Assembly: GCA_977016875.1 (NCBI GenBank)
Contig: CDRNST010000293.1
Location: forward strand, 1,426,001 to 1,490,000
Source of the DNA: Pavona decussata
Taxonomy: Eukaryota
Length of the DNA stretch: 64,000 bases
Direction: 5' to 3'
The notes under the pieces were generated by a model. It saw only the letters and a list, made by a program, of their open reading frames with translations. It searched no databases and was not told the DNA's origin. Made by a program: the position numbers and the translations under genes. Positions 1-64,000 of this stretch are shown here, one piece after another (the first letter of the stretch is position 1; each line of letters begins with the position of its first letter).

Positions 1-1182
1 TGAGTCTATGGATCAGACGAAGCTCTTCATAATATAATATATGAATGGCCTAAGAGTGGTTCTACGTTTGAGTTTGTGGATAGGACGAAATACTACTACG
101 TAACCTTTCAAATGAAAGCTACTAAGCAGAAAACATTTCCGGAATATTTTGATGTACGAAGGAATATTCAAGTGCAAGTGTCCAGTTTTCAGGTGAAGTA
201 CAAGTGTGGAAGTATTCAAGTGTTAAGTGTACAGTGGTGCTGCTTGTTTTGCTGAATATATCTGGTCAATTCTGAGTAGTTTAGCCTGTGGATAACTTCT
301 GCCGTACTTTATTACGGTATTCCTGGTGCTATATGCTGCCCTGAAAGGTGTCTCTAAAATTTGACTCTGAAAACAAAATTTCTTAAGTACAGCCTTAAGG
401 TAGAATTGAGAAGCATTTTCCACTTGTGCTGATTTCCTGATTATTATGTTGCACTGTTTTGCACACTTTCATTCTAAATTTCCATTCCCTAAAACGTTTC
501 GGGAGTATAACGGTCAAAGTTGCACTTTTCTGTGATGATGGTAGTAATTTTCTGTGCGGCAGAAGATGCTCTTTACTTTTCAGTTTGTGCCTGGTAAATA
601 CTCAGTTCGTCTTTTTATCAGCATTATCGTGTAGTTCTGTTTACTATGCTGCATAATAATTTCACTTTCAATTTCTGAATGAAATGTTTACGACGGTTTT
701 GGGACCCAGTGAAAATTGTTTTTTTTTATTACTTTTCTTGGTGCTGCTTTTCTCGATCATTGAGATCAAGTCCCAGTTTTGGAGAGGCTGCAGAAGGATT
801 TCACCATTTAAGTGATATCTATTGCCATCAAATGACGTAGTTTTCTGAGCTGAAGGGATAAGCATTGTTGTTTAGTGCGCACTAGAATGGGAAGACATTG
901 AGTATGGACAGAACTGCTGAGGAAGTTTCATTGATGACATTTCCTGTGAAACATTGGTTCTGTAAGATTCGATAGCTCTTTCTTCTTGGTTGTTGTCTCA
1001 TATAAAAGGGAAAATGGTAACGAAATCCGAAATGGCAACATTTGACACCCAACGGAACACCCTTTTTACTTGATCTAACTGGGCAGGGCAGGTGGACCTG
1101 TTGGTTTTAAGCGTCAAACGGGCAACGTGAAAATTGAAGAGTGAATGTATCGTTAGCTCTAACGTCACTACTATTGTCTAAC

Positions 1183-4100
1183 CTTAGAAAAGGTGACTTT
1201 ATCACACTTGGTTTCTGTTGTCCACATTCCACTGAAAGTTAAACTTCCATGTGATATCCCTGGTTTGTCTTGGAAGGCCACCCAGTTGATTGTTCCTGTG
1301 CCATTTGTGGAGCCTGTTGCACGCTGACATAGCTGAAATCCTGACGTATTTATCTCGGTTGCCCAATAGGCAGGCGGTGAATGAACAATAGAGGAATCCT
1401 CATGACTCAGTGACACAAAAACTCGAACCTAAAAGTTGAAAGGTAGAAGAGTACAAGAACGTTGAGCAGGAGAGTAACGTCTTACAAATAAAGATGATTC
1501 GTTTGTTTGGATTTCACAAATTGAGGCCGGGAGCAATGCCAATGGAGGTTATACATTAATTTCCGCCCTCTTTACACAATCAAAAGAGTCTCAAAATAAT
1601 AACAACAACTATTCCGAAGTCTGCTTAGAAATATAACTATAGTAAAGCATGTATGATTGGAAAACAATCACTGTTTTTCTTTGACGTCGTCAAGAAGCTC
1701 AGTTGAATAGATTTTTCCGTGTATTGCGAGAGAACTTTTTAGGGGCCCCTTGTCACCATTCGCCATCACATGGCATCGTTTATTGTTTTATTTCAGTTTT
1801 GTTTTGTTTTCTCCTTAGCCATTCACTATCCCTGCCACGCTCTATTCCGAACGGTTTGTTTTTGCAGTTTTTGTCTTTTTGTCTAAGAATAAAATGACCC
1901 AACATAAAATAACTTGTAACCTTCTAAGAGACCATGCAACTTGATTCTACTGGAGCCTTATCGGTTTGGAAATACATGCAAGGAAACGTAGGCTAATGAC
2001 TGGTACACAATCACAGTTCTGTATTTCACAGGATTCGTGTGCTTTTTGCATGCTTTATTCACTCACGGATTACGAAGATTATCTTTACTTAACGTAACAA
2101 GGCAAGTGAAGAATTTTAGACTGAATGTTCCATTCATTTATTTGAGGTTCAATTGACGACTGTAACCCAGCAATGGCAAATATATTTTCCTTTTTCAAAC
2201 AATTCTGTCTCTCATTCGATGTAAAAACAAACTTATATTTGTCGGAATCAAGCGAAAATTTGTTTAATGTGTCCCATTAATCTGTGAAATAACATGAAAC
2301 GCAGCATCAAAATAGTAGGAAAACTAGATTTCCTGCTGTATATAAAACACCAAATTCCTTTCTAGTTGTTGGACACGGTATATTTCAATAGGGGAATTCG
2401 TTCGCATTACATATCCCTGGGGTTCGAAAAAAAGAAAATTAACTTCCCCAAGGATGTGATAAACAGCAAGTTGCCCCGGAATCACCATGAAGCTCGTTGT
2501 CATTCTTAGAGTTATAAACTTACCGTTCCCGATCCACTGAACGTCTGAGGGAATACCACATTTGAGCAACGTGGCAATGTACAGTGATCAGGTACATCAC
2601 AGCCGCTGTTGCAGTTCCACCCCTGTGGTGTCTCAGTTGAATTTATTCTTCCTCTCTGCATGGTGACACCTAAGGATTCAAAAGATAATCCGGTTGGAAG
2701 ATATTGTATTTAACGAGAGAATAGAGGGAAGGGGGTGGGGTGCTGTTAGTGGCAGTAAAGGTGCACCATACGGAAAGATAGTTAAAAATAATAATGATAA
2801 TTTAGTGGAATAAATTGTGCATCACAGAGAGCACCACGTACAGAAGTAAAACAAGCCAAAATCAATTTCTTATCATGTTACAGAACATGAAAGTAATCAT
2901 TGCACCATACTGTTTTGCAATCTGACAAGCTACTCGTGTAACAATGAACCCGAAATAGAACAAAACCTTTCAGTCTGCAAGTGAGAACTTGTACCAGCCC
3001 AGCAGGAAATCCCATTAATTGTTTTTAAAAGAGCAGAGGTCGCCAATTTGCTAGAAAGATATTAAGGCTACATAACCAAGTCACAACCGTTGAGATATAA
3101 TTGCCTCAATGAAGACTATTCCATTCCCAAATGATGATTGAGAATCCTTCCAAGCAGCGTTTACATATTCAATGTTTTTGACGAATGCCAAAATATTCTA
3201 GCCCACACTACACACTATTCATGAAACGTAAAACCCAGAATGTAAAACTCAAAATAGATTGAGACTTCAGAGAAGACTTTCTTAGTTGGCCATAAAATCC
3301 TGCAACCGTTTAGCAAAATTACATGGTATATTCTCACCGAATTTATTTAATTTCCACTGTTGAACTTCATAGGTGACGTATTTAGTGGCAAGACTATTAA
3401 ATTCGAAAGGGGGTGTGTACAGTCTTTATTTTGAGAACGCTATAGGAGGAAATATCTCCTCTAGTTGGTAAATATTCGCTATTCATTTAATGTACTCGGG
3501 ACGGAGAGAAGATTGTCTGCCAAAAGAATGCTCTTGTGCTGAAAGTTATGCTTCAAGAGGGTAAACCTATAAATAGGTTAACTACAAACGTGTTATCGTT
3601 GCCAATTTCAATGGATGCTGACATCTGTTGTGTTGCCAAGTAACTGCAAAACATGCTTGTCTATGCAACTTCAATTTTAGTTGTATTATTTTAACCAAGA
3701 GGTAAGTTAACTTTGCAAAAGTGAACTACACCAAACAAATAACGGAATTCGGTATCAATGTTGTCGGATCTTTCAAACGGAATTTAAGATTGGAATTCTC
3801 CAAGGACAGCGCAGGTTCGGTAAAACCCGGAAATCTCTGTACATATCCTTTTATAAATGGTACGAAAAGCTATTGTTTCATGAGTACTTCTAGAAGACGA
3901 CGGACATGTCTGAGAAAGAACTAAATTTCATCGCGTTTTATGTTTTTGTTTCGTCTTCGTGGCAATGCAAGAAAATTTGGGATCTTCGTGCGGTGGGAAA
4001 GAGGGGAGGGGGGGGGCGTGTCCTTGATGTCCATTTACTTAGTAAAATTCTAACATTTCCTCAAATTATCAACCAAAAACAGAAACTGAAGTCACAAAAG

Positions 4101-4289
4101 AATAATTGAAATACATGTTTAACTTTTCCTTGCAAACAAAATCTAAATTACGTCTCGAAAAGTCTCGGAACACTTCGATGTCTACGAATGCACATGAACG
4201 TTATGGTACTCTAGCTTACCTTTCACGGTAGATGCAAAATTCCCCAGGTATAAGAGAAACATCAATGCTGATATTTTCCAATGATCCAT
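1183..4289 (-). CDS. Copy A (5' part, continues off the left edge) of the secreted multi-lectin/Kazal/CTL/EGF/TLDc gene; exons 1-3
   Basis: Exons 4289-4220 (MDHWKISALMFLLYLGNFASTVK, signal-peptide-like, phase 1), 2669-2524 and 1428-1183 (VRVFVSLSHED...CDKVTFSK). All GT-AG, in frame, and the same lengths (70, 146, 246 nt) as in copy B. Confidence 0.88.
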
Positions 4290-4350
4290 CTTGCAGCAAT
4301 ATTGGGAAATCTAAAGGAGTAATCCTTGACTTGGACCTATACACGAGCTG

Positions 4351-4380
4351 TTTTATAACCCCTGTTTGACAACCCACGTG
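4351..4380 (-). promoter_or_regulatory. Putative core promoter of copy A: TATAAAA plus CACGTG E-box
   Basis: TATAAAA on the minus strand at 4351-4357, about 60 nt upstream of the ATG; CACGTG at 4375-4380. Both are conserved at 36791-36820 and 38354-38383. Confidence 0.55.
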
Positions 4381-5730
4381 ATTTCTCATACGTTAGCAAG
4401 GGTGTATCAATTCCTCTAAAACAATGATGGCATTTTTACAAGTAAACTAATGAAGAAATAAAATCTTGGCATAGACACCTCACCTGTGACATTTTTTGGC
4501 AGCGCAAATTTTAACACCTCACATTTTGTTTGGAAGGATAAAAAATATGGCTTTATTGTCTGCATGAACAAAAAAAATTCATTATTAATAATATCGTGCA
4601 ATTTGTACTGTTTTACTAATCAAAGTATTGACCATTTTAAAGCGCGAGATAACACAGCTAGAAAAGAAGTTTTCCCGCCTTAATTTGGAAGAGCGCAAGG
4701 CATTCTGGACGACATCTGCTTATAAACATAGCACTGAAACTGAAGTTGTTTCAGCGCAATTTAAGTACCACTTAATCATAACAGCTAATAGATTTGTGAT
4801 AAGATAACTGAGCAGCTTAATGTAAGAATAGATTTTATATCACAATGTATCACGTGAGAATCATTTGCCGGTCTGGTGGACACTCACTTACTCCGCCTGT
4901 CCCTTGTTTTCTCTTTGTGAGTTCTTCACTTTCTCCTACCCCTCCCGTGTATTTTCAGCTCCCTCCTTTTCCTCTGTGGTTCAAGTCTCATTGCCTCTAT
5001 TTTTGCTGTTGCAAAGAATTGGGCAAGGCTCCCATTTTTTTTTCACATATCCGTATCAACGTCACTTTTGATATTCTGCATCTTGTGTACCCTTTTCCTC
5101 CCTCAGTCGACTTCTCTCTCTCTCTCTCTTTCTCGTTTGGGTTACCACCCCCTGTTCTCCTCATAAAGTAAACATTCATGAATGTGACCCTTGTCGTTAG
5201 ACCGTGAAGTGTATTAAATTTAGTCTCATTTCTCTAGTACAATAGAAAAAGTCAACTTGCGACCCTTATTGTCTGTAAATACCATAAACAATACTTCAGG
5301 ATTCTAAATGGCAAACACATATCACGAATAAATGTTTAAGTGGCAATATTTTCATTCTCGTTGTCGTTATTTTATTATGCGCAGTAAAACTATCTGTATG
5401 CACAGTATCAGAAAGCAACACAGGGCGCATAGCGTAACCTGTGAGCCAAGCGAAACTTAAAATAGCAGGTGAATAAATCAATAAAATATATATATGTATA
5501 TATATTTTATTGATTTTATTTAAAAGTCATAGTCCAGATGTCTGGAAATCTAAAACTCATAAAAATAACTATTCATGGCCTAAGATTGGTCTATCAATCT
5601 TGGTATAATATAACATTATCATGTTACTACTTTGAAAGTTCTTGCAATGTTCAGCGTCGCCGATAAAACTGCCTTCTGCATTCCCTCTAAGACTTTAGTA
5701 GTCTTTCGCCCAACCAGTGATCGCACACTA

Positions 5731-5799
<69 letters not shown>

Positions 5800-5800
5800 T
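5731..5800. repeat. (ATT)n microsatellite
   Basis: Pure att/tta run of about 70 bp. Confidence 0.95.
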
Positions 5801-6759
5801 AAATGACTCGCCTTTTCTGAAAGTTGACATTACGATCCCACTTTAAAGAAAGTTTCGCCCAGAAACTGTTAATAAGAGTCCCTAAAACACAAATAAAGTG
5901 ACAGACATTTCCTTTTAGGAACTTTAGCTTCAGCAAAACATATGTTCCTCTGCATTCTAAGGAAATCTGTCCCACTTTGTTTGATATCAGAAAGAGAGCG
6001 GAAGGCTGGCAGATGTCAGCCGTAACTTATTTATAAGTGACCGTAGATGACAGTACACTTAATTTGGTTATTTTGATGAGGATTCCGCCCAGCTTTGCAC
6101 GTGCTCAACTTTTGTTCTAGAGAAGAACGGTATTTTACTATGGATATTGTCTGTTTATATCTCTGTCAACTAATGGCAACAGGTTAATTGCCAGACGAGC
6201 ATTGTTCTGCTGAAAGTTATTTTTGTCACCGTAAAGTAAAATCAAAGCCATAGGTAACGTTTTAATCGTCTGTTTTGTCAACTGTCACTTTCACTATTCA
6301 AGTGAATTACAAAGTAAGCCTCTCGACTTTGGCTAATTGATTACAAACTGAATTATGGCGACGCCGATCATAACAATTTTTATAAGCTGCAGCGCTGACA
6401 TCACGTATAGCAAGTCAGAACTTGCTCAAGCTACTTTAGTATTTTTGTCCAGTACTTGAACTCAGAGGTCAGTAAACTTTGCGAAAATAAAAATAGCTGC
6501 ACGAAACGAAACAAGAACTTTCTTTGACAATGGAGTATGTTGTTATTTTGTAATCGAAATAAAGCTGTCATTCTATTAAGAACTTGTCTAAGTAGGATAT
6601 ATCCTCTTCGCACGGAGGGCTTTCTGAAATTAATCAAATTAAAAAATACTTCTTCATTAACTTAACGTGATGAAAGGTGTCTTAGACATTTTTGAAGTTA
6701 CGATCAAATAGATTAAATAACTAACCGAAAAGCAGTGCTTGAGATTTATTTGTTTTAGG

Positions 6760-6793
<34 letters not shown>

Positions 6794-7057
6794 TAGTCAA
6801 GTTTACTTTTCATGTGACATGAAAAGGCAGACGTGTTGATATTTCTTCCGCACGGTTATTGTTTAATAGCCACAAAATCATTGCGGAAATTGATATTGTT
6901 ACACTAAACTTCGGTTAATTCAGCTGACCCTCAGCGGTTTGCTGAAAGAAACACTGTCTAGTGAAACAGGAAAAGCGGTCAGCAGATGGAAAATAAAGTA
7001 TCCTCTCCCCAAAACACAAAACTGAAACAATTTCCGCCACGGTCTGATTATTATTAT

Positions 7058-7311
7058 TAACTCTCGACTTGCGGACACCTCGCTATTACGGAAACCCCAG
7101 TAATGCGGACAGCAGCTAAATCCCCGGCAAAAATTAAACTACCGTATTTTCTCGATTAAACGCACCCGGGGTTTTTTCGACGCCGGCGTTTAATCGAGAA
7201 AATATGGTACAAACGTTTAACTGAAATAAATTCCCGCTATAACGGATTCTTTCTACTAAGGACACTAACTTGCGGTCCCGAGGATGTCCGCATTAAAGGG
7301 AGTTGACTATA
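7058..7311. mobile_element. MITE (AACTC...GAGTTGACT ends) with a small palindromic MITE nested at ~7140-7209
   Basis: Inner element has TACCGTATTTTCTCGATTAAACG / CGTTTAATCGAGAAAATATGGTA inverted ends. The whole block is absent at the equivalent site of the second unit (~40680). Confidence 0.55.
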
Positions 7312-7854
7312 AATAGGGCAGGGATGCGGGAAAAGTGAAGGGGGAGGAAGTCAATTTGGACATCTCGATTTCCCATACTCTTTTTATTAACATCCCTGGC
7401 ATCTGTTGCCAGGTTCTCGCTTCAATCCCTGTTCTCCGGTTTAAGTGTCAGCAAATACTTGAGGCTGTTCATAATATTTTGCTATTTAACGTACCTGGAC
7501 CCAGTTTCTTTGTTCAACGGACTGCACTTAAATCCTTATTTCTAATTTCAAGGCCTTAAAGGACTTACACGTGTTATGAGTAATTGATGTCTAAGCCGAA
7601 TTATTTTCTTTCCCTGTATCCTGGAAGTTCACATTAGTGACTCGCCATAAGACAAAAAATTCGCAGGTTTGACAATTACGTAAAATTCTAACTTTTGAGA
7701 AAAACTTTTTAAAAGTTGAAGTTTTCGTTCAACAGGAATGTTAATACGAAATATGTGACTAAAAATGCCTTAAACCGTCCAAAAGCATAGTTCACACACT
7801 CTGCCTCCTTCCTCTTGTCTTTGCTTTATCTTTGCTTTTTCTTAGGCCCCTCAG

Positions 7855-8162
7855 TACAGTCAACTTCATTTTTTGCGGACACTGTCGGGATCGCGAGTTA
7901 GTGTCCTTAATAGCGAGAGACCGAAATAGCGGGAATTTATTTCAACCAAACGTCTGTAGTTTATTTTTGCCGGGGGTTTAGCTGCTGTCCGTAATAGCGA
8001 GGCGTCCGCAAGGCGAGAGTTGACTGTAGCGAGAGGCCGTAACAGCGGGAATTTATTTCAGTCAAACGTCTGTAGTGTATTTTTGCCGGGGATTTCGCTG
8101 CTGTCCGTATTATCAGGGTGTACGTAATAGCGAGGTGTCTGCAAGGCGATAGTTGATTGTAG
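7855..8162. mobile_element. Tc1/mariner-type MITE(s) (TA-CAGTCAAC...GTTGA(T/C)TG-TA) with internal duplication
   Basis: TA-flanked inverted termini; homologous copy at ~41385-41707. Confidence 0.6.
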
Positions 8163-8878
8163 TTTTCTTCTCTTTTTTTCTGTTCTTTCCTCTGTGCCAG
8201 GTGAACAGGCGCCTGATCCTGTTGCCTGCTTCCGATTTTTGTAAATTTTCCTGGGGGAATGCCTAGAGCATTAAAAGCTTCAAAACAGCAGAAGTGCCAA
8301 TGTTGAAGGGTGCAACAGCACCATATAGACCCATTTCAAGAATTTCTCGCCCAACATACACTTCCTTAGGGATATGTTGCGGTATCATACCGTTCAAAGC
8401 CTTGTTCCGGTTTTGGGTTTTCCCATGCAAACACTTTTCCAGCAAGGTGTCATCACTCAGTCTCACGTACTGTGTTTAACTTTAGCAATAACTTGCAAGG
8501 GAAGTCCAGGTCCATGTTTATAGAGACTTGTCCTGTTCGCTTTATCTTGCTGGTACTCGCACCAACTTGTGCTGCCAGTGGGAAGGGACTCGCGGGAAGC
8601 ACAGTGGATGAGACTGGCATAGATGGCTTCTTTTCACTCAAGCCAAATTCCCCACATTTTCCCGAACAGCAATTCCATGATAATTTTGAAGCTTGTCAAC
8701 TGTTCTATCAGTTAGTTCCCCCCTTCCTCCCATGCCTGGGTTTTCGTGCTTCAACTTTCGAAGCGCTGTGTCCACCCTTTTCTGCACATGACCAATGCAC
8801 CTTTTTTTTCAACAGTAATTCCAGAAGCTTGATACACATTCTGTACTCTACTAAAACTTGCTATCACCCTCTTCATAA

Positions 8879-11800
8879 AGCCTGGTTTACACGTACGACG
8901 CAAACGTGAGCAGAAGCACAAGCAGAAGCACAAGAAACCTACGTGTAAACCGGTGCGACGCAAGCATAAGCGCCTCGTGCTTGCACTTGTGCTTATGCTT
9001 GCGTCGTCCCGGTTTACACATACGACGCAACGACGCAAGCATCAGCACAAGCGTAAGAAAAGAAAAATGAAAAACAGTGACAAGTTGTCAGCTAATCTCG
9101 TTCCCCGATCTCAGTAGTCGGTTCGGGAATGTCGAAATGTGAGATCTGGTAAAGTTCGATACAACGCCATTTCTGGTTGGTTACCTGAGTTAAGAATGCC
9201 TCATTCTAATCTGCTCTGTGATTGGCTCTTTCCTTCTGTGTTTGGTTTTCGCTCAGTTCGTGGAAGAAACAAAATCACAAACACGGAACACGGAAAAGTC
9301 TTCGCCCCGATGAAGATTGTCATGCGACGTTTAAATACATACATGCCGTTTGTGTGGGGAGAGAACAGTGAGAAATTGTATTTTCGGTAGGCAACAGCGA
9401 CTTTAGCCGAAAAGAGTTTGCAGTAAACGTTCAAACGGCCTTTCCAAATTACACCAGTTTCCAACACGATGGACTTTTACGAAAAATGGAGGTAGGTCAT
9501 ATTTTATTTTATATTTCTTTTGTTGTATTTCTTGACAAAAAATGATTACATGTTTAGTAAACGCCAATTAATTTCCCCGAAATACCTTTCCTTGAGGTTG
9601 CTGAACACGCGCGCCGCGTTTGCTAGCATAGTTTTAGTTTTTGTCTTCTGCTAAAAGACTATTTTTCTTCTATTGATTGGACTGGACTCTGAGTAAGAGA
9701 CTTAATAATAAAATATTAGTCCTTTCACGCCAGTGTGCTTATTCCTTCAAGATCCATACAACATCTCTCATAGGACTACTTTTGAGAAATTGATAGAGTG
9801 TCCACACAATAATATTATTCCTTTGGTGTAATCAATATCCCTTCCACCCTTCAGCTAAAACAAATGAAAAATGCCTGACTTATGACTGCCCAAAAAATAG
9901 TAATGAAACCCATACCACAAAAGAAAACACCTTGTCCTCTTTATGTAAGTGTAGTAAGTTTAATTTTATCCCCTCTCCCCCACCTACTGCATTAAAAAAA
10001 ACTAGGACCCAAAATATGAAACTAGCCTTCCTCTGTTTAAATCAAAATAGGGACATTGGCTTTCATGTCTGCACCACCTTATGTTTTGCAGGTCGATACT
10101 TGTGCTAGGCTTTAGAAAAGAAGTAGTTTTAAAAGGAGGACATGCCTCTTTGGATTTGACATCACTTATGGTTCTTAGAATCTTTTTGCCATGTTCTTTT
10201 CTTCAAGGTAGGGGAGTTTCTCCATTATTTTATCATTAGTATGGATTCCTTGAAGTACTAAACACACTTCATTTGCTACTTCCATTGTTAATCCTGAGCA
10301 CATTCTCTGATACAAATAGTTATCACTGGCCTCAATTTCTCCTTTATTTCTTGTTAATATGCCTTTATTTCTTCCACCTGATTTCCAGGGAGAAGCAAGT
10401 TCCTAAAGTTCCTATCAGTGATGTAAATATCTTCAAGGGCTAAAACAGCTGGACACTGCTCAACACATAATTAAGAGCAATGACAGTCATTTCGGGCAAA
10501 GGCTTTCACAACAGCTGCATTTCTCACACAAAAGCCCAAACAAAAGTGTTTAAGCAAAAGGCTGCACAGCTTTCTGGGGTGGTTACACTAATCTGTCATA
10601 ATGGGTTGCATTTATTCAATATTTGCACCAATATTATTAAAGTAAAGTTTTGATGTAGAAGGCTTCCCATCTCTTCCACTTTCTTGGAAAAACACCTTCC
10701 ATAGTTTGGGGAAGACCAAAATGAATAAATTAGTATCGTTCCAACTCAAGGAGAATCAAACCCCATTCCCAAAGCCATTGTGGCAAATAATATTCATGGT
10801 CAGTCTGTAGAGAATGAGTGAGAGCTAAAAGTCCATTTTGAGGAATTTGGGGAGACGCAATGAGGTAGAACTGGTGATCCCCAAGCTTTCCATCTAAAAA
10901 GGCACATCCAACTCCACACAGTACTACTGATGAGTAAATAATAGACAGGCTTAATTTTTAACATTGGTGGTGACAGGTGCATCCTCTATGGGCGAAAATA
11001 TTTAATCAAACTGGTCAACATTGCTTTGTGTTAAGATAGGAGAGCCTTTGTAGCACTCCATAAATTTTTCATATTAAAACTTTGTATGATTGTAGTTTGG
11101 TTGTTTTTCTGTTTTTCTGCAACAATCTTAGCTGTAGGAAATACTGAGGAAAGTGTTCCTAGTTTGCTGTACTTTGAAGTTGTGCCCCCTGAACAAAGAT
11201 GCAATTAATAAAAAAAAACATAGTCATTGTCTGGGATGTTGTTATTCTTTCCATTAGAATAAGACAATATAATTACCAGTAAATGGATTACGAGAAGGCT
11301 GAATCAAAAGGGATTCTCAAGTAACTAAGCCCTTTTTGACGGGTGGGGTGGTGGAAGGACGAACCATAAAAGAAGCTGCGATAATCACTGACAATATGGC
11401 TCGTATTTATTAGCTTTTAACCTTTAAGCCTCAGTGTCAACATACATTTTCTCCTTGCTGGTCTCTACATGTCCATTTTTCATAGTAGCATTATAAGAGG
11501 GTTCCTGAAATATCAAAAAATTTCACTATTGGTGATCTCATGATCTCTCCTTGATTGTGCATTGATATTATTAGGAGAAATTTGATACTGATCACTACTG
11601 GGGCTTAAAGGTTCAAGGTTCACTGTTCTGATATTTTTTATGCGCTTGTGTGAAAAGTCTTTGAACATAATTTTGTGTTGCTGGTCTTAATATTAAGAAA
11701 ATATAGGACGTGGCATGCATGGGTGCAAATATCAATGCAAGAATTTTTTTTTGCTCAAGGAATTGGCATCAACAAGGAATTTTCATTCAAGACAGACACC

Positions 11801-12650
11801 GTTTTCAAAGTTTTTTTCCTCCACCACTTTTCTACAGTGGGTTTGTGTCTCACAGTTTGATTAAATTCTGTTAGTTCCTGGCTATGGAAGGCCATCAGGT
11901 TATGGAAAACTTAAGGATGGTTACTGAAGATCAGATTACTGTGATAGCTGTTTTGCTGCAGAAATGGGTGACAGTTCATTTGAGCATACAGACATGCACA
12001 GAAAAAAAATAGTGGAAATATTTTTTTTTTATTTGTTTTATATTTATCCCCCATTTGCTACTTTTATGAGCCCAAAAGACCTTCACACCTTCCTACTATT
12101 ATTATTATTTTTTTTTTTGCTAAAATCAAGGACCCCATCAGAGGTGAGTGTCCATGTACCTGCTTTGAACATAAAGAACCTCCTATTATTAGTGTATCAT
12201 CCTCTATGCATGTACAAATAAAACAAATTATACTCAGTACAACAATGATTATTTAAGCAGCTCACTGTGCCTTGCAAATCAAACGCAGATGATGACTTTT
12301 GTTCCTCATATCAAGAGTCAAATATTATTACACATGTGTATTGTGGTTCTAATTTTCGAGTCGGTGGACTCCGAAGTGTAAAATTATAACCTTTCGAACT
12401 TTACCAGATCTCCCCTCCGCCTGACCGTGGGAGATCTGGGTACGAGATTAGTTGTCAGTGTACATTCTAATCCGCCATGTTGGAATCAAATCTCGCGCCA
12501 AAATGCAGTCCGGCCGCGCGATTGTGCCACATTTTTATGCTTCTGCGCTTTCGTAGGTCACCTTGTGCTTATGCTTATCACACGTGTAAACGTCCTTGTG
12601 CTTATGCTTGTGCTTACGCTAATGCTTGCGTCGTACGTGTAAACCTGGCT
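8879..12650. mobile_element. PIF/Harbinger-like non-autonomous element, split by a nested insertion
   Basis: TIRs AGCCTGGTTTACACGTACGACGCAA / TTGCGTCGTACGTGTAAACCTGGCT; TAA duplication at 8876-8878 and 12651-12653; inserted into the transposase frame just before GDSK. Confidence 0.8.
9093..12450 (-). mobile_element. AcademH-like DNA transposon relic carrying a decayed RecQ-type helicase
   Basis: Termini TAATCTCGT.CCC.GATCTC / GAGATCTGGGTACGAGATTA; 9-bp target duplication gttgtcagc/gttgtcagt. Frameshifted minus-strand motifs ILFATMALGMGFD (~10760-10795) and IHFGLPQTME..QESGRDG (~10660-10730) match RecQ motifs V/VI. Confidence 0.75.
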
Positions 12651-14337
12651 TAATATTCTGTATACTGCAAATGATGTAGTTCCACAGATCGCCTGAAAAT
12701 GTGGTCCTTGTAGAAAATGTCGCACGTGCCCCCGAACAAATTGCAACAACAAAGCGAGTTTCAACTGCAAGGTCTTTAAAGTTTACCGACAAATAGGGTA
12801 ATATTTCGGTTTCCTCCACACCGACAAGGTCGACAAGATTGAAGGCGAAGCTTGATGAATATTAAAGCGACTTTGCGTAACCAGTCGGCAAATTGACGAA
12901 AATATCGCTATTTCCCGTCCTAAATTCTTTGATTGCAGTCAGTTGATAGGCATTTAAACGAGAAATTTTGAAAGTGTGCTCAAAGCTCACGTAAGCTCGG
13001 TCAAGTTCTGTCTCCGCCGTGATTTTTTTTCATTATTCCCACGAGACGCGTTCTGAGGTAATGGTTAGTCTTCCAGATTTTAGAAGGTTCACTGTGATTG
13101 GCTTAGCGGCGGAAAGGAATGTGGCGTTTGGGTAAACAAGCGTTTGTGGGGAAGAGGTAATACGAGTCCCCTAAAAACGACTGCGTGGGAGGGTAATAGC
13201 GCGGCAGCAGTACCGTATTTCAGAACCAAAGAAAACAAAAATCTGTTTAGGTTTGTAGCTAAGAATCGACATTGTGACAGACGTAACATTTAGCGTGGTA
13301 TTATAAGATTTTTCATTAAAATTATTAAATTGTCAGCACATTGTAGATTTTGATTCCGTAAGAACCCGCAGAGGTGATTGAGCACATATATCGTCAGCTT
13401 GAGTACTTAACGAACTGACTTCATCTTCAAGCACAGCAGAACTGTTTTCTCCATCTACACAGCCTTCGTGGATGTAATTCCTGCAATTTGTGAACTATTC
13501 CCGAAAAATTTTCATTTTCTTTCGTCTTTGAGAAGCGACAGCGGGGATTCAAAAACCAAAATGGCGGCGATGAGTTCAAATAAAACCAAAACGAGGTCAG
13601 AAGCTTAGGCTAGGTCCCAGTCTCCCAAAGGAGAAATAAGATGAAAATTCAAAGGAAATTTCGGATATTTTGCCGCGTTTCCGACCCGCAAAGTGACCAG
13701 AAAACACGTTAACAAACAAACCTGTTTCCACGGCGGCAACGAAATGACATAACCTTCTTTAAGCTGAGAGGCATTTTAACACAAGATATTGGGACAAAAA
13801 CCCGTCCATAAATGAAAACAAAGCATAAAAGATTTCAAATTAATGGAGAAAACTTTTTTTTACCAACACTTGCAATTTTTTTTTAGGTACATGCCAGCTG
13901 TGTAACTGCCATCTTTATTGATACAGGGGAGGTGGTTGATTTTTAGGCCTTTAGCTAGGCATGTAAGAAGTGTTAGCTATATGAACATTTAGACAAGAAC
14001 AGTGAGGAATACTGGAGATGGATGAATTCATGTTGTTGCAGTGGCAGCCCAATTTGTGGATAGTGATGACCGCCAAGAACTAAAGAAAATGAAACCATCA
14101 GTCCGGAAATGGCAATATCGTGTCCTTGCTCTAGCGGGGATAGGAAAGGGATGGAGTGGGGAGGGTGACAGTGGAGTGGGGAGGGGTACTTGCCACTTTG
14201 TCAGGCATAAAAGTTTGCAGAGTAAATAATTGGAAAATAAGGCAACAAGCATATCTTCTACAGAGCGTCCTTAATTTCCACGCATTCTTCAATTGAATGA
14301 AAGAGGGAAGAGGGAGGGGATGGTGGAGGTGAAGAGA

Positions 14338-14530
14338 GGTGAGGGGTTGAGGCGAGAAGTCCGTCGAAATGTCAAACTACAGAGGGGGAGGGGGTGAGGC
14401 GAGAAGTCCGTCGAAATGTCAAACTACAGAGGGGGACGGGGTGAGGCGAGAAATCCGTTCAAATGTCAAACTACAAAGGGGGAGGGGGTGAAGCGAGAAC
14501 TCTGTGGAAATGTCAAACTACAGGGGTGGA
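14338..14530. repeat. 47-bp minisatellite, 4 copies (3 copies in the second unit at ~44555-44695)
   Basis: Unit GGGGTGAGGCGAGAAGTCCGTCGAAATGTCAAACTACAGAGGGGGAG. Confidence 0.9.
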
Positions 14531-16724
14531 GTAGTTTAACGGTTCTCCCAGTGGTGATAGAAGTAAAATAACGCCAGGATAGTTCAGCTCATGACTCAGT
14601 ATTAGTACATTAGTGGTGTGGATCACTTCACTGAATTTCATTTTGGACGACAATTACACATAAGCTTAGAAACATTGTACAGGTAACTCTTATCTTTATT
14701 TCATACCTCCACACGTTTACAATTTCGCTTTTAATAATATTTCTGAAATTTAAAAATACCCAACACCAAATGAAGATCGTCAATGATCAGTTTTGATTAT
14801 GATAATTATACCCGAAACATGACTTTTAATTATTCCGATGCTTTTCTGTGGCTAACAGAAAAATCAGCTAAATTTTCAACTACTTCAATTGAAAACCTTA
14901 CTAAAAAAATGGTCAAGTTACCTTGTCGTAAAAATAAATTTAAAGATCGTTTTCGCTGTTCAGTTTTTTAAGCAACATAATTGTGCTGATGCCATGAAAG
15001 ACAGCAATCAAGTTAACGACACTGGGTATTGATTAATTGCGATCATAAAAGAGGTAACAGTATTGCCTAATGCCGGTTATAAGATAAAGTTCTCTCACCA
15101 GCTATAAACTTATGTTTAATCTCATAGTCGACATTCAAGTGATTCATGATCACCTGAAATGCTGACTATCCTTTAAGAATTTACTCCATGCACCTAAAAA
15201 TACCCTATCTCCTTAATTACTAAAGGCAATTACTTCTTTTCAAGAGAGGATCACTAAGAGACTTTTACAATTTGATCCATATATCTAAAACAAACGGATC
15301 CAAGATAGAAGTCAATCAACGACTTCAAACCATAAAAAAGAATATTATGATTCCCTTCCATTGCATCATGGTATTGTTAAAAGTTTTTAGGCAGTATTCA
15401 CACTCAGCTACCGCTAATCGCCAGAGAGAGAAAGCTAGTCATTGACCGTGAACCGATCATCAGTAATATTTCTATGACTACTAGACCATTTAAACGGGAT
15501 TTCTGGCGCCAGCCAGACCCCTGCAGCTAGAGTGTAAAATACATGGATATATGGCTATTTTTACGCGTGAATTTGGGTAACAGTAACATTAAGGCCACCT
15601 TTTGAAGGGTTCCTTAATGTAATCTATGCAATTGCACGTCAATACCTACAAGTGAAGTTATCTTTTAGGAACCTGCAACGTCGATGGAACCTTTAATAAT
15701 CGCTTTTCACTCAGCGTGAAAAGATCGATTGTTGGAGATCAACTACAATAATTAACATTGTAAAATTGCACGCAGTGTCTTAAACTATTACGCTGGTCAA
15801 GTGTAAATGGCGTTTTAGTTGAAGGAATGCACTTGAAACTGGCTGCCCGAGTTGTTTGGTTGAAGAAAAGCTGTTTAACTCTCGGCATGAAAGCTGCTCT
15901 TGGAATTTACGCTTAAGTTAGTGCGAAGCTTGAGATAGATCATATCAACAACTTCCATTGTCGTCCAAAATTAACTCCATTGAGTGTGTGAGAAAGACAG
16001 GGGCATTGTAATAGCTGTTTCTTCAAGTTCACAGTAAGATCAAACACGTGTCTAAACAAAGTTTGAAATACTTATCTAACACAGCATTTGTTACTCCGTG
16101 CAATTCTAAAGTTTCTTTTGTCGTCACGTAATACCTGTTACGTGTTATGCCATTTATCGCCTTACTGAGAACATTGCTTTGAATATTTCTGTCCCCTTTT
16201 GTTTTCAAGTGCATCCCCTATCTTCAGTTACAGATTCCTTGATTATCAGATTTGTTCTTATACCAGGTAAGGAGCTAACTCAGGACTGGTCACCCTACCG
16301 AGTGAAAAAAGTCCCTTATATAATCGCTAGGGGGAGGGACGCTAGCAATCGGCGATAGATAAATCAAAATTGCCAAATTTTCACAAAGCCCTCTTCCCTC
16401 TCCCGATTAAAAACAGAAAATCAAAATTAAGACCAAAAGCCTAAAATAACATAAGTAATGTCTCTCCACAGAACAAATCGTCTTTTAAAATATTTTTTTT
16501 ATGTCAATGAAGGTCAGTACTACACAGAATAGGAATAGTTACTGCTATGAATTATACGTTAATTAAATGTTCTCTTAATGACATATCATTCTGCTACTTG
16601 AGTTCTAGGAAAATGATTTTTGTGTCTCAGCTTATGTCTTACCGTTATAGAAACATATAATTCATATTTGTGATATTTAAAGACTGTAAGCTGGGGCCAA
16701 AACTCCATCGCCAGTTTGTGTTTT

Positions 16725-17065
16725 TTAAGTTGTTTCGTAGAAAGTTTCTATTTCATCCGGTTGGAAGTTATGGTAACTTCCTGTGAGGAATGTTCGTGTA
16801 AAGTCGCTGCCATAGCTGTACCCACTGGGTGTTGCGTAGGTGTATCCAAGGTTTTCGTATGAATTTATTTTTGATGAGGCGTAGTCAGATACGTAAATGT
16901 CATGACCCCCGAAAGTAGGTCCATAAGAGGAGCAGCTGTATGTGGAATGAGCCCTTTGATAACTATATTGTCCTGTTTGAGTCAGTTTCACTGGCGCCCA
17001 TCCTGGCTTGTTTACCAGTGAAAACAGGAAAGCTTTCGAATCGTATCGATAACCACAACTGGAAA
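16725..17065 (-). CDS. Copy B exon 17: C-terminal half of TLDc domain
   Basis: D.KAFLFSL..., YGPTFGG.HDIYV, FL.G...F..DEIETF motifs; stop codon at 16727-16725. Confidence 0.88.
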
Positions 17066-20000
17066 CTAACAAGGAAATAAAGAAATAAAAAAATCAAACA
17101 AACTGACACATTCTTCTGATGATTACCCCATGGGATAAAGGTAAAGTCGCACTTCAAGCCTAAGTCGGCCACACAGCGGGTAGGAGATTAACCTGATCAC
17201 CTAAGTATGAAACAACTAGGAGTACTACTCCAGCCGACCTACATCCCCTCCCCCCCGAGTCGCAATGCGTCAATCACAGGACTATCCCAGACAGTCTTTT
17301 GCCGGTACTCACTTGTACACTAAGGAAGATAGTGAGACAATGCGGAGTTAAGGCTACTCTGTGACAAAACTACGCGACAATATAGAGACCAGCTTAGCCT
17401 TGATCTGACGCTTCGATCAACCGATTAAAAAATCCAACCCGCTAACCATTTCAAGTTGTCACAAAGAATCACCCAGTACCTCTAGTGAACGAAAAAGCGT
17501 GCAAACACAGACGCGTCTCATTGCTCAAAACTGGTGCTTCACTTAGGCCCGGTTCATACGTCGAACTTTACATGAGCCGAACCTAATCATTTGGTTCGGC
17601 GCATGTAAAGATCGACGTATGAATCAGTTAGGATCGACAGAATTGTATTTGGGTCGACCCGCCGTTCTATTCGACTGCGCCAGTCGAATAGAACGGCAAA
17701 AGTTCGACTTCGATTTAGACGTCGAATTTTTCATGTGCCGAACCAAATGCATACGTTACGTATAAATTATATAAATTATATCTATCCCAGAGGTCTGTGC
17801 ATTCTCTCGACTTGGCATGTGCGCAAAGGACTTCATTCTGAACAAGATGGCGGGAAAAGAGGAATGTGCTTGTTCTTCTTGTTCCAAAACAACTGAATAT
17901 ACTTCTCTGAGATGCGAAAGATAAAAAAAAAAAACGAATCTATCCTTGAAGTGCACACGCACTTTAAACTGACAGAAACTTTCCAATACAGGCTCTATCA
18001 AAGGCGACGCATCAAGACTTCTCAGAACAAGATCTTCAAAAACAACATTTGAAGAAAACATTACTCTATTCAAACAGAGATTATGCAACAGAGGTTACCT
18101 CGATAACCTTATAAATAAAACTCTTTCAGAAGTCAACCTCCGCGAAAGAATGTCGGCACTACAAAACAAACTAAAAACCTGCAAAAACATTTTGAGCTTT
18201 GTTATGGAATATCGCCCTTCTGTACCTAACCTAAAACAATTCAGATGAGTAAATACAGGAGCCATAATCAGGGATGGAGACCGTAAGTGTGGGGTCCACG
18301 CGTCCCCATGAGTTGTACCATAAAAATCTATTCAGTTTAGAAAAAATTGCTCCCCCCCCCCCCCCCTCACGTCATAAACCCGCGTGAATACACGAAAATT
18401 TGCGTGCGGCTTCTACCTTATATGTGACACGCAAAGCAGCTGACAAAAAATTCACTAAAGATAAAAAATTCCTTACCTGTCTGAGTACATGTCCGTAGAG
18501 TGTAAGCTTTTTTATTCATCCAACAGTAGCAACGTACGCAGCGCCACCGTTTTGGCGCCTTTTTGACTTTACGGTAAGAGTCATGTATCAATAGGCCGCT
18601 TATTCCAACTTTTCCCATCTTCTTTCAATTGTTACCTTTTCCTTGTGAGAGTCTAATTCCTTAAATGTTGGCACTGAGGAGATATTCCCTGGCAGAATTT
18701 TAAAATTTGGACGCCATTTTGAACGGGTAGAAAAAAATTTCAATTTCTCCACGCGCGATCCTGGCCGTTTACGCGCGTGCGCGCACGCGCGTATGGCGCA
18801 ATTTTTTTCTGAAAATAGATTTTTTGGTACAACACATGGGGACAAGCCCACAAATCAAAATGGCATCTCGTTACGGTCTCCATCCCTGATTATCTCTCCT
18901 GGTAAATGACACTGCACTTGATAGAAAATCAGCCTCTGCTAAGGGAGATCTACAAAGACCCTTCCTAGTTCCTTACTTTCGTACAGAAAAGGGAGATCTT
19001 TGAAAGACGTACTAGTAAGAGCAAATTAGCTTTGAAGGTCATATTCTTCCTATCTCGACCAGTAGGAGCCGTGTTTGGCCTATCTTTATTATTTTACCAA
19101 ACAAGTGAATTCTAAATCATCTTTCCCGCCATTTTGAATCTTGTTGAGTAAAAACAGCAGCCGCTGACCACGAAAATCTACTTTCTCACCTTAGCTTTAA
19201 TTAAGTTCGACTTCAGTTAGGTTCGACGTCTGAATCAACTGCCGAACTTAATTATTTGGGTCGACCTTAATAGGTATTAGGTTCGGCTCATGTAAAGTTC
19301 GACGTATGAACCGGGCCTTAGGGATTGATTCAAGGCTAACAACAAGGTAGTCACTAATCTTTGGAGCACTGACATATTTTTTCGGGTTTGCATTCCTTGC
19401 CCAAGAATAATTATAAAAACCCGTAGCGCGTTTGCGCAAGTGAACCCTTTGAAAACTGGAAACATTGGTGGAGGGGGAAGGGAGAGTTAACATTGCAACC
19501 ATCTAAAGACCTCTGTTCAAGATTGTATGTACCCCTTTGGTTAAATGAATTTAACAGTTTAATGAGAAAATCGTCAAGTTTAGTTCAGTATTGCTAGGGA
19601 ACTGAAAAGACTGACACATCTTAAGGTTTCGTTGCATAAGAACACTATGGGCCCGTTTCTTAGTACTTTTTAGTACTTTTTTTTTAATTTAACACATATT
19701 CATCGGATTTACGAGAAAAAGTAGTAGTGATGGTTGTTCTAATATGAGAAGCAAGCAATGAAATACAAAAGGTTTTTTTTTAATTCACTCGATCAGCGCG
19801 GTTAAGTTAATGCTCAGAAGTTTCACTGTATAATTCTGACACATGAAATATTTAAACCAAGATTGCGCCATAAAAAAAAATCAATTTTTAAAACTAGTAA
19901 GTTGTCTAGAGCAGGATCCACAGTTATGCTACACAAATGAAAAGCATAAAAATTACAAGAAGATGAGGGGATATTGAAAGCAATAAACAGTTTTCTTTAG

Positions 20001-23000
20001 TTGAACAACGACAGTAAACGATCTGGCCTATAAAAAATACAAACAACTGATTTTGTTAAATGAAACCAGTGTGCGATGAAATCAGGCAGTGCATCTGATA
20101 TAAACTTAAATATCTATACATGTGTGTCATGTGCTTATTCTTCATATTGGCTGTTTTCGAATTTAGGACCGTTCAGTTAAGATTGGAACAGAAAGTCTTA
20201 GTATCCGAATTAAGGGACCGACTATTTAAAGGAAGTTAAAACCGAGGTTGAGATGGTCGTAGTCTGAATACCACCGCTTTGCCCAAGATCGATTCCGATT
20301 ATTTAGACGAGGTTTAGTCGTGGATTTAGATGAAGCTTACCCGTGGTTTTCGGAGTAATCTTCAAAGCCTGATTTTGGCTTAAGCAAGGTCTAACTTAAC
20401 TTCTGTTCAAACGCGGATGTTACATCCGATTTAAATTCTCTCTGATTTATGATTTGTTTTCTTTCTGCTTTACGACGCAACCCGGTAATTAGCTCTGAGC
20501 TGAGCTATTCCACTCCAATAATGGAGTTAACAGTTTAGGTTTAAAATGATGTTTTGAGGAATTACTGTATTTTAACATTGGTGATTGACAGACTCTTGAT
20601 AAGAAATTCAAATTGTGACTCCATTTTCCAATTATATGATTCAAGGAAAGTTTGTGCTTTTTACCGAGCAAAGCTAACTCCAATACGGAGTTAAAAACAT
20701 CTTTTTTGGAGTTATAATCACTCCAAATATGGTAGGGCCACAACCATGAGTTAAATCAAAGAGTTATTCTAAACGCTTGAAAATTACTGCAAGGTAAATA
20801 AAGTCACTTACTCCATGAGACACTGGCGTATCCTCCAAATATATACTGGCCGACCTTTATTATCGTCACGGTAGGACCCTTGTTATCGCACCCGGAGTGA
20901 AAGGTAGATGCAGCCCAACCATCAACGGACGCACGCCAACACCGCTTCCAGTAAGAAGATTTACTCTGAAGGACAGGTTTGAGCCAGTTGCTTAAAGTGC
21001 CAAGGTAATTATCGTTGTTTTGCAGAATGGATGAATGTCCTAAGCCTTCAATTGAAAAATTATAAAATGTCATCATGAGAGGCAAAACATAAACGATATA
21101 CATATTTTTAAAATATATAGCGTACACGAGAAAGACTGGCTGATTCGATTTCCAAAATCTTCGAAGGCAGTTAAGAAAAATTCCGCGCAATAACTTCTCC
21201 AACCATTAATAATTTTAAGAGGAATTCAAAGCAAAAGTTCATTGAATTTATGATATTTTTTAAAGATCATATTTCATATTTCCAAACCTCCTTCCTTTTG
21301 AGGACAACAATTTAACATTTTGTCGTTTATTTGTTTTTATACAACTTTCAACCTGCATTTAAATCTTGCTATTAATCACGTAGGATGGCTGAATAGCTAA
21401 GAGCCTTAAATAGATACCCACTTTGATACGGGAAGTGGGGGAAGGGGAAAATGTTTTAGTGGACTGGACTATTCGTTGAGTACTGCGCGGGCTATTTGCT
21501 AACAAAACTAGGTCAAATATCTTTTATATCATATAAGTTTCAGCTTATTTAAAAAGATCCTTTAAACGGCCACACTTTTAGAATACTTACCAGCATAACT
21601 ATAATAGCAATCAAAGCCATTTCCCACATATCCACTGTTACACTTGCAGGAATAGGATCCACGTTTGTTTGTACAGGTGGCCAGCTGATGACAGTAAGAT
21701 GTCTCTTTGGTGCATTCATTAAGATCTGAAAAATAATTTAAAATATTAAAAATAAAGTAGTAGAATTTAAGATATCTATTACTGTTACTTATTTATTCCA
21801 AAACAGCAGTAATAGCAGTTGTGTATTTAAACTTCTGGTTTCTCAAAAGTGGAAACATGCACGACTGATGGTCTTAAACAGGAAGGCACAACCAGAACTA
21901 CCTCATTAAATAAAAAGTAGATTTTCTTCTTACAATATTTTTCCATAGACGTACTCGTTAGAAAAACACTGTTTCGCAGGGACTCACACAATTTTTAAGC
22001 CAACTATCGTTTGAATGTGCTCGTAACTAGACAACTGTCATGTCTGTATTAGTTCAATGTATATGTATATCATAGTTTTAGTACATTGTTGTGCTCAGGG
22101 CTCCCATTGATAACAGACAGCTTTTTGCATCTGAAGGGGCTACCCTGAGCGTTATAAATCAATAAAGGTTCTTCTTCTTCTTCTTCATCTTCGGTTCCTC
22201 ACTCTATTTAATCAAAAGGTGAAGCATACTGTTGTAAATAATAAAGGCCCCCGTGTAACTTGAAACTGTCGACAAAATGTTCCCTTCTCTTGTGTCACGC
22301 TTTGAATCTCATTATATTTTGTTTGGTCACTGGTGTCTATCAATCATTCTTCACCAGTTTCAGTTGTAATCAGCCTACCTTTCTTACAAGTATACTGATG
22401 GCAGTCACTGCACTTGACGTCATTCCATTTGTAGTTGTGCTCCACGCCAAGTGCGTGCACGCAGTCTTCTTCTCTAAAATTATTTGGTTGATTCTTAGCC
22501 CAAGCTGTGAAGTCTCCAGCTCCAAGATCCGCCCAAATGAAGCTACCCTCTGTGGAGATGTCATTTAATCCCAGCCAGGATTTTTCGCCATTATGACGAT
22601 GCTGCAAAAACACGTTCTCTTCATTGTTGTTAATGTCGACAAGGACTGATTTTTCTTGACGGCATTTGTTCATCGCTGTGGTCCAGTTTGTGCATGTTTC
22701 ACTTGTATAGTAACAAAAGCCATTGAAATAGCTCCAGCCAGGATCACAGACATCTGTAAATATATCAGAAGAGATTATGAAATCCAGAACTGTAATAACC
22801 AAAGAATAAAACTGCTAACAGGGGCACCCAACGGATCGCTTCGCTAATTTATCTGTTCGGAAGGCCCTTAATCCCTAGTCTCCCTCGCAGCCGTTTTTTG
22901 GGCTGTCACGCAACGCTCCCCTTGTTTTAGGGGGAGCGTTGCGTGACAGCCCAAAAAAACGGCTGCGAGGGAGACTACTTAATCCCCGGCAATTTTCTAA

Positions 23001-26000
23001 AGAGAATTTTCACCTCGAACGTTCGTGATATCGGAAATTTAAGGCCTAGTGTTTTCAGGTACCGAAGGTCACCGAAGGAAGGTCAGCTAAGATTTTCGAA
23101 AAGGAAATAAGACCAAAGGTTTTCGAAAAATGGACATAAATGCCCTAGTAATTTTGAAAACACTCAAGTTCCCAAAGAATGACCGAACAGATAAAAAATA
23201 TTATAGCGCGGCCTAAAATGAACCTACAGAGCTTAAAGGCACTCCAGATAGCCTAGAATTGCGTTGCAAAGGATTTGAGAGAAAACTGTCGTTGGGTGCC
23301 CCTGTGACAATGGATAATAATCATTAGTAGCCAAAAACAGGCCGTCGATTGTCCTTAATAAAGCTAATGACATATCAATATATTCATGAATACAATTCAG
23401 TGACGCAACTTTCGTTCTTCATCGAATGGCTCTAAAATGGAATTAATTAAAAACCGAGGTTCTATTCTGTTCCTCTTGTTTGCTTCTGTTGAGTATTTCA
23501 CACATTTTACTTCTCATCGTGCTGCGCATAATACAGTATTATCTTTTCTAGGTTACTATGCATTATTAAGTTGAATATACCAGACAACAAGGCGTATTTA
23601 CTGACCTGTAAGCACCGCGTAACTTACTGACAGCGGATCATATCTGGTCTGGTACAATTCCTTGACACAGACTCTGAATCCAGAGGAATTCATGTTCTGT
23701 AGAAGTAAAATTTAATTGATGCTTACTTGCTTCTTTAGTTGGCGTTAAGATTTTTTTCCGAACAATAAATCTATTCCCAAAAGATTTCCAATAATTTATC
23801 TCATGATTAAACGACTAACGTCGCTGAAAAATGAATTGCAAAATTTTTATTGCCGTAATTTTTAATAAAGGACGATCCGTGGAACCTAAATTTTTTTCAC
23901 CATTCTCAAATTCTTAGGTTTTGTCTCTGACATGGCTTTGTTAAGCGAGCAAGAGAACAAAGATAAAAGAGCTTTTTTTTTAATAAAGAAAAGAAAAAAA
24001 AACGTCAACAAGTATTTAAGTATATTATATATATTTTCCTAAGTTTTCCTTTGATTCGTTATGCCGGACACAGTTTCTTAAAAGGTAATTTCCCATTGGT
24101 ATAGAGTGTGTGCACGACGGAGATGTTGGAGGACCGAAACAATACAATGATTTTCCTTTGCGAAATATATTCTATTTTTATGCAAATATCTTCTATTGTT
24201 TTAGCCCTCCAACATGGCCGCCGAGCACACACTCTATAGTTACAGTTTCGAAATACTTTATATAAAAGTTGCTTCTATAAAAAAGCCTTACCTCGATCCA
24301 AGCTGTGATCCCGTTGTGCACTGAAGCTGAGTTTCCACTTGCCGTCGTGCTGTGATTAGCGGATATTAAAATCGTTGGCGTTGAGTTATAAGCTCTTGTA
24401 AATGAAACAAACTGCAAAAGAAAATAAATGTTAATACAACAGGTTTTATTGTTTTGTGTTGTATTTATTTACTTTTAATTAATTAATTTGTTTATTTATT
24501 TGTACATATATGTGTCAAGTCAATCATCTTTCTCTCTTATTTTCATTCTCATCACATTTCTTACAGAAAAAAATCATTTCTTTTAGAAATATATGCTGAT
24601 TTCGTTTTTTTTTTTTTTTGAACATCCTGTTTAAGTGGTTCTTCTCGTTTTTTGTTTAAGGCCATTGACTCTTGATTAATACAGAGTTTATGGCTACATA
24701 GGAAAAGAATATCTTATTAAACCAGGCTCCGTGACACAGTTTTCTTGATATACCATGGCACGCTAAGCTTCCACTGCATCTCACGTGGTGGCGGCAAGCG
24801 TGAACATCACGTCACAACAGTAAATCACGGCTAGACATGAAAAAGGGCTGCATGTAGGAACCTATGATGAATGCATGTACTTTGCCATAGGAAACACAAA
24901 TCCAAGTACTTATAGATATCATACTGGACTCCATTCGTATATATCGTACCGCGACACTCGATTTTGCAGCGTGTCTTACACAGGGCTCCATATATTTGCA
25001 TGATTTGGCAATGTATTGTAAGCCTGCATATTCCGCAAAAGAGTTCCATGTAATCTACCCTTCTCCATTGAGAAATTAGCCACGTAAATTCGTTTTAATT
25101 TTTAAGGCCCTTGCTTTCTGGATCCAGTCAAGTTTTCCCTACCTCACAGTAAGCGTTGTTGTTTTCGTCTGCTGGTGGGTTTGTGTTTGGAAAACCGATC
25201 GTTCCGTGCTCGTTAAATAGCGGTTTGTGGAGTTTGGCGAACGCGAACCAGTTCTGTCAAAAGAAATAACAGTCTTAAATGGAACCACTGAATACCAACC
25301 AATAAATGTAAGAAGCCACTGACAATTCTGTGAGACGTGTTGTTGAAAGTGAATGTATTATGTCGTCAGTGACACAAGCATACTCAGAAGCCAAGGTATT
25401 AAGAGAAGGTCTTGCCCGGAAAAGCGTTTTATCACCTAAGTATGCTTTTCTCCTTCGGCTAGACAACGCGGTACAAAAAGCCACTTTTTGAAAACCAAAC
25501 AGTGCAGCCCTTCGGCCTTAATCTCGAACTCATGATCACTCCTTACACAAAGTACTCAGAAACGCATAAGCAAACAGCTGAATATCATAACTTTTTTGAA
25601 GAGGAAAGAACCTAATGATATATTTGTCAAAGCTTCTTGTTTTATTAAAAATTTTGATACAATCGCACCTCTATTAAGCGGCCACCCTGGGGACTTTGAA
25701 AACTGGCCGCTTAATAGAGGTTGGCCGTTGAATAGAGGCATCGAATACAGCACTTTACTGACAAAATAATAATTCGGGACTTTAGAAAGTGGCCGCTTAA
25801 TGGAGGGTGGCCGCTTAATAGGTGGCCGCTTAATAGAGGTCTGACTGTAGTGCGCTGTAGCACTCGTGCAACTTTTACCTTGCATAAAAAATTGCTCAAA
25901 ACGACAATAACTTCAACCAATCAGGGGATTGAACATTAATGGTAGTAGCTTTGTACAAAACACCTATAGCTAAGAGCATACCACGTTAATGTCCTCATGT

Positions 26001-29000
26001 TTTCCATCAAAATTCTGCATTTCTCTAAGGCATGCCTTAAAAGAGCTCTTTGTAGTATCTTCGAGCCAAATGAGAGCGGCATCATACTCATTTCCTGTCC
26101 TTAAATGTTCTGACGTTATAAGAACCACAGGCGCTTCAGCAAACTTGTCCTAGAAAATTACAAGAAAAGAGGTAGTCGGAAATAGCGAAAATCAGTTGGT
26201 TAACAAGTATATTTAAATGTTTTTACTGTTTCCTGAGATTCCTGGCAGAATGAACATCCAACGTATATATCCATATTATATATTTCGATTCCAAACTACT
26301 TGTTTAGTTGTTTTACACAGAACAAAACTATGACAGGATTGACACTTAGATAATTGCTGATTGTATATCAGAGTTACCTAGAGTGCAGGTTTGGATTTTT
26401 ATTAAATGTTGTTTTCTTACGTCCTACCTTGGGAAAAGTTACATCTGCACAGTTTGTCCCAGACCACCACTTTTGCAGCTGAATCTTTCCAGTCAAGCCC
26501 TCTGGTGGGGCTCCTTGGTACGCGATCCATTCGACAGTTGCAAATGGGTTGAAATTCTCCTTTTTTCTCCCAGTTTGCATAACGCAAACAGTGAAATTTT
26601 TTGGACTGATATTTTCACTCCACGATGTCACTGCGTCGTGGACTGTTACGGAATCGTTAAGTTTCATGTGATTAACGGTGACTTGAACGTAAACCTGTTT
26701 GTCCGGATAGAAGCGGTATGGAGGAAAAGCCACTGTTTTGCAGCTGGAATCGGTCCATTCTGGAACATGGAGGAGTTCTACTCGGCCTCGAACAATTGGA
26801 AAACCTGGTAAACAATTTAACGTGTATAACATTAATTAGTCAAACTGATAACTCACTCTTTGGTTGGTATCTGATCTGCAGCACCTTTTGCAATGTGATC
26901 TAGTTGCTACACTGACAGTTGTGTTGATTAAAATCGCGTTTTTGTTTTAACTTATAGTTTGGTTTTAACCTCTCACCAGTTTGGTAGGTCCCACGTACCC
27001 GATTAACTTGTGGTCTGGCACACGAGACCCTGTTTTTTGGTTATTACGCTTCTGTTTTTGTTGTTAGCTGTCCTTTGAATATTCTGCAGATAGCCGAGTG
27101 AGTTCTTTGCAGAGTACAAGTTTCTCATTTCACAAAAGGAGAATGCACAACTGTATAACATGGTCTTCTGTGGAGCTTTCATGCAAGGTATTATTATAGA
27201 GCATCTCTCTTACCTTCACAACTTCCTGGATGGTACACAAGGTTATTTTCCAGTCCTCTACAGTAACTTAACTCATGCCAGCATTTGTTGTCGTATGTTG
27301 TTCCATTCGCAGTGCACACTGGATCCTGATAGGAGGGACATTGTTCAAAACACTCACAGCGAGCGTCATGCGCACTGTACGTCTTGCACACTCCAAACCG
27401 TGGACAATGCACATTAAGACAGGGATCGAGATCTGTGACAAAAAAAACAACAATTAAAAAATAACTAAATATTTTCTTTAATGTCATACTTGCGTGTAAA
27501 ATGAGAGATTTCTTGAATAGCTTGCTTATTGGCAGTGTAAGTAAAGATAAATAACTTTGGTAAAATTGCAATAAATGAATATAAATAAATTAATTAATTA
27601 AGAAGTTAATTAAAACACAAAACATATCTAAATATAATAAATGAAAAACCAACCCCCAATCACAGCATAGCAGACTGTTAAAGGGTCGTGACCACTTCCT
27701 GATCCCTGTAAGTCTTTTACGCAAATCTTCATACCCTTAAGGCCAACCTCCTGCAAAAAATAATAACAATTTGATAACACTTACTCCCATTTTCATGTTT
27801 AGGTAAAAAGCCAGATCTTTATAATTAATAACTTTAAAAATAATTTGAATTTTTTCCAACGTCCAAATCCAAATCCTACAGAAGGAATGTTTAACGTGTC
27901 TAGCTAGTTCAGCCGTTCATCCCCGTGTGGAACAAGGTACGTTCTGATTCTTATTCTTGGGTCCACTTCCAAAGAAGGATTGTTTAACCTGTCTAGTTCC
28001 CACTAGAGGATTCTTTTACTTGTTTAGTTCATCCGTTCAATAACATTTGCAACAAAGTGGGTTCTGATTCTTTTCTTAGGGTCCCTTCCCACATCAGGAT
28101 TCTTTGACTTGTCTAGTTCATCCGTTCAATCCCATTTGGAACAAAGTGCGTTCTGATACCCTTCTTCCCACAGGAGGGTTGTTTCACTTCTTTAGTTCAG
28201 TCGTTCAACCCCATTTGAAACGAAGTGCGTTCAGTTTCTTTTGTAATGGTCCCTTCCGACAAGGGGATTCTTTTACTTGTCTATTTTAGTAGGTCATCCC
28301 TATCTGGAACAAAGTGCTTTTGTTTCTTTTCTCATGGTCCATTCCCACAGGAGGATTCTTTTAAATTTCCACTTCAGTAGTCCAACCCTATTTGGAACAA
28401 AGTGCGTCCTGATTCTTTTCTCAGTGTCCCCTCCCATAGGAGGATTCTTTTACTTGTCTAGTTTAGCCTTTCAACCCCATTTGGAACAAAGTGCGTTGTG
28501 ATTCTTCTCTCAGGGTCCCTTCCCATAGGTGGATACCTTCAATTGTCTAGTTCAGCACTTCAACCCCATTTAGAAAAAAGTGCGCTCTGTTGCTTTTCTC
28601 AGGGTCCCTTCCCACAGGAGGCTGCTTTTACTTGTCTATTTCAGTAGTTCCACCCAATTTGGAAAAAAGTTCCCTTCTGATTCTTCTCTCGGGGTCCCTT
28701 CCGATACGAGGCTTGATTCACTTGTCTAGTTCGGCAGTTCCACATCATTTGAAACAAAGTGCGTTCTGTTTCTTTTCTCAGGGCCCCATCCCTCAGGAGA
28801 ATTGTTTTACTTGTCTACTTCATCCTTTTAACACCATTTCGAACAAAGTGCGTTGGGATTCTTTTCATGGGGTCCTTTCGAACAGGAGGATTGTTTAGCT
28901 TGTCTAGTTCAGCACTTCTACCCCATTTGGAACAAAGTGCGTTCTGTTTCTTATTACAGGATCCTTTCCAACAGGAGGATTGTTTCACTTGTCTAGTTCA

Positions 29001-32000
29001 GCACTTAAACACAATTTGGAGCAGAGAGCGTTGTGATTCTTTTCTCAGGGTCCCTTCCCACAGGAGGATTTTTTTGCTTCTCTATTTCTGCAGTTCTACA
29101 CCATTTGAAACAAAGTGCATTCTGATTCTTATCCCTGGGTCCCTTCCCACAGGAAGATTGTTTCACTTGTCTAGTTCAAAGAGCGTTTTGATTCTTTTCT
29201 GAGGGTCCCTTCCCACATGAGGATATTTTTACTTCTCTCTTTCATCAGTTCCACACCATTTGAAACAAAGAGCGTTCTGGTTCTTTTCTCAGGGTCGCTT
29301 CCCACAAGAGGATTCTTTCACTTGTCTTGTTCAGTCGTTCAAACCCATTTTGAAAAAAAGGTGCGTTCTGATTCTATTCTCAGGGTCCCTTCCCACTAGA
29401 GGATTGTTGCACTTGTCTATTTCAGTAGTTTAAACCCATTTTCAACAAAGTGCTTTCAGATTGATTTCTTTGGGTTCCTTCCCACTGGAGGATTGTTTAA
29501 CTTGTCTCATTCAGAAGGAGTTAAACCCAGTTTGAAAAAAGTGCGTTCTGTTTCTTTTCTCAGGGTGCCTTTCCACAGGAGGATTGTGTCACTTGTCTAG
29601 TACAGCCGTTCAAAGCCATTTGGAACAAATTGCGTCCTTTTTCTTTCCACAGGGTCCCTTCTCACAGGGCAAAATCCCGTCTTATAGAGCGAAAATAAGA
29701 CAGCTGATAATATCATACCTCCACCCAGGCCGTGATGATGTTGTTTTCTGGGGGAACGAAGCTTTTCGCTTGACGGTCATATTGGTGATGAACGGACACA
29801 AGGACAACTGGTGACGCATAGAACGTGATGTTAAAAGGCACTTCCTGAAAACGATAGATAAATGAATAAACAAACAACTAATTAGATTTATAAATCAATG
29901 CGGAAGTTTTAATTAATCTTATCTAATGGTGAAGTAGCTCAAACAGTCATTAGCAAAGAAAGTTTTTTCAGGAACTTTTTTTAGTAACTATATGCTTGTT
30001 ATATTTAGTTATTTATTTATTTATTTAATTATTTATTTATTTATCTTATTATCTATATTTGTTTCATTAGAGTTGATTTCACTATTTAAGTGCTGTAAGT
30101 ATTCAGAGTGCTCTGCAAAGGAATATTTTGAGATAATGTATTTTGTTTATTCTCAATTTTTGCCTGCTGGGTAATGTATTGATATTATTAAAAGAACAGA
30201 AATACTAATCGCAACTGATAATATCACTTTGAGTGACATATATTAATGATATTATAATAAAAAGGTTAGCTCTGATTTGCTTAAAAATAAAGCGAGGTGA
30301 CTGACAGTTGTCACTTACCTGACAGAATCCATAGTTGTCGTTAGCTGAGGGTTTGCCTTTGTTGGGAAAAACCGCTTCTTCAGTGATCGTAAAATTGAGA
30401 TTGGAACCATTGCCGAGGAAAGCAAACCAGTCCTATAAAAAAGAAAAATTTCCATTATTATAACTAGTCTTTCCACCTAAGGTAAATTAAAATTAGTGTA
30501 CGTTTACATGTTACTGCCAAGTACAGGATGGTAGTTCGAGAAGCGACTTACCACAATTGTATCCTTGTGTTTTCCGTCAAAAGGCAAGAATTCTCGTATA
30601 CAGACCTCAAATCCCCGACTTTCTAGATTTTCCAACCAGACATAGACGGCATCATTAGGTTTAGTACTTCGAGAGTATTTAGCGGTGACAAACACAGTAG
30701 GCCTTCCACCAAAGCTCTGCAAAACAATTTTTTGCATCAGTCAAATGATAATTTAATTTATACGTGTAGTCAATGCCCATTATTTGAAAGAATATCAATT
30801 GTTTCTGAAAGGTAACGTTTCATTGAATACAAAGGTGGACGGGAGGGAGGCAGAAATTTCCATGGGGGTGTGTCCTCCCTGACCCTCAACCCCTGACATA
30901 ATCTTCGACCAATGTATCCAATCTTTTTATACTCGTGGTTAGGACTACGTGGACTCTGAAATCCATTCTTGTTTTCAGGGATGGAAATCTTCGTCCGTTT
31001 TCCGTATCAGTCATCAACTCTCATTCCCGCGCTTTTGTTAAAACTTGTATGGGTGCCCTTTGTAAGCTCTTGACGACCCACAGACCCACTTTGCAACAAA
31101 CAGCCATCGGTGTGTGGGAGAATTCTGAACATAATGAAACAGAGACAGCTATAGACATCTTGGCTTTTTTGTGCTGCTCCGATTATTCGTTATGACAATT
31201 TTCTTCTTGAGTGTAGGAACTGAGCCAAAATTGAATCCCTCAGTTAACGAACAAACATGAGTCAGAGGAACATTCTTTTACTAATTGGTATTGTCTTGCC
31301 GAGTATTGTGAATTTGGCACTGAATCTGGAAGATCTCATCCGAGATAGCATTGTCGTGGGGGTGGGAGACAAAAAACTCTGTGTACATTTGCAACTGGAT
31401 TCCTTCCTCACTTCGGAAAAGGCAATTGCAAAGTCCAGGCAGTCTGAAATAGTGAAAAAGAAACAAACTTTCCCACAGCTAAAGGAAAATTTCCAGGATG
31501 ATTTGGCCCTTCACATGCAGAGACTCCGTCTAGCTACAGAATCTAAATACATGAAGAGCTCCAAAGTGGGTCACAGGGCAAAAGCTTGCAGATATCAGCA
31601 AGAGAGGGGGTGAGATGAACTTCTTTGACATAGAGCATAATAACGAATTCTTCCTGGGTGAACTTACTGAACTAGCTGCTGTTCAACGAGGTGCAGGAGA
31701 TTCATGACAAGCAAAGGTCACATTGAATGGGTAACCAGCCGAATTTAAAGTGGATTCAATTGCAGATGTAACCGTAATTCCGCCAAGTCTGCACTACAAT
31801 CTAAAACCAACCCCATTGCTAAGCAAGACAACCAGAAACTGAACTGAACTTTCACAGCAGAGTGACATGTGCAAAACGTTTGCTCAAGAACAAGTGAATT
31901 TTGATAAAAAAAATTTAGAGAGAACTTTATTAGGAAGAGACCCAGCTTAACGTCTGAAGCTAACTCGACAGCTTCAGCAGTGATGACTACAAGGCTAATG

Positions 32001-35000
32001 TAGCAAACAAACAATCTAAGCTGTTCAGTTAACTCTGGGCGTCATGAAGAAAAGCTCCATTCTCACACTCAAAGAGGATGCGAAACCGTTCCAAGTCACT
32101 GTTCCAAAGACAGAACCCGACAGCTCTATCAGACAAATTAAAAGAAGAGTTGGATAGAATGTAAGAGACGGGCGTCATATCCATAGTAGACCAACTTATT
32201 GATTGGTATGAGCCCATGGAGGTAACTCCCAAGAGTAGCGGAAAAGTTAGGGTCTGTGTAGACCTGAGCAAGATTAATGAGTAAATTTAGAGCTCGTGAG
32301 AACCACCCACTTTCAGCGGTAGACAAAACACGAGGACCATTGCCAGGTTCCAGAGTCTTCAAAAAACTCAGATTCAGAATTCTGGCAGAATAAGCTAGCC
32401 TGGGAATCACAAGACCATTGACAACGTTTTGCACTACATACGAACGTTTCTGCTTCAATGTCTTACCATTTGGCATCCGTTCTTGTTCAGAGAAATTCCA
32501 AAAAAAAGTGAGTCAGATCCAGGAAGGAACAGCAGGCGTGAAATATTACATAGATGATGTCTTGCTCCACGGGAAAAACCAGGAGTCACAGAAGAGTGAA
32601 TAGAAGAGAGAGAAGAGTGGCCTCAGAAGAGTAGAGAAATCGGACAAGAAGTCAGAACAGTAAAGAACCTGCTCACAAAAGAAAATAATCCCGCAAAAGG
32701 ATTGCTTTGGCCATAGTTCTCGGAAAAAAATAAAAAAAAATAAAAAAATCAAAGGGGGAGTGATAGGTTGTAGTCAAATGTAAAAAAAAAACAAAATCAA
32801 TCAAAACAAGATTAAAATTTGGCTATGAAAACCCCTACACCCCCCCCCCCCCCCCCCGCGCGCGCGCCCTTTATACTTTAAAAGACTTGTCACGTACTAC
32901 TCCAATGAAGGATGCCAAGACCAAAGTGCATCTACTTTCCTTAAAAAACCGCCTTTGACCGAGTAAACTATCATCAGACACACACCGCAATACTTGGATA
33001 AATGAAACACAATTGCAGGAAATAAAGCTTTGGTCACCAAAAGTTGTGTTACAACAATTAAAAAATTGAAAACCCCCACAAAAAATGCTGTATTTTGATT
33101 TAATAACCGTATGATTTTCAGGTCACGCAATTAAAATTGAGAACTTGAGTTAATCCTAAAAACACTGAGAAGCTTTGAGAAACAACAATATCATGACAGA
33201 TGTCTTAATGAACGCAAAGCAGATCATTAAAGCATAAAATTCGAGTTAGAGGTCAATCCTTGATAATCGTTTTAAAAAAAACACTTTTTTTAATTCTAAA
33301 ACGCAAATAAGGTTTATTTCTGGATAAAATCTCTAATGGCTATTTCAATTCTTGATAAAAAGAATAACATTTAGCTTGGGTTAAGTGCGACAATTAAATT
33401 CGTTCTATAGGTCCGTAATCTTTTCTCAATAGAGATTAACTGTTTTCGTTATTAATAATTAAATTTAGGTGATGTTGAAACTAGTCAAGGTAAAGCATTA
33501 TATAAATAAAATAACCTTGAGTACTATTGGTGATTGACACTACGCTGTTGAAGTTCATTCTGACCCTTGCGTATGAACGGCGCACACTGGTTCTAGCTTT
33601 TGAGTCTATGGATCAGACGAAGTTCTCCATAGTTTTTTATGAATGGCCTAAGGGTGGTTCTACCTTTTGACTTTGGGCTGGATGGAAATGCTTAGTACGT
33701 CTCTTTATCACTGTTTCCCTGCGGTTCTGATTACTAAGCTGCATAACAATCTCACTTTCAATATCTGAATGAAATATTTATTTTTTGGAACTCATTGAAA
33801 TTATTGTGTTGTATTTTTTCTCGGTGCTGCTTTTCTCAATCATTGAGATCAAGTCCCAGTTTTTGAGAGTCTGCAGAAGGATTTCACCATTCAAGCGATA
33901 TCTATTGCCATCAAAAATTGGTTTTGTAAGATTCGATAACTGTTTTTTCTTGGTTGTTCGCAGATATAAAAGTAAAACGGCAAGGAAATTCAAATTGGCA
34001 AGACTTGACACGAAACGGAACACCTTTTTACTTGATCTAACTGGGCAGGGCAGGCGGACCTGTTGGTTTTAAGCGTCAAACGGGCAACGTGAAAATTGAA
34101 CAGTTAATATATCGTTAGCTCTAACGTCACTTCTATTCTCTAACCTGAGAAAAGGTGACTTTATCACACTTAGTTTCTGTTGTCCATATTCCACTGAAAG
34201 TTACACTGCCATGTGATATTCCTGGTTTGTCTTGAAAGGCCACCCAGTTTATTGTTCCTGTGCCATTTGTGGAGTCCGTTGCACGCTGACATAGCAGAAA
34301 TCCTGAAGTATTTATCTCGGTTTCCCAATAGGCTGACGGTGAATGAACAATAGAGGAATCCTCATGACTTAGTGACACAAAAACTCGAACCTAAAAGGTT
34401 AAAGATAGAAGAGTACGAAAACATTGAGCAGCATCTTATGGATAAATATATTATAAGTTTGTTTGGATTGCACAAATTCAGGAACAATGCCAATCATGTG
34501 GAGGTTAAACATTAATTCCTCCCTCTTTCCAAAATCTCCAGTCTCAATAACAGCAACAATTCCTAAGACTTAAGAAATATAACTATAATAAAGCATGAAT
34601 GATTGGAGAACAATAGCCTTTCCGTTTGACATTCTCAAAGAGCTCAGTTAAGTAAATTCGTATCCCTGGATTGAGAGAGGAATATTATAGGACCCAGTAG
34701 ATATATTCGATATGTCATCATTACCCATAGTCACCTGTCATTCCTTACTGCAATTTTGTATATATTTACTTCTTTATTTATTTTATATCATTTTAACGGG
34801 GGTGGGGGCTGCTTTGTTTTCCCCTTATCCAATCACTATCCCTCCCACGATCTATTTCGAACAGTTTGTTTTTGCCGTTTTTTTCTGTCATTAACTTCCC
34901 CAAGGATGTGATAAACAGCACGTTCCCCCGGAATCACCATGAAACACATTATCATTCTTAGATTTATAAACTTACCGTCCCCGATCCACTGAACGCCTGA

Positions 35001-36729
35001 GGGAATACCACATTTGTGCAACGTGGCAATGTACAGTGATCAGGTACATCACAGCCGCTGTTGCAATTCCATCCCTGTGGTATGTCAGTTGAATTTATTC
35101 TTCCTCTCTGCATGGTAACACCTAAGGATTCAAAAGATAATCCGGTTTGTATATATTGTGTTTAAGGAGAGAATAGAGGGAAGGGGGTGGGGTGTTGTTA
35201 GTGGGAGTAAAGGTGCATTACACGGAAAAGAAATAAAAAATAATAATTTAATGAAATAAATTGTGCATCACTGAGAGCACCACGTACAGAAGTAAAATAA
35301 GTAAGCACCCTATAAGGAAGAATTAACCAAAATCAGGACCAAAATCGATTTCTTCTCATGTTACAGAACATGAACGTAATCAGGCACCATATTGGTATGC
35401 AATCTGACAAAGTACTAATGTAACAATGAACCCGAAATAGGACAAAACCCTTCTGCATGTAAGGGCTTGCTCAGCCCAGCAGGAAATACCATTCATTGTT
35501 TAAGATCCACAGGTCGTAAAATTCCTTAGTTTTATAAGGCTGCCCAAACAAGTCACGAACTTTGAGATTTAATCGTCAAAACTTTCCATTCTCAATCTGA
35601 CGATCTTGAGAATCTTTATAAGCAATGTTTACATTTTCAAAGTAGTTGATGAATGGCACAATTTTCTAACCCACACTATTTACGAAAATGAACCCAAAAT
35701 AGATCAAAGACTTGAGAAAAGACTTCCTTAGTTGACCATAAAATTCTGCAACCGCTTAGAAAAATTGCATGATATATTCTCACCAAAATAATTTAATTTC
35801 CGCTGTTGAAATTCATCGTTGAACCCATTTAGTGGAACGACTATTAAATTCCAAAGGGGGTGTGTAACAGTAAATATAACAGTAAATATTCGCTATTCAT
35901 TCTGTGGTCAGGACAGAGAGAACATTGTCTTCCGAAAGAATGCTTTTGTGCTGAAATTATGCTTCAAGAAGGTTACCTGAAATGAAGGTTTTCTCGACCT
36001 CTAAACAACTCTGTTTTTAACGTGTCATCGTTGTCAACTTCAAAAGCGATCAAGAGTTGTTGTGCTGCCAAGTACTGCAAAAACATGCCTGTCTACGCAA
36101 CTTCGATTTTAGTTGTTTTACTTGAACTTAGAGGTTACACGAAACAAATAAAGCCGGGAGTTCGGTATCAATGTTGTTTGATCATACAATGGCTGGAAAT
36201 CTCCAAAGGCATGGCAGGCTGTTAAACCCGGAAATGTTCGGTACCCTTTTATAAATGAAACGAAACGTTTTTGTCTCACAAGTACCACTAGAAGAACACG
36301 TAATGGTATTCAAATAACTAAATTTCATTTTGTTTCACGTTTTTTGTTTCGTTTTCGCAGCAATGTAAGAACATTTGGTATCTTCCTGTAGGGGGTGTTC
36401 CCTTAATTTCCATTAACTTAGTACAATTTGTAATATGTCCTCAAATTATCAACCAAAAACAGAAACTGAAGTCACAAAAGAATAATTGAAATCCATGTTT
36501 AGCTGTTCCCTAAAAGGAAACTTACGAAATCTGAATTACGTTTTGAAAGGTTTTACAACACTTCCAACACCTCGATGTCTTTAATAAAAGCAGAATGCAC
36601 ACGAATAGATATTCCTAACCAATTCATTAAATGAGCTAAGTTATTGTACTGTAGCTTACCTTTCACCGTAGAAGCGAAATTTCCCAGGTATAAGAGAAAC
36701 ACCAATGATGATAGTTTCCAATGATCCAT
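16725..36729 (-). CDS. Copy B, complete 17-exon gene: secreted protein SP-(H-lectin-like)x3-follistatin/Kazal-(H-lectin-like)x3-CTL-cbEGF-TLDc, 1044 aa
   Basis: Exons: 36729-36660, 35121-34976, 34390-34145, 30716-30552, 30432-30319, 29844-29719, 27750-27654, 27432-27214, 26804-26428, 26149-25982, 25253-25143, 24411-24292, 23696-23606, 22753-22379, 21725-21591, 21045-20812, 17065-16725. All introns are GT-AG with compatible phases; total 3135 nt ending in TAA; exons conserved in copies A and C. Confidence 0.9.
17890..19095 (+). mobile_element. Penelope-like retroelement fragment, split by an insertion
   Basis: Decayed frame THFKLTETFQY..IKGDASRLLRT..FKQRLCNRGY..FVMEYRP..HLIENQP.L.EIY..YRKGRSLKDVLVRA, typical of the Penelope post-RT region. 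Confidence 0.7.
18256..18901. mobile_element. Non-autonomous TIR element inserted in the Penelope fragment
   Basis: About 30-bp TIRs CAGGAG..ATAATCAGGGATGGAGACCGTAA; 7-bp flanking duplication gtaaata/gtaaatg. Confidence 0.75.
20812..21045 (-). CDS. Copy B exon 16: N-terminal half of TLDc domain
   Basis: SSIL...L..WL...W..CWRASVDGWAASTFHSGCDNKGPTVTIIK....IFGGY, the canonical TLDc N-terminal signature. Confidence 0.9.
21591..21725 (-). CDS. Copy B exon 15: calcium-binding EGF domain
   Basis: DLNECTKETSYCHQLATCTNKRGSYSCKCNSGYVGNGFDC; phase 1-1 exon; not in the ORF track. Confidence 0.9.
21990..22190 (+). mobile_element. Probable 3' end of a CR1/L2-type LINE
   Basis: Stem-loop CTCAGGG...CCCTGAG, then AATAAA and a (CTT)n tail; boundaries approximate. 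Confidence 0.4.
22379..22753 (-). CDS. Copy B exon 14: C-type lectin domain
   Basis: C..GWSYFNGFCY...C....WLGLND...F.W...W..NQPNN...EDCV.....WNDVKC.....YTCK. Confidence 0.93.
22819..23304. mobile_element. TIR element (CAGGGGCACCCAACG ends) in intron 13 of copy B
   Basis: 15-bp perfect inverted termini; absent from the same intron in copy C. Confidence 0.7.
22876..22977. mobile_element. 102-bp near-perfect hairpin MITE with 9-bp TSD (Academ-like TAG...CTA ends)
   Basis: TAGTCTCCCTCGCAGCCG...CGGCTGCGAGGGAGACTA flanked by cttaatccc on both sides. Confidence 0.88.
23606..26804 (-). CDS. Copy B exons 9-13: second triplet of H-type-lectin-like repeats
   Basis: Three ~95-aa repeats with pattern G......C..V.F...F...P.V.V.....W.E......F..C.......V.W.A. 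Confidence 0.75.
24102..24236. mobile_element. TA-flanked MITE (TAGAGTGTGTGC...GCACACACTCTA); same family at ~38432-38568
   Basis: Inverted termini; empty site GGTATAGTT in copy C (~57925). Confidence 0.8.
25660..25847. mobile_element. Tc1/mariner-type MITE
   Basis: CA.TC..ACCTCTATTAAGCGGCCACC inverted termini, TA duplication; clean empty site TTTGATAGTGCG in copy C (~59845). Confidence 0.85.
27214..27432 (-). CDS. Copy B exon 8: follistatin-N plus Kazal domain
   Basis: DPC.NV.C.....C......ARCEC...CP....PVC..NG.TY.N.C......C.......HPGSC; phase 1-1. Confidence 0.92.
27654..35121 (-). CDS. Copy B exons 2-7: first triplet of H-type-lectin-like repeats
   Basis: Same repeat pattern as exons 9-13, with matching intron positions. 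Confidence 0.75.
27870..29672. repeat. ~89-bp tandem satellite (~20 diverged units) filling intron 6 of copy B
   Basis: GGGTCCCTTCCCACAGGAGGATTGTTTCACTTGTCTAGTTCAG...CCCCATTTGGAACAAAGTGCGTTCTGATTCTTTTCTCA recurs at 28513, 28602, 28692, 28781 and onward. Confidence 0.95.
31030..32620 (+). mobile_element. Degenerate Ty3/Gypsy gag-pol fragment in intron 3 of copy B
   Basis: Gag-like RDSIVVGV.DKKL...LQLD..LT.EKAI; RT motifs GKVRVCVDL, F.FNVLPFGI..CSEKFQK, YIDDVLLHG; many stops and frameshifts; no LTR recognised. Confidence 0.85.
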
Positions 36730-36790
36730 CTTGAAGCAATCTTAGGAAATCTAAAGAAGCAATCCTTAACTTGGACCTATACGCGAGCTG

Positions 36791-36820
36791 TTTTATAATA
36801 CCTGTTTGACAACCCACGTG
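36791..36820 (-). promoter_or_regulatory. Putative core promoter of copy B (TATAAAA plus CACGTG)
   Basis: Same spacing to the ATG (36729) as in copy A. Confidence 0.55.
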
Positions 36821-38199
36821 ATTTCTCATACGTTAGCAAGGGTGTATCAATTCCTCATAAAACAATGATGGCATTTACGCAAAAAAATAATTACGCAATA
36901 AAATCTTGGCAAGACACCTCACTTGTGACATTTTTAGGCAGCGCAAGTTTGAACACATCAGCTTTTACTTGGGAGGATAAAAAATATCGCTTTATGCTCT
37001 TGGATGAAAACTCAATATCATAATTTATAGTCTTGTCCAAGTTTTACTGTGTCGCCAATCAAAGTATTGACCATTCTAAAGAAAATTTTGTAAGAAAAAG
37101 CGCGAAATAAAAGCCGGCAAAAAAGTTATCCCGCCTTAATTTGGAAGAGCGCAAGGCATTCTGGACGACATCTGCTCATAAAAATAGCACTGAAACTGAA
37201 GTTGTCTCAGCGCAATTTAAATACCACTTAATCATAACAGCTTATAGATCTGTGATTTGATAACTGAGCAGCTTAATGTGATGAGAGAAGATTATCACAA
37301 TGTGTCACGTGAGATTCATTTGCCTGTCTGGACAATCACTCAATTCCGCCTCTCCCTCTTGAGTCTTAAACTTCACCCTTCCCCTCCCCTGTGTACTCAG
37401 TCCTTTCCTTTTCCTCGGTGGTTCAAGTCTCATTGTCCCTAATTTTGCTGTTGCAAAGTATTGTTTATAGCTGCAAGTTTCCTTATCACACATGCGTATC
37501 AACGTCAGTCTTGATATTTTGCTTCTTGTTTACGCTTTTCCTTCCTCAGTCGACTTCCCTTCCTTTCTCTGCTGAGTTCCCAGCCCTGTTCTCCGCTAGA
37601 AGTAAACATTCATGAATGTGCCCTTCGCCGTGACGTTTGTTAAATTTAGTCTCATGAAAGTTCTTTTTAATATACAACAGAAAAAGTGAACTCGCTAAAT
37701 GGCCAACACTTAGCATAATTCGAAAAAGTAATGTCTACGTGGACATATGTTCGTTTCCCGGGAGTACGTCTGCTTTTAAATGTCACGCCATTTCTATCCC
37801 ACTTTAATGAAATTTTTTTACCTTAAAAATTGTTAATCAGAGGCCCTAAAACACAATAAAGTGACAGAGATTTCCTTTTCTGAACTTTAGCTGCAGCAAA
37901 ACATATATGTTCCTGTGCATTCTAAGAAAATATGTCCGACTTTGTTTGGGGGTCAAAAGGAGAGAGGAAAGAAAAGTTAGCATTACAGCTGTAACTTTAT
38001 TGCGAGTGACAGCGGATGACAGTACACTTCATTTGGTTATTTTGATAAGGATGCCGCCTAGCTACGCAGGTGCTCAACCTTTGTTCTAGCGAAGAACGGT
38101 ATTTTACTATAAACACTGTTTGTTTATATCGGTATCAACTAAAGGCAACAGATGAATTGTCACGCGAGTATTGTTGTGCAAAGTTATTCTTTTCACCTC

Positions 38200-39600
38200 A
38201 TATTAAAATCGTTGGCGTTGAGTTGTAAGCTCTCGTAAATAAAAGAAACTACAATAGAAAAGAAATGTTAATACAACAGATTTCCAACGATCCATCTTGA
38301 CGAAAATATTGGGAAATCAACAGGTGCGATGCAGGACTTGGACCTAGGATCTGTTTTATAACCCCTGTTTGCAACCCCACGTGATTTCTCATACGCTAGG
38401 AAGAGTATATCAATTACTCGGAAGACAAAGCTATAGAGTGTGTGCACGGCGGCCATGTTGGAGGACTAAAACAATAGAAGATATTTGCATAAAAATAGAA
38501 TATATTTCCCAAAGGAAAATCATCGTATTGTTTCGGTCCTCCAACATGGCCGTCGTGCACACACTCTATTGGTGCACATAAAATAAGTACACAAGAAAAT
38601 CAAGTACACCTGGCTTGTGACGTTTTGAGACCGCGCATGTTTGAACACATCAGCTTTTGTTTATAGAAACGATAAAATATGGCTATATGGTCTTGTTAAA
38701 AAAATCAATCTTAATATAGAATCAAGGTCGTTTTACTACTTTAAAGCCGCGAAATACGTTTTTCCGACACTATTTTGAAGAGCGCAAGACCTTTTGGACT
38801 ACATCTACTTATAAAAATAGCGCTAAACCAGAAGGCCATTTTCCAAGTGTTGCTTCTTTCGAACTCTTTTCCTCCCTCTGTTGACCTTGTTCTCCATTAA
38901 AAGTAATAAGTTCTTCCCCGTGACTCGGATTAAATTATTTCTGATGATAGCACTTTACAGTACAAAAATAAGCAGTCTCTTTGGGACGGTCCTATTAGCC
39001 CACAAATATTATTTCTGGATCCTAAATGTCAAACGAGTGTTAAGAATAAATAATATCCAAGCGGAAATATTTTCGCTTTCGTTAGTTCCTTTTTTTTTTT
39101 CTTTTTAAGTACTCTCCATTTCTTGAAATCCGCATACTGTCTCACTTTCAAGAACATTTCCCCTGTAAAATTTGTTTATTAAAGTCACGAAAACACAAAT
39201 AAATTGATCCAAGAAACTGTCATTTCCATTTTGCTTTAGCAAAACATGTCAGTTTCTGAGCACAAAAATAACGAGATATGTGCAACTTTGTTTGGGTTCA
39301 GTAAGAGAGAGGAAAGAAAGGCGACCATGACAACAGTAACCTTATTGTAAGTGACAGTGGATGACCGAACAATTTGGTTATTTTGATAAGGACGCCACCG
39401 AGCTCTGCACGTGCTCAACCGTTGTGCTAGAAAAGAACGTTGTTTCTGCAATAAATATTGTTTGTTCATTTTGTATCAACCATAAGTGCCAGAGATTAAT
39501 TGTCACACGAGCGTTGTGATGCTGAAAATAACTTCTTGACACCGTAATGCAAAATACAGATCACAAAGCTACGTTTTGATCGACCGTTTTACAACTGTTT
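38200..39600 (-). pseudogene. Collapsed relic of a further gene copy: promoter and first 5 codons fused to an intron 11/exon 12 fragment
   Basis: ATG GAT CGT TGG AAA at 38295-38281 with TATA/E-box upstream; 38200-38279 matches 24364-24441; 38590-39600 re-duplicates upstream sequence. Confidence 0.78.
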
Positions 39601-41128
39601 TACAATTTATATTCAAGTGAATTAAATAATAAGTCCGTCGCAATTGGCTATTTGATAACTGGTTTTATGGCGACGTCATGCTTTTTATAACAAAAGTCAA
39701 TTTCACAATGGCGTCATTAACTGAAATTATCAGAATCCTTCAATTTGTTGTTTTCTCTTGGATATAAGGGTTATTGCTGTCTAAACCTCACTAGCTGGGA
39801 TTGCAAAAAATTTAATAAGAAAGGAAAAAAGAAGAGGATCCGGTTAGTTGTAATGAAATAACGTCATCGTCAAAATCGCCTATTAATTTTCACAAGTTAG
39901 TTCAGCGCTGCCATTACGTATAGCATTAACAAGTCAGAACTTGCTCAAGCTACTTTAGTGTTTTTGTTTTTTTTTTGAACTCCGAGATCAGTAAACTTTG
40001 CGCAATTGAAACAGTGTCGCTCGAAAGAAAACAAAGAACTTCCTTTGTCAATGTTATGTTTTCCCCAACTGTATTATTTTCTAATCGAAATAAGCCGGTC
40101 TCCTAAGAACTTTTCTAAGAGCAAAAGTTGTGTATCTTCCCACGGGCAGACTGCACGCAATCTCTTTTGGCTCATCAGTTCTGTAACGCGCGATGGGCTT
40201 AGCGTTTACTTTACTAATTTGCACAATTTTACCGTCACTTTGCGCTACCGATCGATCTGACGAAAAAAGTACGAATGCTCGCAGGGTAGCCAGGGAAGGA
40301 GCGTTTCTGAAATTAATAGAATATTTCTTATTTCTTAAATAAACTTAGTGTGTTGAGAATTGCCTTGGACGTTTTTTAAGTTGCAATAAAATAGATTTCA
40401 TATATAACCGGGAAAGCAGAGCTGTTGATTAAATTTGTTTGCTAATAGTCTGTAGTCAAGTTTACTTTTCGTGTGACATGAAAAGGCAGACGTGTTAACC
40501 TTTTTAGCGAAAGGTTATGTTGAATGGGCGCCAAATCGTTGCGGAAATTGGTGTTCTTACACTGAACTGCGCTTAATTATTGCCTCTCAGTGGTTCGCTG
40601 AAAGAAATGCTGTCTACCGAAACAGGCCAAGTTGTCTGGAAATGTGAAGTAAGGTATCCTTACCCTAAGAACACGATCTGATTAGCTAGGGACGGGATGG
40701 GGAGAAGTGGGGGGGGGGGTTGGGTCAATTTGGAAATCTCGCTTTCATATGCTCCTACGGTTTGTTGAGATCCCTACCATCTGTTTCAGGTTCTCGCCTC
40801 AATTCCGGTTTAAGTGTCAGCACATACTTAATTGAAGCTGTTCATAATATTTTGCTTTTTGTCGTACCTGGACCCAGTTTCTTTGTTCAACAGACTGTAT
40901 TTTAATCCTTATTTCAAATTTTAAGGACTTACACGTGTTATGAGTAATTGATGTCTAAGCCGAAATAACTTCTTTCCCTGTATCCTGGAAGTTCACATTA
41001 GTGATCCGTTATAGAAAAAAAATCACCGGGTAATGCTTTAAAGTCACTTGAAGTACAGACCTCAAACAAATCCATATGACACAAATCCATTAAATTCCCA
41101 CACAGATAAATGTTACAGCTTTGGCAGT

Positions 41129-41346
41129 TGTGCAAGATTCTAACTTTCTAAAATTCTAACAACAGGAATGTTAATACGGAATATGTGATTAAACATGTCT
41201 AAAACCGTCCAGAGGCATATTCTTACCCTCTTTCTCCTGTGCAAGATTCTAACTTTCTAAAATTCTAACAACAGGAATGTTAATACGGAATATGTGATTA
41301 AACATGTCTAAAACCGTCCAGAGGCATATTCTTACCCTCTTTCTCC
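41129..41346. repeat. Exact 109-bp tandem duplication
   Basis: TGTGCAAGATTCTAAC...CCCTCTTTCTCC starts at 41129 and again at 41238; single copy in unit 1. Confidence 0.88.
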
Positions 41347-42349
41347 TCCCTTTTGTCTTTTCTTTTTCTTAGGCCCCTGATCAATACAGTCAACTCTCTT
41401 TATTGCAGACACTCTCGGGATCGTGAGTTAGTGTCCTTAATAGTGAGAGACCAAAATAGCGGAATTTATTTCAGTCAAACAGCTGTAGTTTATTTTTGCC
41501 TGGGATTTAGCTGCTGTCCGTAATAGCGAGGTGTGCGTAATACGGAGGTGCCCGCAAGGCAAGAGTTGACTGTAGCGAGAGGCCGTAACAGCGGGAATTT
41601 ATTTCAGTCAAACGTCTGTAGTTTATTTTTGCCAGGGATTTAGCTGGTGTCCGTATTAACGGGGTGTGCGTAATGGCGAGGTGTCGACAAGGCGAGAGTT
41701 GACTGTACTTTTCTTCTCTTTTTTCCTGTTCTCTTGGCTCTTCTCTGTGCCAGGTGAACAGGCGCCTGATCCTGTTTCCTACGTCCGATTTCTGCCGCGC
41801 GATTGTGCCACATCTTTATGCTTCTGCGCTTGCGTATGTCATCTTATGCTTATGCTTATCGCACGTGTAAAACGTCCTTGTGCTTATGCTTGTGCTTACG
41901 CTAATGCTTGCGTCGTACTTGTAAACCAGGCTTAATATTGTGTATACTGCAAATTATGCAGTTTTACAGATGGCCTGAAAATATGGTCAACACTTTCAGT
42001 TTCCATGACAGGAGCAGAACCTTTAAAATTTGCTTTGTGCTCTCCATCTACGGTATTTCTCACTGTTCTTGTCTAAATGTTCATCTAGCTCACACTGCTT
42101 ACATGCCTGACTAAGGGCATCTACATCAAGCAGTTACACAGCCAGTCCTTGATGAAAATCCTCGTTTCTGCCATGTCCCATCGCAAGAAACAGCACAGTT
42201 CACAGGTCCAGATCTATTAGAGTCATTTAGCCTCTCCGGTGTTCTAACTTCCTCAGCTGCTATACGCATACTTTCTTTTGCAATGGACCGCAAGCAAGTG
42301 GTGATCACGCTTGAAATTTTTGCATTATTTTTTGCAGCAGGAGGTGGAG

Positions 42350-43190
42350 GCATCAGTCAATCCAGCGCACCGAAAAAGATCGCGACTGGTACATTTACCC
42401 ATAATTCTTAGCGTACGAAAACTTAATTAAAAGGTTCATAAAAACGCACAAAAAAGTTCTAAAAATTTCAAACCTAGTATACAAAATATTGTTAGTACAG
42501 GGAGGAATCTCGCAAAAAAATATATGGCAATTTCAGTGTGCCTACTGGTTGTGTTAGGTTCGCAAAGTATTGTGGTAAAATGTAAAGACGCCATCTATAT
42601 CCGTATGGTGGATTGAAATCCCGGCTCTCCGAGCCCCGGGATATAGCGGGGATTTAACGCTCATTTAAAAACGAGATGGCCCCGTGGGGCGGGAGAATTA
42701 ACAACATGTGTGTTTCACCGGGACCATCAAGCAGGGCTTCAACAGCGCGCGTCACTAGCAGCTTGGGCAACAGCAACGGTTTTGTGTCGTTATGAGAGAA
42801 GACTGGATACACAGGACGAGCGACACTTAGACAAATCGAATCACAGAGGGAATAAGTGATCTCGTTATATGTGCTGAATCACTTGTCACGGTTCGAACTA
42901 AATCAAAATCTACAATGTGCTGACAATTTAATAATTTTAATGAAAAACCTTATAATACCACGCTAGACGTTACGTCCATCACAATGTCGATTTTTACCAA
43001 CAAACCTAAACTGATTTTTGTTTTATTGGGTACTGAAATACGGTACTGATACCCCGCTATGCGTGCTTTTAACAGTCGACTTAACCCCGGGGATGGGGAA
43101 ATGAGCTGTGTTTTAACACCGGGCCAATGTTAAATTCCCCGCTATTTCCCGGGGGTCGGGGGGCCGGGGTTTCAATTGACAGATGCATAA
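42350..43190. mobile_element. TIR element (GCATCAGTCAAT...ATTGACAGATGCATAA) interrupting the transposase relic
   Basis: Inverted termini; the left one appears clipped. Confidence 0.55.
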
Positions 43191-46100
43191 ACAATGCGTC
43201 TGTTCACCACCAAGCTCTTTCCTTGTTGCTTGGAGATGTAAAATGAAAGTTTCCAGCCACAGTTCTCACACAATAAGTGCAAACTTGAGGCGTATCCCTT
43301 TCTATTTCTATCAATAAACAATAGATTCAACTCACCGTATTCATGACACGTGAACTGCGAGAGTACATCACACAGAACTTCCATGTCGAAATGCCTGAAC
43401 CCTATAATCGATGGATCAGTGTTATCAGTAGATTATTTTTTCTTTCTCTTCATTTTCCTTTGTTTTATCGTCAGCTTGAGTATTTATAAACGAGCTGACT
43501 TCATCTTCAAGCGAAGCAGAACTGTTTCCTCCATCTACACAGCCTTCGTGAATGTAATTCCTGCAATTTGTGAACTATTCCCGCAAAAATTTTCCCTTCT
43601 TTCGTCTTTGAGAAGCAAATCTAGTTTTTCGCATTATGACAGCAGGGATTCAAAGACCAAAATGGCGGCGACGTGCTCAAATAACACCAAAACGAGGTAA
43701 AAAGCTAAGACTAGGAGATTCAGGACAAAATTCGGATATTTTGCCGGGTTCCCGACCCGAAAAGTGACCAAACAACGCCATAAACAAACAAACCTGTTTT
43801 CATTGCAACGAAATGACATAACCTTCTGTTAGCTAAGATATTGCTTTTCAAGACAAGATATTGGGACAAAAACCCCTCTAGAAATGAAAACAAGGCATGA
43901 AAGATTTCAAGTTCAGTGGAAACATTTTTCGACTGACACTCGAAATTTTCGCATTTTTTTAAGGTACATACCAGCTGTGTAAGTACCGTCTCTGTTGATA
44001 CGGGGAAGGAGCTTGATTTTGAGGCCCTCAGCCAGGCATGTAAGCACTGTGAGCTAAACGAACATTGAGACAAGGACAGTGAGGAATACCGGAGATGGAG
44101 AGCAGACCACAACACACGCAAAGCAAAATTTAAAGGTTCTGCTCCTGCCATGGAAACAGAACGTGTTGTACCCATCTGTTGGATCGTTCTTATTGAATGG
44201 GTGGAAAATCGTTGCGGGTACAGTATGAATTCATGTTGTTGCATTGTCAGCATAATTTGTGGATAGTGATAAATTTTTGCCAACTAGGAAAGAAACAGAA
44301 AACATCAGTCCGAAAATGGCAATATCGTCCTTGCCGCCTAGCTGGGATAGGAAAAGCATGGAGTAGGGAGGGTGACGTTGGAGTGGCGTGGGGGAGTTTC
44401 CACTTTGTCAGGTAGAAAAGTTAGCAGAGTAAATAATTGGAAAATAAGACAACCAGCATATCTTCTACAGAGCGTCCTTAATTTCCATACATTCTTCACT
44501 CGAACAAGAGAGGGAAGAGGGAAGGGTTGGTGGAGAGCTCAAGGAAGAGAGGTGAGGGGGTGAGGTGAGGAGTCCGTCGAAATGTCAAACTACAGAGGGA
44601 GGACGGGGTGAGGCGAGAAGTCCGTCCAAATGTCAAACTACAGAGGGGGAGGGGGTGAGGCGAGAACTCTGTTGAAATGTCAAACTACAGGGGTGGAGTA
44701 GTTTAACGGCTTTCCCAGTGGTGATAGAAGTAAAATAACGATAGGATAGTCAGCCCATGACTCAGTACTAGTACATTAGTGTTGTGGATCACTTCACTGA
44801 ATTTCATTTTGGACGACAATTACGCATAAGCTTAGAAACATTGTAGAGGTAACTCTTATCTTTATTTTATACCTTCACACGTTTACAATGTCGCGTTTAA
44901 TAATATTTCTGAAATTATAAAATACCCAACACCAAATGAAGATCATCAATGATCAGTTTTGATTATGATAATTATACCGAAAACAAGACTTAATTATCCC
45001 GTTGCTTTTCTTGGGCTGACAGAAAAATCAGCTAAATTTTCAACTACTTCAATTAAAACCTTACTCAAAAATTAAATTCAGTTCGAAAACTGTTCCCAGC
45101 GATTACCTTATACAACAGTAAAGTCACTACATGATTACAGGTTCAAAATTTTTAAAATTGGTACACCCAACTGTAATTGAAGTCTGATTTCTTTCAAGTA
45201 AAACTCGTTAAACTCTGATACATTGAAGAATTGTTTAACATTATTTAATTAAGTTCTTTTCAGTAGGGAGAATCTGCACCCAATCAATTTTTTTAATTTT
45301 CCGGCTCTACTAGTTAGCTAGTCGTAAAATTATTTAAAGATCATTTTCCGAGAACAGTTTTTTTACGCAACAGAATTGTGCTGATGCCATGAAAGACAAC
45401 AATCAAATTAACGAAATCGAATATTGCATTGCGATCATAAAAGATATAATAGTGTTGGTAATGGTTATAAGATAAAGTTCTCTCACCTATAAATTAATGT
45501 CTAATCTTATCGTCGACATTCAAGTGGTTCATGATCCCTTTAAATGCTGACTTTGTCCTTAAGAATCTACTCCATAATACCTTAAAATCCCTTATCTCCT
45601 TAACTACTAAAGGCAATTACTTCTTTTCAAGAGAGGATCACTTAAAGTCCTTTACGATTTGATCCATATATCTTAAAACAAATGGTTCCTAGATGGAAGT
45701 CAATCAACGACTTCAAACCATAAAAAAAATACTATGATTCCCCTCCATTGCATCATGGTATTGTTTTAAAGTTTTTAGGAGTGTTCACACTAAATTACCA
45801 ATATTCGCCAGTGAGAGAAAGCTTTTTATTGACCGTGAACCGATCATCAGTAATATTTCTGTGACTACCAGACCATATAAACGGGATTTCTGGCGTCAGC
45901 CAGACTCCTGCGGGAAGTCGCGGAGTCTGAATTCAACTTAAAAATAACACCTAGAGTGTAAATTACATGGATATATGACTATTTTTACGCTTGAATTTGA
46001 GTAACAGTAACATTTAGGCAAACCCATTGTAGTGTTCCTTAATGTAATCTATGTCATTGCAACTCAACGGTCAAAGTGAAGTTATCTGTTAGGAACATGT

Positions 46101-47120
46101 AATCTGCAATGTCGATGGAATCGCTTTTCACTTAGTGTGAAGAGATAATCGATTGTTGGAGATCGACTGCAATAATTAACATTGTCAGATTACACAAATT
46201 ACGTTAGTCAAATGCAAATGGCGTTTTAGCCGAAGGAATGCCCTTGAAAAAGGCCCTAGTTGTTTGGGTGAAGAACAGCTGTTTAACTCTCAGCTGGAAA
46301 GCTACTCTTGCATTTTAGCCTTACTTTTGTGCGAAGCTGTAGATAGATGGTGGAAACATTACTTGCCGTAATAAATTAACTCCATCGAGCGCGTGAGAAA
46401 GTCAGGCGCAGTGTAATAGCTATTGCTTCAAGTTCATTGTAAGACCAAACACAAGTCTGAACAAAGTTTGAAATACTTATCTAACACAGCATTTGTCGCT
46501 CCGTGCAATTCTAGAGTTTCTTCGTCGTCCCGTAATACCTGTTACGTGTTACCCTATCGCCTTACTGAGAACAGTACTTTGAATATATCTGTCCCCTCTT
46601 GTTTTCAAGTGCATCCCTATCTTCAGTTACAGATTCCTTGATTATCAGCATTTTTCTTAAACCAGGTAAGGAGCTAACTCAGGACTGGTCACACTACTGC
46701 ATGATAAAAGTCCTTTTTATAATCCCTAGGGGGAGGGGAGGCTACTAATCAAGGATAGATAACGCGAGATTGACAGAATTTCACAACCACCGCCCCCCCT
46801 CCCTCCAATAAAACAAAAATCAATTAAAAGTTAAGACAAAAAACTAAAATAACACAGCTAATGTCTTATCCAACTCCTTTTTTAAAATATTTTTATGTGC
46901 ACTAAAGGTCAGTACTACACAGGACAGGAATAGTTACTGCCATGAAATTATAAATGAATAAAACGTTCTTGTAATGACATATCATTCTGCCATTTCAGTT
47001 CTAGGAAAATGATTTTTGTGTCTCAGCTTACGTTCTTTCATTATAGAAACATATAATTCATATTTGTGATATTTAAAGACTGTAAACTGGGGTATAAGCC
47101 CCAACCCCGGTTTGTATTTT

Positions 47121-50100
47121 TTAAGTTGTTTCGTAGAAAGTTTCTACTTCATCCGGTTGGAAGTGATAGTTACTTCCTCCCGCCAAGAATGTTTGTGCAA
47201 AGGTGCTCTGATAGCTGTACCCACTTGGTGCGGCGTAGGTGTAACCAAGGTTTGTGTGTGAATTTGTATTTGATGAAGCGTGGTCATATATACTAAGGTC
47301 CCATCCAGCCCCGAAAATAGGTCCATAAGAGGAGCAACTGTATGTGGAATAAGCCCTGTGAGAACTATATTGTCCTGTTTGAGTCAGTTTCACCGGCGCC
47401 CATCCTGGCTTGTTTACCAACGAAAACAAGAAAGCTTTCGAAGCATATCGATAACCACAACTGGAAACTAACAAGAAAATAAACAAATTAGAAAACAAAC
47501 AAACTGACACATTCTTCTGATGATTAACGCATGGGATAAAGGTAAAGTCGCACTTCAGGTGTAACTGGCCCACACAGCGGGTCGGAGATTAACCTGACCA
47601 CCTTAGTATGAAACAACTAGGAGTACTACTTCAACCCACCTACATCCCCTCCCCCCTGAGTTGTAGTGCGTCCATCACAGGACTAACCTTGACAGTCTTT
47701 TGTCAGTACTTAGCAATACAGTAAGGAAGATAATGAGACAATGCGGAGTTAAAGCTACTCTCTGACAAAACTACGCGACAATATAGAGATCAGCTTAACC
47801 TCCAACCACTGACCCTTCGATCAACCGATTAAAAAATCCAACCTGCTTGCCATTTCCAGTTGTCACAAAATATCACCCAGTATAACAGTTAACGAAAAAG
47901 CTTGCAAACGCAAACGCACGTCATTGCTCACAACTGGTGATTTATTTCGGGATTGATTGAAGGGTAACAACAAGGTGGTCACTAATCGTTGGAGCACTGA
48001 CATATTGTTTCGACTTTGCATTTATTTCCCTAGAACAAAAATACAAAACCCGTAGCGCGTTTGCAAAAGTGAACCCTTTGAGAATTGTAAACGTTGGTGG
48101 AGGGGGAGGGGAGAATTAGAACAATGCAACCATCTGAAGACCTTTGTTCAAGATTGTAAATACTCCTTTGGTTTAATGAACTTTACAGTTTAATGAAAAA
48201 ATCGTGAAGTTTAGTTATCACTAGAGAAGCAAAAAAGAGTTAAGTTCTTGCCATAAACGGCAAAAAATTGTCTTTTAGAAATTTAACACATATTCATCGG
48301 ATTTACGAGAAAAAGTAGTAGCGATGGTTGTTCTAATATGAGAACCAAACAATGAAATACAGAAGTTTCTCTTTTTTTAATTCACTTGATCAGCGCGGTT
48401 AAGTAAATGTCCAGTGAGTTTCACTCTAAAATCCTCACACACATAAAGGTTCAATTATTAAAAGACAGTTTAGACGGTGTTTACCAAAACCACGTTCTAA
48501 ACCATTTTCAATTTTGCCAACAGTCGTATCTAAACATTGTCTGCTGCTGACACTAACAAGAAGGCTTGCCAGCCAGACAAGAAAACTATTTATCTACTTA
48601 AATTACCACTTATAAACAGATTTGGAGGAACACTGATTGTCTTAAGCCGCGGCCTAAGTTAGACTCTGTTTTAATTACTGGCCCTAAATATTTAAAGCAA
48701 GATTGCGCCATAAAAAATCAATGGAAACTACTAAGTGGTCTTGAGAAGGATCCACTTGTAAGCTACATAAATGAAAAGCGTCAAAATAACAAGAGGGTGA
48801 AGGGATATTGAGAGCAATTGAAAGTTTTATTTAGCTGAACAACGACAGTAAACGATCTGGCTTATAGAAGATATGGAGAACTGACTTTGTGAAGTGAAAC
48901 CAGTATGCGATGAAATCAGGCAGCGCATCTGATATAAACTTAAACATATATTCGTGTGTTTCATGTGCTTATTATTTCTTTTGGCTGGTTTTCGAATTAA
49001 GGACCGCTCAATTAAGCTTCAAACAGAAAGCCTTAGTATTCGAACTAAGGGACCGACTATTTAAACGAAGTTAAAAACGTGCTTGACAAAGCCGTAGTCT
49101 AAATACCACCGCTTCTCCCAAGATTCCGGTTATTTAAACGAGGTTTAGTCGTGGATTTAGATAAAGCTTACCCGTGGTTTTTGGAGTAGTAGTCAAAGCC
49201 TGATTTTATGTTTACTTTACGACGCAACCCGATAATTAGCTTTGAGATATTCTAATCCAAAAATAGGGTTAACTGGCAGTTAAGGCTTAAGCCGGCGACA
49301 CACTTGGCCATTTTATACGCCGATCGCCGCAATCGGCGAAAATCGCCAGGTGTGCCAGGTGCAGTGATTGCGATTTTCGCCGATCGGCGTATAAAATCTC
49401 CGATATCTGGCATGTCAGATATTCGCCGGTTTTCGCCAAGTGTGCCCTACCCTATCCCGCGATTTTCTAAGATCATTGCTGCGAATCGCCAGTAAAGCCA
49501 ACCCATCAGGTTGGGCGATTTTATCACATGACTTTTCAAAACTGCCAAATCACTGCAATCGGCGAAAAAATCGCCAGGTGTGTCCGCACTAATCGGTGGC
49601 GTAAATCGCTTGCGATTTTCGCGGGCGATCAAATTCGCCGCGATCAGCGTATAAAATCGTCAGGTTTGTCGCTGGCTTAAAATTGATGTTTTTAAGAGCG
49701 CCTGTCCGTAAAAATCAAACATATCGTGGCAAGGGTGAAATATTCGATTTCTTTCATATTTTAATGTCAGATAGGCTAGGATATAACTTAAATCACTGTA
49801 TAGTTTTTTCGGTAAAATATCCTTTTATTTCAAAGAAATATGCAAATAACGAAAATCCGTTAAACTTGTCATTAGAGGCCCCTAATTATTACACGGGTTT
49901 GAGAGCCTCGCTTGCAAAAACCAATCATTTTACCGCTTTTAAAACACTCAAATCTTTATTTACAATGTTTAAATATCTGTTGGAATGATTTTGGGAAATA
50001 TTGCGCCGATCTGTTTATGCGAAATAATTTAATTTCGAAGGCAAACAATTCACTGCAGAAAAAGTACTTCGTGAATAAAATTAATTTTCATCATGTGCGA

Positions 50101-53100
50101 AACCTTCAAATCGATTAAGCTTCTGGTGGTTGGATGTTAGAAGGATGGTCTATAGATTCCTGCAAAAATTTCTTTGGGCAATTGATTAAGAGCAATGCGA
50201 GAGCTCTTCAAAGTCCGTAAAAAATGCAAATATTTGACCCTCAGCGGTAAACTTTGAAGTTGCGGGTCAGACATATATTTTAGGCCGTGTACATGTCTTG
50301 ACCCGTATTAGGTTAGCACGTAGCACATTTCGAAATGTTCTAACCTGGTAATATGCTGTAAAAGACAGGTCCAAAGGCCATTTTAGCGCGATTCTCTGGT
50401 CGCTCGTCGCACAAGTTTGAGCCGGCTGTTTGTACTGAAACGTCCGATGTACACAACGCAAACTGGTCGAACACGAAATACAAATCTTTGATCAACTTTC
50501 GGCGCATTTTATCAAGACTGCGTCTTTTTCGACGGCTAAGTCATTGGTGAAGTATTGCTTGGCTTACAGTAGCTTACAGTGCAAGAAAATCTTTTATCTG
50601 ATCGCTGCTAGAATGACTATGTCGGCGCTTTCAGTCTATCTTGCATTGCATGCAGGCAGCCGTTTGCTCGTGACGCAATACAATGTCATGGACATTTTAG
50701 GGGGGTGGAGGAAGGTCAAAATGGGAAAATGCTTGATTACTGAACAGGTTTACTCAAGGCAGCAACCACAACAATTAAGATAGTGATACCTTTAGTTACG
50801 TTCTTTTTCACTTGCTAAAATCCAGATAATTTATTCATTCGCGAATTCGTTTGCGTGCGCGGGCTGTCTTGTTAGGAGCGGCGGGGGGTGGGGGTGAGAT
50901 TACATTTTACAAAAATATGAAGAGCACTACATCTTTTAGCTATTTCTTTCAATTTTTTTAATACAATAGATTCTAGTATCAAACCAAAAAACCGAAGAGA
51001 AAGGGTTTTTTTTCACGCAGATGACCCTAAATAGCGCATTGTGCTGAGCAATAGCTATGAAAGAACTCACACCTACGAAAACTATTGCCTTTCGTTTGTT
51101 TTCCTGAGCTGAGTTAGTGGAATCCTATCACCAATTTTTTTTCCATTCTTCCGTAAGTCTGGGTGTCTTGTGGCTTCGGGTGGTCATTCACTTGCGTGTT
51201 TCTTCTTTCGGGGTGTTGTTTTTCAAATACTATCAAATAATGTCTAAATTAAACAATACTTAATTTGAAGTTCTTCCTAAATTTAAAAATAAAATCGCTT
51301 AAAAAGTTCAGTCAAATTTATGGCTATAGCTATGGACATTAGGCGTGAGAAAAAAATCGCCAAAAAGTTACTAAGTAAACAAACCTTTGTCGTGCTAGTT
51401 ACTTGGCGCCGCCCGTTTGTTTATTTAGAGGGGGGCACAAGTGAATTTTTTGAAGTCAAGTTTATTACACTGAAAATGGAGGGTTGTTTAAAGCCTTTGT
51501 TGGTGGTACAACACTAAGACTATGCGGCACAAACCACCAAACGTGTGTGGATGCTACCTGAAGGAAATTATGGTGTTACGACGTAATGCGCGTGGGCCAC
51601 AACATTATCCGTCCCAAGAGCACCCCTCCTGTCAGAAGCCCCACCCTACGCTAGCACCACTGCCACCACATAAGCACCGGCTATTATTTATCAACTGAAG
51701 GATCGGAACATTTTTTTTGTGAGAGATAGGGGGAGAGGGGGTGGGGTGCTTACTTGTTTTCAATATTAGATAAATGGAGGAGAGGAAGGCATATCAAATT
51801 TGAGGACGAAACTTTGGTTAAGTCAACAGACCGCCATAACCTGTTACTAGCCCTATCCACCCGTCAAGGGCAGCACACTTACCTACAGGGATCAGAGTTA
51901 TGTCTAGTCGATCAACCTACCACTTACAAGCTGTTATAGCCTTGCGCAAGCTGTTTAGCTGAGGTAGTTTTTTTCAAGTTTGGGTGAACGGTCTAGCATA
52001 AGTAATAAGAATAAGGAAAATAAAGGCCCAAAAACTGTTACATCTAAGAATAGTGCTGGCCTGCAACCAGGGCATATTGTGGCTTACTTAGATAAAGCAA
52101 GCAAGGGCAGACGAAATTCCTTAAATATTAAAATCGGGTTTTTTTTTTAGTTTTCAAAGCTAGAGTATGTAGTAGTACCAGGACTAGTACCGAATGCAGC
52201 CCTCGCCCACTCCCTTAAAATGCCCATGACATGGATACTATGACGAACAGATGCCTGCAATGAGGGGTATTTTTTTGTTTTTGTTTGTTTCTATTGCATT
52301 TAAAGGTGGAAAGAACTAGCTAAGGGATGTGCAGTGATCTTCATCAGTAAATACTGATGCTCTTTGGTAAAATCTTATTCCCCCCGCCCCACAACCCCCC
52401 CCCCCCCCCCTTCTCCACAGCAACGCATCCAACAACCCAGCCCGTGCGCGGCGCGCAAACGAATTCGCCAGTGAATAAATTATCTGGATTTTAGCTAGAG
52501 AAAAAGGAACGTAACTGAAGGTTATCACTATCTTAATTGTTGTTGTTGTTGCTCACTTGAATATGTTCATGTTCAGTTATCAAGCATTTCGCATTTTCAC
52601 CCTACTCCACCCCCCTGAAATGTCCATGACATTGTTTTGAGTGACGAGCAAACGGCTGCCTGCATGCAATGCAAGATAGACTGAAAGCGCCGACATTTTT
52701 TGTCATTCTAGCAGCGATCAGATAAAAGATTTTCTTGCACTGTAAGCTACTGTAAGCCAAGCAATACTTCACCAATGACTTAGCCGTCGAAGAAGACGCA
52801 GTCTTGATGAAGTGCCCCGAAAGTTGGTCAAAGATTTGTATTCCACCAGCTTGCGTGGTGTACGATTTTAAAAGTACAAACGGCCGGCTCAAACTTATGT
52901 GACGAGCGACCAGAGAATCGTGCTTAAATGACCTTTGGACCTGTCTTTTACAGCATATTATCAGGTTAGAACATTTCGAAATGTGCTATGTGCTTATTTT
53001 AACCTAATACGGGTCAAGACATGTACACGGACTAAAATGCATGTCTGACCCGCAACTTCAAAGTTTACCGCTGAGGGTCAAATATTTGCATTTTTACGGA

Positions 53101-56100
53101 CTTTGAAAAGCTCCCGCATCGCTCCTAATCATTTGCCCAAAGAAATTTTTGCAGGAATCTATAGACCATCCTTCTAACATCCAACCACTAGAAGCTCAAT
53201 CGATTTGAAGGATTCGCACATGGTAAAAATTAATTTTATTCACGAAGTACTTTTTCTGCAGTGAATTGTTTGCCTTCGAAATTAAATTATTTCGCATAAA
53301 CAGAACGACGCAATATTTCCCAAAATCATTCCAACAGATATTTAAACATTGTAAAAAAAAGATTTGAGTGTTTTAAAAGCGGTAGAATGATTTGTTTTCG
53401 CACACGAGGCTGTCAAACTCGAGTAATAATTTAGCGCCTCAAATGACGATTTTAACGGATTTTCGTTGTTTTCATATTTCTTTGAAATAAAAGGATATTT
53501 CACCTAAAAAACTGTACAGTGATTTTAGTTATATCCTAGCCTATCTGACATTAAAATATGAAAGAAATCGAATTTTCAACCCTTGCCGCGAAATTTAGAA
53601 TTTGTCTGATTTTTACAGACAGCGCTCTTAAGAGTTATCGTGTTAATTCGTAACATCGGTGATTTTACTCTTTATTAAAAATATAGATTATGACGGAGTC
53701 CATTTCTCAATTATATACTTCAAGTAAAGTTCGTGCTATTTATCGAGTAAACGTCAACTCCAATACAAGGTTGAGTACACCTCCTTTGGATTTATAATCA
53801 CTCCAAACAAGAAAAGGACACCACCAGGAGTTAACTCCACTTCATAGTGTTATTCTAACCCCTGGAAAACTACTGTGTATTTAAAATACTAACTTGATAT
53901 ACGGTAAGGTAAATAAAGTCACTTACTCCATGAGACACTGGCGTATCCTCCAAATATATACTGGCCGACCTTTATTATCGTCACAGTAGGACCCTTGTTA
54001 TCGCACCCGGAGTGAAAGGTAGACGCAGCCCAACCATCAACGGACGCGCGCCAACATCGTTTCCAGGGAGATGACTTGCTTTGCACAACGGGCTTTAGCC
54101 AGGTGTTCAATGCAGTCAGGTATTTGTTGCTCTTTCTTAGGATGGCTGAGCTTGCTAAACCAGCTAAAACAAAAAAAATATACATGGTGTAGAGCGACGA
54201 TGCACTGATCACATAAGTTAAGATCTGTAATGGTTTTTGAAAGGAGTTCCCGGAAAATTTGTGTTAAAACCTTTATCTGAGCTTTTGGCGAAGTTTATAT
54301 TGTCTGACAGTCTGACAGTCTGACAGTCTGACAGTCTGACAGTCTGACATTAAAGAAGATGTGAAAGGAAAGAAAGCCACATAATATTTTCAACCTAACT
54401 CGCTGACCAATCCAGAAATTCGGTATGAATTGTTTCGTTCTAGCTGGTTTGCTTGTGAGGTTCGGGAATTCTTGTCACACGTGCAGTCAGAGCGAGCCGT
54501 CTATGGAGAATTAGAATCAGAGACCCCTAAAGCTAACCAGATTCCGGGTTTGACTAATACTTGGTCGCTTTGAGATGCTAGTTATCATTATGTCATTAAG
54601 TAAAGAAAATTTGGTCGTGTAGATTTTAGTTGCATGTCCCAAACATTCCGAGCAACACATTTTCATGTTTTATGAGCGGACTTTTCAGTGGATTTGTTGT
54701 AATTGTAGTTGTAATTCAGAAAACCAACAGTCGCTGAATATTAGGAAACTTCAAGAAGAATGGGGAGCCAGTGATAAATCTGAGATACTAATGATCTATA
54801 GGAAAATTTTACTTTGAACTTTGCAAACATGACATGAATCTGAAAAGCAGATGCCGAACAACTTTTTATCTTGTCAGGTTTATGATACCTTGTGTCATAT
54901 CAATAGCACGCGGGCGTGAACAGTGTCATACTTTATCGTTTATGTAAAAAGTGTCAAAAATTGTTCTTTTATTCCAGGAATTTTCTTATTCATTTCTAGG
55001 AGCCCTTTTTGTTTGAAATGGAGCTTTTAATAGCTGGGCATGTCGAAGATTACTTCTAACATGAGCTGCACAATTAATGACGTTGCAAATGTTAAAGTCA
55101 TTTCCTTGGCAGTGCGAACATTTCGGGAAGAGTGGAGCTAGCTGTTAAAGTTTCAGAAAACAGATGTCACGTCAGAACTCTAGGAATTGAACTAAAACAT
55201 TCGCACTTTCCGCAGCAAAACTCGAAATTGATCAGAAAAGGAAAATGAAAAATGATTGAAAAATGATTGGTTTTGAAATAGTAAGACATACTAAGCACCA
55301 TGCCATTAATATTTGTTATTAAAACAACAGGCCATTTCCGAGTTGCTGCGAACCTCACTATGAAAGCAAGGCTAAGTGTAAAAATAAGTTTTGTTTGCAT
55401 ATGAATGAAAGGTAATTTTAGTAACAAAAACTTTCAAAGCAACTCGCAAATGGTCTTTTGCAACTCTTACCTGCGTAATTATAGCATCCAAAGCCGTCTC
55501 CAAGGTAACCTTGGTTACACTTGCAGGAGTATGAACCCCGGAACAGGTTGCGAACTCATGACAGTAGTTCCGCTGCCTTGAGCATTCGTTTAAATCTAAT
55601 CAACAAAATGAAAAATACATTAATCTTTGTACGCAATAGCGGCTTTATCGTTGTCAGCGTTAGCATCCCAACCAGACGTTTGAATGTGCGATCGAGAGTC
55701 GAACTAAACAGCAAAACAGACTACTCATCCTGTGATGTGTACTCTAATGAATGTAGCTAAGGGTGTCCAAGATTTCTTCTAATGTGAGCAGCACAATTAC
55801 TGATGTCGCACTTAAAGTCATTTCCTTAAGTCTACTAATCTCCCCTTCAAATCTACGAATTACATCTTGTGGCAAATAGTCACGGGTGTCTATTAATCAT
55901 ACTTCACCAGTTTAGTTTGTAATCAGCCTACCTTTCTTACAAGTATACTGATGGCAGTCACTGCATTTCACGTCATTCCATTTGTAGTTGTGCTCCACGC
56001 CAAGTGCGTGCACGCAGTCTTCTTGTCTAAAATTATTTGGTTGATTTTTAGCCCAAGCTGTGAAGTTTCCAGCTCCACGATCCGCCCAAGTGAAAGTACC

Positions 56101-58113
56101 CTCTGTGGAGATGTCATTCAATCCCAGCCAAGATTTTTCACCATTATGCCGATGTTGCAAAAACACGTTTTCTTCATTATTGTTAATGTCAACAAGGACT
56201 GAGTTTTCTTGACGGCATTTGTTTAGCGCTGTGGTCCAGTTTGTGCATGTTTCACTTGTATAGTAACAAAATCCATTGAAATAGCTCCAGTCAGGATCAC
56301 AGATGTCTGCAATTAAACAATAAGAGATTCAGTTACAATTTAGAACTGTTATAACCAAAGAATAAAATTGATAATCAATAATTTCGTTATTAGCCAATAT
56401 TAATCAATGTTGATTAATGAATTGATATTTTGAAATCAGTCATGATTCAGTAAGGACAATCAATCAATTTATTAATATCAAATCGTGGGATGAGGTTGCT
56501 CTCTATATCCGAGCCTGAGGCTCATGTGTAAAACGCATGAAAATAGGAAGCATGCAAAGTAACTTAACTTACAAAAGACAATCCAGGAAACAAATTTAAG
56601 TATTTAGTAAACATTAAAATGAAAATGAAAATGAAAATGAAATATATTAACAATATTAAAATAAGTAAATAAGTAAAAATATATTTGAAATGCTTTACCC
56701 AACCACGTTAACAGTATAAAAAACTAAAAACGTGTATGTATAATCCCAAGTTAATAAAACTAAATTATGATACCACCCCAAATTCAAACAGATGATGCTA
56801 ACATATTTGCAGATGGGTGACGTGTTATTGTTGGAAATACATGTACGCTCTTAGCGAAATGTCCTCAATGGATTTAGAGACTGTTTAGACACTATTTACG
56901 CATTCATGAACTGAATAGGTTTCCAGACGTTTTCAGAAGCTATTTTGAGCCAACTGTTTTTTTTCTTAAGGTGGGAAATTACCGGTTAAATTAGTTTTTG
57001 GCAGGTTGTGATTCTAGAAAGTTCTTTCACGTTATACAAGCGAATGCGTATTGTTCACTCTCTCTCTGCCTTTGAATAAAAGTTACGTGTACCTAGTACT
57101 GGATTCGTTTCTGACTGTTGACGCGTTGGTGAACGAAACTTCTCAAAAGCTATCATTCCGAGTAAGATGATCAACTATAACCGTTGTTGTGCTTAATAAG
57201 GCTGATAACAGATCGATATCAAAGGGAATTAATGAATACAATTAAGGAGACTGTGGTTGACCATCCGATTGGCCCATGCAAAGATGAGACTTTATTGAAA
57301 ACCAAAGTGCCATGCTGTGCCTCTCCTTTTTTGCCTCAGAATTTTTGCTGAGCGATCCCGATCTCACAGATTTCACTTCTCATCGGAAGTACTGCGTATG
57401 ATCTTACAATATTATTTGTGGATGTTACGATGTTTTATTCTCCTCATTAAGTTGAAATTATCAGGCAAGGGCCAAGCATTTACTGACCTGTAAGCACCGC
57501 ATAACTCACGGACAGCGGATCATATCTGGTCTGGTACAATTCCTTAACACAGACTCTGAAGCCAGAGGAATTCATGTTCTGCAGAGGAAAACTTTAATTA
57601 ATGCTCACTTGCTACTCTAGTTAGAGGTTAAGAGTGTTTCCCAAATATCTGAATACTTCATATATTTCATTGCTAACGGATGAACGTGCCTGAAACATGA
57701 AATTCAAAACCTATAATGCCGTAGTATTTATTAGAAAGGAATATTCATGCAACCTAACGTTGTTGAATTGTTTCACCATTTTCAAACTCACAGGTTTTGT
57801 CGCTGACATTGTGTTGCTATAGGAACAAGAGATCGAAAGTTAAAAGGCAATATTTTCAATAAAGAAAAGGGAAAAAACCCTCAACAACCCTCAACAACCC
57901 TCATTAGAAAGGTTATTTTCCATTGGTATAGTTGGAGTTTCTATAAAACAAAGCTTTACCTCGATCCACGTTGTGATGCCGTTGTGTACTGGAGCCGAGT
58001 TTCCACTTGCCGTCGTGCTGTGATTAGCGGATATTAAAATCGTTGGTGTTGAGTTATGAGCTCTTAAAAATGAAACAAACTGCAAAACAAAAGAAACATT
58101 AATACTACTATTT

Positions 58114-58154
<41 letters not shown>

Positions 58155-61100
58155 TAATTAATTTATTTGTTTATTCATTTATACATTCCAATACTTTATT
58201 TACCCACGCTACATCTAGCAGTGATAAAAACTCGTTAAAACATGCGCGTGAAGCGAAAAGCATCAAAAAGAAAAGAAATAATTTAAAAATTACTTAAATT
58301 ACTTAGATTACTTAAATCTTAAATCTATCTAAAAACCTGCTTCTTCAAAAGACATTTAAAAGTAGAAATATCCTTGGCATTTCTAACATACGTAGGTAAC
58401 GAATTCCAAAGTTTTGCAGCTAAAAATGAGAATGACTTATGGCGCCATTCTGGATTAAAATTGGGTAGCGTTAAAATTGTCCCAGACCCTCTTAAATTAT
58501 AATTACAGATTTTAAGCTCAAAAAAGTCTTCTGTGTACCTTGGGGCTTCTTTATTAATGCATTTATATACCAAAACTAGGGCCCGAATTTTTCTTCTTTC
58601 TTCTAGCATTCTCATGATACCAGCCATATTTAATAAGTGGTTGTATGGTGTATGCTTTCCATACCCATATCCATTTGCAGTTTTATCTCTGAGTGTAAAA
58701 TTAATTGTCTTTCTATCTTATTTTCATTGTCACCAAATGTCTTACGGGAAAAAATATCATGTCTTATAAAGATATATAGTGTTTCCCTTTTGTTTTTCTT
58801 TTGAAAATTATCTTTAAGTGGTTCTTTTCGTTAACTGCTTAATGACCTTCACTTTTAATACAGAGTTTATGGCTACGTAAGCAAAGCAAATATTATTAAA
58901 CAAGGCTCCGTGACACAGCTTTTTTAATATACCATGGCACGCTAATCTTCCACTGCATACCATGTGCCGGCGGCTAGCGTGAACATCATGTGACAAGAGT
59001 ACACCATTCCCAGATATGAAACTGGACTCTATGTAGGAACTTATGGTAAATGTGTGTACTTTGCCATAGGAAATACGAATCCAAGTTCTTTTACAGATAT
59101 CATACAGGAATCCATTCATAAATGTCGTACCACGACACTCGATTTTGCAGAGTGTTTTACACAGTCCTCCATATACTTCCATGGCTTGATATTTGATCGT
59201 CAGCCTGCATATTCCGCAAAAGATTCTGCAGAAGATTTTTGGGAAATTGGCCGCGGAAACTCGTTTTACCTTTAAACGCCGTTGCTTTCTAGATCTAGTC
59301 AAGTTTCCTTACCTCACAGTAAGCGTTGTTGTTTTCGTCTGTTGGTGGGTTTGTGTTTGGAAAACTGATCGTTCCGTGCTCGTTAAACAGCGGTTTGTGG
59401 AGTTTGGCGAACGCGAACCAGTTCTGTCAAGAGAAATAACAGTCTTAAATGGAACCACTGAATACCAACGAATAAATGTGAGAAGCCACTGCCAAATCTG
59501 CGAGACGTGTTATTACAAGTGAATGTATTATTTAGTCAGTGACACAGGCCTACTCGGTAGCCAAGTTAATTTAGAGAAGGTCTTGCCAGGAAAAGCGTTT
59601 TATCACCTAAGTATGCTTTTTTCCTTCGGCTAGACAACGCGGTACAAAAAGCCACTTTTTGAAAACCAAACAGTGCAGCCCTTCGGCCTTAATCTCGAAC
59701 TCATGATCACTCCTTTCACAAAGTACTCAGAAACGCATAAGCAAACAGCTGAATATCATAACCTTTTTTAAAAGGAAAGAACCTAAATGTTCTAGGTAAT
59801 AATGATATATTTGTCAAAGCTTCTTGTTTTATTAAAAATTTTGATAGTGCGCTGTAGCACTCGTGCAACTTTCACCTTGCATAAAAAATTGCTCAAGACA
59901 ACAATAACTTCAACCAATCAGGGGATTGAACATTAATGGTAGTAGCTTTGCACAAAACACCTATAGCTAAGAGCTTATTACCACGTTAATGTCCTCATGT
60001 TTTCCATCAAAATTCTGCATTTCTCTAAGGCATGCCTTAAAAGAACTCTTTGTAGTATCTTCGAGCCAAATGAGAGCGGCATCATACTCATTCCCTGTCC
60101 TTAAATGTTCTGACGTTATAAGAACCACAGGCGCTTCAGCAAACTTGTCCTAGAAAATTACAAGAAAAGAGGTAGTTGAAAATAGCGAAATCAGTTGGTT
60201 AACAAGTATATTTAAATGTTTTTACTGTTTCCTGAGATTCCTGGCAGAATGAACATCCAACGTATATATCTATATTATATATTTCGATTCCAAACTACTT
60301 GAATAGTTGTTTTACACAGAACAAAACTATGTCATGATTGACACTTAGATAATTGCTGATTGTATATCAGAGTTACCTAGAGTGAAGTTTTGGATTTTCA
60401 TTAAATGTTCTTTTCTTACGTCCTACCTTGGGAAAAGTTACATCTGCACAGTTTGTGCCAGACCACCACTTTTGCAGCTGAATCTTTCCAGTCAAGCCCT
60501 CTGGTGGGGCTCCTTGGTACGCTATCCAGTCGACAGTTGCAAATGGGTTGAAATTCTCCTTTTTTCTCCCAGTTTGCATAACGCAAACAGTGAAATTTTT
60601 GGGACTGATATTTTCACTCCATGAAGTCACTGCGTCGTGGACTGTTAAGGAATCGTTAAGTTTCATATGATTAACGGTGACTTGAACGTGAACCTGTTTG
60701 TCCGGATAGAAACGGTATGGCGGAAAAGTGACTGTTTTGCAGCTGGAATCGGACCATTCTGGAACATGGAGGAGTTCTACTCGGCCTCGAACAATAGGAA
60801 AACCTGGTAAACAATTAAACGTTTATAACATTAGTTGGTCAAACTGGTAACTTACTCTTTGGTTGGTATCTGATCTGCAGCACCTTTTGTAATGTGATCT
60901 AGTTGCTACAGTGACAGTTGTGTTGATTAAAATCGCATTTTTCTTTTAACTTATAGTTCGGTATTAACCTCTCACCAGTTTGGTAGGTCCCACGTACCCG
61001 ATTAACTTGTGGTCTGGCACACGAGACCCTGTTTTTTGGTTATTACGCTTCTGCTTTTGTTGTTAGCTGTCCTTTGAATATTCTGCAGATAGCCGAGTGA

Positions 61101-64000
61101 GTTCTTTGCAGAGTACAAGTTTCTCGTGTCACCAAAGAAGACTGTACAACTGTATAATATGGTCGTCTGTTGAGCTTTTATGCAAAGTAGTATTATAGAG
61201 TATCTCTCTTACCTTCACAACTTCCTGGATGGTACACCAGGTTATTTTCCAGTCCTCTACAGTAACTTAACTCATGCCAGCATTTGTTGTCGTATGTTGT
61301 TCCATTCGCAGTGCACACTGGATCCTGATAGGAGGGACATTGTTCAAAACACTCACAGCGAGCGTCATGCGCACTGTACGTCTTGCACACTCCAAACCGT
61401 GGACAATGCACATTAAGGCACGGATTGAGATCTGCAACAAAAAAAACGACAATTAAAAATAACTAAATATTTTCTTCAATGTCATACTTGCGTGTAAAAT
61501 GAGAGATTTCTTGAATGTCTTGCTTCTTGGCATTGTAAGTAAAGATTAATAACTTTGGTAAAAATGTAAAAAATGACTAGAAATAAATTAATTTATTAAA
61601 AAGTAACTTAAAACACAAAAAATATCTAAATATAATAAATGAAAAACCAACCCCCAATGACAGCATAGCCGACTGTCAAGGGGTCGTGACCGCTTCCTGA
61701 CCCCTGTAAGTCTTTAACGCACATCTTCATACCCTTAAGGCCAACTTCCTGCAAAAAATGATAACAATATGATAACACTTACTCCCTTTTTCATGTTTAG
61801 GTAAAAAGACAGAGCTTTATAATTTATAACTTTAAAAATATTTTGAATTTTTTCCAAGGTCGTTCCAGGCTCAAATCCCACAGATGGAATGTTTAATGTG
61901 TCTAGCTAGTTCAGCAGTTCATGCCCATTTGGAACAAAGTACGTTCTGATACTTATCGTTGCTCCACTTCCAAAGGAGGCTTGTTTAACTTGTCTAGTTC
62001 ATCCGTTCAACCCCATTTGAAACAAATTGGGTTCTGATTTTCTCCCGGGGTCCTTTCCGAACAGAGGATTGTTTCACTTGTCTAGTACAGCAGTTCAACC
62101 CCATTTGAAACAAACTGTGTACTGATTCTTTTCTCAGAGTCCCCTCCCAAAGAAGAATTGTTTAAATTATCTAGATAATCCTTTCAACCCCACTTGCAGC
62201 AAAGTGCGTTCTAATTCTCAACCCAGGGTCCCTTTCCACAAACGGATTGTTCCACTTGTCCAGTCAGCAGTTCAAACCCATTTTGAAAAAAGTATGTTCT
62301 GATTATTTTGTCTAGTTCACCATTTGGAACAAAGTTCGTTCGGATTCTTTCCTCAAGATCCTCTCCCACAGGAGGATTGTTTCACTGGTCTTGTTCAGCA
62401 GTTCAACCCCATTTTGAACAAACTGTGTTCTGATTCTAGTGTGACGTTCCTCTTCAAAAAGAGGATTTTTTAAGTTGTCTAGTTCTGCATTTCAACCCAA
62501 GTTGGAATAATTACGTTCTGATTCTTACTCCAGGGACCCTTCCCACTGGAGGATTCTTTTACTTGTTTAGTTCATCCGTTCAATAACATTTGTAACAAAG
62601 TGGGTTCTGATTCTTTTCTTCAGGGTCCCTTCCCACATCAGGATTGTTTGACTTGTCTAGTTCATCCATTCAATCCCATTTGGAACAAAGTGCGTTCTGA
62701 TACCCTTCTTCCCGCAGGAGGGTTATTTCACTTCTCTAGTTCAGTCGTTCAACCCCATTTGAAACGAACTGCGTTCTGTTTCTTTTGTCATGGTCCCTTC
62801 CCACAAGAGGATTCTTTTACTTGTCTATTTCAGTAGTTCATCCCTATTTGGAACAAAGTGCTTTCTGTTTCTTTTCGCATGGTCCATTCCCACAGGAGGA
62901 TTGTTTCACTTGTGTAGTTCAGTCGTTCAGCCCCATATGAAACGAAGTGCGTTCTGTTACTTTTGTCATGGTCCCTTCCAACAAGAGGATTCTTTTAAAT
63001 GTCTACTTCAGTAGTCCAACCCTATTTGGAACAAATTGCGTCCTGGTTCTTTTCTCAGTGTGCCTTCCCATAGGGGGATTATTTTACTTGTCTAGTTTAG
63101 CCTTTCAACCCCATTTGGAACAAAATGCGTTCTGATTCTTCTCTCAGGGTCCCTTCCCATAGGAGGATAGCTTCAATTGTCTAGTTCAGCAGTTGCACCC
63201 CATTTAGAACAAAGTGCGTTCTGTTTCTTATTCCAGGATCCCTTCCGACAGGAAGATTGTTTCACTTGTCTAGTTCAGCACTTAAACACAATTTGGAACA
63301 AAGATCGTTCTGATTCTTTTCTCAGGGTCCCTTCCCACGGGAGGATTGTTTTACTTCTCTATTTCAGTAGTTTCACACCATTTGGAAAAAGTGCATTCTG
63401 ATTCTTATCCCTGGGTCCTTTCCCACAGGAAGATTGTTTCACTTGTTAAGTTCAGAGAGCGTTCAGATTCTTTTCTGAGGGTCCCTTCCCACAGGAGGAT
63501 ATATTCACTTCCCTACTTCAGCAGTTCCACACCATTTGAAACAAGGTGCATTCTGATTCTTTTCTCAGGGTTGCTTCCCACAGGAGGAATCTTTCACTTG
63601 TCTTGTTCAGTCGCTCAAACCCATTTTGAAAAAAGTGCGTTCTTATTCTTTTCCCAGGGTCCCTTCCCACTAGAGTATTGTTTCACTTGTCTAGTTCAGC
63701 AGTTTAAACCCATTTTCAACAAAATGCATTCAGATTATTTTCTTTGGGTCTCTTCTCACAGGATGATTGTTTAACTTGTCTCATTCAGAAAGAGTTAAAC
63801 CCAGTTTGAAAAAAGTGCTTTCTGTTTCTTTTCTCAGGATGCCTTCCCACAGGAGGATTGTGTCACTTGTCTAGTGTAGCCGTTCAAAGCAATTGGGAAC
63901 AAATTGTGTTCTTTTTCTTGTCCCAGGGTCCCTTCTCACAGGGAAAAATCCGGTCCTATAGAGCGAAAATGAGACAGCTGGTAATATCATACCTCCACCC
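47121..64000 (-). CDS. Copy C (3' part, enters from the right edge), exons 6(part)-17; frameshift in EGF exon 15, so a truncated allele, pseudogene or exon-skipping form
   Basis: Exons: >64000-63993, 61748-61652, 61431-61213, 60803-60427, 60149-59982, 59423-59313, 58079-57960, 57578-57488, 56306-55932, 55595-55471 (125 nt, frame-breaking), 54163-53927, 47467-47121. All other exons are open with GT-AG sites. Confidence 0.85.
49291..49676. mobile_element. MITE (GCCGGCGACACAC...GTTTGTCGCTGGC) with internal ATCGCC-rich subrepeats
   Basis: TTAA on both flanks (TA vs TTAA target ambiguous); empty site GGTTTAAAATG in copy B (~20540). Confidence 0.8.
49696..53627. mobile_element. 3.9-kb foldback-like non-autonomous DNA element with ~1.25-kb inverted arms and TTAA target duplication
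   Basis: 49696-~50950 is the reverse complement of ~52310-53627; TTAA at 49692-49695 and 53628-53631; absent from copy B. Confidence 0.9.
54303..54348. repeat. (TCTGACAG)n 8-bp tandem repeat
   Basis: About 6 exact units. Confidence 0.9.
55328..55458. mobile_element. Small MITE (AGGCCATTTCCGAGTTGC...GCAACTCGCAAATGGTCT)
   Basis: 18-bp imperfect inverted termini, about 12 nt into intron 15 from the exon 15 donor. Confidence 0.6.
58112..58690 (-). mobile_element. 5'-truncated CR1/L2-type LINE 3' end
   Basis: LEERRK...L.LVYKC....AP.Y....F......YNLRG...L.LP.......KSFSF.AAKLWNSLP..VR......FK, followed by a (TAAA)n tail; absent from copy B. Confidence 0.85.
61870..63945. repeat. ~89-bp tandem satellite (~23 units) in intron 6 of copy C
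   Basis: Same unit as 27870-29672, with different unit gains and losses. Confidence 0.95.

Follow-up and report, generated by a model that had tools for sequence, protein, structure and literature searches.

A lectin-TLDc gene of Pavona decussata belonging to a tandem family of predicted secreted mosaic proteins

Gene organisation at the locus

The gene described here, copy A, consists of 17 exons on the minus strand at positions 16,725-36,729 of the 64-kb window, by which we mean the whole stretch of DNA that was analysed. All 16 of its junctions are canonical GT-AG pairs and are in phase. With the exons joined locally and the exon 16 acceptor placed at 21039, the model gives 1,042 aa plus a stop codon; an acceptor at 21045 gives 1,044 aa and is the one favoured by orthologues ('AG-LGYS...'). 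The predicted product carries, in order, a signal peptide, three H-lectin repeats, a Kazal module, three further H-lectin repeats, a C-type lectin domain, a calcium-binding EGF (cbEGF) and a TLDc domain, and its modules are bounded by phase-1 introns. The joined model was used only for length, hydropathy and residue counts, domains were searched exon by exon, and questions concerning the whole protein were put to orthologues. Among these, the partial Pocillopora meandrina protein P0222 aligns to exons 2-17 at 55-80% identity, and the ends of its HSPs are the ends of the copy A exons. The first-pass annotation had proposed an open 1044-aa model with this domain order and without a transmembrane segment, and that model holds on the evidence of the 16 GT-AG junctions, Pfam, fold comparison and hydropathy. 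The exons are listed with the evidence for each in brackets.

36660..36729, minus strand: exon 1, start codon and signal-peptide-like leader, followed by a phase-1 intron (donor aagGTAAGC; hydrophobic core, V-K-G end)
34976..35121, minus strand: exon 2, first part of H-lectin-like repeat 1 (junctions; residues 7-59 of P0222 map here)
34145..34390, minus strand: exon 3, end of repeat 1 and start of repeat 2 (junctions, P0222 mapping; 30% identity to the exon 9 domain)
30552..30716, minus strand: exon 4, core of H-lectin repeat 2 (junctions, P0222 mapping; the orthologous repeat matches Pfam H_lectin at 1.5e-5)
30319..30432, minus strand: exon 5, end of repeat 2 and linker to repeat 3 (junctions, P0222 mapping)
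29719..29844, minus strand: exon 6, first half of H-lectin repeat 3 (junctions, P0222 mapping; orthologous repeat at E 1.2e-3, under the cut-off)
27654..27750, minus strand: exon 7, second half of repeat 3 (weaker donor at 27654, picked by homology; P0222 275-309 maps to 27759-27655)
27214..27432, minus strand: exon 8, follistatin/Kazal module, phase 1-1 (Pfam Kazal_2 2.5e-5; junctions)
26428..26804, minus strand: exon 9, the whole of H-lectin-fold repeat 4 and the start of repeat 5 (AF2 model, fold comparison)
25982..26149, minus strand: exon 10, core of H-lectin repeat 5 (junctions, P0222 mapping; orthologous repeat H_lectin 2.7e-6)
25143..25253, minus strand: exon 11, end of repeat 5 and linker (junctions, P0222 mapping)
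24292..24411, minus strand: exon 12, first half of H-lectin repeat 6 (weak H_lectin match of the open frame, E 0.019; orthologous P0300 repeat 1.8e-6)
23606..23696, minus strand: exon 13, second half of repeat 6 (junctions, P0222 mapping)
22379..22753, minus strand: exon 14, C-type lectin domain with a QPN...WND motif, phase 1-1 (Pfam Lectin_C 6e-17; motif from translation)
21591..21725, minus strand: exon 15, calcium-binding EGF with a D-L-N-E-C start, phase 1-1 (Pfam EGF_3 6.5e-11, EGF_CA 3.1e-10)
20812..21045, minus strand: exon 16, linker and N-terminal half of TLDc (Pfam TLD 2e-11; acceptor 21045 favoured, 21039 the alternative)
16725..17065, minus strand: exon 17, C-terminal half of TLDc and stop codon, the variable part of the family (phmmer, alignment)

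Leaders like that of exon 1 occur in orthologues P0306 and P0296, and the same exon is present in copy C. Six larger ORFs, which are intergenic, intronic or in satellite, gave no match to Pfam. The TLDc and lectin exons had been assigned to one gene, an assignment upheld by annotated orthologues and transcript-like contigs of other corals that join both. An uninterrupted ORF of 1,104 aa (P0254) lies on a 4,220-nt Logan contig from run SRR22097818, and P0321 (574 aa, on a 1,892-nt contig) spans H-lectin to TLDc. Lectin and TLDc thus stand in one frame on the cDNA-like contigs of other corals, which argues that the copy A model is not mis-joined.

Further members of the array, and a relic, were located in the window.

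1183..4289, minus strand: copy C, exons 1-3 of the previous array gene, intact and with conserved splice sites, the rest lying before the window start (blastn)
38200..38428, minus strand: relic, consisting of an exon 12 stretch of 49 nt at 92% identity and of about 150 nt like the region upstream of and overlapping exon 1 (blastn)
47121..61748, minus strand: copy B, exons 7-17 of the next array gene, its 5' exons lying beyond the window end (blastn with copy A exons)
55540..55541, minus strand: copy B, 7-nt frameshifting deletion within its EGF exon (exon broken into two frames by tblastn; aligned at DNA level to five further copies)

Copy B is free of stop codons in exons 7-14, 16 and 17, and its N-terminal TLD half is matched at 8.6e-12. 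It is probably a pseudogene, unless the EGF exon is skipped or the deletion is an assembly error. A tblastn search with orthologues of the intergenic DNA at 4.4-16.6 kb and 36.8-47 kb detected no protein-level similarity and no further exon relics. Genome-wide, a lectin exon is followed by a TLD exon 4.6-12.7 kb downstream on the same strand at no fewer than 27 loci (at least 27), of which 10 are head-to-tail on this contig (C293) and 10 on C25; queries with exon 9 and with PF07534 each gave at least 150 matches in this genome. The three head-to-tail copies noted at first are therefore real as copies A, B and C, but they belong to a family of at least 27 loci, and the accompanying relic amounts only to the stretches of about 49 and 150 nt. 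Evolution by birth and death, also proposed at that stage, agrees with the frameshift in copy B, a degenerate short copy on C25 and the existence of two exon 15/16 sequence types.

Modules of the predicted protein

The copy A protein begins with MDHWKLSSLVFLLYLGNFASTVKG, a hydrophobic leader in which V-K-G fits the -3/-1 rule, as judged by eye and by hydropathy. A transmembrane segment was not found in copy A, where no 19-residue window reaches a Kyte-Doolittle value of 1.6 and the C-terminus is hydrophilic. These observations bear out the secreted-protein features claimed for it at first. The protein contains 44 cysteines and 14 N-x-S/T sequons, signal-like N-termini were seen in 9 orthologues, and on these sequence features the copy A protein appears to be exported.

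The modules other than the H-lectin repeats were recognised directly. Kazal_2 (PF07648) matched exon 8 with 24.7 bits against a cut-off of 22.8, and orthologue P0197 with 32.7 bits. Exon 14 matched Lectin_C (PF00059) with 62.8 bits; its QPN and WND, which we take to be the Ca2+/sugar motif of C-type lectins, take the places where EPN/QPD and WND usually stand, and 10 paralogues share them. Calcium-binding EGF (PF07645) matched exon 15 with 40.6 bits, including the D-x-N-E-C start.

The six H-type-lectin-like repeats proposed at first differ in their support. H_lectin (PF09458) gave only the weak exon 12 match (E 0.019) among the window exons, and orthologous repeats 2 (P0222), 5 (P0222) and 6 (P0300) reached the cut-off with 25.5, 27.9 and 28.4 bits, respectively. 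Orthologous repeat 3 was sub-threshold (19.4 bits, E 1.2e-3), and orthologous repeats 1 and 4 gave no match in the same Pfam search. Pfam likewise gave no H_lectin match for 21 exon 9 paralogues, and a profile built from them found among PDB sequences only a chance neuroserpin match (E 1.2). Since the exon 9 family has no sequence match, the assignment of repeat 4 comes from fold comparison only: its AF2 model has six strands at a pLDDT of only 74, the top Foldseek matches were HAA, SLL-2 and HPA (probability 1.0, E about 3e-3), and structure comparison by VIA gave Z scores of 7.5-9.4, with 9.4 to the H-lectin domain of discoidin I and 8.4 to HPA over 87 of 99 residues. The model thus suggests an HPA-type six-stranded beta-sandwich in repeat 4. 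Repeats 2, 5 and 6 stand by orthologue Pfam matches and repeat 4 by fold; repeat 3 stays below threshold, and repeat 1 is included because it is homologous to repeat 4.

Repeat 4 shares its predicted six-stranded beta-sandwich with the H-type lectins, namely the Helix pomatia and H. aspersa agglutinins, octocoral SLL-2 and the C-terminal domain of discoidin I/II. Those lectins are homotrimers of single domains, whereas copy A has six divergent repeats in one chain; sequence identity to them is 12-18%, and repeats 1 and 4 escape Pfam. A three-chain complex prediction with repeats 1, 2 and 3 of P0222, modelled on the idea of a single-chain pseudo-trimer, scored 0.31 against a mark of 0.34 and speaks neither for nor against it.

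The TLDc assignment was confirmed by a Pfam match of exon 16 above the cut-off, by the contiguity of the two halves and by the fold of an orthologue. Exon 16 alone matched PF07534 with 44.5 bits (cut-off 24.5) over profile positions 10-76, exon 17 alone, the C-terminal half of TLDc, had no Pfam match, and full-length orthologues scored 58.8-95 bits. The two exons together align end to end and contiguously with 22 TLDc domains. A phmmer search with exon 17 gave 1,283 matches, mostly exon-sized ORF calls, and the long C-terminal ones that were scanned carry Pfam TLD. For the orthologous domain P0199:274-463, which is 63-73% identical to the window exons, the predicted fold has a pLDDT of 96.5 and its top 16 Foldseek matches are all TLDc structures (16/16, TM 0.55-0.83).

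Like OXR1, NCOA7, TBC1D24/Skywalker and mEAK7, the coral domain has the Pfam TLD match and fold (TM 0.70-0.83 to 6r82, 7obp and 4acj), and it keeps the TLDc core residues (FGGY, and the C-terminal Glu in E-x-E-V). OXR1 and the others named with it are found in the cytosol and bind to V1 of the V-ATPase, whereas the coral TLDc stands behind a predicted signal peptide and extracellular modules, has extra covarying cysteines and is the most variable part of its protein. All of the ectodomain-type TLDc domains (20/20) have Cys36, against one of nine of the BTB/cytosolic type, and Cys81 and Cys122 are either both present or both absent. Given the predicted export, the coral protein would lack the cytosolic location and V1 binding of the OXR1/NCOA7 class; the TLDc of this family would not be a V-ATPase regulator because V1 is on the cytosolic side of the membrane.

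Relatives and variability between paralogues

The same architecture, at about 1,000-1,190 aa, is annotated as 'uncharacterized protein' in Pocillopora, Stylophora, Oculina, Porites, Acropora, Montipora and Actinia. Besides P0222, examples are Stylophora 'Aggrecan core protein' P0295, Oculina LOC144664642 (P0296), Porites lobata P0300, Acropora digitifera LOC107345791 (P0242) and Actinia tenebrosa LOC116304478 (P0319). The full-length relatives surfaced only by a region search starting from a long TLDc protein. Copy A shares with these Hexacorallia entries, which are automatic predictions, the domain order, length, exon-for-exon collinearity (55-85% identity) and signal-like N-termini, does not differ from them in kind, and is a further member; the nearest proteins (Porites, Pocillopora, Stylophora, Oculina) are only about 60-85% identical. 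No lectin-TLDc protein that is extracellular or cnidarian was described in the literature searched, and the Tara coral genome paper, which treats tandem duplication and lectin orthogroups, does not take up TLD. The architecture was thus rightly called undescribed insofar as no characterised protein was found, but it was already in public annotations, and copy A is a member of an existing but undescribed family and not a new architecture. What is new, being annotated nowhere in the resources searched, is the size of the tandem array and the pattern of a constant scaffold with a variable TLDc; also new are the covarying cysteine pairs of TLDc and the sister families with a fibrinogen-related domain (FReD) in the TLDc position. 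One such sister protein, P0313, has a scaffold 67% identical and ends in CTLD-EGF-Fibrinogen_C (1e-78), and on C243 and C155 exons resembling exon 9 are followed 8-12 kb downstream by FReD exons.

Other anthozoan ectodomain proteins also end in TLDc and carry the same Cys36-Cys53 signature. They comprise 'hemicentin-like' proteins with signal anchor, collagen, Ig, Sushi and TLDc (P0154, P0166), a Nematostella TSP1-TLDc protein (P0191) and EGF-array-TLDc proteins, and TLDc identity to them is about 50%. Their N-terminal scaffolds differ, and several of them are type II membrane proteins and not soluble.

Paralogues were sampled over 10 kb each, and the exon comparisons cover different copy sets. 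Lectin, Kazal and CTLD exons had dN of 0.012-0.035 and dN/dS of 0.08-0.41; the C-terminal half of TLDc had dN of 0.119, which is 4-10 times that of the lectin exons, and an overall dN/dS of 0.45, with a nominal 1.4 at codons 31-50 (one 20-codon window). In 13 copies of this half the indels are of 3, 6 or 9 nt only and there are no stops. Its nucleotide identity is 87.3%, against 87.2% and 84.1% in flanking non-coding DNA, whereas lectin exons are 92-99% identical between copies against about 84% in introns. The lectin scaffold is near-invariant between paralogues under purifying selection, and the loop-rich C-terminal half of TLDc diverges at the rate of its flanks, yet its frame stays open. 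Because its overall dN/dS is below 1, relaxed constraint on the loops explains this variability equally well as positive selection, and the contrast could be overstated if gene conversion has acted across the lectin exons. Lectins as the diversifying recognition element fit this less well, as it is the lectin modules that are constant and strongly constrained and the TLDc C-terminal half that varies.

Candidate functions of the family

We read copy A as an intact gene of a large tandem hexacorallian family of secreted, cysteine-rich mosaic glycoproteins in which TLDc is a diversified binding head, a reading to which we assign a probability of roughly 0.6. The constant multivalent lectin scaffold would bind common glycans, with the H-lectin triplets possibly acting like the snail agglutinin trimer and the C-type lectin domain retaining its QPN/WND calcium-sugar site. 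TLDc would form the diversified C-terminal head, by analogy with the FReD head of ficolins and FREPs, and the array would amount to a repertoire of soluble molecules by which microbes or symbionts are recognised or agglutinated. Ficolins, tachylectin-5 and mollusc FREPs are secreted recognition proteins with a C-terminal fibrinogen-related head; the coral family resembles them in its constant N-terminal part, C-terminal globular head and expanded multigene families, and in corals the same lectin scaffold bears the FReD head in sister families. It differs from them in having TLDc as the head, no collagen stalk and no evidence of somatic diversification. Constant lectins combined with a variable TLDc C-terminal half fit TLDc as the diversified head better than diversifying lectins. 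We know of no TLDc domain with a known ligand-binding role. Compared with tandem immune-type families, the present one has arrays and two damaged copies, and its dN/dS exceeds 1 only in the one 20-codon window. A function in immunity or symbiosis is putative.

Two other functions are each considerably less probable, to about the same degree. The protein may be a lectin-targeted extracellular effector, in which the lectins recognise and TLDc performs a conserved task outside the cell or in a lumen (symbiosome, phagosome), such as protection from ROS. The conserved core residues, a fold close to OXR2 and NCOA7 and the link of TLDc proteins to oxidative-stress resistance (PMC4742741; review PMC13570293) are in keeping with this, but no catalytic activity of TLDc is established, a single conserved task predicts a constant part where TLDc is the most variable one, and in the sister families a FReD binding head occupies the same position. 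Equally, the family could serve not recognition but structure or adhesion, as a component of extracellular matrix, mucus, cnidocyst or skeletal matrix, its copy number reflecting dosage. Strong purifying selection on the scaffold would suit such a role, as would automatically assigned names like 'Aggrecan core protein', 'Uromodulin' or 'Fibrillin', which mirror matrix-type modules (CTLD, EGF); amplification for dosage, however, gives no reason to expect a C-terminal domain that varies patchwise and has in-frame indels, and an Acropora millepora skeletal proteome paper was without terms for TLD, lectin or Kazal. That the model is an artefact, with TLDc exons from a separate downstream gene or with mostly dead copies, is very improbable and already largely refuted, for although the two TLDc exons are a 3.7-kb intron apart, in some public annotations TLDc is cut off from the partner upstream of it (e.g. 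a Pocillopora collagen-Ig gene beside a 196-aa TLD gene) and copy B has its frameshift, lectin and TLDc are joined in uninterrupted cDNA-like ORFs, RefSeq and Tara annotations of several genera have the same full-length architecture, the GT-AG junctions are phase-compatible throughout, and nearly all sampled copies have intact exons.

Beyond the reading of TLDc as the diversified head of this family lies a wider and doubtful proposition, namely that hexacorallian TLDc was recruited outside the cell as a germline-diversified recognition head, exon-shuffled with fibrinogen-related heads and borne also on collagen/Ig/Sushi and EGF stalks. TLDc biology so far rests entirely on cytosolic V-ATPase and oxidative-stress proteins, and a family of this size that is conserved, expressed and equipped with signal peptides would show a second, extracellular life of the fold; the disulfide-type covariation of cysteines and the concentration of variability in the TLDc loops support such a life. 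The family would also offer a clean example of the exchange of C-terminal heads on a fixed scaffold with phase-1 introns as bounds. For coral biology it would provide a tractable candidate repertoire for the recognition of microbes or symbionts, beside the FReD, C-type lectin, TIR and NACHT expansions. If the wider proposition is true, TLDc, with more than 150 exons in this genome, would be a class of extracellular binding domain that had gone unrecognised, and would form a major part of the means by which corals recognise non-self or symbionts.

Gene model and domain content

The assembly holding the window is eukaryotic and comprises 602 Mb, and the closest protein relatives of the window's genes were found in stony corals throughout. 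The family members and accompanying elements present are as follows:

Family genes and other elements in the window
16,725-36,729 (minus strand): copy A, the complete gene
exons 7-17: copy B, the next gene of the array
exons 1-3: copy C, the previous gene of the array, intact
38.2-38.4 kb: small relic fragments
27997-29668: 89-bp tandem repeat, intron 6 of copy A
61900-63940: 89-bp tandem repeat, copy B
31200-33100 (e.g. 32418-32603, plus strand): degenerate reverse-transcriptase-like fragment, intron 3 of copy A

Copy A was modelled from stop-to-stop open frames first, followed by the selection of frame-keeping GT and AG sites for each pair of neighbouring exons. A total of 17 coding exons was recovered on the minus strand, from 36,729 to 16,725, with a canonical GT-AG solution and a sensible peptide at each junction. 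The spliced model, joined locally, consists of 3,129 nt, equivalent to 1,042 aa and a stop. The exon 16 acceptor at 21045, six bases upstream, is favoured because orthologues have 'AG-LGYS...' at that point, and it gives a protein of 1,044 aa, reproducing the length reported in the first-pass annotation.

Copy A was searched exon by exon, and whole-protein questions were answered on database orthologues. The modules other than the H-lectin-like repeats were assigned with Pfam.

Pfam matches of individual copy A exons
Exon 8: Kazal_2, E 2.5e-5
Exon 14: Lectin_C, E 6e-17
Exon 15: EGF_3 / EGF_CA, E 6.5e-11 / 3.1e-10
Exon 16: TLD, profile positions 10-76, E 2e-11

Exon 17 by itself had no Pfam match; phmmer returned 1,283 relatives of it, those scanned carrying Pfam TLD C-terminally, and in alignment exons 16 and 17 together span complete TLDc domains from end to end. 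The TLDc model of the Oculina orthologue (P0199:274-463) had a pLDDT of 96.5, and its best 16 Foldseek matches were all TLDc structures (Skywalker, NCOA7, OXR2, mEAK7, Oxr1). Translation of the C-type lectin exon of copy A revealed retained QPN and WND motifs at the usual calcium and sugar positions. The Kazal, CTLD, EGF and TLDc modules have phase-1 introns at every boundary, the pattern expected under exon shuffling.

The six H-lectin-like repeats form two triplets (a-b-c, a-b-c) flanking the Kazal module. Within the window's exons Pfam H_lectin gave one weak match only (E 0.019); in orthologues its cut-off was reached by repeats 2, 5 and 6, with repeat 3 sub-threshold. Repeats 1 and 4 (type a, 30% identical to each other) were detected neither by Pfam nor by the PDB sequence profile. 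The AF2 model of repeat 4 has six strands (pLDDT 74); its top Foldseek matches were two snail agglutinins (Helix aspersa, H. pomatia) and SLL-2, a lectin from an octocoral, and its VIA Z was 9.4 against the H-lectin domain of discoidin I and 8.4 against HPA.

The 89-bp repeat, present in about 13-19 units that match at 72-79%, occupies the same intron in copies A and B and is a conserved intronic satellite. The reverse-transcriptase-like fragment of intron 3 matched RVT_1 weakly (Pfam E 0.018), and the ORFs beside it had no Pfam match. On a related assembly (locus L002, ENA contig ctg14965, 3.28 Mb) two ORFs at 14734-16750, one QRICH1/DUF3504 and one weak phage-integrase, adjoin a lectin-TLDc locus; as a pair they resemble a Crypton-like mobile element.

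A single gene with signs of export

The TLDc exons belong to the same gene as the lectins, as the first-pass annotation had proposed. The Pocillopora meandrina protein P0222 (1,023 aa) is collinear with exons 2-17 at 55-80% identity, the ends of its HSPs coinciding with exon ends. Two cDNA-like contigs, one of 4,220 nt assembled from run SRR22097818 with an uninterrupted ORF of 1,104 aa (P0254) and one of 1,892 nt encoding 574 aa (P0321), hold the lectin, EGF and TLDc parts in a single frame, which speaks against a separate TLDc gene in these relatives.

Several sequence features of the copy A protein point to export: a leader, MDHWKLSSLVFLLYLGNFASTVKG, with a phase-1 intron at its end and comparable leaders in orthologues; 14 N-glycosylation sequons; 44 Cys; and no 19-residue window reaching 1.6 on the Kyte-Doolittle scale. 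Cysteines were further compared across 29 aligned TLDc domains (20 ectodomain-type and 9 BTB/cytosolic-type). Cys36 is present in 20/20 ectodomain-type domains, with Leu, Ile or Val instead in 8/9 of the BTB/cytosolic type; Cys81 and Cys122 co-occur or are both missing; and a third covarying set is found in Acropora and Porites TLDc types. This is the pattern that disulfides formed in an oxidising compartment would leave.

Distribution of the family and its relatives

Searches of the genome with PF07534 and with the 153-aa frame of exon 9 gave at least 150 matches each. At least 27 loci combine an exon 9 copy (75-100% identity) with a same-strand TLD exon 4.6-12.7 kb downstream.

Loci of the family by contig
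C293 (the window's contig): 10 loci, head to tail, 1.10-1.49 Mb, period 33-55 kb
C25: 10 loci, two blocks in opposite orientation
C20: 3 loci
C81: 2 loci
C330: 1 locus
C31: 1 locus

The EGF exon of copy B carries a 7-nt deletion between 55,541 and 55,540, and this copy is probably dead, barring skipping of that symmetrical exon or an assembly error. In the C25 copy L037 (G000:C25:3949938-3959937), about 0.8 kb separates exon 9 from an exon 1-like leader upstream of it, and exon 10 contains a stop and a frameshift; this copy is a short or degenerate member, in which the leader's position would bypass the Kazal module and the first lectin triplet. Genome-wide, at least 150 exon matches to TLD exceeded the Pfam cut-off, from 247 candidates. 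Many of these matches belong to arrays on C12, C112, C46, C26, C62 and C230 with architectures unlike that of the copy A family.

The first-pass annotation had put the architecture forward as a candidate undescribed system. The gene is real, and its architecture is already in public annotations, labelled 'uncharacterized', of Pocillopora, Stylophora, Oculina, Porites, Acropora and Montipora. A sea anemone, Actinia tenebrosa, has it as well (P0319), so it is older than the split between stony corals and anemones.

The N-terminal scaffold is common to sister families with other ends (COLFI, SRCR, EGF arrays), and in the database protein P0313 a 67% identical scaffold is followed by CTLD-EGF-Fibrinogen_C (E 1e-78). 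On contigs C243 and C155 of the same genome, exons encoding a fibrinogen-related domain (FReD) occur downstream of exon 9-like exons, at 8-12 kb; C243, C155 and C52 carry parallel tandem arrays in which each exon 9-like exon (42-45% identity) precedes a single-exon FReD at this distance (e.g. C243:503274 with 490913). PF00147 gave 556 first-look candidates across the genome. Large arrays on C123 and C88 contain about 30 exon 9-like exons (47-50% identity), and C86 has an array of 9 copies (71-73% identity) with stops inside the matched stretch; none of the 150 TLD matches scored came from these three contigs.

Other anthozoan extracellular-type proteins ending in TLDc are signal-anchor/collagen/Ig/Sushi/TLDc, TSP1-TLDc and EGF-array-TLDc. 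The first order (P0154, P0166, P0179, P0190), with an N-terminal signal anchor, collagen repeats, Ig, Sushi and C-terminal TLDc, is found in corals, Actinia and Nematostella, and these are apparent type II membrane proteins. At the P. meandrina locus L001 the annotation splits the collagen-Ig and TLD parts into adjoining genes.

TLDc is regarded as cytosolic in TLDc reviews and the Finelli 2016 paper, and literature searches pairing TLDc with lectins, corals, cnidarians, anemones or signal peptides turned up no account of an extracellular or cnidarian lectin-TLDc protein. In the Tara coral genome paper, tandem duplication is described as pervasive and lectin orthogroups, H-type among them, are covered; TLD is unmentioned.

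Variation among copies and interpretation

Exons recovered from 10 kb of each of 18 further paralogues were compared together with those of A and B. Intron identity between A and B is about 84%; the figure is 92-99% for the lectin, Kazal and CTLD exons and 87% for exon 17.

Coding substitution by exon
Exons 7-14 (lectin, Kazal, CTLD): dN 0.012-0.035, dN/dS 0.08-0.41
Exon 16 (TLDc N-half): dN 0.07, dN/dS 0.22
Exon 17 (TLDc C-half): dN 0.119, dN/dS 0.45

Exon 17 shows as many as eight residue types per site and in-frame indels of 3-9 nt, with stops in 0/13 copies; dN/dS in a sliding window reached 1.4 at maximum, in codons 31-50. The variable patches fall in a loop-rich stretch of the TLDc model (~residues 106-178), and sequence is conserved in the core strands and in the terminal E-x-E-V-F-Y strand. 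Divergence of exon 17 (87.3% identity) is on a par with that of its non-coding flanks (87.2% and 84.1%). The variability fits diversifying selection on surface loops, without proving it; relaxed constraint and gene conversion of the 5' exons are alternatives. Exons 15 and 16 (21591-21725, 20812-21045), compared with copies L024-L040, fall into two sequence types, one 95-97% identical to copy A (L025, L038) and one 75-88% identical with a 3-nt indel; identity in the lectin exons is uniformly 93-99%. This makes the copies mosaics and suggests that exchange or gene conversion has taken place.

The best explanation, in our view, is a soluble molecule for recognition or agglutination whose TLDc head is diversified, with a probability of about 0.6. 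A TLDc effector targeted by its lectins is an unlikely reading, and we are equally doubtful of a structural protein of matrix or mucus. The gene of copy A is real and typical of its family, and a gene-model artefact is highly improbable. What is unusual is the family as a whole: a probably extracellular TLDc is the variable end of a multi-lectin protein whose other parts stay fixed.

Follow-up and report, generated by a model that had tools for sequence, protein, structure and literature searches.

Recurrent positive (diversifying) selection appears to have acted on about 10% of the codons of the exon for the C-terminal half of a TLDc domain in a putatively secreted coral protein family, in five mostly loop patches that likely make up a putative variable contact surface. 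We give this reading a probability of roughly 0.65. According to it, about 60% of the codons of exon 17, the last exon of the gene, would form a strongly conserved scaffold, and about 10%, grouped in patches, would have been replaced repeatedly and faster than synonymous sites and the flanking non-coding DNA. The loops of these patches would build a variable surface that could conceivably bind other molecules, so that the paralogs would have a constant lectin/Kazal body in common and differ in the TLDc head that each presents on it.

The window, that is, the whole stretch of 64,000 nucleotides that we analyzed, includes two tandem units, duplicated over about 33 kb, each of which carries a multi-exon gene on the minus strand, referred to here as copies B and C. 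The encoded modules are, in order, a putative signal peptide, H-type lectin repeats, a Kazal domain, a C-type lectin, an EGF module, and a C-terminal TLDc domain; Pfam recognized the N-terminal half of the TLD (exon 16), the C-type lectin, and the Kazal domain in the copy B exons that lie upstream of exon 17. A signal-peptide-like hydrophobic start, identified by resemblance for a gene model in separate exons, is found at 36553-36729 (ORF start 36729). Judging from this start and from the Kazal, C-type lectin, and EGF module types, the protein is likely secreted or extracellular. The features on which the analysis is based are compiled in Table 1.

Table 1. Positions of the exons, intron, and variable patches in the window. 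Patch residues are numbered along the exon 17 peptide of copy C.
Feature	Position	Strand	Basis
Copy B last exon (exon 17), 112 codons + stop (coding 16728-17065, stop 16725-16727)	16725..17065	-	ORF; 5' boundary from RNA joint
Copy B intron between exons 16 and 17, phase 1, GT-AG, donor a/gtaagt	17066..20811	-	RNA joint
Copy B exon 16, TLDc N-terminal half	20812..21052	-	Pfam E 2e-11; 30 paralogs aligned; 5' boundary approximate
Copy B C-type lectin exon core, 126 codons, QPN...WND motifs, control	22377..22754	-	Pfam Lectin_C
Copy B Kazal exon core, 73 codons, control exon	27215..27433	-	Pfam Kazal_2
Copy C last exon (exon 17), TLDc C-terminal half	47121..47467	-	Translation; tblastn vs copy B
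Patch 5, residues 97-99, indel-prone	47169..47177	-	Posteriors 0.92-1.0
Patch 4, residues 86-91, sites 86 and 91	47193..47210	-	Posteriors >0.99; survives gap-column removal
Patch 3, residues 70-75, sites 70 and 75	47241..47258	-	Posteriors 0.95-0.99; survives gap-column removal
Patch 2, residues 53-55, G-x-G-x-D, sites 53 and 55, indel-bearing	47301..47309	-	Posteriors ~1.0
Patch 1, residues 32-39, sites 32, 36, and 39, indel-prone	47349..47372	-	M2a/M8 posteriors >0.99
Copy C exon 16, LAGLASS-type 5' third (copy B: IEGLGHS type)	53927..54167	-	tblastn
Copy C EGF exon, frame shift near 55540 vs copy B 21589-21723	55469..55593	-	tblastn pieces in two frames; 7-base B/C alignment gap
Copy C Kazal exon core	61214..61432	-	1/73 aa different from copy B, dS 0.072

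Evidence of expression comes from RNA-like contigs, in which exons 16 and 17 of copy B are spliced together (joint 17065 to 20812, CT..AC, which reads GT..AG on the minus strand); the joint occurs in three runs of one sample and was not seen in run X18. The exon 17 acceptor, ...ttgttag/tt, is kept in 30 paralogs. In copy C, exon 17 consists of 2 bases that close a split codon, 114 open codons, and the TAA at 47121-47123, so the frame is open up to its stop, as the initial annotation of this DNA had claimed.

The TLDc identity of the two terminal exons comes from different sources. Copy B exon 16 matches Pfam PF07534 with 44.6 bits (cut-off 24.5, E 2e-11) over profile positions 10-76 of 170, and the exon 17 peptides of copies B and C, searched alone, had no Pfam match with an E of 0.01 or lower. 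When a sequence profile was compared with the PDB, the N-terminal half of the TLDc aligned and the C-terminal half gave no alignment to the solved TLDc domains; since the alignment covers the N-terminal half only, the selected sites cannot be placed on the known V-ATPase contact residues. We assign exon 17 to the TLDc domain by its RNA continuity with exon 16 and by its predicted fold, the latter taken from a correctly spliced database homolog (P0003) that is 68% identical to copy B in exon 17 and stands in for a joined model of the window gene. The AlphaFold model of this homolog has a pLDDT of 94.7 and shows the TLDc beta-sandwich across the entire domain; each of its 16 best Foldseek matches is a TLDc domain (E ~1e-8, TM 0.7-0.84, up to 0.84 by target), those of mEAK7, NCOA7, OXR2, and Skywalker among them.

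The family numbers at least 30 close paralogs, which sit in tandem arrays in the stony-coral genome. Exon 17 has 150 matches in the 602 Mb assembly, with stops in only 2 of the 150, and the 30 close matches, which are 74-86% identical to copy B, are arrayed on contigs C293, to which the window belongs, C25, C26, C20, and C230, plus contig C203. All 30 extracted exon 17 copies are open and keep the scaffold's invariant Gly, Pro, and Asp. Two of the copies carry a stop in exon 16, and some of the 30 could be pseudogenes. The highest identity of any paralog to copy B is 86% in exon 17, compared with 98% in exon 16, 99% in the C-type lectin exon, 96% in the H-lectin exon, and 95% for the Kazal ORF query, which includes intron-derived residues. 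In the alignment of the 30 exon 17 copies, long stretches without variation are interrupted by five short patches that vary, and indels occur in three of these. Nucleotide divergence across the 30 copies is 0.152 in exon 17 vs 0.142 in the upstream and 0.176 in the downstream non-coding flanks; most codons are conserved and yet the divergence of the exon equals that of its flanks, which means that the variable codons must outpace the flanks. Taken with the codon models described below, the paralog comparison supports the view that no coding part of the gene changes faster than the C-terminal half of the TLDc, with omega apparently well above 1 at about a tenth of the codons of this half across the 30 paralogs.

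The starting observation had been a comparison of copies B and C, in which exon 17 was reported to differ by about 25 substitutions and two single-residue indels. We counted 28 differing alignment columns, made up of 26 substitutions and 2 one-residue indels, and both versions of the motif that had been contrasted, GPTFG-GHDIYVSDY and GPIFGAGWDLSIYDH, are present in the two copies. The remark that many of the changes involve Tyr, His, or Trp also holds (11 of the 26 substitutions), the flanks next to the exon are alignable, with 84-90% B/C identity, and the Kazal exon does differ at 1 of 73 amino acids, the change being D to N. The H-lectin exon pieces differ at 0 of 50 (25973-26128), 5 of 122, and 4 of 41 amino acids, and their match to the exons numbered 10 and 11 in the initial annotation is inexact.

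Estimated by the Nei-Gojobori method, B/C dS and dN are 0.240 and 0.142 for exon 17, 0.242 and 0.032 for the C-type lectin exon, 0.68 and 0.12 for exon 16, 0.07-0.20 and 0-0.055 for the H-lectin pieces, and 0.072 and 0.006 for the Kazal exon. Whole-exon omega between the two copies is 0.59 for exon 17 and 0.13-0.28 for the lectin exons. The comparison with the C-type lectin exon is the informative one: at equal dS its dN is 4.4-fold lower than that of exon 17, a difference beyond chance, and an older divergence therefore cannot explain exon 17. A low dN/dS with proportionally high dS, which had been named as a simpler account of the difference, is thus not what the two exons show. The other simple account, relaxed selection after an inactivation of copy C, fails as well. 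We rule out post-inactivation decay as the origin of the copy C divergence, given that all scaffold residues are kept and that the signal of selection in the family is unchanged when copy C is left out (2dlnL 104.3 for the exon 17 site models without copy C and the two copies with a broken exon 16).

The contrast with the other exons requires a qualification that comes from the mosaic history of the two copies. In copy B coordinates, B/C identity is 80-90% in exon 17 and its flanks, 90-99% over 25.0-27.8 kb, a tract that holds the Kazal and two H-lectin exons with their introns, and about 50%, that is, effectively unrelated, over ~21.05-22.35 kb, which takes in the EGF exon as well as the 5' third of exon 16. 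The LAGLASS and IEGLGHS types of this 5' third constitute two groups among the 30 paralogs. In the Kazal/H-lectin tract, the introns at 25.4-27.8 kb are 93-98% identical and dS is 0.07-0.12; the tract, introns too, is homogenised or was duplicated more recently between B and C. The near-invariance of its exons is partly due to this high identity of the whole tract, and the B/C Kazal contrast is inflated about threefold by the younger or converted tract. The claim that the lectin and Kazal exons are nearly invariant next to a variable exon 17 is accordingly retained as to the differences, which are real, and reduced as to the contrast, part of which stems from a tract that is 93-99% identical, introns included.

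Codon models were fitted to the 30 paralogs over 113 codons, using GY94/F3x4 in our own implementation (not PAML or HyPhy) and an IQ-TREE codon tree with branch lengths fixed up to one scale factor. For exon 17, M0 gave an omega of 0.64, M2a was preferred to M1a (2dlnL 105.6, p ~1e-23), and M8 was preferred to M7 (2dlnL 110.7). Under M2a, 59% of the codons have an omega of 0.09, 30% an omega of 1, and 11% an omega of 3.4. The sites with a posterior above 0.9 are, in copy B numbering, Q32, Q36, H39, the column before G53, H54, Y69, Y74, G85, R90, S96, and Y97. At one of them a candidate polymorphism, H39Y, was seen in copy B at 16949. Within this family, the Kazal exon has an omega of 0.12, a 2dlnL of 0.0, and no selected class, and exon 16 has an omega of 0.43, a 2dlnL of 12.1, and one selected site. 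The suggestion that the TLDc diversifies and the lectins do not is supported as regards the TLDc, with selected codons in exon 17 and none in the Kazal exon; for the lectin exons, which were compared only between B and C and through the paralog identities, it is covered in part.

On the P0003 model, the variable patches fall in the loop 114-123 (patch 1), in the hairpin turn 135-139 (patch 2, at the x positions of G-x-G-x-D), and at 153-158, 169-174, and 180-181. In this model, 9 of the 11 selected sites belong to no regular secondary-structure element; the remaining two are in the 3-residue strand 152-154 and in the helix 171-175. The selected sites are rich in Tyr, His, and Gln, and Tyr, His, and Trp together account for 35% of the residues there vs 13% elsewhere. 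In patch 5, site 97 is not robust to variation in the synonymous rate, which is very high at site 96/97.

The evidence for positive selection would be the same if the TLDc head were a target, with a pathogen or symbiont factor that binds or cleaves it and loops that change to escape, and receptor and target are indistinguishable from sequence alone. We nevertheless regard this alternative as unlikely, because at least 30 different, mostly open copies are kept at once, which a repertoire of specificities fits better than a single escaping target does. The selected sites, rich in aromatic residues and His, are also of a kind typical of binding surfaces, an argument that is suggestive only.

A second alternative does without positive selection altogether and attributes the pattern to unconstrained loops with an omega near 1, to uneven gene conversion, and to recombination that inflates the site models. 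Whole-exon omega is below 1 both between B and C (0.59) and in the family (0.64), which speaks against positive selection when the exon is taken as a whole. Site models can yield false positives when paralogs recombine, and the four-gamete test is failed by 40% of the informative site pairs in exon 17. Homogenisation between B and C is clear in the Kazal/H-lectin tract, and dS varies over a tenfold range, from 0.07 to 0.68, among the exons of this one pair. We consider the alternative quite improbable even so. Unconstrained loops do not agree with a selected class at omega 3.4, and M8a, in which omega is fixed at 1, is rejected in favor of M8 (2dlnL 93.0). As to recombination, the signal holds when three segments of exon 17 (33-44 codons) are each given their own tree (2dlnL 52.0, 16.3, and 31.0), and the Kazal exon, under an equal recombination regime, gives no signal at all. 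A tree-free, held-out test, in which the variable sites were picked from one randomly drawn half of the paralogs and scored in the other half over 200 splits, gave a pN of 0.40, a pS of 0.32, and a flank divergence of 0.15; pN is 2.7 times the divergence of the flanks, and in none of the 200 splits did this ratio fall below 1.9.

Synonymous divergence is itself raised in exon 17, at 0.32 in the variable sites and 0.25 elsewhere, both above the 0.15 of the flanks, and the diversity of the exon may therefore owe something to older coalescence or to a mutational process acting locally. A per-site test with site-specific synonymous rates on a grid, whose power is low, found 7 positive and 27 negative sites at p<0.05 and raised synonymous rates at sites 38, 85, and 96. 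A local mutational process without selection for novelty, either micro-conversion with diverged donors as templates or slippage within patches prone to indels, would account for these rates and for the indels in patches 1, 2, and 5, but we find it very unlikely, since the signal is still present after the gap columns and their neighbours are taken out (2dlnL 37.8), held-out pN exceeds pS in 88% of the splits, the frame and the Gly/Pro/Asp scaffold are kept in 30 of 30 copies, and a PHI-like permutation test for recombination within exon 17 found no distance clustering of incompatibility (p 0.54).

Recurrent positive selection on the loop patches, the reading that we prefer, sets the coral TLDc apart from what has been described for this domain. 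The canonical TLDc proteins (OXR1, NCOA7, TBC1D24/Skywalker, mEAK7, and yeast Oxr1/Rtc5) have their fold in common with the P0003 model. They are conserved cytosolic V-ATPase regulators present in single or few copies, whereas the coral TLDc would be a C-terminal head on extracellular modules, has at least 30 tandem paralogs, and appears to diversify in its C-terminal half. Binding or regulation of the V-ATPase is unlikely for the coral domain, considering the extracellular domain types and the signal-peptide-like start. Our searches of the open literature brought up the TLDc solely as a domain of cytosolic proteins linked to the V-ATPase, and we found no paper there that connects it with H-type lectins or with hypervariability; studies of the fold have so far been confined to the inside of cells, and its molecular role is still debated.

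The fibrinogen-related proteins of snails are a diversified secreted lectin-type immune family. Invertebrate families of this type, coral tachylectin-2 being another, resemble the putatively secreted one described here in that they are also multi-domain and multigene, with a minority of codons selected on a conserved scaffold. For tachylectin-2, high amino-acid diversity and positive selection have been reported (PMC2880987). The coral family differs from them in that its variable module is the TLDc and not a lectin, fibrinogen, or immunoglobulin domain, that its own lectins look conserved, and that any ligand or immune role is putative.

A TLDc domain that ends a putatively secreted multi-lectin protein, is multiplied in tens of tandem genes, and has loop patches under apparently strong diversifying selection suggests a novel kind of variable module for recognition. 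This would be of interest for animals without adaptive immunity, the selected sites provide a concrete list of residues, and the proteins are candidate receptors for studies of microbes, symbionts, or allorecognition in coral biology. More tentatively, and with considerable doubt on our part, the five loops might form a germline-encoded, paralog-diversified putative binding site. This would be a head resembling a paratope but built on a new scaffold, with which corals, together with the constant lectins, could tell apart microbes, symbionts, and non-self tissue; the TLDc would then have a second function, unrelated to the V-ATPase.

Some smaller differences between the two copies were also observed. 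A gap in the B/C alignment and a very high contig depth mark a repeat or transposon at ~17587-19186, within the intron between exons 16 and 17 of copy B, which is missing from copy C. The copy C exons that we checked are all open within their cores, the EGF exon excepted; its frameshift adjoins short C and G runs and may be genuine or an assembly error. In the C-type lectin exon, whose copy C counterpart lies at 55930-56307, the changes between B and C include a small cluster directly before the QPN motif.

Across the 30 close paralogs of the gene family (loci L031-L060), TLDc exon 16, the exon encoding the N-terminal half of the domain, has a 5' third that occurs in two sharply distinct versions, IEGLGHSSILQNND... 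and LAGLASSAILRKNN..., which look like two old cassettes that have been shuffled among copies. The two minus-strand genes of the tandem duplication differ in this respect, copy B carrying the IEGLGHSSILQNND version and copy C the LAGLASSAILRKNN version, and this difference accounts for the dS of 0.68 obtained for exon 16 between them. The C-type lectin, too, could hold a small variable patch: four of the nine amino-acid differences between the B and C exons fall within a stretch of 13 residues that immediately precedes the QPN motif.

Positions in the window of the features compared between copies B and C
Feature	Copy B	Copy C	Remark
5' third of TLDc exon 16	20980-21052	54095-54167	
Clustered differences of C-type lectin exon	22500-22540	56053-56093	GSFIWADLGAGDF vs GTFTWADRGAGNF
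EGF exon	21589-21723	55469-55593	break near 55540 in copy C
89-bp repeat array	27997-29668	61876-63942	
Insertion in last intron	17587-19186		missing from copy C
4.2 kb insertion		~49370-53570	inverted repeats at 49692-50858 and 53631-52451

In exon 17, which encodes the C-terminal half of the TLDc domain, a G>A variant at position 16949 of copy B reaches about 43% of the depth in the sequencing run X18 and changes His39 to Tyr, codon 39 being among the sites of this exon most strongly favoured as positively selected. Its source is either allelic variation or a paralog of near-identical sequence.

Unusual stops were found in four paralogs, from which we conclude that some members of the family are probably in decay. 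L037 and L059 are interrupted within exon 16, the former by a TAA at its second codon and the latter by a TGA, while L020 ends 2 codons early and L013 has lost the usual stop, its reading continuing for 9 codons. The copy C EGF exon, when aligned with that of copy B, shows a 7-base gap and is split over two reading frames, with short C and G runs adjoining the break; the break is either an indel introduced in assembly or a real frameshift, in which case copy C would be a pseudogene.

The introns of both copies contain, at a matching position upstream of the Kazal exon, an array of about 19 tandem 89-bp units with 75-77% matches. The copy B-specific insertion is probably a high-copy transposon, since its contig depth reaches hundreds of thousands in run X18. 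The copy C-specific insertion lies in the intron preceding exon 17 and is bounded by inverted repeats of 1.2 kb that are 89% identical.
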